Shown here: positions 1 through 64,000 of the stretch, piece after piece | How positions within the stretch are numbered: the stretch's first letter is position 1 | How the letters are laid out: every line of letters starts with the position of its first letter | Source of the DNA: Squalus acanthias | Lineage: Eukaryota | Direction: 5' to 3' | Assembly: GCA_030390025.1 (NCBI GenBank) | Contig: CM059431.1 | Span: 108,316,001-108,380,000 of the forward strand | Length of the DNA: 64,000 nt | Position numbers and translations under genes: made by a program | The notes under the pieces: model-generated | Told to the model about the DNA's origin: nothing | The model's database searches: none | Seen by the model: the letters and a program-made list of their open reading frames with translations, nothing else

Positions 1-298
1 CGAAATGGTCCTCAAGTTTCTCGACAATGTCTTCAAATGACGCATCCTTCGCTTCCCCTGGTACAAGTAGGTTTGTCAACGTTCCGTAGACATCTGGCCC
101 GATCTCCGTTCGAAAAATTGCTTTCTTCCATTCACAAATTACTTTATTTTGAGCTTTAGCGTTCTCATCTGCACCTTCGGTCTCAATAATGTTATTGGCC
201 TTAAAAAACATCTCCATTCACTCAACGTAAGAACTGAATGGTTCGCGAGCTCGGTCTTACAGGCCGAGGCTTCTGATGAATCCCGTAGGTGCGGCCAT
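1..298 (-). pseudogene. Gypsy (Mag/K02A2.6-like) LTR retrotransposon gag N-terminus, with stops, truncated by the window edge
   Basis: Manual minus-strand translation from ATG at 298: MAAPTGFIRSLGL*DRAREPFSSYVE*MEMFFKANNII...KKAIFRTEIGPDVYGTLTNLLVPGEAKDASFEDIVEKLEDHF. This is typical of Mag-clade gag and lies directly downstream of a PBS and LTR. Confidence 0.8.
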
Positions 299-533
299 GA
301 ATGTCTCGATCCTGTCGAACAGTGACTCAGTACGCTACCTGTGTACTTGTGAGAATCAATGCTGCTGTTGCCATGTATACATACACATGAAGGTGAAGCA
401 CAGACAATTCTGCATGAGCATTAACAGTAAAACAGCACAAAAGTTCAGTTTAGGTGTCACAAATTCACCTTAAACATTTCTACTCGAAGGTTGAAAACTG
501 TGTCCTTCCAGGATCCCTAAAAATGGCTTTGGG

Positions 534-551
534 ATCCCATCCTCATTGCCA
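534..551 (-). promoter_or_regulatory. Primer-binding site (tRNA-Ser-like)
   Basis: Minus strand reads TGGCAATGAGGATGGGAT, 4 nt after the LTR end. It is complementary (with two CpG-type changes) to the tRNA-Ser(GCU) 3' end ATCCCATCCTCGTCG-CCA. Confidence 0.75.
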
Positions 552-555
552 AAAA

Positions 556-710
556 TGTAATATATGTGGGTAGAACAAATGAAGGATATGTAATAGAGCC
601 ACCTGGTGGACTACTGATGTATATAATAATAAAGCCATGGGCAGTACAGTTCTTACCGGAAGCCATGTTGGGCTGTTGTGTATATATATGCTGTATCTCA
701 AGATATCACA
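556..710 (-). mobile_element. Short 5' LTR (~155 bp) of the Gypsy element
   Basis: Termini TGTAATAT...ATATCACA form an imperfect inverted TG...CA pair adjacent to the PBS. Confidence 0.7.
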
Positions 711-834
711 GGACAGAGACAGGATGAATTGCTAGTCCATGTGCTTGCTTTACTAGGCCAGAGAGAACTGAGCATGCTCCTACTAAACCATGTGACAAAC
801 CATGTGATAATGCATTGCAAGATTGACTACATTT

Positions 835-1122
835 GGAAGGGAACATAATCTGAAAATTAGAACTGGGTCATTCAGGAGCAATATTGGGAAGCACCTTTTG
901 CACACGAAGGGTAGTAAAAATGTGGAATTCTCTCCCCCAAAAGATTGTGGATGCTAGGACAATTGGAGCTTTCAAGTCTGAGATCGATAGATTTTTGTTA
1001 GGTAAGGGTATCAAGGGATTTGGAGCAAAGGCGGGTAAATGGAATTGACGTGCAGATCAGCAATGATCTAATTGAATGTTGGAGCAGGCTTAAGGGGCCA
1101 AATGGCCTCCTCCTGTTCCTAT
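835..1122 (+). mobile_element. CR1-type LINE 3' fragment
   Basis: Degenerate RT C-terminus and 3' UTR ending in ggcctcctcctgttcctatg, as in the other CR1 copies in the window. Confidence 0.7.
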
Positions 1123-3394
1123 GTAAACCTGTGTACAGCATGTTTAGTGTGTTGTAGTATAGCATGATTCTCAAATCTCATCTGTCCATCTTTTTTTGTC
1201 AGCCAGGTGTCTGGTCTCCATACCAGAAAATACATGCTCTCTCCCAGTGGGAACACACCTCATTTACCTCATGTCCAGAAAAGTTAGGTACAATGCTATA
1301 AGAGGTAAAAAGATGCCTGGATTTTCCTCTTTTGATCTTATTAGTGGTTATTGACCGGTTTTAGACAGAATTAAATGGAATGCAATTATTAGCAACCAAT
1401 TTTTATAGGTCAGCTCATTCTCCTAACTTCATCTGTGGGTTTAACAGACCTAATGAACAGACCAGTGGTGGAAGAGGAAAATTGTTTGTAAATCAATTTT
1501 AACGGGAACGGACAATTAAAGGGGAGTGTTACAATAGAGAACATAGTTTTTGAAAGCCTTTGGAGAGCTTCAGAATATTTTTTCAATCCATTATTGACCT
1601 TTGCCAAAACTGAAGGGCAGATGATTGAAATAGACAGAGAAAAATGAAAGGGAAGGAGACCTAAAGTGCAATTAAATTGTCAAACTGATGGAACAGAACA
1701 CACACTGGGACATGGGACTAACAAACAGGAGAAAATACCTTACAAAGAAGCACAAAGTGCACAATTGCAGTTACTTACAGATACAGTACACAGCTGTACT
1801 TCAGGGTTCCAGTATCAGTAAGACTCTGCAACTAAGTGATAAAGCAGCCCAGTAACGAACCCTTTGCTTGATGGCTCCTGAAAGTGGCAATAGGGCTGCA
1901 TGAGATCGTTTTGAGGAGGGTGATCCTCTGTGCCACTCCGTTGCACCATAGGTCGGCATTGCAGCATCTCTTGCAAGGGGGGTGCAACCAAGGTTCAGGG
2001 CCACAGCCGACCATTACTGTCACTGTGTGCGTGCCAACCCTACACTGCATGGTAGCTGTAGGCGTTCTTGTTGCAGATGGCACATCCCTGTCTTCTTGCT
2101 GCCACAGACCCCCGAGGAGACAATTTTTGAATGCCATTGCCAAGTAGGTGTGCCAGGAGGTGCAGTTACCTCTTAAACAACCCACGTTTACAACTTGGAC
2201 AGACTTTACACCCATTGCCTCCAATGGTGACAGCTGAGAAAGATGTCCTCTGGACTCCAATAGGGCAATAATATCTTCAAATTTGCTGGCAACTGCCAGA
2301 GGAAATAAACTCAAGAATTATGTGGGAGCAAAGTCTCCAACAATAGAATACCCAAGCTAGTGATTATGAAGGAAAAATATCCGGCACGACTGGCTTGCCC
2401 CTTGCGTATTAAATTGATTATTGCAATATTTAAAATGAGACCGAGCACTGAACCAGGAAGACCGTTAAAAGTTGTTGCTCATATGTGGCTGTGAAATTGT
2501 GCTGTGCAATATTAATGTTTGAATGTGTCAGTGCATTTGGGCAAAAGTCCCCTGTCCACTATCTTAATTAAGGAGCTAATTTATTTTAAATAAACAGGTC
2601 AATGCCTTCATTGAAAATACCAAAGTAACTTCACATGAATGCACAGCACAAGCCGGCTATCCTGCACGATGAACGATGTAAAGCATTAGTGTGTTCTACT
2701 GAGCTTCCCACCTTAAGTATTCATGTGTAACTAGATTGTGCATGTGGCTGGTTAACACGACTTGTTTAATCTTCACCTTGCAGTGGTATATCATTTTATA
2801 GTTCATCTTCATGGAAGTGCATTGAGCTTCTTTGTCTAGTCTGGCTGACTGCATATAACCGTTTCATTGTACCAACATATTTTCATTTCCCACATCAGCC
2901 ATCCTTATGGTCTGTCTGAGGTTGCCCAATTAATGCCAATTAATGTCAAATTATGAGTGTTTTATGCTGCTGACTTCAATCCATTGAGAATGAGATCAAC
3001 ACTGCCCAGCCTCATTCACCTTTGGGATTCTTAGCCGTCATCAGAGGGAAAGGAGACTTTCATCCCAGATGGTTGGGCTGGATACAAACCATTGTCCCAG
3101 AGGAGAATGGATAGTGTTCCAGCACTCTGTGATTCCCAGTGTTCTCACTGAATTAATGCGCTGACGACTAAATTCCTTTTGTAGTTGTCAGGATGATATA
3201 CCTGGCGGTTTCATGTATGCATTTCCGACAGTACAACAGTGACTGCACTTCAAAAGTACTTCATTGGCTATAAAGCGCTTCAGGACGTCCTGAGGTCATG
3301 AAAGGCGCTATAGAAATGCAAGTCTTTCTTTCTTTGATGTCGGCAAATATGCACTCTTTGTGTAAATAAGCCTCAATCCCACACTCAAACGACA

Positions 3395-4070
3395 ACAACA
3401 ACAATTTGTATTTATATAGCACCTTTAACGTAGTAAAATGTCCCAGGGCGCTTCACAGGAGTATTATAGGACAAAAAAATCGACACCGTGCCACATTAGG
3501 AGAAATTAGGGCAGATGACCAAAGCTTGGTCAAAGAGGTAGGTTTTAAGGGGCGTCTTAAAGGAGGAAAGAGAGGTAGAGAGGCGGAGAGGTTGAGGGAG
3601 GGAATTCCAGAGCTTACACCTAGGCAACAGAAGGCACGGCCACCAATGGTTGAGCGATTATAATCGAGGATGCTCAAGAGGTCAGAATTAGAGAAGCGCA
3701 GATATCTTAACAATATCTTGGAGGGTTGTGGGGCTGGAGGAGATTACAGAGATAGGGGGAGGGCGAGGCCATGGAGGGATTTGAAAACAAGGATGAGAAT
3801 TTTGAAATCGAGGTGTTGCTTAACCGGGAGCCAATGTAGGTCAGCGAGCACAGGGGGTGATGGGTGAACGGGACTTGGTGCGAGTTAGGACACGGGCAGC
3901 AGAGTTTTGGATGACCTCAAGGTTACGTAGGGTAGAACGTGGGAGGCCAGCCAGGAGTGCGTTGGAATTGGCACGTCAACAACAACAACTTGTATTTATA
4001 TAGTACCTTTAATGTAGTAAAACGTCCCAAGGCGCTGCACAGGAGTGTTATCAGACAAAATTTGACACCG
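3395..4070 (-). mobile_element. L2-like LINE 3' fragments (two tails)
   Basis: (caa)n tail followed by tgtatttatatagcacctttaacgtagtaaaa. The minus-strand ORF GGRAFCCLG..IPSL..FKPTSL resembles an L2 ORF2 C-terminus. The same family occurs at 24140 and 62872. Confidence 0.75.
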
Positions 4071-5822
4071 GTCAACCAAAAACAAGTCAGTCAATTCACA
4101 AAAAGGGACGCATGGTTCATTTTTCCCCCAATTTTTATGAGGAGAGAAGTGAAATTGAGCTAATCAAGTTGAATTTGCTTTGACTGTTACTCTGTATGCT
4201 CTTTTATTGTCTGTGAAATAAGGCAGCTTAACGATTAATTTCTGACCTCGTCTCCTCTGTTCAGCTACCTTCTTTTGCTGCTTTCTCTTATTAAACCTAC
4301 TCTGCAAATGTGACACATAAATTGCATGGAACAGGTCAAATAGGGCTCTTTCCCTATTGAGAATTAAGATTCACAGTAGCCTGTGACATTTCTCGTTTAG
4401 AGTAATGACAATGAAACATTTTCAACCTGAACAGCAAGAATGATGTTCATATGTCTTAGAGGTGCCCATTTGTGTGTACATAAATTCACAGCAAACACTT
4501 TAAGGCCCCAATTTTAACTCCGCGTCAATTTTGGATGGCTGACTTTTGATTTTAGTTCGAAACTCACCCACTGCAGCCAAAAAAACAGACCTGAGTTACA
4601 GTCACACTAACATATGATACAACCCACCATGTCGCGACATATTGCAGGGAGCTCGCAGATTGATCAATGCACGGCAACTTTAATTTCAAGGTGCCCGTAA
4701 CGTGTTCAGTGATGCCCCTGGTTGTTTCCTGATTCACATTGCACTTGTGCTGGTTGAGGTGGCGGGCTTAAAGATGGGTGTCATCATCCAGGTACGGAGG
4801 AAGTATCTCTTGCCCCTTAGCAGACACGCTCCGATATTCCTGGAGGGGCGCAACAGTGGAGGGGGGGAGGGAATGGATGAGTGGCTCGGGATGAAAGCTT
4901 TGTGGCGGCGGCCTGCAAAACTGGCACAGACTTGCATGACCCTTTGCTGGCAATCACCCACTAGTTGGGCATTGATGGACTGACAGCCCTTCCTGTAGAG
5001 AAATGATCCTGGATTATGAGATCAACCCTCCCCCCACACCACCCCAAGACTCGAGCACATAATTGAGGCTGACTCTCATCTCTAATGTTGAGGTAGTAAT
5101 GTCGTGTTGAAGCCCATCATTCAGATGAGATGCCTGTCTGTGTTGGTCATTCAGGTGGATATTTAAATTTAAGATCCTCAGTCTCATCTTCAAATCCATC
5201 CATGGCCTCGCCCTATCCTCTCGCCTGCAGCCTTGTATACCTTCATAAACACTTCAGTCCTTTGACTTTAGCCTTCTGTGCACTCCCCACATCCTTCACC
5301 CCAGCTTTGATAGCAGAGCCTTCCTCTGCCTCAGCCTTAGCCTCTGGAACTTCTTCCCCAAACCGTTCCATCTCTCCAGTTCTTTAAAAACCTTAAAAAA
5401 ATAAAACATTTTTTCAACCAAGCTTTCATTATCCCTCCTAATCTCTCACACCATACCTTGGTATCCATTCCCTTATTTATTTTTCTCCTCGCTTTGTAAA
5501 GCACCTTGGGGCATTTTCTATATTAAAGGCATCAAATAAATGCAGATTGTTGTTCTTCTTCTGTCAGCCAACACTAACAAAAACAAATTAACTGGACACT
5601 CATCTCATTGCTATTTGTGGGATTCTGCTGTGTGCAAAATGGCTGCTGTCTTTCCTAATAGTCACTGCAATTCAAAATAATGAATTATATCTGAAGGAGT
5701 CTAAGGTATTTCTGAGAGATGTAAACAGACGCTATGAAATTACAATTTTTTTTATGGATGTTTCTTTGAAGAAAAGCTACAAACAAATTTGCCAAAAAAT
5801 CATTTTGGTCCATGTAGACAGA

Positions 5823-7643
5823 GGGCTGGATTTTCCTGGTGGTCAGCGGGTTGGGTGGGAAAGTGTTTTTTTGCACCAGTGGGTGGGGACCCGGCTATGA
5901 ACCCGCCACCATGCGCCTTTACCAAATATCGGGTCTGTCAGCGCTGAGCAGACCCGACACGCAGCGGCGGGGGAGGCAATTAAAATCATTAGTGGCTTTG
6001 TTTACAACCACTTATCGATGGTTTTTTCCCAGCTTTTTGGATTTGATAGGCCCCCCACTGGTTTCCCGCTGTGCCTAGCCCAACCTGCCAACCTGGCGCA
6101 TCATGTGGCAGCCAGGGTGTACAGCGTCAAGTGAAGTAAATCTGGCCATCTGTGAAGCTGAGGCGGGAGGTCAGTGGCCATTGAATCAGCTGATGAGTTG
6201 ACAGCTTCAAATGTCAAGTCAAAGCTCCCAGCTGATTGAGATATGTTCCCTTAACCATTAGCTTCTCTAAACTGCATATCCAGTATAGATACAGGATGCT
6301 GCAAGTCTTTACACAATTCTCCATCCAGTCTGACCTCATTACCTCTCCCACCATTGACAGATCGCTTATGTCATCTCTACTTCACCTGCCCTCTATTCCA
6401 TCAGCATGGGTGCCCTTGAAGCTCTTTCACATTGGTCCTCAGAATCCCACCACGATCAGCCCCAACACCAGCATCACCAGGCACACCAGCAGCACCAACA
6501 ACAACACCAACCTTCTCTGCAATCAACTGATGCAACACAGGACGCAGGGCATCAGCACCCGACCACATTGCTGCCCAGGAGGCCAGGGATGGCCTCAGCA
6601 TTGCCAGATTTACTTCACTTGATGCTGTACACCCTGGCTGCCACCTGATGTGCCAGGTTGGCACCACTCTACACCAACACCATAAAGCATCCCTACAATG
6701 TCCAAGCCATTCCTTTCCCACTCATCACCATTGCGGGGGGGGGGGAGGCGGGGAGGGGGGAGCATTATGTCTCACCATTCACTGCAACTCACTAAGCCAC
6801 TTCCAAAGGTGCACAAACAAAGTGTTGCAAATAAAGTTTTCAATGTTTGACAGCACATTAACTGAAAATTTAGATGAACATTGCATAAAACACCCAAGTG
6901 CCCACCCTTGTGTGTTGTTAGTTGGTATGATTGGACTAGGATGAGGGTGAGTGTGAAGGGTTGCTAGTGAGATGGGGAAGTGATAATGTAGATAGAGAGA
7001 GCTGGGTGGAGGTGCAAGGTAAGTTGGTGTGAGTACGGATGTACAGGAGTAGGGTAGGGAAGGCAGAGTGATGAGGATGTGATGAGAGGCACAGCAGGAT
7101 GAGGTTGAGTGTGGCTTTGTACTAACATTTCATGATCTACTGAGATCATTGAAATGTTTGCAGCACTGCAGCCAGGTCCTCCTGACCACAGCCCTGCTTG
7201 TGTCCTCCTCTGCAATGTGTAACCAGGCTGCGTTGGTCTCCTAGGGAGGTCTCTTCCGCCCATGGGAAAGGAAGAGAACCTCCCTGTGTGCTGCGATTCG
7301 CTCCATAAGCATATGGAGAGAGTCTTGGGAGAGCTTGGGTGCAGCCGTGCACCTCTGTGCAGTGATTGTTAGTGTTTGCAGCACCTCAATGCTGTAGAAC
7401 ACTGACAGCACAAATGTCAAAACAAAGTTGACCATAGTCCCTTTAAGGAAACCAGCTGATGACGCATCATCAAATGTCATCACCAGACCCGCTTCTTCTA
7501 ATTGGCCGGAAAACGTGCTGGGCGGGCTTAACAAGCCCAATCACGGTAAATTCATTTCACAGAGCGGGATGGAGCCAGGAGTGGGGTCGGGACCAGCCAC
7601 TGACGTCGCCCGCCACGGACCCGCCAAGGTTCGTAAAATCGCC
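5823..7643. mobile_element. Internally deleted, decayed Harbinger element
   Basis: Left end gggctggattttcc and degenerate right end aaaatcgcc. A Q/H-rich transposase-like N-terminus starts at 6406 (+). A minus-strand Myb/SANT remnant at ~7130-7350 reads AAWLHIAEEDTSRAVVRRTWLQCCKHFNDL. Confidence 0.65.
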
Positions 7644-7680
7644 AGAGATTTTTCTGCAATTTTTAAACCTAACTATTAAT

Positions 7681-9632
7681 GGCCCGGAACTTGCGGTCCT
7701 GATGATGGTGAACTGCCAGCATTCACCGTCATTTTGCCTTTCAAACTGACGGCAGCGTCAGGATTTAGCGCGAGCGCAGCCTAACGTGGAAATTCTGAAG
7801 TTGCGGTCTGTCATTCACTGCTCCCCCAGAGACTGTGCTGTGGAACCCCTGCCCACCTCCCCACAGAGCCGGCAATCAGTGAAAACAATGATCTGACGAA
7901 AACTTTCCCTTTCAGAAATAAATATCGCTATTGGAAGCCCCATAAAAAATTAGACTCATTTAAATCAGCCGTAACTGGGTTTTTAACGGCAATCTGAGTA
8001 ATAACTATTGATAAACAACCATTCTGGCCTTGAACAATTAATTTTATATTGTGGAATGTCAAATTTCTCCATTAAGTTAAACATTATTAGATTTTAAATT
8101 TAATAAAGTTTGGTCATTATATTTCAGCTTCTACCTTAACCCAATGTGTATCTCCCAATCTTTATTTCGCTATCTATAAATTTTTCAAAAGTGACTGATT
8201 ATTAGTGCTTTCGATTTCCTGGTTCCCTGTCTGTGTGAATGCTGCGATGTGATTGGCTGCTTAGACAGCTTGTTGACGTCACAGCAGCTCGCACTGTGGG
8301 ATTCCCACTAAACTACGTTGATATCAATTGCACTTTGGAAAAGCCAAACTACTCGCTACAGAGGTCGCAAAATCTTTGTGGGAAGCTTACTTCGGGGCCA
8401 GCGGCGAATGCCTTTGGTGTATTTGGACTTTCAGAAGGCTTTCGATAAGGTCCCGCATAAGAGATTAACGTGCAAAGTTAAAGCACATGGGATTGGGGGT
8501 AAGGTACTGTCTTGGATAGAGAACTGGTTGGCAGACAGGAAGCAAAGAGTCGGAATAAATGAGTCTTTTTCCGAGTGGCAGGCAGTGACTAGTGGGGTAC
8601 CGCAGGGATCGGTGCTAGGACCCCAGCTATTCACAATATATATTAATGATCTAGACGAGGGAACTAGATGTAATATCTCCAAGTTTGCAGATGACACAAA
8701 GCTGGGTGGGCGTGTGTGCTGTGAGGAGGATGCAGAGAAACTCCAGTATGATTTGGACAGGTTGGGTGATTGGGCAGATGCATGGCAAATGCAGTATAAT
8801 GTGGATAAATGCGAGGTTATCCACTTCGGTGGCAAAAACAGGAAGACAGATTATTATCTGAACGGCAATAGATTGGGAAAAGGGGAAGCGCAACGAGACC
8901 TGGGTGTCCTTGTGCACCAGTCGCTGAAGGTAAGCATGCAGGTGCAGCAGGCGGTTAAGATGGCAAATGGTATGTTGGCCTTCATAGTGAGAGGATGCTA
9001 GAACAGGAGCAAGGATGTCTTGCTGCAGTTGTACAGGGCCTTGGTGAGACCACACCTTGAGTATTGTGTGCAGTTTTGGTCACCTTATCTGAGGAAGGAT
9101 TTTCTTGCCATGGAGAGAGTGCAGCGAAGATTCACCAGACTGATACCTTGGATGGCAGGAATGACGTATGAGGAGAGATTGGGTCGATTAGGCTTATATT
9201 CGCTAGAGTTTAGAAGAATGAGAGGGGATCTCATTGAAACTTATAAAATTCTAACAGGACTGGACAGACTAGATGCAGGAAGGATGTTCCCGATGGCGGG
9301 GGAGTCCAGAACCAGGGGTCACAGTCTAAGGATAAGGGGTAAGCCATTTAGGACTGAGATGAGGAGGAATTTCTTCACCCAGAGAGTGGTGAACCTGTGG
9401 AATTCTCTACCACACAAGGCAGTTGAGGCCAATTCATTAAATATATTGAAGAAGGAGTTAGATATATTACTTAAGGCTAAAGGGATCAAGGGATATGGGG
9501 AGAAAGCAGGGACAGGGTACCGAATTTGGATGATCAGCCATGATCTCATTAAATGGCGGAGCAGGCTCGAGGGGCCGAATGGACTACTCCTGCTCCTATC
9601 TTCTATGTTTCTATGACCGCAAATTACGGGCT
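7681..9632. mobile_element. Harbinger-type MITE (~750 bp) interrupted by a CR1 insertion
   Basis: TIRs ggcccggaacttgcggt / accgcaaattacgggct with TSD AAT on both sides. The body is homologous to 9958-10699 in reverse orientation. Confidence 0.8.
8413..9615 (+). mobile_element. 5'-truncated CR1 LINE (RT domain C-terminal half plus 3' UTR), with a frameshift/stop near 9000
   Basis: ORFs 8318-9001 and 9020-9616 contain YLDFQKAFDKVPH, SGVPQGSVLGP, KFADDTKL and YRALVRPHLEYC. The tail ends in ttctatgtttctatg. Confidence 0.95.
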
Positions 9633-9879
9633 AATAGCAGTGATATTTTTAATTGTGGTAAGAAATTGGAAAGGGCGGAGATGAATAAAAGTTAATTTTG
9701 GATGGTCGTTGAGTCACCCACAGCTTTTTAAAAGAAAGAATGAAATTCAGTGAAGTCTTACCGTCGATGAATCTGCATCAAGGGAGCAATATCACACTTT
9801 CAAGGACTTTTAACAACAACAACAACTTTCATTTAGATAGCACCTTTAACAGAGCAAAACGTCCCAAGGTGCTTTTAAG

Positions 9880-11020
9880 ACAGAGAAGGCTGAGGTGTGA
9901 CCTAATAGAGGTCTTTAAAATGATGAACCAGTTTGATAGGATTGATGTAAAGAGGACAGCCCGGAATTTGCGGTCAGCGGCGAAGTGAAGGTGTTCACCG
10001 CTAGCCCCGGAGTAAGCTTCGCACAAAGATCTCGCGAACTCTGTGTCGAGAAGTTCGGGTTTTCCGACATTCGATTCAAATCAATGAAGTATAGTGGGGA
10101 TCCCTTAGTGCGGGCTGCTGTGACGTCAACAGGCTGTCTGAGCAGCCAATCAAAACACAGAATTCTCACAGACAGCGAACCAGGAAGTGGGTAAGCTCTT
10201 AAAATTCTAACTTTTTAAAAATGTTAGTGAGAACAAAACAAAGATTGGGGCTCTCACATGCGGAAAATGCAAACCTGAAATAAAGATGAACAAACTTTAA
10301 AAAAAATAATTTCTTTAAAACAAATTCTTAAAAATTTTCATTTTTATTAACATGGACATATTTCACACTGCACAAAATTAAAATGAGTTTTTCAGGCCCA
10401 TAACCTTTGTTTAGCAGTCAATACACTGTTAAAACCCCAGTTACACCTAATCCCTTTGGGTCTAACTTTTAGTGGGGAATTTAACAGCGAAATTATTGCG
10501 GAAGAGCCGAAGTTTTCATCAGTTTCCCTGATTTGGGTGAGTTCGCTGATTGCTGGCTCTGTGGGGTGGGGGGCATGGCCCAGCCTGTGTGCCCGAGTGC
10601 CTGCGCATACGCCAAATCCCAAAGTTGCGGTCAGTTTCAAAGGCGGAATGACGGTCAACGCTGCCAGTTCGCTGTTATCTGTACCGCAAATTCCGGGCCG
10701 ATGTTTCCACTTGTGGGATAGTCCAAAACTGGAGATTATTAATATAAGATAGTCACTAATAAATCCAGTAAGGAATTCAGGAGCAACCTCTTTACCCAGA
10801 GAGTGGTTAGTATGTGGAATTTGCTACCACAGGGAGTAGCTGAGGCGAATAGCATAGATGCATTAAGGGGAAGCTAGATAAACACATGAGGGAGAAAGGA
10901 ATAGAAGGGTATGCTGATCGGGTTAGATGAAGTATGGTGGGAGGAGGCTCGTGTGGAGTGTAAACACTGGCATAGGCCAGTTGGGCCGAATGGCCTGTTT
11001 CTGTGCTGTAAATTCTATGT
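9880..11020 (+). mobile_element. CR1 3' fragment split by the MITE at 9958-10699
   Basis: RRLRCDLIEVFKMM..DRIDV resumes after the MITE at gatgtttccacttgtggg, followed by a CR1 3' UTR. Confidence 0.75.
9958..10699. mobile_element. Harbinger-type MITE
   Basis: TIRs agcccggaatttgcggt / accgcaaattccgggcc, TSD GAC/GAT and an AT-rich core. It interrupts a CR1. Confidence 0.85.
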
Positions 11021-11129
11021 AAGACTCAATTTCTGGAACATCTTTCTCTGACGTCTCTGTAGCTAAAATTGCCAAGCAGGAAAATTCACAGTTTTTAGCT
11101 CAATCATAACCAGTCATGCTTATTTTCAA

Positions 11130-12945
11130 AAAGCATTCAATAAAGTGTCCCACAAGAGGTTATTACACAAAATTAGGGCTCATGGGATTGGAGGTATTAT
11201 ATTAGAATGGATTGAGGGTTAGTTAATGGATAGTAAACAGAGAGTAGGAATAAACTGGTCATTTTCGGGTCGGCAGGCTGTAACTAGAGGGGTACCGCAA
11301 GGCTCAGTGCTTGGCCCTCGGCTATTTACAATCAATAGTAGTGACTTCGATGAGGGGACTGAGTGTAATATATCCAAGTTTGCTGATGATACAAAGCTAG
11401 GTGGGAAAGTAAGTTCTGAGGAGGATGCTAAGAGGCTGCAAAGGGATATAGATATGTTCAGTGAATATGCAAGAACATGGCAAATGGAATATAATGTGGA
11501 GAAATGTGAAGTTATCCACTTTGGTAGGTAAAATAGAAAAGCAGAATATCTTTTTTAAGAGATTGGGAAATGCTGCTATTCAGAGGGACCTGGGTGTCCT
11601 TGTACACGAATCACTGAAAGTTAACATGCAGGTACAGCAAGCAATTAGGAAAGCAAATGGTATGTTGGCCTCTATTACAAAGGGATTGAAGTATAAGAGT
11701 AAAGACGTCTTACTGCAATTATATAGGGCCTTGGTGAGACCATACCTGGAGTACTGTGTACAGTTTTGGTCTCCTTCCCTAAGGACGGATATACTTGCCT
11801 TTGAGGCAGTGCAATGAAGGTTCACTATCCTGATTCCTGGGATGGGGGATTGTCCTATGAGGAGAGATTGAATAGACTAGGCCTACATTCTCTAGAGTTT
11901 AGAAGAATGAGAGGTGATCTCATTGAAACGTGTAAAAGTCTCACAGGGTATGACAGGGTAGATGCAGGGAGGATGTTTCCCCCGGCTGGGGAGTCTAGAA
12001 CCAGGGGTCACAGTCTCAGAATAAAGGGTCGGCCATTTAGGACTGAGATAAGCAGAAATTTCTTCACACAGAGGGTGGTGAATCTTTGGAATTCTACACC
12101 CCCAGAGGGCTGGGGAGGCTCAGTCGTTGAAATAGAAATAGAAATAGAAAAATAAGAGCATGGCTGATCCTCTATCTCAATACCATATTCCTGCTCTCTA
12201 CCCATACTCCTTGATGCCTTTTGTGTCTAGAAATCTATCTATCTCCTTCTTAAATATATTCAGTGACTTGGCCTCCACAGCCTTCTGTGGTAGAGAATTC
12301 CACAGGTTCACTACCCTCTGAGTGAAGACATTTCTCCTCATCTCAGTCCTAAATGTCCTACCCCATATCCTGAGACTGTGACTCCTCGTTCTTGACCCCC
12401 CAGCCAGGGGAAACATCCTCCCTGCATCCAGTCTGTCTAGCCCTGTCAGAATTTTATATGTTTCAATGAGATCCCCTCTCATTCTTCTAAACGCTAGTGA
12501 ATACAGGCCTAGTCGACCCAATCTCTCCTCATACGACAGTCCTGCCATCCCAGGAATCAGTCTGGTGAGCCTTCGCTGCACTCCCTCTATGGCAAGTATA
12601 TCCTTTCTTAGGTAAGGAGACCAAAACTGCACATAGTACTCCAGATGTGGTCTCACCAAGGCCCTGTATAACTGTAGTAAGACATCCTTGCTCCTGTACT
12701 CAAATCCCCTTGCAATGAAGGCCAACATACCATTTGCCTTCCTAACTGCTTGCTGCAGCTGCATGTTTGCTTTCAGTATATTCAAGACAGGGATCGATAT
12801 AATTTTGATTACTAAGGGAACCAAGGGATATGGAGATCGGGCGGGAAGGTAGAGTTGAAGTAGATCAGCTATGATCTTATTCAATGGTGGATCAGGCTCG
12901 AGGGGCCGTATGGCTTACTTCTTCTCCTATTTGTTATGTTCATAT
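11130..12945 (+). mobile_element. 5'-truncated CR1 LINE, interrupted at ~12150-12773 by an antisense CR1
   Basis: GVPQGSVLGP, KFADDTKL and YRALVRPYLEYC occur in broken frames. The 3' end resumes at 12774 (agtatattcaagacag...). Confidence 0.9.
12150..12773 (-). mobile_element. CR1 LINE 3' fragment nested in antisense orientation
   Basis: ORF 12198-12884 contains ANMQLQQAVRKANGMLAFIARGFEYRSK...EIDRFLDTKGIKEYG. Confidence 0.9.
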
Positions 12946-13319
12946 GTGTTAGCTTTCAGGACAAGACAGTGCATAACAGAAAGGAGAAAAACTCAACTGA
13001 CAGGAGGGACCTTATCCTGCTCCTATTTCTTATGTTCTTATATGATAATGTCATAACATTAGCAACTGAATTATTGCCTGTGTTGTTTCCAAACCTCCTA
13101 AAATGATGTTCCATTCATTTTAGTAGGAGGTCAATGCGCATTAAAACATTAGATCAAGACACCTACAAATGTTGGCCTTGATGTTTTAAGAATGCTCCAC
13201 TCAATGATGCTATGTCCAAAGAAACACTAACTGCTGTGGTGATAACTAACTGCTTTTATTTCTAAACTTTGTAGAACATTCCTGTCAAAGTACAGCAAAA
13301 GAATTCAAGAGATGTGTGA

Positions 13320-13455
13320 ATACAAAAGCCAAATACTTCAGATGCTGGAAATCTGAAATAAAAACAGAAAATGCTGGAAATACTCAGCAGGTCAGGGAAC
13401 ATCTGTGGAGAGAGAAACAGAGTTCATGTTTCAGGTCGATGACCTGACGAAACAT
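13320..13455. mobile_element. Penelope-like pLTR fragment (family 2; also at 22735-22890 and 60170-60570)
   Basis: Shared motif aaaacagaaaatgctggaaatactcagcaggtcagg...cagagttaacgtttcaggtcgatgacct, containing part of a hammerhead core. Confidence 0.55.
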
Positions 13456-13458
13456 ATT

Positions 13459-14159
13459 GGGCCAAAAATTCATCCCGCTGCAATTGCCGGTTTCCTGCAT
13501 GCCCTGCGCATGCGCTGAAAACCGGCACTTGGTCTTTTGAAAAGGGGGCGGTTCCTCGGTGCATCGCGTGCGCGCTACAGGCTGCGCGCATGCTGTGCAC
13601 TTCGTGTTTTGGACGCGCAGGTAAGGACGGAAGATTTTAGAAATGGAAAAAGGAGGAGTAAGACCCACTTTTAACAAGGTAAGTAGTGAATTAAGTATTT
13701 TTTTGAATTTTTTTTAACAGGTATATCTTTTTTAGAGACTTTAAAGACAGGTAAGTTTATTTTTATAACTTTTTAAAAGATTTTAAATTTTTTCAAAAAT
13801 TTAATTTTTTATTTAAAATGGTTAATTTATTTAACTATACTTATTTTATTAATGTGATGTTTTTTTTAAATTTAATTGAGGTTTAGCTGTTATTTTGGGG
13901 GGGTGTAAGATTCATAGATTTCACAGCACGTATGTGAAACTTATGAATGGAAGATGGTGGGCTGCCATTGGCTCTAACTGAGTCACGTGATCCCACAGCT
14001 CGCACGAATTCACTACGCCGGTGGGATACGCAAGCACTGCCCAGCTGATGTCTGGAACATCAAGTTCGTGCGAGCTGGATCTGAAAAAGCACACGCGGAG
14101 TGAGAGATCGCGGGGAAGCCTTACCCCCGCGGGAACAGAGCGAGATCAATTTCTGGGCC
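13459..14159. mobile_element. Harbinger-type MITE, near-identical to 41849-42591
   Basis: TIRs gggccaaaaattcatc / gatcaatttctgggcc with flanks ATT/AAT. It aligns almost base for base with the 41.8-kb copy. Confidence 0.9.
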
Positions 14160-14179
14160 AATCGTTACCGCAGCCACAA

Positions 14180-15010
14180 TTTCACAATTGGCCCTTTCCT
14201 GTAATGGAATATATAGGAAAATGCGACTCTTCTTCATTTGTTTGACCTAGTGGTATAGTTTCTACCTCAGGTTCCTCGTTGGAATCAGCATAATGGCCAA
14301 TTTTTGTCTTTTCTTCTGTTGATTCCTCACAGCACGATGATATGACTTGGGGCCTCCATTTCATCTCCCTGCCCTCCAATTTAGCAGCACCTACTGGTAT
14401 CCGGCAGCACTTAGTTAAATGGGCCAATTTCGTGCAGTTATGACATTTAACCTTCTTACAAAGACATGGATCTGGATGACGATCGTGGTTGGGCAACACT
14501 TTTTTATCCAGCGCTGTTGAATCCTGTGGCCTCTAAATTGCTAGCATGCCTGGCATCCGTCTCCATCCTAAGTGCTATTTTGAGAGCTCGAGCAGACGTG
14601 TGTCTGTCGTCTACCAACAGTTTACTCTGGACAGACGTTTCCTTCAGACCACCGCCAACTTATTGCATTGTTGAGAAATCCACAAGTCACATGTTTCAGA
14701 CATTCCTCAGTTCTGCCACAAACTGAGAAACATTTTTATCATCCATTTGCCACCTTTGGTTAAACTTGAGCCATACTGCAGAAACGAGTGGCTTCAAGCT
14801 CAGATGTTCTTTGACCACTTGGACCAACTCCTCGTAGGTTTCGTCTTTCGTCTGGGCAGGAGCAATCCGATTCTTAATCAATGTACGTGCACAGGTCCAG
14901 AGAGAGGAAGCAAAGCTGCTCTCTTTTTTGCTTCTGTTGCAAGTTCATTTGCCTCAAAATAAATAAGATCACTCCAGCTTAACCCCGATTGGAACTCTTC
15001 AATTTTTCCA
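14180..15010 (-). pseudogene. Gypsy (Mag-like) gag remnant with zinc knuckles
   Basis: Minus-strand fragments YFEANEL..KKRAALL, IAPAQTKDETYEELVQVVKEHLSLKPLV..KFNQRWQ..VSQFVAELR and knuckle CHNCTKLAHLTKCC. Confidence 0.8.
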
Positions 15011-15319
15011 AGTAGGATTGCCAACCCTCCAGGATTGTCCTGGAGTCTCCAGGAATTGAAGATTAATCTTCAGGGCACTGCTGGGAGCAACACCCAGGAG
15101 ACAAATCATAGGGGCATTAAAAAATAATATTCTTACAACTCTTTAGTTTATTAGTTCCAAAAACGTTGGAGTTGGGAAAGAAAAAGCTGTTTGACTCGCA
15201 GTTGAGAATCATCCAATCAGGTAGTGAAGAGATTGTTCGCTTTCCAATTGGCTGGGAAGGTGGTGGTGCCATGTGAATGGACATGTTGGGCAACCAATGG
15301 GGGAAGCATGGTTTTTTTT

Positions 15320-15990
15320 AAATTCATTCATGGGATGTGGGCGTCGCTGGTAAGTCCAGCATTTATTGCCCATCCCTAATTGCCCTTGAGAAGGTGGTGG
15401 TGAGCCGCTTTCTTGAACCGCTGCAGTTCGTGTGGTGAAGGTACTCCCACAGTGCTGTTAACGAGGGAGTTCCAGGATTTTGACCTAGCGACGATGTCAG
15501 GATGGTGTGTGACTTGGAGGGGAACTTGGAGGTGGTGGTGTTCCCATGCGCCTGCTGCCCTTGTCTTTCTAGGTGGTAGAGGTGACGGGTTTGGGAGGTA
15601 CTGCTGAAGAAGCCTTGGTGAGTTGCTGCAGTGCATCTTGTAGATGGTACACACTGCAGCCACAGTACGCCGGTGGTGGACATAAGAACATAAGAAATAG
15701 GAGCAGGAGCAGGCCATTCGGTCCCTCGAGCCTGCTCTGCTATTTCATGAGATCATGGCTGATCCAATTTTGGCCTCAACTCCACTTTCCTGCCCGCTCC
15801 CCATAACCCTTGACTCCCCTGTTGCTCAAAAATCTGTCTATCTCAGCCTTGAATATATTCAATGACTCAGGAGGGAGTGAATGTTTAAAGTGGCGGAATG
15901 GGTGCCAATCAAGCGGGCTGCTTTGTCCTGGATGGTGTCGAGCTTCTTGAGTGTTGTTGGAGCTGCACTCATCCAGGCAAGTGGAGAGTA
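15320..15990 (-). mobile_element. LINE 3' fragment (same family as 38030-38645) with a CR1 tail inserted at ~15680-15868
   Basis: HRRTVAAVCTIYKMHCSNSPRLL matches 38162-38464. The tail is gggcaattagggatgggcaataaatgc. Confidence 0.8.
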
Positions 15991-17667
15991 TGGGGGTGGG
16001 GCAGTTGGAGGAAGGAGCAAATGTGATGAAACCTCCAGGAATACATCCAGCCAAAGTTGAAACCTCTATTTCCAAGTAATGCTGACATTAATGTTTAAAA
16101 AAAAATTCTATAACACGGTAGACTACAACCAAAGTAACAAAGATGTTCAATATTCAATGATTTTATCATTGCATCGTCCTTTATTCTTGTTACATTTCAT
16201 CAATGAATAACAAAAGACACTGCTGGGAGCAACCTAGGAGACAAATCATAGGGGCATTAAAAAAATAATTTTCTTTCAACTCTTTAGTTTATTAGTTTTA
16301 AAAATGTTGGTGTTGGGAAAGTAAAAGCTGTTTGACTGACAGTTAAGAATCATCCAATCGGATAGTGAAGAGATTGTTCACTTTCCAATTGGCTATAATA
16401 TGCTTAATCCCATCAGGGGTCTATGTAGTGTTCTGTTAACAATATGCAACTACCATACGCAGCAACAAGCTAAGTAAAAAAGACGTCCGATATTCAGTCT
16501 TTTTAACAATGCGCTGCCATTTATCCTAGTCGACGCTGTTTTGTGTAAAGAAGCATCCTACTTGCTGTGGTAATAACTAACTACTTTTATTTCCAGACCC
16601 CGTCGAACATTCCGTCAAAGAATAACAGAAAAATACAAGAGCAGTGTCAATGCTACAACGTGCTTACTCCCATCAGAGGGCCATCTCGTGTTCAGCTAAC
16701 AATATACAGTACCATCCTTACCGAATTACAGACTTAAGCAGTGCTCAGCTACTGGTGACCCATAATACATGCCAAAGTAATTCCACGCAGATTATGCTGC
16801 GTTGCTACAATATTTAATTACATCAGGAACCAGTTGATTGCACTTTGCTGATAGCGATGACACGAAAAATAAGCTTCAATTTATATTCGAGTCAACTTGA
16901 AATGATTACATTCTTGATACTGTTTCAAAAATCCGTTCCATGACTCCAATGCAATCCAAGAAGATGCATTCTTTGTCTCGACGGGTTGTGCGGCCGACCT
17001 GAATCCAGAAAGGAATGTAAAATGAGATTGACTTTTTTTCCTGCACCTGAACTCGAAAGGGTAATTAAGAGCCAGTCGGTGCATTTCCAGAGATTCGATG
17101 GTTTGTGACTTCTGTCGCCAGTTACCACTGATCCGTGAACCGCATTCCACTGCACCTTGTGGGCAAAATCGTGAAAGATCAGAGTCAGGTTTTCATTGTG
17201 GCCAGTGGTTCATTATAACAGAGTGTCATTCAAGTCAGTTTTGTTGTTAAAGTAATTGGGATATTGCAATCTGTGCACGATACAGAGTTTCATGCTCTCT
17301 GATTCAGTATAAGCAGATTTCACCATATTGAGGATATCTGCTACATTTCACACTGTTGGCCATATCTGAGCATTTAAGCATTCAAATGGCCAACCATTGC
17401 TTCTTTCACCTGTAAAAGCCCATTTCTGCTCGTTTAGATTCGGTCGAGTCTATTGTTGACCCTACCTTTCAGAAGCAAGAAGACTCCGCTGTGAGAAAAA
17501 CTCATCAAATGCAAGAGCAGCACCTAAAGATGGGGAAATGAAATATGATGCACTTCCGATAGAATTGATGTTCCAATATGAACTTTCAGATCACTTCAAA
17601 AGAGTCTGAAGATTGAAAGCATGACAAGGTGCACATTATAAGCAGGAGATTGATGCAGAGAAATAAT

Positions 17668-18353
17668 GGCCCTGAATTTGCGGTCGGAGGGAAATGCCTC
17701 CCATCCGCAAATAAAATCCGCGCCTTCCTGGTGCTCCGGGAGGTACGGAGACTCGCGGTCCTGGGCCTCTCCGGGTACCCGTGGGTAGAGGCCCACGTAT
17801 CCCCAGGGGCGCAGGCGGTTCGCGAGCACCCCTGGGATCACGTGGGCCGGCCCAACCAATAAAAGAAGGGAATCCACATTCACACTTATCGGGATTCCGT
17901 ATGTACTGAAACCCCATAAGCATGAATGGGAAGACCCCAAAAAATACACCTAGACATCAAAGAAATTAAAAAAACAATCACATATTTAAAATTAATTAAA
18001 ATAACATTTTATTAAATATTTAAAACAAAAATTAAAATTTTTGAAAAATAAATTTAAATGTTTTAAAGGGGCTAAAAATAAACTTACCTTATTTCACAGG
18101 TTTTTAAATGTGTAAATTATTGATAACATTTTATTTTTCTATTTTTTAAAACTCTTATGCTGGTAAAAGCAGGCTTTTACCAGGCATAAGGAGTTCACGG
18201 GCATTCGCTGGGCAGAAATTGGGCAAACAGCACAACTCTCCGCCCGCGGAGGCCCTTTTCCCGGGGATGTGTGCGATCTGTCAAGAGAATTCTTGACCGA
18301 TCGCAAGTTCCGGGTTTTAGCACGCACGCCGTAGGGGCCGCAAATTACGGCCC
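17668..18353. mobile_element. Harbinger-type MITE
   Basis: TIRs ggccctgaatttgcgg / ccgcaaattacggccc, TSD AAT/AAT, GC-rich arms around an AT-rich centre. Confidence 0.85.
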
Positions 18354-20544
18354 AATATATTGCGTAGGGAATTGGATGCTGTCCATGCTAATTTTCGTAC
18401 ATAACAACAGTGACTACAATTCAAAAAGCACTTAATTGGCTGTATAACGCTTTGGGACAACCTGAGGTCATGAAATGTGCTACATCAATGCAAGTCTTTC
18501 TTTCTTTCTATGTTTTAATTGCAGCTTTCTCTTCCATTTTCTCCTGAAACAAAATATCCCATCAGACTGGACTCCAGGAAGGAGACCAATTGCTTCATCC
18601 TAGATATAACTGAAGGTGTAAAGAGGTCAAATGTAAATATGGAAGCCATTACATGGCAAAGATTTTATTAGAGCACAATCCATCTAAATGACGGAGAACA
18701 GAAAAATGGAAGCATTTCTTCACGATTTTAAATCAAAGATGCACTGTGAAACGTACACCTACCTTAAACTTTACATATATTTTGCATAGGGAGTACATAA
18801 TATATTACTATATGTGCATGTTCCAATTAACTCTTACAGCTAGGGGTAGACTGACTTATTTGTTCATATTTGTGACATATGTTGAGAAATTAATGTTGCC
18901 ATCAGGGTTAATTATTTACTTCAGCATTACTGGTGTATAATCTGAGGAGTTTGTAATAAAGTAAAGACTTTTGATGCTTACTGAAATTGCCAAAGTCGTT
19001 TTCTCTTAGTTCTGGAAAGTAACGCTTTTTCGTCTGCACCCTTTAAGGGAAATATGGATAACCATGTGAGGTAGAATACAGGGCGATTGAGAGAGAGCAG
19101 GACAGTGGGATTTGTTTTTGATATCTTCAGCACAAACCTGATTGGCCAAATTGCCTCCTTCTCTGCTGTAAACCGCTATAGTTCTAGATTCTCTTAAATG
19201 CTTGTGAAATGGCCACTAACAAAAAAACCACAACAACTTGCATTTATATACCGCCTTTAAAGTTGCAAAGAAGTCCCAAGGCGCTTCACGAGAGCGTTAT
19301 GCAGCCACAGAACCAGGATCAGCTTTCCTAGGGTTTCAGGGACTCTCAGTAACTTACATCATCTGTAAAAACGAGACCTGTAGATGCGCACAGTCACCTA
19401 CATCCAATCCCCTGTAAAGCAGCAGCAACATGAAAGGCAAAGGTAATTTTTCATTAATAATGATGTTTCCATAGCCCATGACAGACCTATAAACCATGCA
19501 GTAGCATAAACAAACAGAGAGGAACATTTTGTCATGAATGTGCGATGTGAGAATCATACTTATGAACGTAAGATATTTGAGGAGTTCACATCATGTCTTC
19601 ATCCTCAGATGATTATTTGCGCCAATAGTCTTTGCAAGAGATCAAAGGTTGGATATGTGGCCCCTGGGAGATTTGGCTTGCCTGGTGCAGCACTTGCATC
19701 GCACACTTTGCAAAATCCTCTGAACCCGGACAATATCATCTAATGAAGATAAGGAAGGTCATCATTTGGGATGCTAAAGCAGCATTTTCCGTATTTGGAC
19801 CATTCCGTGAGGAGAAGGAGTTGCAGGATTTTACAAAAAGAGTTGGCAAAATAAAGGTGGTCTGGGTATGCTTCACAATATGGTCCCCAATAGAAGCTCT
19901 GAAAGTAGGAGGAGCAGATGCAGAAATGTGAAGATGAAGAGGATGGGGATAGGGTGCCCATTCAACCAGCAGCTCAGAAACCACTGCCACAACAGAGACT
20001 GGTGCAGCAGACATTTGTTGATGACTTTTTCAGTGGTGATCAGGGTAGGCCCCCAACAGCAAGCCAACACTCGAATGAATGAGCTCTTGCAATAATCTTG
20101 TCTTCGCTGTCTGTACATCTTATAATGGAGAGAGAATACTTCATGTGCAATAGCACAGAAAAGCAGTAAATAAAATAGATATTGCAGTGGTTCGGTTAAA
20201 TCCCCTCCCGCATTCTTCGGTACTCTGACTCTGGCCTTCTGTGCATCTCCCTCCCTTTACCCCACCATTAGTGGCAGAGGCTTCAACTGGCCTGGCCTTA
20301 CTCTCTGTGACTCCCTTTCTGAAGCCCTCGCTGTCATTTCTCTCTCCACCTTCAAAAATCTTTTCAATCATTTCAACCAAGTTTTTTGACCAAGCCTCCT
20401 AATCTCTGCCTCTGTGGTTTAGGATTCATTTCCTTTATCTATTCTTGTTTATTCCCCTATCCCCTGCCCCATATAACTGTAAAGCACCTTGGGACATTGT
20501 GTACTTTAAAATCACTAGGTAAATGCAGGCTATTGGGATATTAA

Positions 20545-21000
20545 GCCATGGCTCAGTCAGTAGCACCCTCGCCTCTGAATTGGAAGGTTGCGGATTCAAG
20601 TCCCACTCCAGAGATGTGAGCTCATAATCTAGACTGACATCTCAGCGCAGTGCTGAGGGAGTGCTGCACTGCCAGAGGTGCCGTCTTTCAGATGAAACGT
20701 TAAACCGAGGCCCCGTCTTCCCTCTCTGGTGTACGTAAAATATCCCATGTAACTATTTTGAAGAAGAGCAGAGGAGTTCTCCCCAGTGTCCTGGCCAATA
20801 TTTATCCCTCAACCGACAGCACTGAAGACAGATTATCTGGTCATTATCACATTGCCATTTGTGGGAGCTTGCTGTGCACAAATTGGCTGCCACATTTCCT
20901 ATATTGCAACAGTGACTACCCTTCAAAAGTATTTCATTGGCTGTAAGGCATTTGGGACATCCTGAGGTTGTGAAAGGCGCTATAGAAGTGTAAGTCTTTC
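20545..21000 (+). mobile_element. tRNA-derived SINE, DeuSINE (SacSINE1)-like, with an L2-type tail
   Basis: A-box tggctcagtcagt and B-box gattcaagtccc, central tttcagatgaaacgttaaaccgagg, tail gaaaggcgctatagaa. A second copy lies at 31075-31515 (-). The family name is from recall, not a search. Confidence 0.75.
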
Positions 21001-21366
21001 TTTTTCTTTTTCTTTTTGAAAATAAATGGCTGAAATAAGCTTTTATTTTACATTTAAAAGTCGGTTGTGCTGGACCTTTGGAATTGTTTTCGTGACTATG
21101 AGGAAAACATGGCACTACATTGATTTTTTACTGATTTTGTATTCTGTTGTTTTAACACACAAAACTGTAATTCCCTCTTGCATTGATAAGAACGTGCCAT
21201 CTTGTGCCTAATGTGTTGTTTACTTTAACACCGAGTCTTCAGGCTTTGGTGCGTAAGTATCCAAATTTTATGAATGCACGTTTTTTTTTTCTGTGAGTAA
21301 AACTCTATTTTTAGGCAACATTTGTCAGCTTAGAAAGAAAACTAGTTGACTGAATTAGACACAGAG

Positions 21367-21543
21367 GCAATTGTAACCTAACCGATCTGTCGGGGAACTG
21401 ACGGGATCGGGTGGTTTTAGATCCCGCCTGATTTTACCCTCCATTGCAGTCAGTGGACGGGAATATCGGGTGGGGTGTACATCCAGCCTTGCACCCGATC
21501 TCATCAGCTTGCCAACGGGTGGATTAAGTTAAAATTATCCCCA
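21367..21543. mobile_element. Short palindromic MITE
   Basis: Inverted termini ggcaattgtaacc / gttaaaattatcccc with an internal imperfect inverted repeat. Confidence 0.5.
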
Positions 21544-21803
21544 CGTGTTTCTGTTTACAGGCGCTGATAGCCAAGGAACGAGTTCCCCAAATTATTTGAG
21601 GCTACAGATGGGAATGACGCGTTGCCCCGTCTTGTACTGAATTAGGAGTTTGGAGGGAAAAAAAAAGGCTTCAAGTAAACAATTGATGTTGGAAAATAAA
21701 CAGTACCTGCAGGTTTGGTCAATAGAGCTGATGATGCTTCCAAAATACACATCGCAGCCTCATCTCTTCTTTATCGGAAAGAAAAGATCAGGCAACAAGC
21801 TCA

Positions 21804-22670
21804 GGCCAAGAATTCCTCAGAGCCGCCGTAACTTCACCAGAAATGAGGTAAAAACTCTGGGGAGAATTTTAATCCCCCAAAAATGGGTGGGTTGGGGTCG
21901 GGTGTGTTGTGAAAAATTTTTAAATCTCAAACCCGCCCACTTCCGGTTTTAATAGAGACTGGGTTGGGGGGGAGGCAACCAATCCGCTCCCAGGAGGTGA
22001 GTTGGCTATTTAGATATTTTGTAATGAGGCTGGGAGCCTCACGGTTTACCTGTCTTCGAGGTTTAACCCTGGCCGACCAGGTTTCCCGGGCCTCGGAGAA
22101 CCCAGCAGCTAAAGGGAGGCGAGGATAGCTTCGGGGAAAAGGTAAATGCCTTTCCAGCACAGCTTGTGGTCCAGGAGGAGCAGGAGTGCATCCCCCTGGC
22201 TGCCCGAGCTTACATTCTTCCCTCCCCACCATTGGAACCCCCCCCTCCACCTCAGATCAGAGATTGGATCCCCTTCCCCGGGATCGGAGATTGGTCCTTC
22301 CCCCCCCCCCCCCCGCCGTGATCAGCGACCACCCCCTGCCCCAAGATCCGGACTCCCCTCCTCACGCTCCCACTAACGCAGCAGCTCCTTACCTGCTCCT
22401 GCGGCCTCCTCCGAAAAGTTCTCCGCCCGACAGGGAGCCAAGCCTGTCAATCAGGCTGGCTTCCGGGCAGGGAACCTGCTGGAAAAAGAAGACAAACATT
22501 GTGGAGTCAACGTGCGGGGAAATCCGACCAAAACTGCACCCCCCCCCGCTCACCAAACCTGCACCAGTAAACATCGGGGCCCCTGTTTCCGCGTGCAATT
22601 TTGGTTTCTGCCGCACCTCCGGTGAGGTTATGGAGGCGGAGCAGGAGAAGCTCCAAGGAAATTCCTGGCC
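21804..22670. mobile_element. Short MITE with a nested Harbinger-type MITE (21859-22582)
   Basis: Outer TIRs ggccaagaattcct / aggaaattcctggcc. The inner element is flanked by CTG/CTG, and a related inner copy lies reversed at ~26920-27525. Confidence 0.65.
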
Positions 22671-24139
22671 AAGTGTCTTTTCATGCACAGAACCATAATA
22701 TTGAAAGTAGTCAGAAGTCACTTAGTTCTGAAAGAAAGTACTGCGGCTGCTGGGAATCTGAAATAAAAAAAGAAAATGCTGGAAACACTCAGCACTTCAG
22801 GCAGCATCTGTGGAGAGAGAAACAGAGGTAACGTTTCAGGTCAATCATCCTGCCTGACCTTCTGAGCGTGTCCAGCATTTCCTGTTTCTGTGTTAGTTAT
22901 ATCTGATTTGCTGATTAAAAGAAACGGCTCTTGAACACCATGCAGCAGTCCTTCTATAATGCCTATCAAGAAGAGGACAGCACTAATAATTACTCTGTTT
23001 ACCTGAAAAGTTTAGGTTATCTCATAGGTTTTGCTGCCCCTTATGAATACCGATCTGCTGGCTTAGCAACTCTCAGTAAGCCTTAGTCGCCGAGTCAGTC
23101 ATGTACTAGTGTAAATAAAGTAAAGATACAGCATGTTATTTAGTGTTAACATGAGTAGAAAAATCATTGCCTGTGCATTTTTGTCTGTAAATCACATTAT
23201 ATGGAAAGATGCAGAAATCACAGTCGCTCACAAGCCTACTTATACCAAAAGGTTGCTTTATCAGACGGACATAATGTAATGTTCCAATATGTTGTGTCAG
23301 AGAGTGGTAGGATAAGGATTAGTTTCATACAGTTCCCTATATATCAAGATGCTGATCTTTCCCAGAAGCAAGTCCCTTCCTCCCACATTAGGGGCATAGC
23401 TAAAGTATAGGAGGGAGAATAAGCTGACATCATGATCCACTCTCCTAGCAACCATTCTAAGCATGACATTGGCAGAGCACTCGGAGAAGGTCATTAACCT
23501 GTGGTCTTAGCTGCAGAACGACAGCACAAAAGATTCTGCTTTAAATAGCGAAAATAAAATTGCAAAATTATAATGTTTACCCATTACAGCTACCTCTATA
23601 ATGAAAGATTTAATGGAAGATCATATTTCTTGTTTCAGTTGTGAAAGGACTAATGGCTAAACTTCCCTTATCTGCCTGTTTGACAGCTACAAATAAATCA
23701 TAACACAGGAAGAGTAAGGTACCAACATAAAATTTTGACATTCATAGCAAAAAATGTGTCAAAAAATTAGTCTTGTTTCCGAGCCTACCTTATGGCTGGA
23801 AATCTCAAGTAAGTGTGCTGTTGTGTTGTTTCATCATAAGAGAGATTGTAGATGAAGTGCCACTAATGGGTATTGACGTCACCATAGGAACAGCAGGACC
23901 AATAACAGCAGACAGCATAAGTAATAAAACTATAGATTATAGTTGATATCTCTAGACACGATAGGGTAAATGTTTTGGTTGGTGGTGCAAAAGTAGTATG
24001 AGCGATTGGGGGCTGCAAAATCGGGCACAATTCTCTTTCGACAGTCTGCGCTGCATGGGAATCTTCTGCCCAAACGTTTAAGTCATCCTAAAGCGCTCCT
24101 GCACAAAATGTGCAAGAGCTTAAGTTTAATAAGCAGCAG

Positions 24140-25140
24140 CAAAAACAATTTGCATTTATATAGCGCATTTAACGTTGTAAAACGTCACTAGGTGCTTCAC
24201 AGGAGTATTATTCGTCAAAATTTGACACCGAGTCACTTAAGGAGATATTAGGAAAGATGACCAAAAGCCTGGTCAAAGAGATAGGTTTTAAGAATCGTCT
24301 TAGAGGAGGAGAGAGAGGCGGAGAGGTGGAGAGGTTGAGGAAGGAGAGAGAGGTGGAGAGGCGGAGAGGTTGAGGAAGGAGAGAGAGGTGGAGAGGTGGA
24401 GAGGTTGAGGGAGGAGAGAGAGGTGGAGAGGTGGAGAGGTTGAGGAAGGAGAGAGAGGTGGAGAGGCGGAGAGGTTGAGGAAGGAGAGAGAGGTGGAGAG
24501 GCGGAGAGGTTGAGGGAGGAGAGAGAGGTGGAGAGGCGGAGAGGTTGAGGAAGGAGAGAGAGGTGGAGAGGTGGAGAGGTTGAGGAAGGGAATTCCAGGG
24601 CTTACGACCTAGGCAGCTGCAGGCACGGCCACCAATGGTGCCGTGATTAAAATCTGAATTTTAGCCAATGAAGGTCAGCGAGCACAGGAGTGATGGGTGA
24701 ACGGGACTTGTTGCGAGTTAGGATATGGGGAGTCGAGTTTTGGATGAGCTCAAGTTTATGTAGGGTAGAAGATCGGAGGCTGACCAGGAGAGCATTGGCC
24801 TGGTTAAGTCTAGAGGTAATGGCGGTATGGGTGAGCTGATGCATGGCGGAGTCGGGCGATGTTACGGAGGTGGAAGTAGGTAGTCTTGGTGATGGAGCGA
24901 ATATGTGGTTGGAAGCTCAGCTCAGGGTCAAATACAACACTAGGGTTGCGAACTGTCTGGTTCAACCTCAGACAGGAAGAGGGATGGAGTCGGTGGCTAG
25001 GGACCAGAGTTTGTGGCAGGGACCGAAGACAATGGCTTCGGTGTTCCCAATATTTAGTAGGAGGAAATTTCTGCTCAACTAGTACTGGATGTCAGACAAG
25101 CAGTGTGACAAATCAGAGACAGTGGAGGGGCCGAGAGAGG
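24140..25140 (-). mobile_element. L2-like LINE 3' fragment
   Basis: Minus-strand ITSRLNQANALL..LHKLELIQN..ILTRNKSRSPITPVLADLHWL is an L2 ORF2 C-terminal motif. Confidence 0.8.
24305..24590. repeat. Purine-rich minisatellite, ~35-36 bp unit, about 8 copies
   Basis: Unit aggtggagagg(c/t)ggagaggttgaggaaggagagag, expanded from L2 sequence. Confidence 0.9.
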
Positions 25141-25489
25141 TGGTAATACACAATGAACGCTATTGCAATGGAAATCAGCACAAGCGCAATGCGCAAATTT
25201 TTATTAAATGCGATCACCCTCATAATATGGACGATCAGGGTCAGGCATGTACTGGACTGCGAGAAAGTCAATGTTTAAAGGGTGACCAACTGTGTTTTTA
25301 TTTGGCGTGTATATTAAAGTTGCCTTTAACTTTGATTTTCTGATAGCTGAAAGTTTCAGATTTTTTTTTGATGGTTTGTTTATTTGTGGAGGTTGTTGTC
25401 CCAGATTTTTGCCAGCAAGATAATTCATTGCTCCAATCAAATGGATATGGGATTTCTGACAGGTCTGCTTCTGTTTTTGTGTTTTTTGG

Positions 25490-26400
25490 AGGAGGAGGAG
25501 GAGGAGGAGGAAGAAGAGGATGAAAGGAGGGAGATGAGGCAGGTTTGATCGCACCAAAAACAGACTGCTTGCATCCATTCTTAGTCATGCTGCTGTATCT
25601 ATAGACCCAAGCACACCCAGTGACAAATTTCTGAGGACACCTACCTTCAACAGGCTCCACATCGCCAGGGAGGTAGTGACAGAGTTGTGGCATCTGCTTG
25701 AGGATGACCTCTAGATAAACTGCACCATAGGAATGGAACGGCCAGTGGCAAACTCAGTAAATCCCTGAACCTTAATGCCTTAGGCTCATTCCAAGCGACC
25801 ACAGGGGACGTCAGCAACATTAATAAATCCGCAGTGCACAGACGCATCAAGCAGGTCACTGATTAATTCTTCACCAGGGAAAACAATTTCATAATCCCCC
25901 TCCCTACACCCATCAAAACTTTGGCAGAAGAATGAGAAAGTCCTGCAATAATTTTGCCTTGCATGATGCCACACAATCGAAGGCATTATTGAAGCACGTA
26001 ATCCCACAGCATTCATAAGCACAAGATGTTCCACTCCACTTCCAACAGCCAGTGACCAGGAAGAGAGAGTCATGCAAGGCAATGCCCCCCTTCTAGTCAG
26101 CACTCATGACCCCTTCATTTTAAGACAATTCCCTCTCTGTGCTTTAACAATTTAAAGGAGATGGAAGACTGGAAGAAGTGCTTCTAGGAGACCAAGGGCA
26201 ATTAGGGATGGGCAATAAATGCTGGCCTTGCCAGCGACGCCCACATCCCACAAACGAATTAAAAAAAAGACAGCCCGTCTGTAGTCCTGACATTGTGGAG
26301 ACAGCCAAGATACAACAAGGCCCTCGCAGCCACCAGAATCATTATTGAACACACTGGCCACGATATTTACTAGGAGCTGATACTTTCTACAGCGTCCTGC
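25490..26400 (+). pseudogene. Highly decayed Harbinger transposase fragment
   Basis: Manual translation gives GSFQATTGDVSNINKSAVHRRIKQVTD and HDPFILRQ, matching the intact transposase (GSFQAAVGDLANISQFAVHRCIRQVT; HDAFILRQ). Confidence 0.75.
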
Positions 26401-26439
26401 TAAATTTAACGGCAGGGTGTCCTTTAAATTTTTTCAAAT

Positions 26440-26918
26440 TCAGAGACGATTCACTCGGTTGATTCCTGAGATGAGGGGGTTGACTTATGAAGAAAGGTTG
26501 AGCAGGCTGGGCCTATACTCATTGGAATTTAGAAGAATGAGAGGTGATCTCATTGAAACATATAAGATACTGAGGATGCAGAGAGGATGTTTCCCCTCGT
26601 GGGGAAATCTAGAACACGGGGGCAGTTTCAGAATAAAGGGTTGCCCTTTTAGAACTGAGATGAGGAGGAATTTCTTCTCTCTGAGGGTCGTAAATCTGTA
26701 GAATTCTCTGCCCCAGAGAGCCGTGGAGGATGGGTCATTCAATACATTTAAGGTGGAGATAGACAGATTTTTGCAGGATAAGGGAGTGAAGGGTTATGGA
26801 GAGCGGGCTGGAAAGTGGCTTTGAGCCCGAGATCAGCCATGATCTTATTGAATGGCGGAGCAGGCTCGAGGGGCCAAGTGGCCTATTCCTGCTCCTGTTT
26901 CTTATGTTCTTATGTTCT
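26440..26918 (+). mobile_element. CR1 3' fragment
   Basis: QRRFTRLIPEMRGLTYEERLSRLGLYSLEFRRMRGDL, with tail (cttatgtt)n. Confidence 0.9.
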
Positions 26919-27581
26919 TAACCGGTTTCCCACCTGACAACCAGCCATGTTAACAGGCTGTCTGTCTGTCGGTCTGGAAGTCAGACAGGGAGTGGATGTT
27001 GGTAAGTCTGACATCATGGGGGGGGTTGGACAATGTGGGGGAGGGTTAATTGGACATCGCGGAGGTGAATCGGACATCGTGGGAGGGGTTGACCCATTGC
27101 GGGGTTCAGATCTCGCGGCAGTAAGCTTGTTGGGCCGATGGGAAATGCTCCTGCTCCTCCTGGCCCACAAGCAGTGCAAGAAAGGGAATTACCTCATGGA
27201 GCAGGCCCTTCTCCCCTCCTTGTATCTGCTGGGAAACCCGGCCTGCAGAAGTTAAAAATAAAACATTAGTTAAAATAGTGGCACGCAGCCTCCTCAATAG
27301 ATTTTAGTGACCGACCCGCCTCCTGAGAGCGGGTATGGTTGCCCACCCCCCTACCAACCACACCTCTGCCCCCCCCCCCCACCGCACCCCCCCCGGAATC
27401 GCCTCCATTAAAACCGGAAGTGGGCAATTTGGAGGCGGGTTGGGTCGGGTTTAAGAATTTTAAAATTTTTATCTTCCCACCCACCCCCAACCCACCTGTC
27501 TTTGGGGGTTAAAATCCGCACCCCCCCCCCCCCCCCCCCGCCCCGTACTTGTGAATCAGTGCCTGAGATGTCTGGAGAGAT

Positions 27582-28474
27582 TGGGTAAAAATTCAGTTGG
27601 TTGCGCCTCCCGTTAGCACCTTAAGAGGGCGCTAATGGGGCGCAAAGCTGCTAACGCCCGGGCGCAGCGATGTTTCCGCCGCTCGGGAACTTAACTTGAC
27701 ATTGTGCGGCGGCGCTAAAACTTACCGCTGCGACCACCTGCGTGCGCAGATTATGACGTCATTCCATGCTGCAACGCCCTTGTGGCGCCCCGGAGCGGAA
27801 ATTGAGTGGCGCCCCCTGCCTTACCGCCTGGCGCATCCAACGACCAGAAGACTGGAACGCTATCAATCGCTGTGGGGCTGGGGGGGGCGCTATTTAAAGG
27901 GGGCCTCTTCCTGTCTTTTATTGTTGGTGGCATTTTTGAACTACGCATTCTGAGAGAGAGAGGGAGAGACTTCTGGAGAGATTCAACGTTGTGTGAAGGA
28001 GTTTTGGGTACTGAGCAGCACTTTGCAGGTTCATTTTGATTTGCCATTCCTTGTATCGATTTAGCAGAGACTGTGGGAGCTGCACTCTGAGCTCTTTGCC
28101 TGGTACTCTCCATTGTTCTTTCCAGCACATTTGATGTGCAAGTCTCTCCAGGCCGAGATTCAAGGCTGCAATGAACAGGATGTGGATGGAAAGCAAGATT
28201 AACCATCCCCTTTAAGAACTGGCCCTTGCCATTGTGTGTGTGTTCCATTGCTGTCTGACATTACATGAGCTTCGCCAGCGCTCCGAGTTAGCGCCTCACT
28301 GCTCGGCCTTTGCGTCTTAAGACAGGTGTGCAGCACCTGCTTTAGCGCTCCACTCACCTCCCGGGGCGGTAAAAGTGAAGTTTCCAGTCAGTGCCGATAA
28401 TTAGCGCCAGGCGCTAATATTTGCGTTCAGACGATATTTGCGCCCCAAATGGGGCGCGACCTAATTTCTACCCC
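27582..28474 (+). mobile_element. Non-autonomous deletion derivative (~890 bp) of the Harbinger at 33401-37603
   Basis: 27582-27990 matches the left end (33401-33830) and 28270-28474 matches the right end (37400-37603). The middle ~280 bp is unrelated filler. Confidence 0.92.
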
Positions 28475-29267
28475 TAGGAATTGTATAATTGTATTGCCTT
28501 GAAATATAGCTCCACCAGCATCTCCAGGGTAATTGTAATTTGCTGCACACTGCAGGTTTTGCCATTTAGAAAGGTCTACCTGTGGAGAAGGAGGAGGCCC
28601 AATCACAGCAACAGACAGATCAAGATGCCGATGATAACTCTGTGTGCCACATCTGCCCAGTACACTCACAGTCCTCTCCACATGTGTAGAACAGAGCAGC
28701 CCAAAAGATATTAAGCAACGTTGGCCTCTGTACTAACTCAACTGCCATGGAAGCCCGTCCTTTTATTTGCGAATACTTTATGCAATCAAACTTCCTCAAA
28801 GTGATGTTGCTGTTGTTCTTCGCCCAGTGTTTACTTTAGGGGATGGTTTCTGTTTTTTTGACCTCTACATCCTAATCTCGGGCTCCTTTGAAGTGCTTTC
28901 CCCGATGGCAGGTGAAAGTGAGGTCACTTAGGCTGGTAAGTGTCAGTCGGAGCTTCTTGGGTTTGGGTTGCCCCATACCACGTTGGGTTGAGTCATGAGA
29001 TGGCTCTGAAACTGATGCCACCACGTCTGCTGCATTGACTGGCCGATCCTACCCGTTTTCTGGTTAATCTTCCATTCTATTTAGGGAATGAGTGAGTGAG
29101 TAGAAGAAGACGTACAGAGAAAGAACGGTACTAGCCCAGAACTTTAGGGAGGCTTCACCCTTGCCCACTCCCATTCAAATTGATCCAATGGCGTAAAATG
29201 AAAGGCCTCTCCTATCCGTTGAGTTTTTCTCCTTTCTGTTATGCACTGTCTGGTCCTGAAACCTAAC

Positions 29268-29610
29268 ACATAAGTACATAACAAATAGAAACAAGAGTAG
29301 GTATTATGGCTCCTTAAGCCTGCTCTGCCATTCAATAAAATCATGGCTGATCTTCTACCTCAGCTCCACTTTCCTGTCCGATCCCCATATCCCTTGACTC
29401 CCTTAGTATTCAACAATCTATCGATCTCAGTCTTGAATATACTCAGCAACTGAGCGTCCACAGCCCTGTGGGGTCGAGAATTCCAAAGATTCACCACCCT
29501 CTGAGTGAAGAAATTCCTCCTCATCTCAGTCCTAATTGGCCGACCTCTTATCCTGAGACTATGACCCCGAGTGCTAGACACTCCAGCCGGGAGAAACAGC
29601 CTCTCAGCAT
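29268..29610 (-). mobile_element. CR1 3' fragment
   Basis: DAERLFLPAGVSSTRGHSLRIRGRP..GYGDRTGKWS plus 3' UTR. Confidence 0.9.
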
Positions 29611-29914
29611 CAAATATTATTGACATGTTGTATGTTTTTGAAGAGCAGATGGAATAACACAATAATGTCCAGCCAGCTTGTGTGTGAGTAAGTGACTCTA
29701 CATCATGCAGCTGGCTTGTGTTGTAAGGTTGCTTTGTAGGCTCACCTTTCCAAATGTTAATGCAACAATAGCTCCAGTTTTAATGAGCAGTAATACAGTG
29801 TGCTCCAATACAGTCGTATATGTGAAGGTTGGCTGGAGCTGTTTTCTGAAGGCAGCTTCCGTGACGGCTTAACATTGTGAGAGAAATTATTTGTAACATG
29901 TATAATTACATTGG

Positions 29915-30480
29915 ATATACAGCACAGAAACAGGCCATTCAACTCAACCAGTCCATACCATGCATTTATGCTCCACTTGAGCCTCCTCCTGTCTTTCCTC
30001 ATCTAACTCTATCAGCATAACCCTCTATTCCCTTCTCCCTCATATGCTTGTCTAGCCTCCCCTTAAATGCATCTATACTATTCGCCTCAACCACTCCCTG
30101 TGGTAGCAAGTTCCACATTCTCACCACTCTCTGGGTAAAGACGTTTCTTCTGAATTCCCTATTTGATTTCTTGGTGACTATCTTATATTGATGGCCGCTA
30201 GTTTTCCTCTTCCCCTCAAGTGGAAACACTCTCTCTCTGTCTACTCTATTAAAACATTTCATAATTTTAAAGACCTCTATTAGGTCACCCCTCAGACTTC
30301 TCTTTTCAAGAGCAAAGAGACCCAGCCTGTTCATCCTTTCCTGATAGGAATACCCTCACATTTCTGGTAACATCCTTGTAAATCTTTTTTGCACCCTCTA
30401 CTGTGCCCCTATATCCTTTTTATAATATGGCGACCAGAATTGTACTCAGTACTCCAAGTGTGGTTTAACCAAGGTTCGAT
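29915..30480 (-). mobile_element. CR1 3' fragment (second subfamily)
   Basis: RLGLFALEKRSLRGDLIEVFKIMK...FKGRLDKHM. Confidence 0.85.
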
Positions 30481-31074
30481 ACAAATATTTGCCTATGTAT
30501 TGATGTAAGTGAAAAGATAACCAACCTTCCATTGGCAAATCTCCTGAGGCTTTTAACCATTTTTCTCACCTTCTCCTGTGTCTTTTGGAATTTTGACACT
30601 GCTTTACTGTGCCTGCCACGTTCTGCCAAGATGAGTGCGTAGTTTTCATGTTGGGTAGGTGTTTTGAGATTCCAAACAGGGTAACCCTTCTGGCAGAGCA
30701 CCTCTGAAGCAGTGTTAGAAAATGCTAGTGCTTTGCAACATTGGCCAGCCATTTTATTTTATTTTTTTGCCCAACAACAATCAAGCAGCCTTTCAAATAG
30801 CAGCTGCAATCTTGAAGAGCTACAACTACAGGAGCTATTTACCGTCCCCTGTGTTGAAAGCAAGATCTCAGTGGTGGCCTTAATTTAGGTCTGGAGCACG
30901 TTATGAATACAGGATGAGGCCGATCTCAGTAAAATCCCGTGAGGTTGGCCAATGCTGCAAGTCAGTGAGTACTATGTTTTCTGAACTCCGACCCTGTAGC
31001 TTTAGATTCTTGTAGAATGTTTTACAGCTTTACTAGGATTAGTGCCCTGGGAATATAAAAGGCAAGGAAGTGAA

Positions 31075-31515
31075 AAGAATGACTTGCACTTATATAGCGC
31101 CTTTCACAGTCATAGGACGTCCCAAATGCTTTGCAGCCAATGAAGTACCTTTGAAGTGTTGTCACTTTGTGATGTAGTAAACGCGGCGGCCAATTTGCGC
31201 AAGGCAAGCTCCCACATACAGCAATGTGGTAGTGATGTTGATAGAGGGATAAATATTGGCCAGGACACCTGGGAGAACTCCCCTGCTCTTCTTCAAAATA
31301 GAGCCATGGGATCTTTTACTTCCACCTGAGAGAGCAGTCGAGGCCTCGGTTTTAATGTCTCATCCGAAAGATGGCACCTTAGACAGTGCAGCACTGCCTC
31401 AGCACAGGACTGAAGTGTCAGCCTAGGTTATTTATTATGCTGAAGTCTCTGGAGTGGGTTTTGAATCCACAACCTTCTGACTCAGAGGCGAGAGTGCTAC
31501 CCACTGAGCCACGAC
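31075..31515 (-). mobile_element. tRNA-derived DeuSINE-like SINE
   Basis: Reverse complement of the element at 20545-21000, including the A box tggctcagtgggt and B box. Confidence 0.75.
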
Positions 31516-33912
31516 TGACACAAGAGGGTGAAATGAAAGGTGAGACTAGGGCAGAGATAGTGCTACAGGAGATTCAAATATTTAAGTTTTACAATAAATT
31601 GGTGAATGTTCATTATAATAAACAGTTTCTACACTTAGATGTTGTCTGTCATGAGGTCTGTACATGTGAAGTTTAGGAACGTAGGAACAGGAGGAGGCCA
31701 TTCAGCCCCTCGAGCCTGTTCCGCCATTCAATGAGATCATGGCTGATCTGTATTGTAACTCCATCTACCTGCCTTGGTTCTGTAACCCTTAATACCCTTA
31801 CCTAACAGAAATCTATCAATCTCAGTTTTGAAATTTGAATAATGAGGGGTTTTGCTAGACCAACTAGGTAGCAACTGTTTCCTCTGGCAAGTGGGTCAAT
31901 GACCAGAGTCATAGTTTTAAAAATATTTGGCAAAAGAAATGGAGGGGAAATGAGGAGAAATGATTTCACACAAAGGGTTGTTATACAGGTGATGTTTGTC
32001 CCCTAGCCTCAACAGCTTTTGGGATGTAGGGTGTTTTTGCGTGCCCCGTGTTTCTATGACTCTCCCTTGAGTCGACCCGTGCCACAAAAACTCCCCGGTT
32101 TGGGTTGTTTCCCTTGGACGGCAGGAGCTTTTGCCAATAGTCCCTGCCCAGCCCGTCGATTAGCGGGTAATCCCACAGAGAGAGAGAGACCAAGGCCAAT
32201 AGGTCTTCTCCTATGCCCGATGCGCAGCGTCCCCAGCAGGATTACTGTGTAACCCGGCCGTGACCGGATGCCACCCGGTTGGTCTTCCGAATTATACCGC
32301 GAACCACAAGCCCCACAACCTCCAAGTTCGGACCCAAGGAGTTACTATGGATAGATTATAAATGACTCAGACGAAAACAAAACGGTTCAGGTTGGTCAAA
32401 GATCGATTCCTTTTTATTACACTCACAAAAACGGCAATCCCTACTCCTCTCGCCTACGGCAGAACGAGTAGGTGACCATGGACACTAGCTTATAACTTTA
32501 GACTAAAATACCCACCCTGTTGGTTACGCTGAACCAGCCCCTTCCCAGAATCTAAGCCTAGATAAGGGAAAAACCCTTCTAACTAAACCCCTCTCCCGAT
32601 TTGGTCAGAACCCACACTTGGAAGCCTCCTCACACACACACCCGTGTTAGCCTTCGTCTTGGACACTTGCAGTTCCTCAGCAGCAAGACACGCGGGCGGT
32701 CCTGGGGATTTCTAGAGGTGTATGCTGGATATAATTACCAGCCCTTGTTGTTGATTCACGTGGTCCCGGGTCTGTTCGACTCCAGAGACAAACCGTGCCT
32801 AACAGAGGCATGCGATGAGGCCTAGAGAGTTACGTTCAGGCGGTACAGTCAGGCACTCACTTCGGGCATTCCTGGAGAGTTGGTGGACGCGTAGTTACGT
32901 GGATAACCCCGTTACAGATGGTAGAGAAAAGCAGGCAAGCAACAGCCAAAAAGCAACCCGCTGCATCCCCAAAGTTCAGCATGTTTATACCCCGTGCAAT
33001 ACACAAAACTTGCTGGGCAATTCCTGGTTACCATGGTCGCAGAGATGCTAGTTGGTTTACCTGGTGATGTCTCTTGTCCTGGATTGGTCATCTTGAAGAA
33101 AACAATGTTAGGCCATTATTGTAGATGAGCAGTACTCGAATTGCTAAATGTTTGTTAAGTTCTTGACTGCTCCTTCATTGAAAGAGTCCAGAGGTGTTAC
33201 TTTTGGCCTCCAAACCTCATTGTCCCTCCAGACATCCCGGCTCCATGGACAAAGGGTGGTTTTCCCCAAAACTCACAAGTTTGAATATGAAAAGGCTCCT
33301 GCCTTCCATGATGTCAGCGTTGAGACAGGTCCCATGGCAAACCAAAAGACAGACAGTTCATCTTCACAGAAACCAACAGGCAGTCCCTTTTAAAGTCCAA
33401 GGGGTAAAAATTCAGTTGGTTGCGCCTCCCGTTAGCGCCTTAAGAGGGCGCTAATGGGGCGCAAAGCCGCTAACGCCCGGGCGCAGCGATGTTTGCGCCG
33501 CTCGAGAACTTAACTAGAGATTGTGCGGCGGCGCTAAAACTTAACGCTGCGACCATCTGCGCGCGCAGATTATGACGTCATTCCATGGTGCAACGCCCTT
33601 GTGGCACCCCGGAGCGGAAATTGAGTGGCGCCCCCTGCCTTACCGCCTGGCGCTTCCAACGACCGGAAGATTGGAACGCTATCAATCGCTGTGGGGCTGG
33701 GGGGGGGCGCTATTTAAAGGGGGCCTCTTCCTGTCTTTTTCTGTGGTCGACATTTATGCACCACTCGTTCTGAGAGAGAGAGAGAGATTCGGAGAGAGAG
33801 AGAGAGAGACTTCTACATTGACTCAACGCTTTGTGAGGTAGTTTTGCCTATTCATCCTAACTTTGTTGCTACTTTAGTTGCTGTCCCTCATTACTTTTCT
33901 TGCAAAGAGAAT

Positions 33913-35073
33913 ATGGGGGCTGCACTGATTGGGGGCATCGTCCTGCTCCAGCTGAATCGGAGGATACAGAGACGCAGAGAGAGAGTGGCAATGATGGCCA
34001 GACGGAGGAGGGCCATCAGGCGCATGTACAGGAGAGCTTACCCTCCCAGGGTATATCGTGAACAGCTCTCCTACATCCATATGTCTGAGGAGCTGTGTTT
34101 GCGAAGGCTGCGATTCAGCAAGGAGGTGGTCACTGAGCTCTGCCACCTGCTGCAGCCAGATCTGCAGCCTCAACTGAGGTCCAGGACGTCTCTGTCGGTG
34201 GCAGTGAAGGTCACAGTGGCTTTGAACTTCTTCGCCACTGGCTCATTCCAAGCTGCTGTTGGGGACCTCGCCAATATCTCCCAGTTCGCGGTGCATCGCT
34301 GCATCCGGCAGGTCACAAATGCCCTCTTCAGAAGGAGACGAGAGTTCATCTTTTTCCCTATGACCCCAGACAAGCAGCGTGACCGCGCTCTGGGCTTTGC
34401 GAGGGTAGCGGGCTTCCCCATGGTGCAGGGCGCCATTGACTGCACGCATGTGGCTTTGCGTGCTCCGCGTGAGAATCCAGAGGAATTCAGGAACAGAAAG
34501 GGGTTCCATTCCTTGAATGTCCAGTTGGTCTGTGACCACAGACAGCTGATACTCGCTGTCAATGCCCACTATCCTGGCAGCTGCCACGATGCTTTTATCC
34601 TGCGCCAGACTACTGTGGCAGAACTTTTCGAGGCAGCGCACCAGCCAGTTGGTTGGCTTCTCGGGGACAAGGGGTATGCATTGAGCACCTGGCTGATGAC
34701 ACCGCTCCGTACGCCAAACACCCCTGCTGAGCTGCGGTACAATGAAAGCCATCAAGCAACCAGGAACATTATTGAGCGCACAATCGGCGTGCTGAAACAA
34801 CGGTTCCGCTGTCTGGACCATTCCGGAGGAGCCCTGCAGTACTCGCCTGAGCAAGTATCGAACTTTGTAGTCGTGTGCTGCATGTTGCACAACATGGCAA
34901 TCCTCAGGACCCAGCCAATGCCACCAGGCCTTGTAGCACCACTAGAGGAGGAGGAGGAAGAGGAGGAAGAGGACGAGGACGATGATCATCAGCAGCACCA
35001 AGGCGGGAGGGCGGCCCACAATGGTCAAACTGCAAGGGCCGTCCGTCAACGGCTAATAGCAAGCCGCTTCTAG
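33913..35073 (+). CDS. Harbinger DDE transposase (HARBI1-like nuclease), intact, 386 aa from the first ATG
   Basis: Open ORF with catalytic motifs GAIDCTHV, LLGDKGY and RNIIERTIGVLKQRFRCL, plus RNRKGFHSLNVQLVCD, PGSCHDAFIL, CCMLHNM and an acidic tail. A TATTTAAA lies near 33711 and AATAAA at 35235. Confidence 0.95.
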   Translation: MGAALIGGIVLLQLNRRIQRRRERVAMMARRRRAIRRMYRRAYPPRVYREQLSYIHMSEELCLRRLRFSKEVVTELCHLLQPDLQPQLRSRTSLSVAVKVTVALNFFATGSFQAAVGDLANISQFAVHRCIRQVTNALFRRRREFIFFPMTPDKQRDRALGFARVAGFPMVQGAIDCTHVALRAPRENPEEFRNRKGFHSLNVQLVCDHRQLILAVNAHYPGSCHDAFILRQTTVAELFEAAHQPVGWLLGDKGYALSTWLMTPLRTPNTPAELRYNESHQATRNIIERTIGVLKQRFRCLDHSGGALQYSPEQVSNFVVVCCMLHNMAILRTQPMPPGLVAPLEEEEEEEEEDEDDDHQQHQGGRAAHNGQTARAVRQRLIASRF

Positions 35074-35367
35074 GGCCCCTGCCATTGCTACCAACATTAA
35101 TCAACCCAGCACGCAACCCCTAAGCCGGCCAAGGCACCAATAATTCCAACCACCAGCCATGTATATTTTGAATACAGAAACTTATTTATTTTACAAACTC
35201 TGTGTGTGTCAATTCCTCATGACAAACTCATAGAAATAAACACAAAAAAACAGTCAATAACATAACTGGTTCTCACAACCTGGAGATAATGTCCAAAACA
35301 CTAAACAAAAGTTGGACCATGAACCTCGGCCTTTAATAAAAAAATGACCAGCATTTTGTCACACCTC

Positions 35368-37245
35368 CTACTTTTTGCCCTTCGAGCGTGATCTCCTTCC
35401 CTTGCGCACTTCCCCCCTTCTAACCCTACTGCTCCTCCGTAATGGGACCTCAGTGGCTGCAGCAAGGCTGGTGGAAGGCTGCTGCTCGTCAGACCCTGAC
35501 ACTGCAGATGCCCCTGAAGGACGGCCTCGACCACTTCTGGGCCTGGAGGGCCCGGCTGCAGACTGCACCAACTCTGCATGGGCGGCAGCAGTCTGTCCTA
35601 CAGGCGGTGGCAAGTGCAGTGGAGAAGTGACAGTGTTGGCAGCAGGAATGCTGTCATCGTGAGAGAGGACAGCAACTCCCTGCTCGCCCGACACACTGGC
35701 ACTCCCACGGGGCAGCACTTCAGCATCCGGAGCAATCTGCCGGAGAACAGATTGCTGGCCTGCTGCGGCGCGGTGACAGCCCCGGGGACATGTGCACGAA
35801 CCATCGAGGTTGGCAGCAGTCTGTGCTCGCGTGGCCTCAATCTGAGTCTGTATGAGAGCAGTCAGAGATGGGATCACGGCAGCCAGTGACTGAATTGCAG
35901 CACTAAGCATTAGTGTGGCATCCGCCTGTGCTACAGCGAAGTGCTCCACACTCCTTGCCAGTGACTCAATGCATTCGGGCACCCTTCCCACTGCACCCAT
36001 AAGCTCAGTGTGCATGCCCACCGCCTGGGTGTTCATTTCTGCAATCAGCCGCTCCTCCTCTGCGTCCATTGCAGTAGGAGTGTCTGGCATACTCTCCCTC
36101 TGGGGAGAAGGCCCCCGTTCTTCCCTACCCCCCCCCATGGCGTTGCTGCAGCCCGCTGGGTCCTGGAGCTTCACCCTCATCAGCCCCTTCCCCCCTGCTC
36201 CCCTCCGGGGAAGGCGTGTTCCCAGTGTGGGCATGGGCTTCCTCGGGAGAGGGTGGCACTGATGCTCTGGCTTCCTCTTCCTCCTCAGCTGCAGCATCAC
36301 TCCCAGTGGCAGCTTCAGGGCCCGTCTCCTCAGCTGGTGAATCACCATCTGAAAGCAGGGAGGTACAAGAGTGGCTTTAGCGTGAGGACAGGGTGGCAGT
36401 AAGGGAGGAATAAGTGCAGCGAGTTAGCAAGTTGGATTGAAAGTGTCAAAGGCTGGTGTTGTGAGGGACAAGTGGAAGGACAGAGGACAAAAAGGTGATG
36501 ACCTTACCATTGCTGTCCAGAACGGGGTCGGCGTCTCCAGTGGCGACGGGACCGATCACCCGGCTTGCCACAATCCTGTGGACGCGCTCCTCCAGATCGC
36601 TGAGGGGTTGCAGCTGAGGCCGCCCTCCACCTGTCCGTTGCTGCTGTCTCCTATTATGAGCCAGCTTAGCCTGCAAGAAAAAGGACAGCATCTGAGTAAA
36701 TATACAGCCATGGTCTTGCCTGATGTGCCTCCCATAGGTGAATAGCCCTTACTGTATGCAGCCATGGTCTTGCCTGATGTGCCTCCCATAGGTGAATAGC
36801 CCTTACTGTATGCAGCCATGGTCTTGCCTGATGTGCCTCCCATAGGTGAATCGCCCTTACTGTATGCAAAGTGTGGAATGTGTGTGTGTGTTTGATGAAA
36901 GGGCCATAGGTGTTGGATGAGTGTTGTGCATTGGGGTTTTAAGACCCTCTGGCCATAGAGTGAGGTTGAGATGGAGGGATGGAGAGGTATTGAGAAAAAG
37001 CCACTCACCCTGACGACCCGAGTGAGGTCGTTGAACTTTTTGCGGCATTGAGTATGGGTCCTGGGCACCATGCTCCTGGAGGAGACGCTCTGAGCCACCT
37101 CCCTCCACACTCTTCTGAACTCGCGTGGCAAAGGCCTCCTGCCACTCTCAGGGAACAGCATACATCGTCTGCGCTCCACTGCGCCAACCAGAGCATCCAA
37201 GGCCCGCTCGGTGAAGCGATGAGCGCGTTCTCTCACCCTCTCCAT
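35368..37245 (-). CDS. Harbinger Myb/SANT-like DNA-binding protein, 3 exons (37245-37009, 36670-36508, 36348-35368), with a 1-bp frameshift in the G9 run at 36128-36136
   Basis: Exon 1 reads RFTERALDALV..VWREVAQSVSS..RTHTQCRKKFNDL and exon 2 reads AKLAHNRRQQQRTGGG. Splice sites are canonical (AGG|GTGAGT, ttcttgcag|, ATG|GTAAGG, ctttcag|) with phases 0 and 1. Confidence 0.85.
36705..36868. repeat. 54-bp tandem repeat, 3 copies, in intron 1 of the Myb gene
   Basis: Unit cagccatggtcttgcctgatgtgcctcccataggtgaatagcccttactgtatg. Confidence 0.95.
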
Positions 37246-38029
37246 GCTTGGCAGCAAAATGGATTCACAGGTCTCTCCAGGCTGAGATTCAAGGCTGCAA
37301 TGAGCAGGGTGTGGCTGGGGAGCAAGTGGCCCCCCCCGCTTTAAGAAGTGGCCGGCGCCAGTGTGTCTGTGTTCCCTCGCTAACTGGCAGCAGCTGCGCT
37401 GCGCTCGCGCGCTGAGTTAGCGCCTCACTCCTTGGCCTTTGCGCCTTAAGACAGGTGTGCAGCGCCTGATTTAGCGCTCCACTCACCTCCCGGGGCGGTA
37501 AAAGTGAAGTTTCCAGTCAGTGCCGATAATTAGCGCCAGGCGCTAATATTTGCGTCCAGACGATATTTGCGCCCCAAATGGGGCGCGACCTAATTTCTAC
37601 CCCCAAAAGTCCAATCTCCATTTTTAAAATGCAGCCCACGTGCGTCTCCATTTTAAAAGGGTACATATCCATTTTAAACGTCCAAAAATCCTTGAGGCAC
37701 TGATGTTGGCACCGGCCAAACCCTACAGGGGGGAGAGCGTTCCAGATTTCGATCTACCAATCTGAACAGCAACTTAAAAGAATATAAAAGGTGAGCCATT
37801 GTTGTTTATTGCTTGGCAATGTAACATAGTTGTGGACAGATGTGTAAGTGTAAAATCTCCAGTCCAGGTGCAGAGCCTACGGGACTGGATCACATTTGCA
37901 CATTTTCCAGGGGGGCTGACCTCGGGTCATCTTGTAAGGTCAGCCCATTGGCAATTTGAGCAGCAAGCTCCATGCTGGGAGTGGACCACAGGTCAGGAAG
38001 TCACTAATTTAACTGGACCAGCCACATAA

Positions 38030-38645
38030 ATACTGTGGCAACAAGAGCACGTCAGAGGCTAGGTATTCTGTGGCGAGTGTCTCACCTCCTGACACCCAAA
38101 GCCTTTCCACCATCTACAAGGCACAAATAAGGAGTGTGATGAATACTCTCCACTTGCCTGGATGAGTGCAGCTCCAACAACACTCAAGAAGCTCGACACC
38201 ATCCAGGACAAAGCAGCCCACTTGATTGGCACCCCGTCCATTACCTTAAACATTCACTCCCTCCACCACCGGTGCACCGTGGCTGCAGTGTGTACCATCT
38301 ACAAGATGCACTGCAGCAACTCGCCAAGGCTTCTTTGGCAGCACCTCCCAAACCCGCAACCTCCACCATCTAGAAGGACAAGGGCAGCAGGCGCATGGGA
38401 ACACCACCACCTCCAAGTTCCCCTCCAAGTCACACACCATCCTGATTTGGAAATATATCGCTGATCCTTCATCGTCGCTGGGTCAAAATCCTGGAACTCC
38501 CTCCCTAACAGCACCGTGGGAATACCTTCGCCACACAGACTGCAGCGGTTCAAGAAGGCGGCTCACCACCACCTTCTCAAGAGCAATTAGGGATGGGCAA
38601 TAAATGCTGGATTTGCCAGCGATGGCCACATCCCATAAAATAAAA
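38030..38645 (+). mobile_element. LINE ORF2 C-terminus and 3' UTR fragment (CR1/L2/Jockey group)
   Basis: TIYKAQIRSVM..SPLAWMSAAPTTLKKLDTIQDKAAHLI..LHHRCTVAAVCTIYK. The tail is shared with the SINEs at 51425 and 60570. Confidence 0.8.
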
Positions 38646-39483
38646 AAAAAGAATAATTGCAGGGCAGCATATTCATACAGCAGCAGCAACTGTTAAAGGG
38701 CTGCCGCTGTCATTTAAAGGAGTTGCCTTGTCATTTGCCAAATGAAATGTATTTTTTCTCTACAACTGTTGGAGTCTGATTGCTGTAGAACTATCTCTTT
38801 TGAGCACTCTTCCTTACAGGTGCTTCTGGTTACAGGTGCAGGAAAGGAAGGTTGGTCTCTTTATAGCAAAGGGGCCCAAAGGATCAACACTGTCTTGCAT
38901 GTTTCGGATTATGTTCCAAAAAAGGGAAGATTGCCACGGTGAGGTTGTATAGCATTTGCCTGCGCAACGTATGTTACCATCTTATGCATGCCCCTTAATA
39001 TGGAACAGCTTGGTTGAGGCCACAAGCAAAGCACTCAACCAAGTTTTCAGCATTTTTACTTATGTACTTGTATGCCCATTTATCTTCAGGGCAAACATTG
39101 GAGCTGGAAATTAAATATGCACCTCTCGTTGCACTTAAATCTTTAAAGTTGTGTCTACAAAGTGAGCTTTCAACTAAACAGTGGTGCATGATGCAGATTC
39201 ATTTGTTCACACAAATAATGAGATGCAGGTTGTGCCTTTGGATATCAGTGCCTGTACACCGGAGGAGAGTTACAAGAATGAATCCTAGCTTAAAAACCCT
39301 CAGCTACTCAGATCGTCTCAAGGACCTTGGTCTAATTACTTTAGAGCAGCATTTGACTTCGAGGTGACCTGATAGAGGTCTATAAAACCATTAAAGGGCT
39401 GGATAGCGTCCTTATTGATAAGTTATTCCAGTTTTACAGATTGAGGGGGACCAGGGGACATGTGCTTAAACTATGTAAGAGTA

Positions 39484-39834
39484 ATGTGAGAAGTCGCACA
39501 ACACCAGGTTATAGTCCAACAGCTTTATTTGAAATCACAAGCTTTTGGAGCGCTGCTCCTTCGTCAGGTGAAGTGAAGAGATACATATAGACACAGCATA
39601 TATAGTCAGAGAACACTGCCAGATGATTGCAGTTAATCTTTCCTTTAACTGTAGTCGTCTGGCAGTGTTCTCTGACTATATATGCTGTGCCTATATGCAT
39701 CTCTTCACTTCACCTGATGAAGGAGCAGCGCTCCGAAAGCTTGTGATTTCAAATAAAGCTGTTGGACTATAACCTGGTGTTGTGCGACTTCTCACATTTG
39801 TCCACCCCAGTCCAACACCGGCATCTCCACATCA
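39484..39834. mobile_element. Palindromic Penelope-like inverted-pLTR element (copy A) inserted in a CR1 fragment
   Basis: 153-bp inverted arms (39484-39636 / 39645-39797) with an 8-nt loop and a 37-nt extension. The 12-bp TSD TATGTAAGAGTA lies at 39472-39483 and 39835-39846. Confidence 0.8.
39710..39746 (+). ncRNA. Minimal type-I hammerhead ribozyme motif
   Basis: tcac-CTGATGA-a-GGAGC-agc-GCTCC-GAAA-gc-tt-gtga: helix I tcac/gtga, 5-bp helix II and palindromic AGCT helix III. Confidence 0.8.
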
Positions 39835-40835
39835 TATGTAAGAGTAGGAATAGACCGGATGTTGGGCTGTTCTTCTTGTCCCTGAGAGCAGTGAACCTTT
39901 GGAATGCGTTGGCAGCTGGTGTGGTGGGTGCTGATCTCTATATTGCCAGCAAAAGGGTGCTGGACTGGTTTTTGACTGGGACAAAGGGAAGAAGTCTTTA
40001 GTCATCATGGTAGTCATCTGGCCATCATGGTGTGGGGCAGGCTTGATGGACCAGCTGGTCTTTACCTGTCTGTCAATTTTCTGTGCTTGCATGTTTACCA
40101 TCTCTACACTTCGTATGTGCTTGCAGGACAAGGCTCCACAAAACAGGTGTGACCAATGATGTACCAGAGAAAGGCCCCACAATTGCCACCTCTTAAGTTA
40201 TTATTGAGTCAAAATCCTTGAATTTTCTTAAAATTGTCTGGCCAGAATCCACAGAAGGGATGAGAGAGACTGGGTGGCCAGAGGCCATTAATATCCTTTG
40301 CTTATTATTCTTTATCCAGGTATCACGCACTCACTAACATGCAGTAACACATTGCATCACAGCACACATACCAGAAGGACATTCAGAGAATATACGTGAT
40401 AGAATGTTAAGTACACCTGCATAAGTCCAGCTGTGCCCAAACATACCCAATCAGAGAATCATAGACATTTACGGCAAAGAAGGAGGCCATTCGGCCCATT
40501 GTGTCCGTGCCAGTAGGAATCATCCACAGCAAAACTGTGTGGTACATTTTTCATAAGAACATAAGAAATAGGAGCAGGAGTAGGCCAATTGGCCCCTCGG
40601 TCTTTTTAAACCTTCTTATCTAAGATTATTTCAGCTCCCATCCCTTAGATCAGTTTTGACATCTTTGACAGCCTATCATTGCCTTGTGGTTGAAATAATC
40701 TTTCAGTAATGCGCCTGAGAAAATAAACAGCAAACCATGTTTGGTAATTATTCTATTTTATGGCGCCATGAGAGCTCACTTCAGTCTTCAAACAGTAGAC
40801 CATCACAAGATCTTGTTTTTTTAAGTTAGCAATTG

Positions 40836-41166
40836 AAAATCATGAAGGATTTTGATAGAGAGTAAATAAGGAGAAACTGTTTCCAATAGAAGAACGTTTG
40901 GTAACCAGAGGACACAGATTTAAGGTAATTGGAAAAAGAGCCAGTGGGGAGATGAGGAGAAATTTTTTTATGCAGTGAGTTGTTATGATCTGGAATGCGC
41001 TGCCCGAAAGGGTGGTGGAAACAAATTCAATAATAACTTTCAAAGGCAATTAGATAAATACTTGAGGGGGAAAAATTTGCAGGACTATGGGGAAAGGGCG
41101 GGGGAGTGGGACAAATTGGATAGCTCTTTCAAAGAAATGGTCTCCTTCTATGTTGGAAGATTCTAT
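40836..41166 (+). mobile_element. CR1 3' fragment whose tail is split by the block at 41167-44856
   Basis: KIMKDF..NKEKLFP..TRGHRFKVIGKR. The tail ttctat resumes at 44857 as tatgattctatg. Confidence 0.75.
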
Positions 41167-41848
41167 GAGGGAACAATTCGGTTGCTTTGTGCCTCCCATC
41201 AGCGCCCTATGAGGGCCCTAATGGGGCGCAAAGCAACTAGCACCAGCGCGCGGCGCCACAAACGCCTCCCGCGAAATTCAGCAGGGAGGTTAGCGGCGGC
41301 GGTAACCGGTAGCGCCCCGCGGCGCTGTGCCTCTGGCGATCACGTCATTGCCGTGCGCAGCGCCCTGCTCGTGCCCCGGCCGTGATCTTCAGTAGCGCCC
41401 CCTGACTTACCGCCGGACGCTATGTCCGAAAGGGTCAGGGGGGCGTACGTGGAGTCGGGGTGGCGATATTTAAAGGGATGGTGTCGGGCGGCCATTTTTG
41501 TTGCTGGTCGCCTGCCAGCACCTGCCCCCATTGCCGTTCCCGGCCTCCTGTGCAGCACCCCCCGTGGGGTGCTGGCTGCGCTCCGTGAGCCCGGCACTCC
41601 TCTTGAGTGCTGGGCTCTTTTGGCGGCACTCTGATCCCTGGTGGCCCAGCTGGGCCCTGGATCGTGCTACGCTAGGCCCCTCCCCTTTAACAAGGGGAGG
41701 AAGGCCTGCAGTAATGCGGCCATGTAGCGCCGCAATATTCACTGGAGTATTAGGAAAAGGAAGAGTAAGGCTTTTTAGTTTCACATGGGTGCGCAATAAA
41801 ACGTTATGTTGTTAAGTTTCTGTTGTTTACTTAAAGCACATAAATATT

Positions 41849-42591
41849 GGGCCGAAAATTCATCCCGGTGCGCGAGAGTATGCACTGCGTACTCTCGCGT
41901 ATTCCCACTCCAATTGCCGGTTTTCTGCATGCCCTGCGCATGCGCTGAAAACCGGCAATTGCTCTTTTGAAAAGGGGGCGGTTCCTCGGTGCATCGCGTG
42001 CGCGCTACAGGCTGCGCGCACGCTGTGCACTTCATGCTTTGGACGCGCAAGTAAGTACGGAAGATTTTGGAAATGGAAAAAGGAGGAGTAAGACCCACTT
42101 TTAACAAGGTAAGTAGTGAATTAAGTATTTTTTTGAATTTTTTTTAACAGGTATATCTTTTTTAGAGACTTTAAAGACAGGTAAGTTTATTTTTATAACT
42201 TTTTAAAAGATTTTAAATTTTTTCAAAAATTTAATTTTTTATTTAAAATGGTTAATTTATTTAACTATACTTATTTTATTAATGTGATGGTTTTTTTTTA
42301 AATTTAATTGAGGTTTAGCTGTTATTTTGGGGGGGTGTAAGATTCATAGATTTCACAGCACGTATGTGAAACTTATGAATGGAAGATGGTGTGCTGCCAT
42401 TGGCTCTAACTGAGTCATGTGATCCCACAGCTCGCACAAATTCACTACTCCGCTGGGATACGCAAGCACTGCCCAGCTGATGTCTGGAACATCAAGTTCG
42501 TGCGAGCTGGATCTGAAAAAGCACAAGCGAGGTGAGAGATCGCGGGGAAGCCTTACCCCCGCGGGAACAGAGCGAGATGAATTTCTGGGCC
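41849..42591. mobile_element. Harbinger-type MITE
   Basis: TIRs gggccgaaaattcatc / gatgaatttctgggcc (13/16 match) and TSD ATT/ATT. It is near-identical to 13459-14159. Confidence 0.9.
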
Positions 42592-42828
42592 ATTATTCTT
42601 TTGCACCACTTTCCTCTCTTGCCCATTCTTGGTTGCTGGGTGGCAAGTCACCTTTTAAGTTGTTTGATGATGAATGGGAAGACATGAATTGACGGGGACC
42701 AATGGGGGGATGTTCAAGGGGTGGTTGGTTGATTGCAGGACTGCTTTGTGTCAGTGACATTGGGTGGGAGGGGGCGCGGTAAAGAGTAGCCATTGTATGT
42801 GCTTGTGTCATGGGTCCACTGGGGCAAC

Positions 42829-44430
42829 CTAAGTGAACTTTGCATTAATAAGGGTATCCCTGGCATCCAGGGCAGAAGAAATGTGAGCAGCTGGTGGTGC
42901 ATTGCCCTCATCACCTTCCTCCTCCTCCTCCTCCTCGGAATCATCCGAAGAGAATCTGAGCTCTTTGCCTTGTTCCTCCTGCAGGTTCAAACCTCGCTGC
43001 TGCGCAGCACACCATGACCATTCTGGACACCCTGGCTGGTGTGTACTGAAGGGCACCTCCAGATCTGTCTAGGTGCCTGAAGCACATCTTCAGTATGCCG
43101 ATGGCTTGTTCGATCACACATCTGCTGGTCATATGGCAATCATTGTAGTGCTGTTGGGCTTCATTGGTTGGGTTTCTGACAGGTGTCATCAGCCAATTTT
43201 GAAGTGGGCATCCCTTGTCTCCTAGCAGCCACCCCTTAAGTCTGCTTGCAGGTCTGAAGACGCCAGGGAGCTTGGACTGCCGCAGGACGAAAGCATCATG
43301 GCAGCTCCCCGGGAATCGCTCGCACAACTGCAGAAATATCTTTTTGTGGTTGCACACCAGCTGCACATTGATGGAGTGGAAGATATGGGGTTGATGAATG
43401 CTCCTGGTTGTTCTGGGGTTCCCGGATTCCCACATGTATGCAGTCAATGACACCCTGCACCTGTGGGAAGCTAGCCAGAGCTGCAAACCTGAGTGCCCTC
43501 TCATTCCGACTGGCGTCATTGCAGGCGAAGTTGATATAATTGCCGGCCCTGGCAAACAAGCCATCAATTATCTGTCTTATGCGTTTGTGGGCCACCAACT
43601 GGGAGATTCTAGATATGTTTCTGGCAGAGCCCTGGAAGGATCTGGAGGCAAAAAAGCTGAGGGTGGTTGTGACTTTGAGAGCCACTGGTAACACATAGCC
43701 AACAGGTCCAGCAGACAGCAGGTCTTCTTCTAGAAGGCTGCAGATGTCTGCCATCACCTGATGCGACAACCTGAGCCTCCTGAAGCACTGCTGTTCCGAC
43801 ATGTCATGGAAATTTAGCCTCTGCCTGTAAGACCCTGTTTCGCGGATAGTGCCTCCCGCGAGCTGCTCCCCTGTCTGCAGCTCCTCTCTCTGCTGCTCCC
43901 CTCTCTGCTGCTCCCTTGTCTACAGCTCCTCTCTGTGCTGCTCCCCTGTCTACAGCTCCTCTCTGTGCTGCTCCCCTGTCTGCAGCTCCTCTCTGTGCTG
44001 CTCCCCTGTCTACAGCTCCTCTCTGTGCAGCACCTCTCTGTGTAGCTCCTCTCTGTGCAGCTCCCCTCTCTGCTGCTCCCCTGTCTGCAGCTCCTCTCTG
44101 TGCAGCACCTCTCTGTGCAGCTCCCCTCTCTGCTGCTCCCCTGTCTACAGCTCCTCTCTGTGCAGCTCCTCTCTGTGCAGCTCCCCTCTCTGCTGCTCCC
44201 CTGTCTGCAGCTCCTCTCTGTGCAGCTCCTCTATGTGCAGCTCCCCTCTCTGCTGCTCCCCTGTCTGCAGCTCCTCTCTGTGCAGCACCTCTCTGTGTAG
44301 CTCCTCTCTGTGCAGCTCCCCTCTCTGCTGCTGCCCAGCTACAGGTCTCTGAACAGCAGGCTGGTGCTGGTCATGTTGTTCCTTGTCCGAGGTCCAATCT
44401 AAGGCAGCCAAAGTGCCACCAATTCTGATG
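42829..44430 (-). pseudogene. Harbinger transposase pseudogene
   Basis: MSEQQCFRRLRLS, FPQVQGVIDCIHV, HSINVQLVCNH, PGSCHDAFVL, WLLGDKG and RCVIEQAIGILK are spread over shifted frames. Confidence 0.9.
43862..44340. repeat. 15-bp-unit minisatellite in the 5' coding region of the transposase pseudogene
   Basis: Variants of ctcctctctgtgcag, ctcccctctctgctg and ctcccctgtctgcag. Confidence 0.95.
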
Positions 44431-46585
44431 AGATTGAGAAAACCTCCAAAGTGCAGAAAGTAACCTCTCAGCAAAGCTGCTGTGAACAAAGCCTTTCCCA
44501 CCAGCAGGTAAGAAAGCAGCTGTGAGTGCTGCGTATTTATTGGCACATTTCCATGAGATTGATTCAGCCCCCTCAGTTGCCGCTGTGTTCTCGCCTTGCC
44601 TTCACTGGCAAGTTTCAGGAAGCTCGGGAAACCCATTGGATGCGGCATTAAATTTAAAAATCAGTTGAAATATCGCTGTAATTGAGCAATTAACAGATGT
44701 AAATAGGCAACCCGCCATTCCCGAGGGAGTTGCGCTCGAGTTAAACGCGGAATTTCCCGGGTTGGAGCCGGCTTCCTGACGCGCTGACATTTTTGTCGGT
44801 ATTAACCCCCCCATCGCACCTAAACCCACGTGCTCCTCCAGATTAAAATCCCCCCCTATGATTCTATGAATTTATTTCAGCAAACATTAGACAAATGAAC
44901 AATTTAACAATGATATATATTTACAGTAGAAAGTCTTTTATCTAACTCCTCAAGTAGACAAAATAAGAGTCACAATAAAATGGTTAGCTCTTCTTTTCAT
45001 GAATAGCATTTATAAATGGAGTCCTTTTCCTTCTAATAATCTTTTGTGACTACAGGAGTTTGCTAGTCAACCTTATCTTTTCCTGTGAAGTTTCCAATTG
45101 GCTTAATTGCCTTCTGAGAACTGTATGAACAGCTTCAGCCACTTAGGTATCCTTTCACTAGTTGCCATGACGTTTTCATAACTGACAATCAGATTCAAGA
45201 TAATTGGTTGTCATCCATTTAACTAAATAAATGACACCATTTTGTTCTTGTTCAAAGTTAGCTTGGTTCCCCCTCACAGGTTTACAGTTTGAAAGCCAGT
45301 TTGAAGCAGCCTTGCTACATATTATCACAGTAAGCTCGGTACAGGGATCTGAAATCACAATCATTATTTTAAAAATCTGTTTATGTACAGTGCATGGATT
45401 TAAAGGGACAGCCACTAACTAAAACTAGACAAAAGCACATGGCCGTATGGTAGCTGGAGCAGCTTCTTTAGGAGTGTCACCAGGCAACAAAGGAGCAAAT
45501 CCGCCTGGTGAGGACGAAGAAGATCCAGCCTTCATTTGTACTCATGACAGGTGAGAAACATTGTTGGAAGGACTGTTGTCAGCCTCAGGTCTGGCAAAAT
45601 AACCAGAGAGGAGATGAGGAAAATGGTTTTTTTCAAAAGAGGATTGGGTATATGTTTGAAATGGAAACATTTGCAGGGCTATAGGGAAAGCGCAGTAGGA
45701 TTGGACGAATTGGACAGCTCTTTCAAAGAGCCAGCACAGGCACGACAGGCCGAATGGACTCCTTCTGTGCTGTGAGATTCTATGATTCAAAGTGATTGCG
45801 GTTGTTGCAAAAATGAGAATAACCTGACATATTCAGCATTATTTCAATTGGATTGCAATAAAAATATTAAAACGATACCACCCAGCCACAATATCCACCT
45901 AGAAAATTTCTGATCAGGTCAAAGATAATCATGGTGCCCTTGTTCAAAGTTGGATGCAATAACAGCGCTAGAATTGATTTTCTGACCATTGGGATCAATC
46001 CCGCCAGCGCCATAAGAATAGAGAGACCAGGATACGGCATGACGTGCAATTTTATCAATTTACACATTGTGATATTTTCTAGCCGGTAAGCCGTCATAAA
46101 ATGTTATCGCACAAAATGTGTGACAGCTTTATTTCCATAGTCAATTTTGTGAGATTGAGCTGTCATTCAGCTTCCTGAGTTTTAATCCTGGATCACGTTG
46201 TGTGCTGATTCTGCCCGTATCAAGTTAATGTTCAAGGCCAGTCAAATTCTGGCCCTTCAGCATGTCGAATCATAGGGCTAAAAATTCGATTGCCTCCCGT
46301 AAACGGTTGCTGGGATCGCGATGCAGAATCAACCCACGCCCGTTCAAAGTAATGCAGGCAGTACGCAAACTTTGTGCTGCCTGCTAATTAGAATGATTGT
46401 GGTGTGCAGCCCAGCTGCTGAGTGGCTGCAGCAGGGGGCCCAAGTCTGTGCGAGGCTAGCACAAATTAAAGCTAGCCTGCACTTCTTAAAGCCAGTCTGC
46501 ACCTCTTAAAGGGGTGGTGCAGTTTGACGAGAGCAGGTGCTGAAAGTCATTCCAGAAGTGAGTTTGACCTGTGAAAGACACTGGA

Positions 46586-48168
46586 ATGACACAACATGCA
46601 AAAAAGCGGGCTCCAAAGTTCTCCAATGCAGCATTGGAGGCCTGGGTACAGGAAGCGGACAGGAGAAGAGAGGTCCTGAATCCGCAGGGGCCAAAAAGCC
46701 CTCCAGACAGACACTGCAAAGGCAGTGGGAGCAGAAGCCATGGAGGTCAATGCCAGCAGTGTTGCCCCGAGGACTTGGATGCATTGCCGAAAGAAGTTCA
46801 ATTACCTCACACAAGTGGCCAAGGTCAGTGAATGCATCTTCAAATGCCATATCCCACCAACTGCACCACTAGCCTCACACACTGCTCAATGCACCACACC
46901 CCCATCACTAACCTACCAACAATCTCTATCAATCATGACTCATACCTCACGTTCATATGCTCCGCCTTACTCTCACACACTTAGCACTGCTCCAAGCTTC
47001 ACACCCACATCTCACAGCTTGCACATACTGCCAGCTATTCAACCATGACAGGCATATCACCCAAACACATTGCACCACACTCGCTGACAAACTTCCCTCT
47101 TTCTTGCAGGACAAGATGGCGCACAACTGCAAGCAGCAGCAGCTAACCAGAGGGGGACAGGCGTCCCTGCATATCCTAACCCCAATGGAGGAGACAGTAC
47201 TGGCCATTATTGGAGCGGCTGTGACTAAGGCCCTGGCCAGCGGCGGGGCTGAAACCATTGAAGATGACTGTATGTTCATACCTAATCCTCCTTCTCGCAT
47301 CCCACTTCCCCCTCATCCCACAATCTCTTCTGATTTACAAGCTGCACATGGTGTAGGACCTACAGAAGAACGCTGATGGGTATACACAATGAAAAGCTTG
47401 GTGCATTGGCAGGCCTGCCAGAGATCCTGAATGCAATGCAAGGAGCATGGAGGAGTCTGGCACCAACCTTGCACAGGGCTTTTTGCAGAGCTTGGAACCC
47501 ATCCTTTCCAGCATGGAAGTGGTGGGCAAATCCATTAGCGCACTTGTGGACCCAACTATGATGCAGCGTCTGATGGCCGTTGTCTCAGCTTCCATTACAG
47601 CACAAGCAGAAGCCACCCAATGTCTGAGTGCTCCAGTGCAAGCTCAGACTGAAGTCATGCAAGCTCAGCTTTTTGCCACGCCAGCAGAGACTGCTGCCAC
47701 ACAAGCACAGACTGCTGCCATCATGGCTATGTTTACCAATGTTGAAAAGGGCCTGCAGGGTGTCACAGCGGTCCAGCAATCTGTCCTCCAACAGATTACT
47801 AGAATTGCTAAGGCGCGTCCAGGGGGAGTGGCAGTGGCACCGTGGAGCACGAACCTGCTGTCCTCTCTCAGGTTGACAGCATTCGTCCTCCCACCACTGC
47901 CACTCCACCAGTGCCCTAGCTTTTGCCTGTCAGTCAGTCAGGCTTGACTGCTGCCGCCCATGCCGAGATGGTGCAGTCTGAAGCTGGGCCTTGTAGGCCC
48001 AGAGATGCTCGAGGTCGACCTGCAAGGCCATCTGCAGTCTCCCCTACTGAGAGTCAGCAGCCTTCCACCAGCCATGCGGCAGCCACTGGGGTAGCACTGC
48101 GTAGGAGCACTAGGACAGGCAAAGACAAACGGAAAACAGGCGATAAGGGAATGCACAAGGGTGGTTAA
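46586..48168 (+). pseudogene. Harbinger Myb/SANT pseudogene (multi-exon)
   Basis: KRAPKFSNAALEAWVQE..RTWMHCRKKFNYLTQVAK|gtcagt, then ttcttgcag|DKMAHNC..TRGG. The C-terminus AAAHAEMVQSEAGP..LRRSTR matches the young copy. Frameshifted. Confidence 0.85.
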
Positions 48169-48537
48169 TTGACTTTGGAATGTAATATTGGATGGTTTGA
48201 TTTATAAATCTGGTTTGGTATGTTTGTTTTGTGGTGGCTTTTATTGTAACATTGTGGCCAAGAGGACGCTGTGATGGTCAGTAACAGAGGGAGTTAAGGT
48301 GTGGGTGAATGGGGAATTGGGGTTGTGTTCACTGCTACTGCAGTCGAATGAGTCAATCATGGACAGCCCGGCCAGAAAGAGGCTGTGTTGGTTGCCTCCC
48401 CCTCCTCTTCTTCCTCTTCCTCTTCCTCCACCTCAGCTCTTCACCGTATACATGGTGGCATTGGTTGTGCCCTCATGATAGCGAGGTTGTGGAGCATGCA
48501 ACAGACCACAATGAATCTTGAGACACGCTCTAGCGAG

Positions 48538-48720
48538 CAACATTCCCTATAAACTGCACGGCTGCTCTCCTCTCTGCCAGTCCCGCTCTCCTCTCTGCCG
48601 GGCCCGCACAGCCCGGGACCGACTTTTGCAATGTTGAAGATTGCGCATGCAGGAATCTGTGAATGGGCCGTGCAGCCCCTTAAAGGGAACGCGCACCCAA
48701 AAAAAATTATGGGAACATTG
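48538..48720. mobile_element. hAT-type MITE (183 bp)
   Basis: Termini caacattccctataa / ttatgggaacattg with 8-bp flanks CTAGCGAG / CTGGCAAG (6/8). It splits transposase coding sequence. Confidence 0.6.
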
Positions 48721-49443
48721 CTGGCAAGTAATGCAGGGCCCCTCCAGAATGGTCCAGGCCATGGAAGCGTTGTTTAAGGACTCCAATGGTCAGCTCTGCT
48801 CTATCAGATTCCTTGTGGCAGCATGGCTTTCATCATATGAATGCTGCCCACGTGTGCTTGTGTTCTGCACCGGAGTCATAAGCCAGGTGGTCAGCAGACA
48901 GCCCTTGTCACCCAGGAGCCACCCTCTGGCTAGTTGTGGTGGCTCAAATGTGGACGGTACAGTGGACTGCCGCAGAATGAAGGCATCATGGCTGCTGCCA
49001 GGATTGTGCTGCCTGTGGTCACACACCAGCTGGACATTGAGGGAACGGAATCCCTTCTGGTTGGAGTACATCTCCGAATTCACGTGCGGTGCCCGGAAAA
49101 CGACATGTGTGCAGTCAATGGCGCCCTGCACCACGGGGAAGCATGCTATCCTGGCGAAGCCGCGTGCTCACTCTGCCTGCTTCTCTCTGGCAAGAGAGAA
49201 TGAAATGTATTCACCTCTCTTTGCATACAGAGCCTCAGTGGACACCCTTATGCAACAGTGCACGGCGAACTGAGAGATATTGGAAATATCGCCTGTTCCA
49301 GCCTGGAAGGAGCCCGACGCATAAAAGTTCATGGCCACCCTTGCCTTGACAGCCACTGTGCGGAGATGCCGGTGTTGGACTGGGGTGGACAAAAGTGAGA
49401 AGTCGCACAACACCAGGTTATAGTCCAACAGCTTTATTTGAAA

Positions 49444-49481
49444 TCACAAGCTTTCGGAGCGGCTGCTCCTTCGTCAGGTGA
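49444..49481 (-). ncRNA. Minimal type-I hammerhead ribozyme motif
   Basis: Reverse complement reads tcac-CTGACGA-a-GGAGC-agcc-GCTCC-GAAA-gc-tt-gtga, with an intact core. Confidence 0.8.
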
Positions 49482-49728
49482 AGTGAAGAAATACAAATGG
49501 GCACAGCATATATAGACAGAGAACAATGCCAGACGACTACAGTTAATCTTTCTAACTGCCTTTTATCACACCTCGGCAGAGAGACAATCACGGCAATCAA
49601 ACATTACATCAAAGACGATAGCAAAATACAACAAAGACAATGAGGTGGGGTCACAAGGGATCTAATGTGTCAGATGCTCTCTGTTGATCTCTGACTATAT
49701 ATGCTGTGCCCATTTGTATTTCTTCACT

Positions 49729-49766
49729 TCACCTGACGAAGGAGCAGCCGCTCCGAAAGCTTGTGA
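49729..49766 (+). ncRNA. Minimal type-I hammerhead ribozyme motif
   Basis: tcac-CTGACGA-a-GGAGC-agcc-GCTCC-GAAA-gc-tt-gtga, with an intact core. Confidence 0.8.
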
Positions 49767-50481
49767 TTTCAAATAAAGCTGTTGGACTATAACCCGGTGT
49801 TGTGCGACTTCTCACTTTTGACAGCCACTGGCAATGCCATCCTCACCCAGCTCTGAGGCTGCAGTTCTGCCTGCAATAGGTGGCAGATTTCAGTGAGCAC
49901 CTCCTTAGTGAAGTGGAGATGTCGCATACACTGTTCCTTGTTGAGGTTGAGATAGGAGAATTGCTCCCTGGGTGGATATGGCCTCCTGCTGAGAGCCCTT
50001 CTCCCCCTCCCCTTCTCCCTCTACGAGCAGCTTGTGCTCCTCTGTGTCGCCTCTGCTCATTCTCCCTGTCCTGCTGCAGGCCAAGGGGGATACAAACTAC
50101 AACACCCATGCCTGGAGCAACTGGTCTGAGCAGAAGCCTTGGAAGTAACCTGCCGCACCACTCCCTGGAGACTTCAGCAAATTCAAATAAGACACCAAAC
50201 CAAGAAACACCTCTACAAACTCACCAAGAGCCAATAGAAATCAATCAGCAACTAACCTGAAAGCAGGTGATGATCCCTTTAAATAGCACTGGTGGGGGTT
50301 CCTTTCTGCTGCTGAATGTATGTTCAGCTGTGCGAGGTTAAGAGAGGGTTGTTAGCTCCAGCGTTGAGGTCGAAAATGGCAACGCTGGTGTCAAATCAGC
50401 GTTGCACCTCGGACACCATGTTGGACCTGAATTGGCACCTGTAGAACCGGGCGCTGCAGCGCCAAATTTAGTGGCATGCAA

Positions 50482-50910
50482 ATCATAGAATGATACAGCA
50501 CAGAAGGAGGCCATTCAACCCATCGTGCCTGTGCCGGCTCTTTGGTAGAGCTATCCAATTAATCTGACTCCCCTGCTCTTTCCCCATGGCCCTGTAAATA
50601 TTTTCCCTTCAAGTATTTATCCAAATCCCTTTTTTAATGTTGCTATTGAATCTGCTTCCACTGCCCTTTAAGGCAGCGCATTCTAGATCGCAACAACTCG
50701 CTGCGTAAAAAAATGTTTCCTCATGTCGCTTCTGGTTCTTTTGCCAATCACCTTAAATCTGTGTCCTCTGGTTACCGACCCTTCAACCACTGGAAACAGT
50801 TTCTCCTTATTTAGTCTATCAAAACCATTCATGATTTTGAACACCCCTATCAAATCTCCTCTTAACCTTCTTTGCTCTGAGGAGAACAACCCCAGCCTCT
50901 CCAGTCTCTC
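50482..50910 (-). mobile_element. CR1 3' fragment
   Basis: RLERLGLFSSEQRRLRGDLIGVFKIMNGFDRL. Confidence 0.85.
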
Positions 50911-51421
50911 CACTGTTGGAATTATGATTGCTACAACCATAATTGTAAAAATGGAGTGTAGCTTTCATTGTTCCTAAATCCTGGAAATTTTTGAAGGCTG
51001 AAGAAGAGTGAACAACGGGATGACAGGGAGAGTCACTTGCATCAGCAGCAGTCTACCATTATTGACTGAGTCATGTCTACAGACCCAGGCACAGCTATCT
51101 GTCATACTCACTCTCTTGCTTTCCCATGACTTTGCCATCTTGGTCACTGACTTCCATCCTGTGGCATCTTTGTAGGGCAAAGTAATAGAGCTTGCAGCAG
51201 ATGGCAGTTATTCTTTAAGCCTGAGGATGGTTGTACAGTAACTGCCACCCCCTCCCTGGCAGTGTCAGATGAATGTTAGATGGAAATCTTCTTGAAGAAG
51301 ATGGCATAAGTCAGCTAAATTCAGTCTCCTTAAGCATATGTTTTCTATCAACTCCGGTTGGGTATGCCCGGTATGATAGAACTCCTGTGCTGCACAGAGG
51401 TGGGACCTGGTATCACCTGAG

Positions 51422-51800
51422 AGCGGTAGCATAGTGGTTACGTTACTGAGCTAGTAATGATCTGGAGATATGAGTTCAGGTCCCACCACAACAGCTGGAA
51501 AATTTAAATTCAATTAAATAAATCTGGAATAAAAAACTAGTATCAGTAATGGTGACCAGATTGTTGTAAAACCCCATCTGGTTCACTAATGTCCTTTAGG
51601 GAAGGAAATCTGCCTTATCTGGTCTGACTCCAGACCCACAAAGAGTGGTTGACTCTTAACTGCCCTCTGAAATGGCCTAGCAAGCCACTCAGTTGTATTC
51701 AAGAAGACAGCTCACCACCACCTTCTCGCGGGCAATTAGGGATGGGCAATAAATGCTGGCCTTGCTGGCAATGCCCACATCCCAGGAACGAATAAAATTT
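51422..51800 (+). mobile_element. tRNA-derived SINE with a LINE-shared 3' tail
   Basis: A box tagcatagtgg and B box gagttcaggtccc. The tail aagaagacagctcaccaccaccttctc..gggcaattagggatgggcaataaatgc matches the LINE at 38030-38645. Confidence 0.75.
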
Positions 51801-54707
51801 TAAAAAATCACATGAAGTCCATTCCTATTCTTATTAAATCTCTTCTGCCAAGTACAATGCAACAAGAGCACTAAATGCAGGAGGTAGCTTTGGTGTCCCA
51901 GAAGCCATCCTTCCATCCCCTTTAACCTTTAACTGATGACCGCAAGGCCACAGCCTGGAACCTGGGCAATAAAGTTGGTTCGGTATGAGGGCCAGCTTTG
52001 GATTGTGGGTCATATTTTCTAACCAGTGGGAATGCTTTAGAAGGTGCATGTGAGTGTCTTGGTTAGCAAAGCGGCCTCACCCTCTCGTGAATGGGAGGTA
52101 CGGTCGGCAAAAACCCTCTACTGCTCACTTACAAACTCTCCGCACCACCCCCTCCATGAAAAAGACCAGCTCATGCCAGTTTGCTGTATTTAGGCCATGA
52201 CGTGCTGGGATCGATCGCCGTCCAAATATTTAGGTGCACCGTGGCCTAAAGTCACCTGATCTCGGCGTAACTGAAATTCCTGGAATTTGAAAGTGATTTT
52301 CCTAAAAATTTGTAATTCTTTTTCTTACTGAGACCTGCACTATACTTAAACAACTGCAACCGATATTTGTCGGATCCCCGCCCTCCCGAAGTAGCTGGCA
52401 GAAGGCAGCAGCCCACTCACTATTACCGCTACTGCTGGCGCTGCATTTGCATTTGTTTTCCGGCGGTTTAGACGTTCCGCTGCGACAGATGAGCACCGCA
52501 GGAAATTTGGGCGTAAGTTCCCGCTTGCCATGGAGACGGCGTAAATGTTGGCGTAATCTCGGCTTAAGTGCGGTCCGGGAAATGCCGGGCCATAATATTT
52601 AACAAATGATTGAATGGCAAGAATGGGCTTATATGTACCGTTTGTTGAATTATGGATTAATTCATTTCACAATCTTCCTTCAATTACTCAATATAAAACG
52701 CGATTCCGATAATTCAGCAATAATCTCTGAAGAATGTACAAAACCGGGTTACTTTGGTGCTCGTGTTCAATTTTCTCAAGTAAAACTGAATCTGGGTTTA
52801 ACGTTCGATCTAAAGAGTTAAAAGTATGAGCTGAAGGTCATGACACCTATTGCATGAACAGATAGAAATCCAATCCCTATAAATATTGACACAACTGAAT
52901 AGTTTTGCATTGTAGATTCCATTTCACTTGTACAATTTTCATAATTAGCAAGACAATATGTGGAATCTCATTTAGCCAAACCAGCGGAATGAACAGAATA
53001 GAAGGTGCATCATTGCAGATTGACACAGAAAAATCCAAACTCAATCTAATGTGACTCACATTTTTAATTAATGGATTCTCCAAGTAAGTTCATTAAAATG
53101 TACACTTTCCAAGGAAATGCACAGGAGACAAGAGTGCAATTATTTTTTCAAGCTTTTCCATAATTTAGTGGGAACGTGCATAGGGGTCAGCTGAAGGAAA
53201 GGAAAACATACTGCATGGAAAATGGCAAGTGTGTATTTAGTTTATATTTAGTGTTTCAAAGATATGACAGCTCTGAGCTCATGTGTAGCCCTTGAGGCAT
53301 TGTCGTTTTTGTTGATTGCTGTACTTGTCAGAGTGAAAGATGTGCAAGTACTATGTCTTTTCCCTTATGAGGATCTCCAAGATCTTCTTATGGCCATGGA
53401 GGTCCAATTTGTAGCACATTATACGAAGAAATTATTGATATCCACTAATTCAGTGCTCCGGTGAGCATTTCAGTCATGTTCTGTTTATGTGAATTATTCT
53501 ACATATATATATCTATATATATTTTTGCAACAGTGTAAATGGAATGAACAATGACAAACTAGACCAATATGTAGAATAGACAACTAGATTAAGAATTTGG
53601 CTTTGTCATTAGAAGTAAAGGCATTGCTAGTGGAAAAAATGCCAAAAGAAATTGCATGTCACAGAGATACTCAAAGACACATTTGTCGAACTGTGCTCAA
53701 AATTGCTCAGTCATTCATGTATATTATTAATTACTGATTTGTGGGCCATTGAAATTCTGGTTGATTGGTTCAGTGTAAGCTGATTGACAGATCCTCAAGT
53801 GATCCACAGATCTCAGCTGGAACGAGGTGATTCACAGATCATCAGTCACCTCATTGGCTGAGAATCTATGGATCATTTTAGTTTAAATCTATCGAAGCTT
53901 CAATCGACAATCTGAAACATTACGAGCCAACCAATTTACTAGAAGTATCTTACTCCATTTCAGTGTTTCAGAGAAATCTACTAGTATAGTTACTGTAAGA
54001 CTTTAATCTACGTATATCTATAACTTGAGAAATATTGATTTAGTTTCAAAACATGTCTCAGTTTAGGACATGAACGTCTGAAATGAGCTCACGTTCTTCT
54101 GTCTGAGTTGCATCTGCACTAGAAAAATGAATTACTTAGTCCATCTTGAGCTCTAATAGCAGTGGAGAAATTGAAAAGTTGGTGCAATTTCTCTGTTACC
54201 AGTTTGAGTTCCTTACCTTACACATTCCTGGTGATCCATAGATATTTACAGCGCAGATGGAAGCCAATCGAAATCGATAGAAATTTGGTCCTCGGGCCTC
54301 ATTAACATACTCGGGCAGCCGCTTGCGCTGGCCATGCCTCCACAGGCTCCTCGCACGAGCGAAGACATAATGTTGGGCGGCCTACCTCGCCAGCAGCGGC
54401 CCTCTGGTAAGTCGCCGGTGGGGCGATTGGAACAGTCTATAGGGGGCTGACCACAACTTCTGTGGAGTCAGAAGAGCACGCCTCCTCCTGCTGACTGCGC
54501 GGGATGGGTCTTTTAACCCAAAAATATTTAAACTTGGAGTTGGCGGCCGTGATGAGGGCCACTGAAGAATCCTGTGTGGAGCAGATCCACTGCCTGTCCC
54601 GCTCATCAATGACAAATTTCTCAATGGGGTTCTTCAACAGCCGTTAGGCCCCTATTATACATCTTTAAGGGGACTACCACCTGTTTCAGGCATCCGCTGG
54701 GATAAGA

Positions 54708-55390
54708 ATATAAGAACATAAGAAATAGGAGTAGGAGTAGGCCATTCGGCCCCTCGAGCCTGCTCCGCCATTCAATAAGATCATGGCTGATCTGATCTTG
54801 GCCTCAACTCCACTTTCCCGCCCGCTCCCCATAACCCTTGACTCCCCTGTATTTCAAAAATCTGTCTATCTCCACCTTGAATATATTCAATGACTCCGCC
54901 TCCACAGCTCTCTGGGGTAGAGAATTCCAAAGATTCACGACCCTCTGAGAGAAGAAATTCCTCCTCATCTCCGTTTTAAATAGGCGACCCCTTATTCTGA
55001 AACTATGCCCCCTAGTTCTAGATTCCCCCACGAGGGGAAACGTCCTCTCAGCATCTACCCTGTCAATCCCCCTCAGAATCTTATATGTTTCAATACGATC
55101 ACCTCTTATTCTTCTGAACTCCAATGAGTATAGGCCCAACCTGCTCAACCTTTCCTCATAAGGCAACCCCTTCAACTCAGGAATCAACCTAGTGAACCTT
55201 CTCTGAGCTGCCTCCAATGCAAGTATATCCTTCCTTAGATAAGGAGACCAAAACTGTATGCAGTGCTCCAGGTGTGGTCTCACCAGCGCATTATACAGTT
55301 GTAGCAAGACTTCCCTACTTTTATACTCCATCCCCCTTGCAATAAAGGCCAATATTCCATTTGCCTTCCTAATTATTTGCTGTACCTGCC
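54708..55390 (-). mobile_element. Young CR1 3' fragment
   Basis: Uninterrupted ORF QVQQIIRKANGILAFIARG...GYGERAGKWS, followed by a 3' UTR and (cttatgtt)n tail. Confidence 0.92.
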
Positions 55391-56835
55391 TAAAAAAAAA
55401 GAGCCCCCACGAATTTAGCAGTGGGACCAACGCCCAGACATCACAAATGAATGTGAAACGAGAGGGGAAATGAGCTGTATCAGCTTGGCAGAGCTGCTGC
55501 TCATTTACAATGAGATAAATCCTCAGAGAGGTCAGTGTGGCCAAGGGCTCATGATTTTCTGGTGATTTTAAATGACTGGGAAATCATCAGCACCACAAAT
55601 TGGGTACTCGGCTCTCTGTGCCAAGTTTTGCAACCTGCATTCTCACTGGGCAAGAGTGCAGTCTTGTTCGATACAAAAATTTATCCTTTGGTGCTAAAAC
55701 AATGTCTTCATCGATGCTGATCAGTATATAGGATTCTGCTTGTTTGATGGGCACTCTGCACTGTTGTTTCTACTGTATCTGATACAGAACAATAAAAGAT
55801 TAAGGGAAATCTATGTTTGCTGTGAATGATTCTCAATGCTTTCTTTATCGCACCATGTAATCTAATTATAACTTTATTGCCTTAGTCCCTCATTCATGAA
55901 AGAACATTTTTAATTTCAATATTTCTCAGCAGTCCTGGGTTCTAATGTACATACCTGTAATACAAGGACTGCAAGAAAATTAATGAATAATGTCACACAA
56001 GAAATCATTGTCTGTTCTGAATTAAAACAGTCAAGTAATAAAAAAAGGCAAAATGGTGTATTTTAAGAAACTGAAAAAGCTGTTAAAGTTTTGTATTTTA
56101 TATTGACATTTTATATTAGCCATGCCACTCAAGTGGCTGAAAGATATTGATCTAGTTCATGCCTGAGTGCTTTTATTAACTATTTTCCCATTGTCAGGGA
56201 AACCACACAAGGAGCTGTATGCTTCAGTATTGGGATGGTTAGACTTTTACATGATATGCCCCATTCCTTACCCTTTTCCTTGCTATAGTTTTCCTTCTGA
56301 TTTTCTTGTCTTCCTTCTTCTTTCCCGAAGGCACTTGTTCACGCTGGGTGGGAGTGATCTTCTCGTATCTCTCGGGCGGAAATTAATTATTCAACTTAAT
56401 GCAGAGACCTTCGCAGCTGAGCTGAATCCTTTCCTCACCTGGAATCCAGCCATGTACACTTCCAGAACGAATCACAGTTGGCGATTAGGAGCAAAAACCT
56501 GGCTAGTGATCCTCCTCCTCAACCTATAGATGCTGAGGCCAAATGAAGTGCCCCCTTTATCAGCTAACTGAGCACAGACTAGGGATTTGGTCTGTTTGGT
56601 GCAGTGGTACAATGCAGGGTGCCGGCATCCACTGTTCTTCTTAATTTATTTTATATTTTACAATTTTCCTTAAAATAGATTGCATTAAGTGAACACTGGA
56701 CATTAACCCATCTTTGTTGTTAAAGATGGCCTCGCCCCTCCTTATCTGTGTAACCTTCTCCACCCCTACAATTCCCTTCAGCAGAACACTGGCCTCTTGG
56801 CCATCGCCCTCCTTTCAGCCCACCATTGAGCCTAT

Positions 56836-57679
56836 GGGCTGGATTTTGAATCTGGGGTCGGGTTGGTGTCGTGAATCCCACATTTTGGCTTGTAAACCCG
56901 CCTCCATCGAGATGTGGCCAACCCACTGTATTTTCCCTTGATTGACCTTGTTGAGCCCGCCCAGTGGGCTCAACAGGCCAATTAAGGGCCACCCGGCAAC
57001 AGGTGACGTCACAGATTGACATTTTATCTGTCAAGAGCTTTTGACAGATGAAATATCAGCGTTTGACAGCTCTGTGAAGCTGTCAAACACTGACAATATG
57101 ATTTCTAACTTCAGTCCTTCCTCTCAGGCTGAGTTAGAAATCATTCCACCACAGAAAACAGAAGGCTGCAGTTTTTGACAGGACCACGGCTTTTCTGCTT
57201 TCTGTGCCGATGAGATTTCTGACTCCCGAGAACTGAAGGGCTGACACCTGCAGGAGGAAGTTAAAGTAAGTAAAACATTTTCCCACACTTAACACTTACC
57301 TTACACACTTACCTCTGCACACATGCACCCATCACTCACCTGCCCACCAGACATCTCGGCCCCTCCGACCTCCGCAGACCCACGGCCCACCCCGATAACT
57401 TGGCGTGGTTGCCACCTGTCGGGAAGCCCACATTTCACCTTTTAAAATAGGGATTAGGCAAAAAACTGCCTGTTAACTACCTGTTAACAGGCAGTTAATT
57501 GTCACTAATCCCTTCCCGCCTCGGGGAGTCGGGTCCCAGCACAGGTCGGGTACCCGCCGCCAGCAAAACTGGCATGGAGGCGGGTTGGAGGCGGGATGGG
57601 GTCGGGACCCCCGAATCTGCAACTTTAACCCCCCACACGCCTCCAAACCCGAATCCACGGGTCATTGAAAATCCAGCCC
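56836..57679. mobile_element. Harbinger-type MITE inserted in an L2 fragment
   Basis: Perfect 12-bp TIRs GGGCTGGATTTT / AAAATCCAGCCC and TSD TAT/TAT. Confidence 0.9.
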
Positions 57680-58331
57680 TATGTCTTCAACTGCCTAGGG
57701 CTCACATTCTCTGGAATTGCCTCCCTCAACCCCCTGTTTCTCCGCCTTCCTCCCAACCTTTAAGAGCTTTTTTAAACGTCACCTCTCGGAATAAAATTTA
57801 GGTCGCCTTTCCTCATCTCTCCTTTGACTTGCCGTCAGTTTTCCTTGAGCATCTTTGAAGCACCTTGGGATATTTTGCTCTGTTAAAGGTGCTATACAAA
57901 TTCACGTTGTTGTTACTGTTCTTCCTTTTCTTCTTCTTCTTCTCATTTATCCTGCTAATTACCTTCAGAAGTGGTGCAAGCCATGTGTCTACATTTCAGA
58001 GACTAATCATGATCTTAGTTTCTGTGTGCTAGAAATATCAGATTTACGCAGTAATAAAAAGTGGGAAAATATTGCACTGTCTTGTGCCATTGTGCACGTG
58101 GCAATACCAGTGGCATCTGCAGTGGGAACCTCTAACACAGACCATAGGCTCAGTAGCAGCATCTATGCCAACATTGCTGATAAGAAGACTTTGAGATCCA
58201 AAGCCCAGGAAGAGATTATTGCGAGCATCACCTCACTTGGAGAATGGCTACATAAGGGAGAGGCCCACTGTTCCATGCATACATAGACCAATGAGCATCG
58301 TACGGAGATGCCCTCCAGCACTGGCATATGT

Positions 58332-58812
58332 GGACATAAGAACATAAGAAATAGGAGCAGGAGTAGGCCATACGGCCCCTTGAGCCTGCTCCGCCATTCA
58401 ATGAGATCATGGCTGATCATCGACCTCAACTCCACTCTCCCGCCCGATCTCTATATCCCTTGATTCCCTTAGAGTCCAAAAATCTATCTATCTCAGCCTT
58501 GAATATATTCAAAGACTCAGCATCCACAGCCCTCTGGGGCAGAGAATTCCAAAGATTCACAACCCTCTGAGTGAAGAAATTCCTCCTAATCTCAGTCTTA
58601 AATGGCTGACCTCTTATCCTGAGACTACGTCCCCTAGTTCTAGACACTTCAGCCAGGGGAAACAACCTCTCAGCATCTACCCTGTCAATCCCCCTCAGAA
58701 TCTTGCATGTTTGAATGAGATCACCTCTCATTCTTCTAAACTCCAGAGAGTATAGGCCCAATCTACTCAATCTCTCATCATAGCACAGCCCTCTCATCCC
58801 AGGAATCGATCT
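58332..58812 (-). mobile_element. CR1 3' fragment
   Basis: IPGMRGLCYDERLSRLGLYSLEFRRMRGDL...DRAGEWS plus tail. Confidence 0.9.
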
Positions 58813-60129
58813 AGTAGTAGCACAGAAGCAAGTGATTGGCACACGTGTTGGCAGCAGTGCTATACCATCACATGGACCGACACACATGGCATGAGATACC
58901 ACCTCTGCCTCCGGAAGAAGGAGACCCCAGCACTGGCACATGTAAATCAAGGCTCATTGTAAATGTAGGTCTTGTGTCTTCTGGATCCCTACAGCTGAGC
59001 TACTGGCTGCACAGTCATTTTTCAGCGCTATTGCTTCAACTAGGGAAGCACATGAACAACCAAAGTAGAAAGGTTCACACACAGAAGGCAAACATGTGCC
59101 AGCAACCATATTTAACGCATATACCACCCGTGGTGTTTGTTTGCGTGGATCCTATATCACTTGGCATAGCATTGATGGGAAGTTTGTGAATGGTTATATG
59201 TGCTTAGTTAAGGTGCTCTGAAACCTGGGTCAACCACCAATGTGGTAAGGTTTTTATCTGTGTCTGTAACAAGCTGCTGATCAATGCTAAAAACAATTGT
59301 GTAGCGAGTGTGGAGGTACAGGGTTTTAGGATAGGCTTTTAACAGAGTTGTGTACAGCAAAGTCCTTCACTCTTGAGATGTCGTGATGGCACCTGGAAAG
59401 ATTTATGGCTTAAAAATGAAGAACAATGCCTTCACTGCCACCAGTAGCTCAGTCTGGAAGGCAGACTGTTCCTGTAGGTCTTCTGCTATCAAAGAGCTCG
59501 CTCCACCATAGCCTCCATCCTGACCCTGGGCCTTCTCATGCTCTGCTCCCATCGCATCCAGGAAGCTGACTGTTGCAGGAGGCCCACTGCCTGGCGTAGT
59601 GCCTGCTCACATTCCGTGCCTTCTGCATATCCTCTCCTCCTTTTGCAACTGTACTGCAAGATCCCTGACAGTAAGCACTGAACCCATGCTCGGGAACGTA
59701 CTATTCACCTGTCACTACTGTGGTCATAGCCTGACTTAAAGTTAAAACAAAATCCCTTTTGTTTACCTCACACCCTAGCTAATTACGAATACGTTGTTCA
59801 GGATTAGTCTTTAACAAGGCTTTCATTAAAAATTGATTTTCGTGCAGGTTTGTAAACCCGTCCTTGGAAGCAACCAATTCTCACAGCACACTACACATGG
59901 AGAAGTAGTTCTCTGGCACTTTCTACCAGCAATGCACAGTGGCTGAGAGTGAAGATACAGTAGGGACTAAAATTGATAGAATAACTGAGAGGTCAGGTAC
60001 TTCACAGGAAAGGGCATTATAGAAATGAGAATGAGATAAGTCACCACCATGTTAGTGTACATCTGCATCACTGACTGTGCACATATAACCATTCAAGTGC
60101 CCACAGTTAGCCCTGTGGCGTTTATGGGA

Positions 60130-60868
60130 ACGTAGCATAGTGGTTATATTATTGAACTAGTAATTCAGAGATAAAAATAGAAAATGCTGGAAATACTCAG
60201 CAGGTCAGGCGGCATCTGTGGAGAGAGGAACAGAGTTAACGTTTCAGCTCGATGACCTTTTGTCAGAACTGGATAAAGTTAGAGATGTAACAGATTTTAA
60301 GCAAGTGCAGGGGCAGGGAAAGGGGGGAGGGGAGGAAAGGACAAAAGGGAAGGTCTGTGATAGGGTGGAAGGCAGGAGAGATTAAATGACAGAAGGGATG
60401 ATGGTGCGAGGCAAAAGGAGATGGTAATGGGACAAGTTAAGAAACAAAAGATGAGTCTAGAAGAGGTATAAATGGGAATGGCAGTATCATCAACAGCTGC
60501 CATGTGAAAAAATAGGGGCAGAGGTTGTGGTCTGAAATTGTTGAACTCGCTGTTGAGTCCAGAGGCCTGGACCAGTGACATGAGTTCAAATCCCATCACG
60601 GCAGCGGTGGAATTTAAATTCAGTTAATTAAATAAATCTGGAATAAAAAGCTAGTATCATTAATGACCATGTTGTCCTTTATTGGAGTAAATCTGCCGTC
60701 TTACCCAGCAATGTGGTTGACTCTTAACTTCCCTCTGCAATGGCCTAGCAAAACTGCTACGCACCAAACATGCGGCTCACCAACACCTTCTCAAGGGCAA
60801 TTAGGGATGGGCAATTACTGCCGGCCTTGCCAGCGACACCCACATCCTGTGACTGAATAATAAAAAAA
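60130..60868. mobile_element. tRNA SINE (60130-60170 plus 60570-60868) interrupted by a Penelope-like fragment (~60170-60570)
   Basis: The SINE head gtagcatagtggtta..ctagtaat and its body match 51422-51800. The insert matches the 13320 and 22735 family. Confidence 0.6.
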
Positions 60869-61636
60869 TACTGATTGGAGAGGGCTTGAAACTGTAAACA
60901 CATACATGGGAGAGGGCCCACGCAAGAAAGCACTGTAACTCATGGTGAAATATGAATAGTATTAATATATTTGCATAATATTGTACAGTAAGATAGTGTA
61001 AGATTACATTAACTGCCTCACTGCTGTTAGTAAGCTTGATTTTACATGAAAAAGTACCCTGTTGTACTGTACTGATTGTTATGAAGCAACAAGCCATTTC
61101 AGAGAGGAAACAGTATATTGTAACAACAAAAGGACGTTCTCTGGTACAGTAATTGTTCAGGTAGAGGGGAGAAACAGATGTAACTACACTAGGGAGAATT
61201 ACACATTCATTTGTGATACTTCTCATTAGAATCTGTTCAAATTCCACTTTTCTTTTCATAGCTTGTCCTCTTCAGTCGAGCTGGTTAGCCTCTCAGCATC
61301 TCAGTATCTGTCTCGGACCCTGTTGGCATTTTTTTCTTTGTCTCTTTGCTTCAGCCTTATGCCAGTTCCCTCTTCCTGTTCAGTCTCCCTTACACATTTG
61401 AGATCTGGCTCTTCATCCCAGCGGCCACTCTACTCCAGCTGGAACTGTGCACTGCGCTTTACGTCAAAGAAGGCACGAGGCTGACACGTCTTCGATTGTG
61501 AATGAAGAAGCCAGGAGTTGACTCCAGGGGACAGTGGATTGTTTGGGGCAGAAATTTGGCTACGGTGGTAGCCCAAAATGGCCGATTATGAACGGGCAGC
61601 TGGTTTTGCACTCAACAACAACAACAACAACTTGTA

Positions 61637-62871
61637 TGTAGGGGGTGGTGTGGTAGGGGTCAACTTCACCTCTGACTCAGTGAGCGGTTCGAATCGCTCC
61701 CACGCCCCTGGTTCAGACCGTGGACTTATTTAGGGGTTGTGAATAAAGATGCAGTAGACAACAGGTTCTGATGAAAGAATTTTGACTTTTATTAAAAGAA
61801 AAGGTAACAAACTTAAAACACACTTAACACTTAAACAGGTTGGGGAACACACAGTACAGGCGAGGGAGAATGACAATATATTAAAAAAAAACTTATCCCT
61901 CCCCAAAATCCCACTATCTAGCTAGGTTTCGGTTTCAGGAGATCAGGGATAATGCTCACCAAACAGGGGTTTTGGACAGTGCGAAATCCAGCCAGGTAAG
62001 TTGATTGCGATGGTGGTCTGGCCGTTGAGTGTCTTGCTGGAACTTTCTGCTTCTCTCCTCCTCCTGCTCGTGTCGTGTGGCTGGTAGACCCGTCTGTGTC
62101 TTGCTGGAACGTGCTGCTTCTGGAACAGAGCCGAGAGAGAGCTTCTTGGGGGTTTGGGCCCTCAATTATACTGTTCGGACCCTTTGTCTTTTTCGCGCCA
62201 AAACCCCTAACTAAAACGGTTTCGTGTTGAAGTGATTTAGGTTTCAGTTGAGGCCTGTTCATTCCATTGTCTTGGTTTTGTGGGCTTGTTAAGTTTTGAT
62301 GGGTTTAACTTGGTGTTAAATTGTCCTGAACTCTCTTCTTACTGAACTGTTGTAACTGCTTGATGGGCCTTCAATTATACTAAATTGAAGTGGCCTTGTC
62401 AAAACCAAATCAAATCCTGGTCATTGTAAGACTCCGTCAACAGTTTACTAAGTGTCAAATGGCTTGCGTCCTGTCGATCTGTTGTTCAATCGGAGCCCGC
62501 ATTGTTTTCATGTTTTGGGTTTCTTGCTGGGCCTAGCACTCCTATCTTTATGCATGTCTTTAATGGGTTCTGTGATAGGTTTTAATGGTTCCTGTGTTTT
62601 GGGTGGGGTTGCCTTCTCCCAGGGCCTATTGTCCAAATGTTAATGTTTGCTGGGGCTTGAATTCCCAGACAATGCAATACCCAAAACTGCTATTTAAAGA
62701 GGTTGATCCCACGTCCTGTGCAGCCTTTACTCCCTTACATGTCCAGACGTGTTCTTTTAAAATGCCAAAGCTTGGTTTTGGTCTTAAATTCCTTATTTTT
62801 ATCACTCTGGGGTAGTTCCAAAGTCCTTTTTCCTTAGGTTTTGGGGATCTGCAAATTTTGGAAACTTTACA
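61637..62871 (-). mobile_element. Solo LTR (1235 bp) inserted in an L2 tail
   Basis: TGTAG...TTACA termini and exact 4-bp TSD TGTA (61633-61636, 62872-62875) splitting aacaacttgta|tttatatagc. Minus-strand AATAAA lies near 61790. Confidence 0.85.
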
Positions 62872-63172
62872 TGTATTTATATAGCGCCTTTAATGTAGTA
62901 AAATGTCCCAAGGCGCTGCACAGGAGTATTTTCAGACAACAAATTTGACACCGATCCACACAATGATAAATTAGGGCAGGTGACCAAAAGCTTGGTCAAA
63001 GAGGAAGGTTTTAAGGAGCGTCTTAAAGGAGGAAAGAGAGGTAGCGCGGCGGAGAGGTTTAGGCAGGGAATTCCAGAGCTTAGGGCCTAGGCAAAAGAAG
63101 GCACAGCCACCAATGGTTGAGCGATTATAATCAGGGATGCTCAAGAGGGCAGAATTAGAGGAGCGCAGATAT
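62872..63172 (-). mobile_element. L2-like LINE 3' fragment
   Basis: GGCAFFCLGPKLWNSLP..LSSFKTLLKTFLFDQAF. Confidence 0.85.
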
Positions 63173-63748
63173 CTCTGCTTTCCCAATCTGGCGGGGTGTA
63201 TTCATTATTGCCCATTTACCGCCACCAAGCAAAATGACTTTATAGCCCGTTATTTTTTGTCAATGTGTTATCAGAGTTTCTGACTTTGATCTCCAGCCAA
63301 CATTGTAGCATTGAATTCCAGTGTGGAATACTGGGTGGGTGTGAGATATATGTTTGACTAGAGTGGCAAGAACAATAAATAAACATGCTTTGTTTTGAAA
63401 GTTTCTATTCCATTGACACAAGGAGTCTTGATATCCTCCCTCTTCCTCCAACAGGACTCAGTTCTCCTGCTGTATGCAGATGATTGCAGAACATCCTACC
63501 AGTGGTAAGTGCTTACCGACAGTGTTCAATGTCACTGGAACTGCGCTATTCAAAAACTGGCACAGAAAAACTTCATCAACTTTGACAGAACCATACAAGT
63601 AAGCCAATTAAACTAATCAGGTTGATTTTTGGCTAATTTCTGCTGCTGTGAGGGGAAAAGCAATGTCTGTTCTATTTCTGGTTTCTCTTGAGACTTTTTA
63701 ATTAAGTTCTCCTATTCTTTCATTAGCTATCCTAGCTGTAGACACATT

Positions 63749-64000
63749 GGCCTCAATATTTTCGGGGAGCCAGGGAGGATGCAGGTGAGGCCGAAAATGG
63801 CTGAAGGACCAGGCAAGGCCGGGGGACGCGGAGGTCCTGCTGAACTTAAAGGCAGGATCTCATTCACACTTTTTAGCTCCATTTCCCTCCCGGGCAGCCA
63901 GCCAAATGGACACCCCGGCACATGGGCGGGAGGGAACACCAGCGGCAGCAGGCCACAGCCGGGGGATCCTTGGGGACAGACCCGGTAATCGGGAGGGGGG
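63749..64000. mobile_element. Probable Harbinger-type MITE, truncated by the window end
   Basis: Starts att|ggcctcaatattt and has a GC-rich body with the cttaaagg motif seen in other MITEs here. Confidence 0.45.

Follow-up and report, generated by a model that had tools for sequence, protein, structure and literature searches.

The movement of Harbinger transposons requires two proteins, the DDE transposase together with a protein of Myb-like type that binds the ends and the transposase and provides nuclear import (PMC2836001, PMC9710019 and PMC9392472, in their accessible parts). The closest described system is Harbinger3_DR/Harbinger3N_DR of zebrafish, and a rebuilt Harbinger3_DR jumps in human cells (Sinzelle et al. 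2008, as cited in the accessible parts of PMC2836001 and PMC3016246). For Harbinger-Snek of sea kraits, a horizontal transfer has been dated, copies have been counted across the genome and expression has been documented; one species is reported to carry 269 fully intact copies, and in another both genes are covered by RNA reads (accessible text of PMC8437027). The domesticated host genes HARBI1/NAIF1 and MSANTD1-4 have the same two protein origins but are conserved across jawed vertebrates (PMC9392472, likewise in part). As for cartilaginous fish, Harbinger repeats are already on record for the genomes of the whale shark and the grey reef shark (accessible text of PMC8455134 and PMC12498223), while none was found in the elephant shark, and checking other cartilaginous fish was advised (PMC9179366).

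Here we analysed a 64-kb stretch of Squalus acanthias DNA (64,000 nucleotides, hereafter the window), in which positions 33401-37603 are a full-length copy of a multi-copy, two-gene DNA transposon of the PIF/Harbinger type, an ordinary member of this well-known family. Our search of the literature, Repbase and Dfam aside, found no paper describing the element's own family, which may be listed in the supplementary repeat tables of PMC8455134 and PMC12498223. The features of the locus are as follows.

27583..28474, forward strand: non-autonomous relative of 892 bp, non-coding and bearing the same ends, 5 kb from the element
33398..33400, forward strand: left copy of the putative 3-letter target duplication, CAA, fitting A-N-N-Y-[3]-R-N-N-T
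33401..33412, forward strand: left terminal inverted repeat, 12 bp, 11/12 alike to the right end
33413..33720, forward strand: left subterminal region, CpG-rich, with five copies of a TTAGCGCC-like motif; putative CRE-like word at 33573, CCAAT-like word at 33670 and TATA-like word at 33711
33913..35073, forward strand: unbroken gene for the Harbinger DDE transposase (386 aa), with D176/D226/E288
35074..35367, no strand: AT-rich 3′ region shared by the two convergent genes, with putative AATAAA signals at 35235 and 35335 (forward) and 35190 (reverse)
35368..36348, reverse strand: Myb-like exon 3, an acidic linker and, past the frameshift, a stretch predicted to be helical, with a basic tail at the C-terminus
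36125..36136, reverse strand: run of nine G (36136-36128) and then an in-frame stop, the frameshift
36508..36670, reverse strand: Myb-like exon 2 with a conserved TGGG..LEE stretch; 22 of the 77 Myb-like relatives match the exon at E<=0.01
36701..36868, no strand: three 54-bp tandem repeats in Myb-like intron 1, 97-98% alike
37009..37245, reverse strand: Myb-like exon 1, encoding 79 aa with the Myb/SANT trihelix domain (Pfam PF13873)
37400..37591, reverse strand: right subterminal region, CpG-rich, with five copies of the TTAGCGCC-like motif
37592..37603, reverse strand: right terminal inverted repeat, 11/12 alike to the left end
37604..37606, forward strand: CAA, the right copy of the putative target duplication; a second unit of a host 8-letter repeat comes next

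Like zebrafish Harbinger3_DR/Harbinger3N_DR, the element combines DDE transposase and Myb-like genes with repeated subterminal motifs and a probable 3-letter duplication in a longer palindromic target (PMC2836001, PMC9710019, PMC9392472 and PMC3016246, in their accessible parts). Terminal inverted repeats, a feature of the superfamily, had been claimed in the original prediction and were found at 33401 and 37603, where 11 of 12 letters match (14 of 18 over a longer stretch). PIF/Harbinger repeats are usually 25-50 bp long (PMC9179366), whereas the ends of this element are shorter, at 12 bp. With at most one mismatch, the terminal 12-mer occurs at six places in the window, four of them being the ends of the element and of the short relative, which shares them. 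The number of TTAGCGCC-like motifs clearly exceeds expectation in both subterminal regions (five vs. 0.15 expected on the left and five vs. 0.11 on the right, with 0/1000 shuffles matching either count), the pattern having been picked after a k-mer count and then tested by shuffling; these motifs are likely Myb-binding sites. The observed/expected CpG ratio is 1.17 at the left end and 1.10 in the last 204 letters of the right end vs. 0.46 for the whole window, and 3 of its 199 bins of 320 letters reach at least 1.17. The ends are thus CpG-rich, as was predicted, but this richness is no sign of the youth of this copy, because the short relative, already 4-5% diverged, scores alike (1.06 and 1.08 at its ends).

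The family is highly multi-copy. Of the three public DNA runs used (X1, X2 and X8, the window's own reads not being among them), 40,869 contigs of X1 and 59,363 of X2 were placed over 32400-38100. The summed depth in these two runs, which is not a copy number, was 2e5-2e6 over the element, compared with 4e3-1.3e4 in the left flank, and it fell to about 1 at 37748-37938. The short relative agrees with the element in 92% of 400 letters and 85% of 369 letters, and in its outer parts in 95.5% of 334 and 95.9% of 194 letters; its private letters turn up as loose ends in X2 and X8. Together with a depth that is higher at the ends than in the interior in X1, X2 and X8, this relative corresponds to a Tourist-like derivative. 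The element also occurred in sets under eight organism labels, which we did not take for eight hosts; the runs may contain shark DNA under another label.

The CAA letters stand on both sides of the element, and the flanks of the filled site fit the pattern A-N-N-Y-[3]-R-N-N-T. The pattern is present at 2/2 sites vs. 1.7% of background positions in this small sample, where the fit of the short relative presumes the loss of three letters at its left end. When compared to the Harbinger3_DR target consensus, the site agrees in 7 of 15 letters (9 of 15 on the other strand), a value of 7 being reached by 8.5% of the window positions on one strand; the duplication in Harbinger3_DR is CWG (PMC2836001, PMC9710019, PMC9392472 and PMC3016246, in part), whereas here it is CAA/TTG. 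The duplication had been described as exact, and this has to be qualified, as CAA lies within a small tandem repeat, and the sole element-free contig (X1, depth 41.8) is short of the element and of 11 further letters rather than 3. This difference calls for a separate 8-letter duplication beside the 3-letter CAA. A 9-letter duplication with two filler letters at the junction was ranked below CAA, since the target pattern is matched by the two-unit allele alone.

The transposase fully bears out the original prediction of an unbroken 386-aa protein with the DDE triad. Its reading frame at 33913-35073 matches the Pfam domain DDE_Tnp_4 (PF13359) typical of the superfamily (E 2.8e-39, profile positions 1-158 covered), the structural model has a pLDDT of 82.6, and the protein looks functional. 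In a fold search nothing reached E<=0.001, and the entries ranked highest, all weak, were DDE transposases and integrases; a sequence search of solved structures had no hits. A complex prediction for transposase residues 1-335 with Myb-like exon 2, run without alignments, reached a score of 0.30 and a mark of 0.34. Named shark and ray proteins make up 113 of the best 120 matches, with a top identity of 71%. Elasmobranch proteins annotated as “putative nuclease HARBI1” (P0001 and P0002 of Pristiophorus japonicus, and others) belong to the same lineage, the two best being 61-71% identical; most of these annotated relatives are partial or devoid of a catalytic residue, and all three residues are kept in only 45 of the 107 that cover the full length, whereas the element retains D-D-E. 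The presence of relatives in sharks and rays suggests a long residence of the family. In a quick tree built from the 99 rows, out of 121, that span at least 85% of residues 50-330, the transposase sits among species-specific paralogues. The same tree contains several cross-species, catalytically broken clades of shark and ray relatives, and the element lies outside them.

The second gene is likewise recognizable as the separate Myb-like gene of PIF/Harbinger elements, though frameshifted: exon 1 matches Myb_DNA-bind_5 (PF13873, E 1.6e-08), and both introns have GT..AG ends and are predicted to be spliced. When spliced on the best sites, the gene acquires a frameshift in the G9 run and stops at residue 207 of about 460, the full protein being longer than the typical 300-400 aa (PMC9710019, in part). 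The natural homologue P0125 is collinear with the three exons and in frame across the G9 point; up to P0125 residue 264 it pairs with the acidic frame, and from 264 onward with the downstream frame. Among 77 relatives, the alternative, acidic and downstream frames of exon 3 have 0, 2 and 6 matches, respectively. Two ways of restoring the frame were examined and rejected. Within the 20 letters tested there is just one other exon-2 donor, a weak one, and its use with exon 3 leads into a 351-aa frame whose first 69 residues match 0/77 relatives; the only nearby donor/acceptor pair that could splice out the stop is 28 letters apart, which is too short for an intron. The G9 frameshift is the only lesion found in either gene. 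Thus, the “spliceable” partner gene of the original prediction has its domain and introns but is not intact, and the element cannot be called near-intact: the transposase and the ends are, the Myb-like gene is not. An autonomous active Harbinger has both reading frames intact, and since the Myb-like gene ends here at 207 aa, this copy is likely non-autonomous. The truncated product might keep some function, as exons 1 and 2, its most conserved parts, are retained.

We consider it probable that the locus is a transposon copy with an intact transposase gene and a frameshifted Myb-like gene, and hence non-autonomous. That the copy is instead fully intact and autonomous, the extra G being a homopolymer assembly error, appears improbable. 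Long-read assemblies do slip in homopolymers, the sole lesion sits in a G run, and both the transposase and the ends are unbroken; but the in-frame form in the public runs is four letters shorter, not one (a single X8 contig carrying all the depth, four contigs in X1 and six in X2), and no one-letter-shorter form was seen among the 12 of 16 indel rows listed. Moreover, the copy has other private changes, such as the letter at 34641, absent from all placed contigs of the three runs, and its (GA)n and poly-Glu tracts leave the reading frames unbroken. The gain in the G run is likely a real mutation. Weighing against the frameshifted reading, the four-letter-shorter form makes up less than 1% of the summed depth at this point in X1 and X2. 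A co-domesticated transposase/Myb gene pair of the HARBI1/NAIF1 type would agree with the names of the database relatives and with the catalytically broken clades, but it is hardly credible for this locus. Domesticated genes are single-copy and devoid of transposon ends, whereas the element, unlike HARBI1/NAIF1 and MSANTD1-4, is multi-copy and of the mobile type, keeps its ends and a probable target duplication, has a broken Myb gene and groups with species-specific paralogues; no cross-species orthologue appeared among the best 120 matches. The multi-copy state of the family, together with the occurrence of the site without the element in X1, refutes domestication; the conserved single-copy locus named beforehand as counter-evidence was not what we found.

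Compatible with a non-autonomous copy is a further possibility, that the family still transposes in the species today via intact master copies elsewhere, the insertion being polymorphic; we regard this as rather unlikely. It is favoured by the low divergence (24 differences in 2,331 letters vs. eight X8 contigs, with 84% of sampled 31-mers present in X1), by the retained catalytic residues, by end-to-end joints of 37603 to 33401 in X1 and X8, and by the depth of the element-free form in X1, which is about that of other single joints. On the other hand, X1 and X2 are probably without the window's haplotype: among the 16 left-flank positions listed, 10 have no X2 contig with the window's letter, and over the unique right flank the depth is about 1. 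The element-free form, seen in one of the three DNA runs, may consequently belong to a paralogous site or to another, related species. Of the contigs placed in X1, 78% are less than 99% alike, flanks included. The copy is young in sequence terms, at 0.6-1% divergence, as had been predicted, yet the predicted recent or current activity does not follow. Sharks mutate slowly, with a measured rate of 7e-10 per site per generation (PMC10587355), so this divergence can be old, corresponding to about 8-15 million generations (4-74 million over the confidence interval of the rate). In the RNA run X21, none of about 10 million reads fell on the element or on the high-copy repeat of the right flank, hence this run is uninformative. 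The fuller version, with the family mobile in living sharks, masters supplying both proteins, the X1 contig being the other allele and the end-to-end joints being excision circles or fresh tandem insertions, is a shade more doubtful still.

Returning to the copy with a frameshifted Myb-like gene, its mechanism and history can be proposed with Harbinger3_DR of zebrafish and Ping/Pong of rice as models. The Myb-like protein would bind the repeated subterminal motifs, carry the transposase into the nucleus and set it on the 12-bp ends; the transposase would excise the element and insert it at the loosely palindromic A-N-N-Y-[3]-R-N-N-T, duplicating three letters. The copy at 33401-37603 would have been inserted in this way in the past and would later have gained letters in the G run of exon 3. 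Its cut Myb-like protein would keep the DNA-binding domain and lose about 250 residues, including the basic tail, which is likely a nuclear import signal. An intact Myb-like gene elsewhere, provided that it is expressed, could still mobilise the copy or make use of its transposase.

By description, the family resembles Harbinger-Snek, as both are young, high-copy vertebrate Harbingers with full-length, single-gene and non-coding variants (PMC8437027, in part). As it stands, the finding matters little, the superfamily being already listed in shark genome papers, but it bears on the remark in PMC9179366 by adding another low-divergence Harbinger family in cartilaginous fish. The element is a usable start for a consensus-based activity test, and rebuilding the family as a transposition tool is plausible, with zebrafish Harbinger3_DR as a precedent. 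Proof of activity would make the family the first Harbinger known to be active in a cartilaginous fish. It would then be a two-component vertebrate transposon that is native rather than rebuilt, has short ends and prefers palindromic targets, and could serve as a tool for gene transfer. It would also offer a native vertebrate Harbinger for the study of the mechanism, with transposition measurable in very slowly mutating genomes.

The Harbinger element in the window is a full-length copy and probably a non-autonomous one. Its parts and the related sequences in the 64-kb window are as follows.

33401-37603: full element, 4,203 bp, with inverted repeats at both termini
33913-35073, + strand: transposase ORF, 386 aa
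37245-37009, 36670-36508 and 36348-35368, - strand: exons of the Myb-like gene, convergent with the transposase gene
27583-28474: short relative, 892 bp, non-coding, with the same ends as the element
4636-5021 with 7133-7348; 19538-19672; 25643-25917; 42989-43829; 46619-50020: decayed Harbinger remnants, at least five further in the window

The original prediction of an unbroken transposase proved correct: the frame is open and spans the whole DDE_Tnp_4 profile (E 2.8e-39), D176, D226 and E288 are all kept, and the structure model is confident (pLDDT 82.6). The coding differences listed against the family majority (I18, F107, F147, A242) spare the catalytic residues. The D-D-E triad is complete in only 45 of the 107 relatives spanning all three catalytic columns. 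Among the best 120 matches, named proteins of sharks or rays number 113; they represent 11 species, a single sawshark supplying 71 of them. The top identity is 71%. An elasmobranch is therefore the likely host. A quick tree (99 of 121 rows) places the element's transposase among species-specific paralogues, outside the cross-species clades.

The predicted spliceable Myb/SANT partner was found with its three exons and the domain in exon 1 (E 1.6e-08), but the joined exons comprise 1,381 coding letters, a multiple of three plus one, and the frame ends after residue 207, immediately past a nine-G run at 36136-36128. The element thus cannot be called near-intact in both genes. An assembly slip in an otherwise intact copy could produce such a lesion, since it sits in a homopolymer, and the four-letter-shorter, in-frame form makes up less than 1% of the summed depth in the public DNA sequencing runs X1 and X2, which counts against the frameshift reading. 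Nevertheless, we consider a slip improbable. The natural Myb-like homologue P0125 can be aligned to exons 1 and 2, then to the acidic frame as far as its residue 264, where the match passes to the downstream frame; the 77 Myb-like relatives give no match to the alternative frame, two to the acidic and six to the downstream frame; and the shorter form appears in a contig of a third run, X8, across the G run, as well as in 4 X1 and 6 X2 contigs. Taken together, these comparisons indicate at the sequence level that the stop is a frameshift and not a faulty gene model. The 250 residues lost include a basic tail, which recurs in the decayed relative at 47845-48162. As the zebrafish Myb-like protein carries the transposase into the nucleus (PMC2836001, PMC9710019), we infer that this tail is probably the signal for nuclear import.

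Domestication of the gene pair, which the original prediction had named as the outcome contrary to its own, is hardly credible: one X1 contig (depth 41.8) links 33391 to 37606, and this element-free form of the site, absent from X2 and X8, rules it out. As for the claimed target duplication, CAA adjoins the element on both sides, but the empty contig skips 4,214 letters, i.e., the element plus 11, not plus 3. Nine identical letters lie at 33392-33400 and, 2 letters past the element, within 37604-37614; the empty contig has them once, therefore 11 letters were gained. Most simply, the element would have inserted into an allele carrying two copies of an 8-letter host unit. The two-unit allele matches the pattern A-N-N-Y-[3]-R-N-N-T (background 1.7%), in agreement with the zebrafish Harbinger target consensus (PMC3016246), while the one-unit form does not; the short relative's site also matches, assuming 3 letters lost at its left end. 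In X2, the window's letter is missing at 10 of the 16 left-flank positions that figure among the 40 best-supported of 203 rows. The window's haplotype is probably absent from X1 and X2, so that the empty form is no proof of within-species polymorphism. Joints of the right end to the left (37603 to 33401) occur in X1, where 1 letter intervenes (depth 45), and in X8, where 11 do (depth 36); they may stem from head-to-tail tandem copies or from circles.

The predicted terminal inverted repeats are present (11/12 letters alike). A TTAGCGCC-like motif recurs five times in each subterminal region, where 0.15 and 0.11 copies would be expected, and is absent from the interior; such a count was reached in 0 of 1000 shuffles, a flattering figure, as the pattern was picked after a k-mer count. 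By analogy with known Harbingers, the Myb-like protein would bind such motifs, recruit the transposase and import it into the nucleus, and the transposase would move the element by cut-and-paste, duplicating three target letters and, as a rule, excising cleanly (PMC2836001). The ends are CpG-rich as predicted (observed/expected 1.17 and 1.10 vs. 0.46 for the window), but this gives no fine date because the ends of the 4-5% diverged short relative are equally so.

The element was carried by 20 public runs, 17 of them with half or more of its sampled words. Contigs compared over 32400-38100 (40,869 from X1, 59,363 from X2) gave summed depths, not copy numbers, of 2e5-2e6 for the element and 4e3-1.3e4 for the left flank, dropping to about 1 at 37748-37938; the ends were deeper than the interior. 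This shows that the family is highly repeated. Loose ends in both X2 and X8 carry letters private to the short relative.

Compared with the eight X8 contigs listed, the element differs at 24 letters out of 2,331 (1.0%), and X1 carries 84% of its sampled words, i.e., about 0.6% private change. By sequence the element is thus young, as proposed, but with the 7e-10 mutations per site and generation of the epaulette shark (PMC10587355) the divergence equals roughly 8-15 million generations (4-74 million across the rate's confidence interval), a rough estimate relying on another species' rate and inflated by any subfamily or species distance. Low divergence therefore does not imply current activity, and mobility today appears doubtful.

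The remnant at about 46600-50020 still carries the two genes, arranged convergently as in the element, and 41169-41421 is 68% like the element's left end. Fold-back elements of one family lie at 39483-39798 (154-letter arms, 95% complementary, 8 letters between) and 49359-49820, the latter interrupting a decayed Harbinger transposase gene. The window also contains a 690-bp CpG-rich repeat in two copies (13473-14160 and 41903-42592, 96.8% alike), a reverse transcriptase fragment at 8312-8998 (RVT_1, E 3e-22) with numerous related LINE-like pieces, and a short-period repeat tract at 43807-44425 yielding low-complexity Pfam matches.

In four cross-species clades of shark and ray Harbinger transposases (P0023/P0026/P0059; P0010/P0012; P0004/P0005; P0006/13/15/16/19/25/96), the catalytic triad is broken and the pairs compared are 77-90% identical; their sequences make them candidates for domesticated transposase genes that cartilaginous fish would have in addition to HARBI1. 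The closely similar Myb-like proteins P0122, P0129, P0133, P0134 and P0146 may be orthologues of one domesticated gene of sharks and rays.

A search of main texts, with Repbase and Dfam outside it, found no description of this family. A teleost survey reported no Harbinger in elephant shark and urged a check of other cartilaginous fish (PMC9179366); Harbinger repeats are reported from the whale shark (PMC8455134) and grey reef shark (PMC12498223) genomes. Sea kraits have young, intact, expressed Harbingers (PMC8437027), a rebuilt zebrafish Harbinger is mobile in human cells (as cited in PMC2836001, PMC3016246), and Spy, a naturally active element that also belongs to the PHIS group, has been put forward as a tool (PMC11304231). 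The family described here adds to a superfamily already reported in sharks, young intact vertebrate Harbingers being already known.

Follow-up and report, generated by a model that had tools for sequence, protein, structure and literature searches.

A hammerhead-bearing hairpin in Squalus acanthias as the probable landing product of a Penelope-like element

A 351-bp element of Squalus acanthias (assembly GCA_030390025.1, contig CM059431.1), located at 39484..39834 of the 64,000-nt stretch that was analysed (the window), takes the form of a long hairpin with a hammerhead ribozyme motif in each arm. The locus, here termed copy A, raises the question whether the hairpin is an inherited, retrozyme-like form or the product of an inversion made while a Penelope-like element (PLE) was inserted, both of which were proposed in a preliminary description. 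The latter alternative is retained here, while the inherited hairpin is disfavoured by the differing centre of a second copy in the window (copy B), the linear structure of relatives and the lack of an array. We conclude that copy A is very probably a dead-on-arrival insertion of an endonuclease-bearing PLE, presumably primed from two nicks, with the hairpin as a by-product of landing.

The whole 351 bp of copy A is enclosed by an exact 12-nt direct repeat, representing the left (39472..39483, + strand) and right (39835..39846, + strand) target-site duplications (TSDs), while an exact flanking 12-mer was found at none of 20,000 random 351-bp intervals. The flanks match LINE proteins and, once the insert is removed, one LINE frame resumes across the insertion site, with the best match to the LINE ORF2 ends in the window (37.6% over 85 aa; e-value: 1.7e-12) falling in ORF 9002-9616, which stands after an RVT_1 ORF. 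The host is thus the decayed 3′ end of a LINE (39260..40095, + strand, ends approximate), which we take to be of the CR1/L2 type, and a high-copy LINE 3′ end is also seen at 40030-40080 in contigs of public runs. Each inverted arm (39483-39636 and 39645-39798) measures 154 nt, the two being 95% complementary with seven mismatches, and the + strand has a predicted minimum free energy of -284.5 kcal/mol, equalled by 0 of 100 shuffled sequences. No frame is open across the element, and the near-perfect long stem, 12-bp TSD and absence of an ORF noted previously are as such all confirmed. It is barely credible that the structure is a fold-back chimera of the assembly, although none of the sequence pieces listed (32 of ~38,500) spans the whole stretch or bridges the junction of copy A, given that the arms differ at 7/154 sites, the TSD is exact, the host frame resumes and a second such insertion exists in copy B.

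Within the insertion, both arms are 5′-truncated pieces of one hammerhead-bearing repeat end (pLTR). The left arm and most of the apparent loop form an inverted, tail-less fragment (39484..39642, - strand), while comparison of the arms identifies the right arm as a direct fragment (39645..39797, + strand). The arms do lie 8 nt apart, as previously described, but the intervening bases do not constitute a designed loop, as 39636-39642 continues the element sequence of the left arm and relatives are linear past 39642. The head-to-head junction (39630..39651, no strand assigned) includes three extra bases at 39643-39645 and coincides with CAGTTA-N7-TAACTG, a native 6-bp palindrome of the element, which is found uninverted in copy B at 49540-49558. 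The stem stops short of the right TSD, leaving a 37-nt tail (39798..39834, + strand) that lies inside the TSDs and outside the stem, on a single arm only, and ends at a fixed family end near 39835, the first base of the right TSD, which may also belong to the element as a 1-nt microhomology. This one-sided tail, which the preliminary description overlooked, is the key PLE signature of the locus and, together with the fixed family end and the PLE-type hammerhead described below, upholds the earlier attribution of copy A to a PLE pLTR with a minimal type-I hammerhead. A stem predicted in the folds between 39760-39768 and 39809-39817 (39760..39817, + strand) surrounds the tail-less end and represents a candidate RT-initiation stem-loop by analogy with the element described in PMC11167929; the same 9-bp inverted repeat occurs in copy B. 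Furthermore, a putative pLTR promoter (39677..39709, + strand) may be recognized in TATATAT at 39677-39683 and an Inr-like TCACT at 39705-39709, 21 nt apart, in the arrangement described in PMC3846280.

The right arm carries an intact minimal type-I hammerhead (39710..39746, + strand), as had been claimed, with a 4-bp helix I (TCAC/GTGA), the core CTGATGA and all conserved core bases, a bulged A after A9, and a helix II of 5 bp that begins with G-C and is followed by GAAA, while a palindromic AGCT replaces helix III. The cleavage triplet of hammerheads follows the NUH rule and G12 is catalytic. The triplet in copy A, CUU, fits this rule and, with T39742 at position 17 (H17), the predicted cut falls after 39742. 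The counterpart in the left arm (39535..39571, - strand) is inactivated by a G12 to A change at 39546, which is the conversion of GAAA to AAAA reported earlier, lies in a CpG and is read as CpG decay. A minimal hammerhead descriptor written for this analysis was run over the 64-kb window and its shuffles, and matched the right arm of copy A and both arms of copy B (three of four arms), with no match to the left arm of copy A or in any of 100 shuffled windows. The hammerhead search proposed in the preliminary description was therefore positive with our own descriptor but not with Rfam, which gave no match at gathering score over the 64 kb and left the hammerhead unrecognised. Eighteen weak Rfam matches at 39400-39900, of microRNA type and others, were rejected, as all fall below the gathering score, none is a hammerhead and they would fit any long hairpin.

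The two arms of copy A differ at seven of 154 sites by transitions in every case, three of them at CpG, including the loss of G12, while the arms of copy B differ at 3/137 sites. For each insertion, variants are common to both of its arms and absent from the other insertion. Judged by these patterns, arm decay in both copies is neutral, without selection on the ribozyme. Three of the seven changes in copy A fall within 6 nt close to the junction, and this clustering, together with an arm divergence of 4.5%, could indicate two different templates.

Copy B (49359..49817, - strand) was assigned to the same family by comparison with copy A, and comprises 137-bp arms around a 157-nt centre, a 34-nt tail outside the stem (49359-49392, - strand), intact hammerheads that match the descriptor at 49444-49481 (- strand) and 49729-49766 (+ strand), and a 13-bp TSD in direct repeat (49346..49358 and 49818..49830, - strand). 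The 325 nt of element seen in this copy are free of ORFs. The outer ends of the two copies agree within 3 nt, with tails of 37 and 34 nt, whereas their centres measure 8 and 157 nt and their TSDs 12 and 13 bp (both of the two copies in the window). Both sit within older transposons and, when the flanks of copy B are joined, they match a Harbinger transposase (60.2% over 98 aa; e-value: 3e-38). The long inverted repeats and TSDs, the Harbinger elements in the window and the palindromic Harbingers known in frog (PMC5625713, in the passage on these elements) might point to a derivative of a DNA transposon, such as a MITE, in which the long inverted repeats are terminal. This is very improbable, as the TSD varies between 12 and 13 bp, the inverted repeat is not terminal, 34-37 nt of tail lying outside it, and the arms carry a PLE-type hammerhead that elsewhere stands beside PLE ORF pieces. 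A DNA-transposon family with a fixed TSD length, the counter-hypothesis named in the preliminary description, is likewise at odds with TSDs of 12 and 13 bp and asymmetric ends.

Several further repeats can be observed in the window. A DDE_Tnp_4 domain (e-value: 3.9e-39) is encoded in an uninterrupted frame of 451 aa (33718-35073, + strand), which faces a Myb/SANT frame (36556-37416, - strand), so that the region 33718-37416 has the two genes of a Harbinger transposon in an arrangement that looks autonomous. Decayed Harbinger relatives are found near 42941-43919 and 48638-49990, and a minisatellite of 15/30-bp period (43865-44336) and a 54-bp triple repeat (36701-36868) lie within or beside Harbinger-like sequence. 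A 690-bp direct duplicate (13473-14160 and 41903-42592; 96.8% identity) is probably a young non-autonomous element, 64-bp inverted repeats with 93.8% identity around ~580 bp (6086-6663) represent a MITE candidate, and two inverted LINE 3′ fragments (11613-12777; 520 bp at 83.7%, 127 bp apart) are a further possible source of dsRNA.

The wider family was sampled by matching contigs from four of 24 listed public runs, all of them assembled, to the region 39600-40200 at 85% likeness, a region in which the left arm of copy A is represented by 37 nt only. This yielded 13,567 and 19,269 contigs in two DNA runs, both from organism A, and 2,752 and 2,371 in two putative RNA runs (X16 and X21, organisms A and E), the RNA status of which was guessed. 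Loose ends are piled behind 39835 in all four runs (112, 143, 25 and 15 contigs) with a consensus agreement of 0.37-0.41, this low agreement pointing to a single fixed end of the element that abuts many flanks. At the copy A junction, by contrast with the inverted structure of that copy, 10, 9 and 12 contigs continue as linear sequence in the manner of copy B, and among the 15 joints listed of 25, four change strand, at four different places and with one or two contigs each. The family is thus huge, its tail end being fixed while its points of inversion vary, suggesting that the hairpin was probably made at insertion rather than inherited. In the alternative, a retrozyme- or SINE-like non-autonomous family, a short RNA (hairpin or pLTR RNA) would be copied in trans by a PLE enzyme and the 351-bp form inherited. 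The great abundance of the family and the lack of ORFs in the 325 nt of it that copy B shows would accord with this, non-autonomous pLTR derivatives and animal retrozymes are on record (PMC8557442 and bioRxiv 10.64898/2026.07.22.740005), and the native palindrome could let the copy A junction recur. We nevertheless regard it as improbable, since copy B has a different centre, relatives are linear across the copy A junction, the listed inversions are scattered and the duplex blocks the ribozyme, while the head-to-tail array that PMC7229834 describes as the defining trait of animal retrozymes is missing, a search for tandem arrays having found none at copy A or copy B.

Among the family contigs, the consensus past the tail (39834-39838) reads ATG ACT; no earlier ATG occurs in this frame, which is open from the hammerhead onwards, and on this sequence it is possibly the start of an autonomous ORF. 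Position 17 of the hammerhead is occupied by U or C in the family and by A in two metagenome loci introduced below, with G never occurring among the listed variants. Positions variable at a level of at least 2% in the DNA runs number 0/11 in the hammerhead core against 16/96 elsewhere, a difference that is not significant (p = 0.15). At 39742, C accounts for 22-27% of the DNA depth against 2-4% in the putative RNA runs X16 and X21, which could reflect expression of a subfamily or loss of better-cleaving variants, contig depth being too crude a measure for either. Contig depth rises across the hammerhead by 28x in X16 and 64x in X21, against 5.5x and 7.4x in the DNA runs; as contig depth is unable to show RNA ends, this rise is not used as evidence.

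A hammerhead pattern scan of metagenome contigs recovered two loci, L001 and L002, which are probably eukaryotic DNA in environmental samples. Their hammerhead is identical to that of the copy A right arm at 36/39 positions; 26 of the 39 are fixed by the pattern, while helix I is mostly free and is kept nonetheless. Across four sequences the helix I and II pairs are invariant (9/9), helix II being fixed by the search pattern. In L002 the hammerhead lies ~750 nt downstream of a 177-aa ORF on the same strand, the translated product of which has no Pfam match itself but aligns with the C-terminus of an RT-bearing protein (P0001) at 47% identity over 152 aa, while another homologue (P0002) matches GIY-YIG. 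The L002 ORF carries a CX4CxxC motif. A CX2-5CxxC linker before the C-terminal GIY-YIG, a form to which both the L002 ORF and P0001 conform, is given as a mark of Neptune/Nematis elements in the relevant part of PMC8557442. The link between the hammerhead and an endonuclease-type ORF in L002 is thus seen in a marine contig. L001 contains an RT fragment on the strand opposite to the hammerhead (49% over 91 aa to P0001), with a PF00078 match below the curated cut-off (e-value: 1.5e-5). Head-to-head junctions are present in both loci: L001 1-1050 and L002 1-1470 share 677 nt of one PLE end at 99.6% identity, to which a different truncated copy is attached head-to-head in either locus. The occurrence of a hammerhead with 36/39 identity near PLE ORFs in these loci indicates that this hammerhead type belongs to PLE ends, and from these sequences the PLE source of copy A is probably of the Neptune/Nematis type. 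Beyond the hammerhead, the two loci show weak similarity to the window on the downstream side (equalled in 26 of 2,000 shuffles) and none of significance on the upstream side (256 of 2,000). No PLE ORF pieces were detected in the window by tblastn of P0001 and P0002 (E<=1), and no autonomous partner of the copy A family was found in the 64-kb window or the contig scans. The hammerhead pattern had no match in prokaryote genomes, nor had a looser pattern in viral contigs, a 23-nt family motif was absent from metagenome and viral contigs, and of eight pattern matches for the L002 protein in viral contigs none was confirmed.

The landing of copy A as a two-nick PLE insertion would proceed as follows. 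In the anole PLE, both target strands are cut and extended, and two RT start sites bound the tail (PMC11167929, in the sections on target priming); by analogy, the RT-endonuclease would nick both target strands 12 nt apart, and cDNA would be primed at each nick, with one start at the tail end and the other ~37 nt further in. Both cDNAs would stop after ~150-190 nt and their 3′ ends, complementary by virtue of the native 6-bp palindrome, would anneal and join head-to-head, after which the arms would decay neutrally, with one hammerhead losing G12. The main rival for the joining step, which alters this one step and shares the same PLE origin, is fold-back self-priming of a single cDNA or antisense template at the native palindrome. 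The junction of copy A does fall exactly on the 6-bp palindrome, and for palindromic junctions PMC3846280, in the passage concerned, prefers self-priming on an antisense template. However, the centre of copy B consists of 157 unpaired bases and, the loop bases of copy A being those of the tail-less arm, a copy made back from that arm would lack the tail that the other arm carries. We consider self-priming unlikely, while giving it more credence than any other alternative weighed here.

A variant of two-nick priming, which we advance as a rather doubtful proposal, holds that the template was a short non-coding pLTR RNA, made by a TATA/Inr start or hammerhead release and primed twice from both nicks by a dimeric Neptune-type enzyme. 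Were this true, the family would represent a PLE-driven mini-element with thousands of insertions recording twin priming directly, and fold-back copies would be a main ADAR substrate of the host. Two opposite-strand joints are listed at 39707/39798 and 39729/39800, in one contig each, with shorter sides of 39 and 34 nt drawn from the first bases of the tail. They fit an inverted arm plus tail alone, in line with the short-RNA template, or nested insertions.

The preliminary description also held that any transcript would be both a ribozyme and long dsRNA. In the predicted fold of the full copy A transcript, helices I and II have a pair probability of 0.0, and forcing the hammerhead into the full hairpin raises the energy from -284.5 to -220.1 kcal/mol, a cost of ~64 kcal/mol, whereas in an isolated 41-nt motif both helices are predicted at a pair probability of at least 0.87. 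As the hammerhead is unable to fold in the full hairpin, one transcript cannot act as ribozyme and dsRNA at once. In these models the duplex sequesters the hammerhead, and read-through RNA would form a 153-bp duplex and ADAR substrate in which the ribozyme is unable to fold. In an RNA of the right arm only, helix II is predicted to be present roughly half of the time, against ~1% for helix I. Folding of single strands of 61-145 nt that surround the hammerhead gives structures no stabler than those of shuffled sequences (z -0.08 to -0.86), and an unconstrained dimer fold, in which the helix II loops are paired together instead of helix III, is uninformative. Minimal hammerheads cleave weakly and as dimers only according to the account in PMC4209133, while PMC11167929 describes cleavage with the element's protein as well, and insertion in vitro that is independent of cleavage.

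The dsRNA part of the claim does gain support at the family level. Of 34 difference rows in the family contigs, 11 in the host LINE were dropped and 23 kept, five of which are raised 5-fold or more in each of the putative RNA runs relative to either DNA run. All five are A>G (39693 and 39699) or T>C (39754, 39768 and 39770), against 9/23 such rows overall (Fisher p = 0.004 for the enrichment in RNA-high rows). On the edited strand, a 5′ U precedes four of the five sites, compared with 10/59 sites of this kind, and a 5′ G precedes none of the five. ADAR prefers a 5′ U. A depletion of 5′ G at edited sites is also given in a passage on editing in lizard (PMC5625713). These editing-like differences suggest ADAR editing of both strands at the family level, although expressed divergent copies could mimic editing, individuals differ between runs and the signal is family-wide, beyond locus A. 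Penelope repeats are heavily A-to-I edited in lizard (PMC5625713) and Xenopus tropicalis (PMC10636886), in passages that make no tie between editing and a fold-back layout. The A-to-I-like RNA differences of the copy A family resemble these hyper-edited repeats, albeit with only five sites here, in assembled contigs and with RNA status guessed. Built-in hairpins offer a simple reason for the heavy editing of Penelope repeats in lizard and frog.

As a single locus, copy A carries little weight, being a decaying insertion in a decayed LINE. The family, however, is a handy test set, since priming sites, stagger (TSD) and junction all lie within ~350 bp, and since short copies keep all three, a genome-wide tally could tell two-nick priming from fold-back self-priming. 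The formation of PLE insertions with an inverted copy plus tail is still called undefined in the relevant text of PMC8557442, while that of PMC11167929 explains the tail and leaves later steps open. Among literature on Penelope twin priming with inversion, judged by title, nothing on PLE insertion was found, nor did the open literature yield a paper on the copy A family itself, Repbase, Dfam and subscription journals lying outside the search; the hammerhead alignments of PMC4209133 and the retrozyme/PLE tables of the 2026 preprint may already include it.

Among known systems, the closest in layout are the complex insertions of EN+ PLEs, which in the descriptions available comprise an inverted pLTR, a 31-bp tail, an 8-10-bp TSD and junction palindromes in rotifers (Arkhipova et al. 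2013, PMC3846280), and an inverted truncated copy with a 30-40-bp tail in PLEs examined since (Craig et al. 2021, PMC8557442). Copy A shares with both the inverted truncated pLTR, the 30-40-nt tail at one end and the TSD, and with the former also the junction palindrome and a TATA ~20 nt before TCACT, but it differs from the rotifer insertions in lacking any ORF, in its TSD (12-13 bp in the family against 8-10 bp) and in its vertebrate host. With the minimal hammerheads presented in PMC4209133, where opposite-strand pairs 100-700 bp apart are also described, it shares the short helix I, the bulge after A9, the G10.1-C11.1 pair and the palindromic helix III remnant; unlike the Schistosoma families treated there, with a helix II of 7-8 bp, copy A has a helix II of 5 bp, one hammerhead without G12 and an activity that is predicted only. 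Poseidon PAc of Anolis carolinensis (Frangieh et al. 2024, PMC11167929) similarly has, as described, two ends downstream of the hammerhead, spaced by 30-40 nt, and a predicted stem-loop, but its ORF starts at helix II, whereas frames across the copy A hammerhead are closed, and the Cys linker of Neptune/Nematis elements, absent from Poseidon, is present in L002, the nearest relative found. Animal non-LTR retrozymes (Cervera and De la Pena 2020, PMC7229834; Li et al. 2026, bioRxiv 10.64898/2026.07.22.740005) share, as far as these accounts extend, the length of ~350 nt, the non-coding character, the type-I hammerhead and a PLE origin with copy A; according to PMC7229834, however, they are head-to-tail tandems with same-strand hammerheads that can release circles, whereas the hammerheads of copy A lie on opposite strands. 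The layout of copy A is therefore one already published, in the parts concerned of PMC3846280 and PMC8557442, and is real but mostly ordinary.
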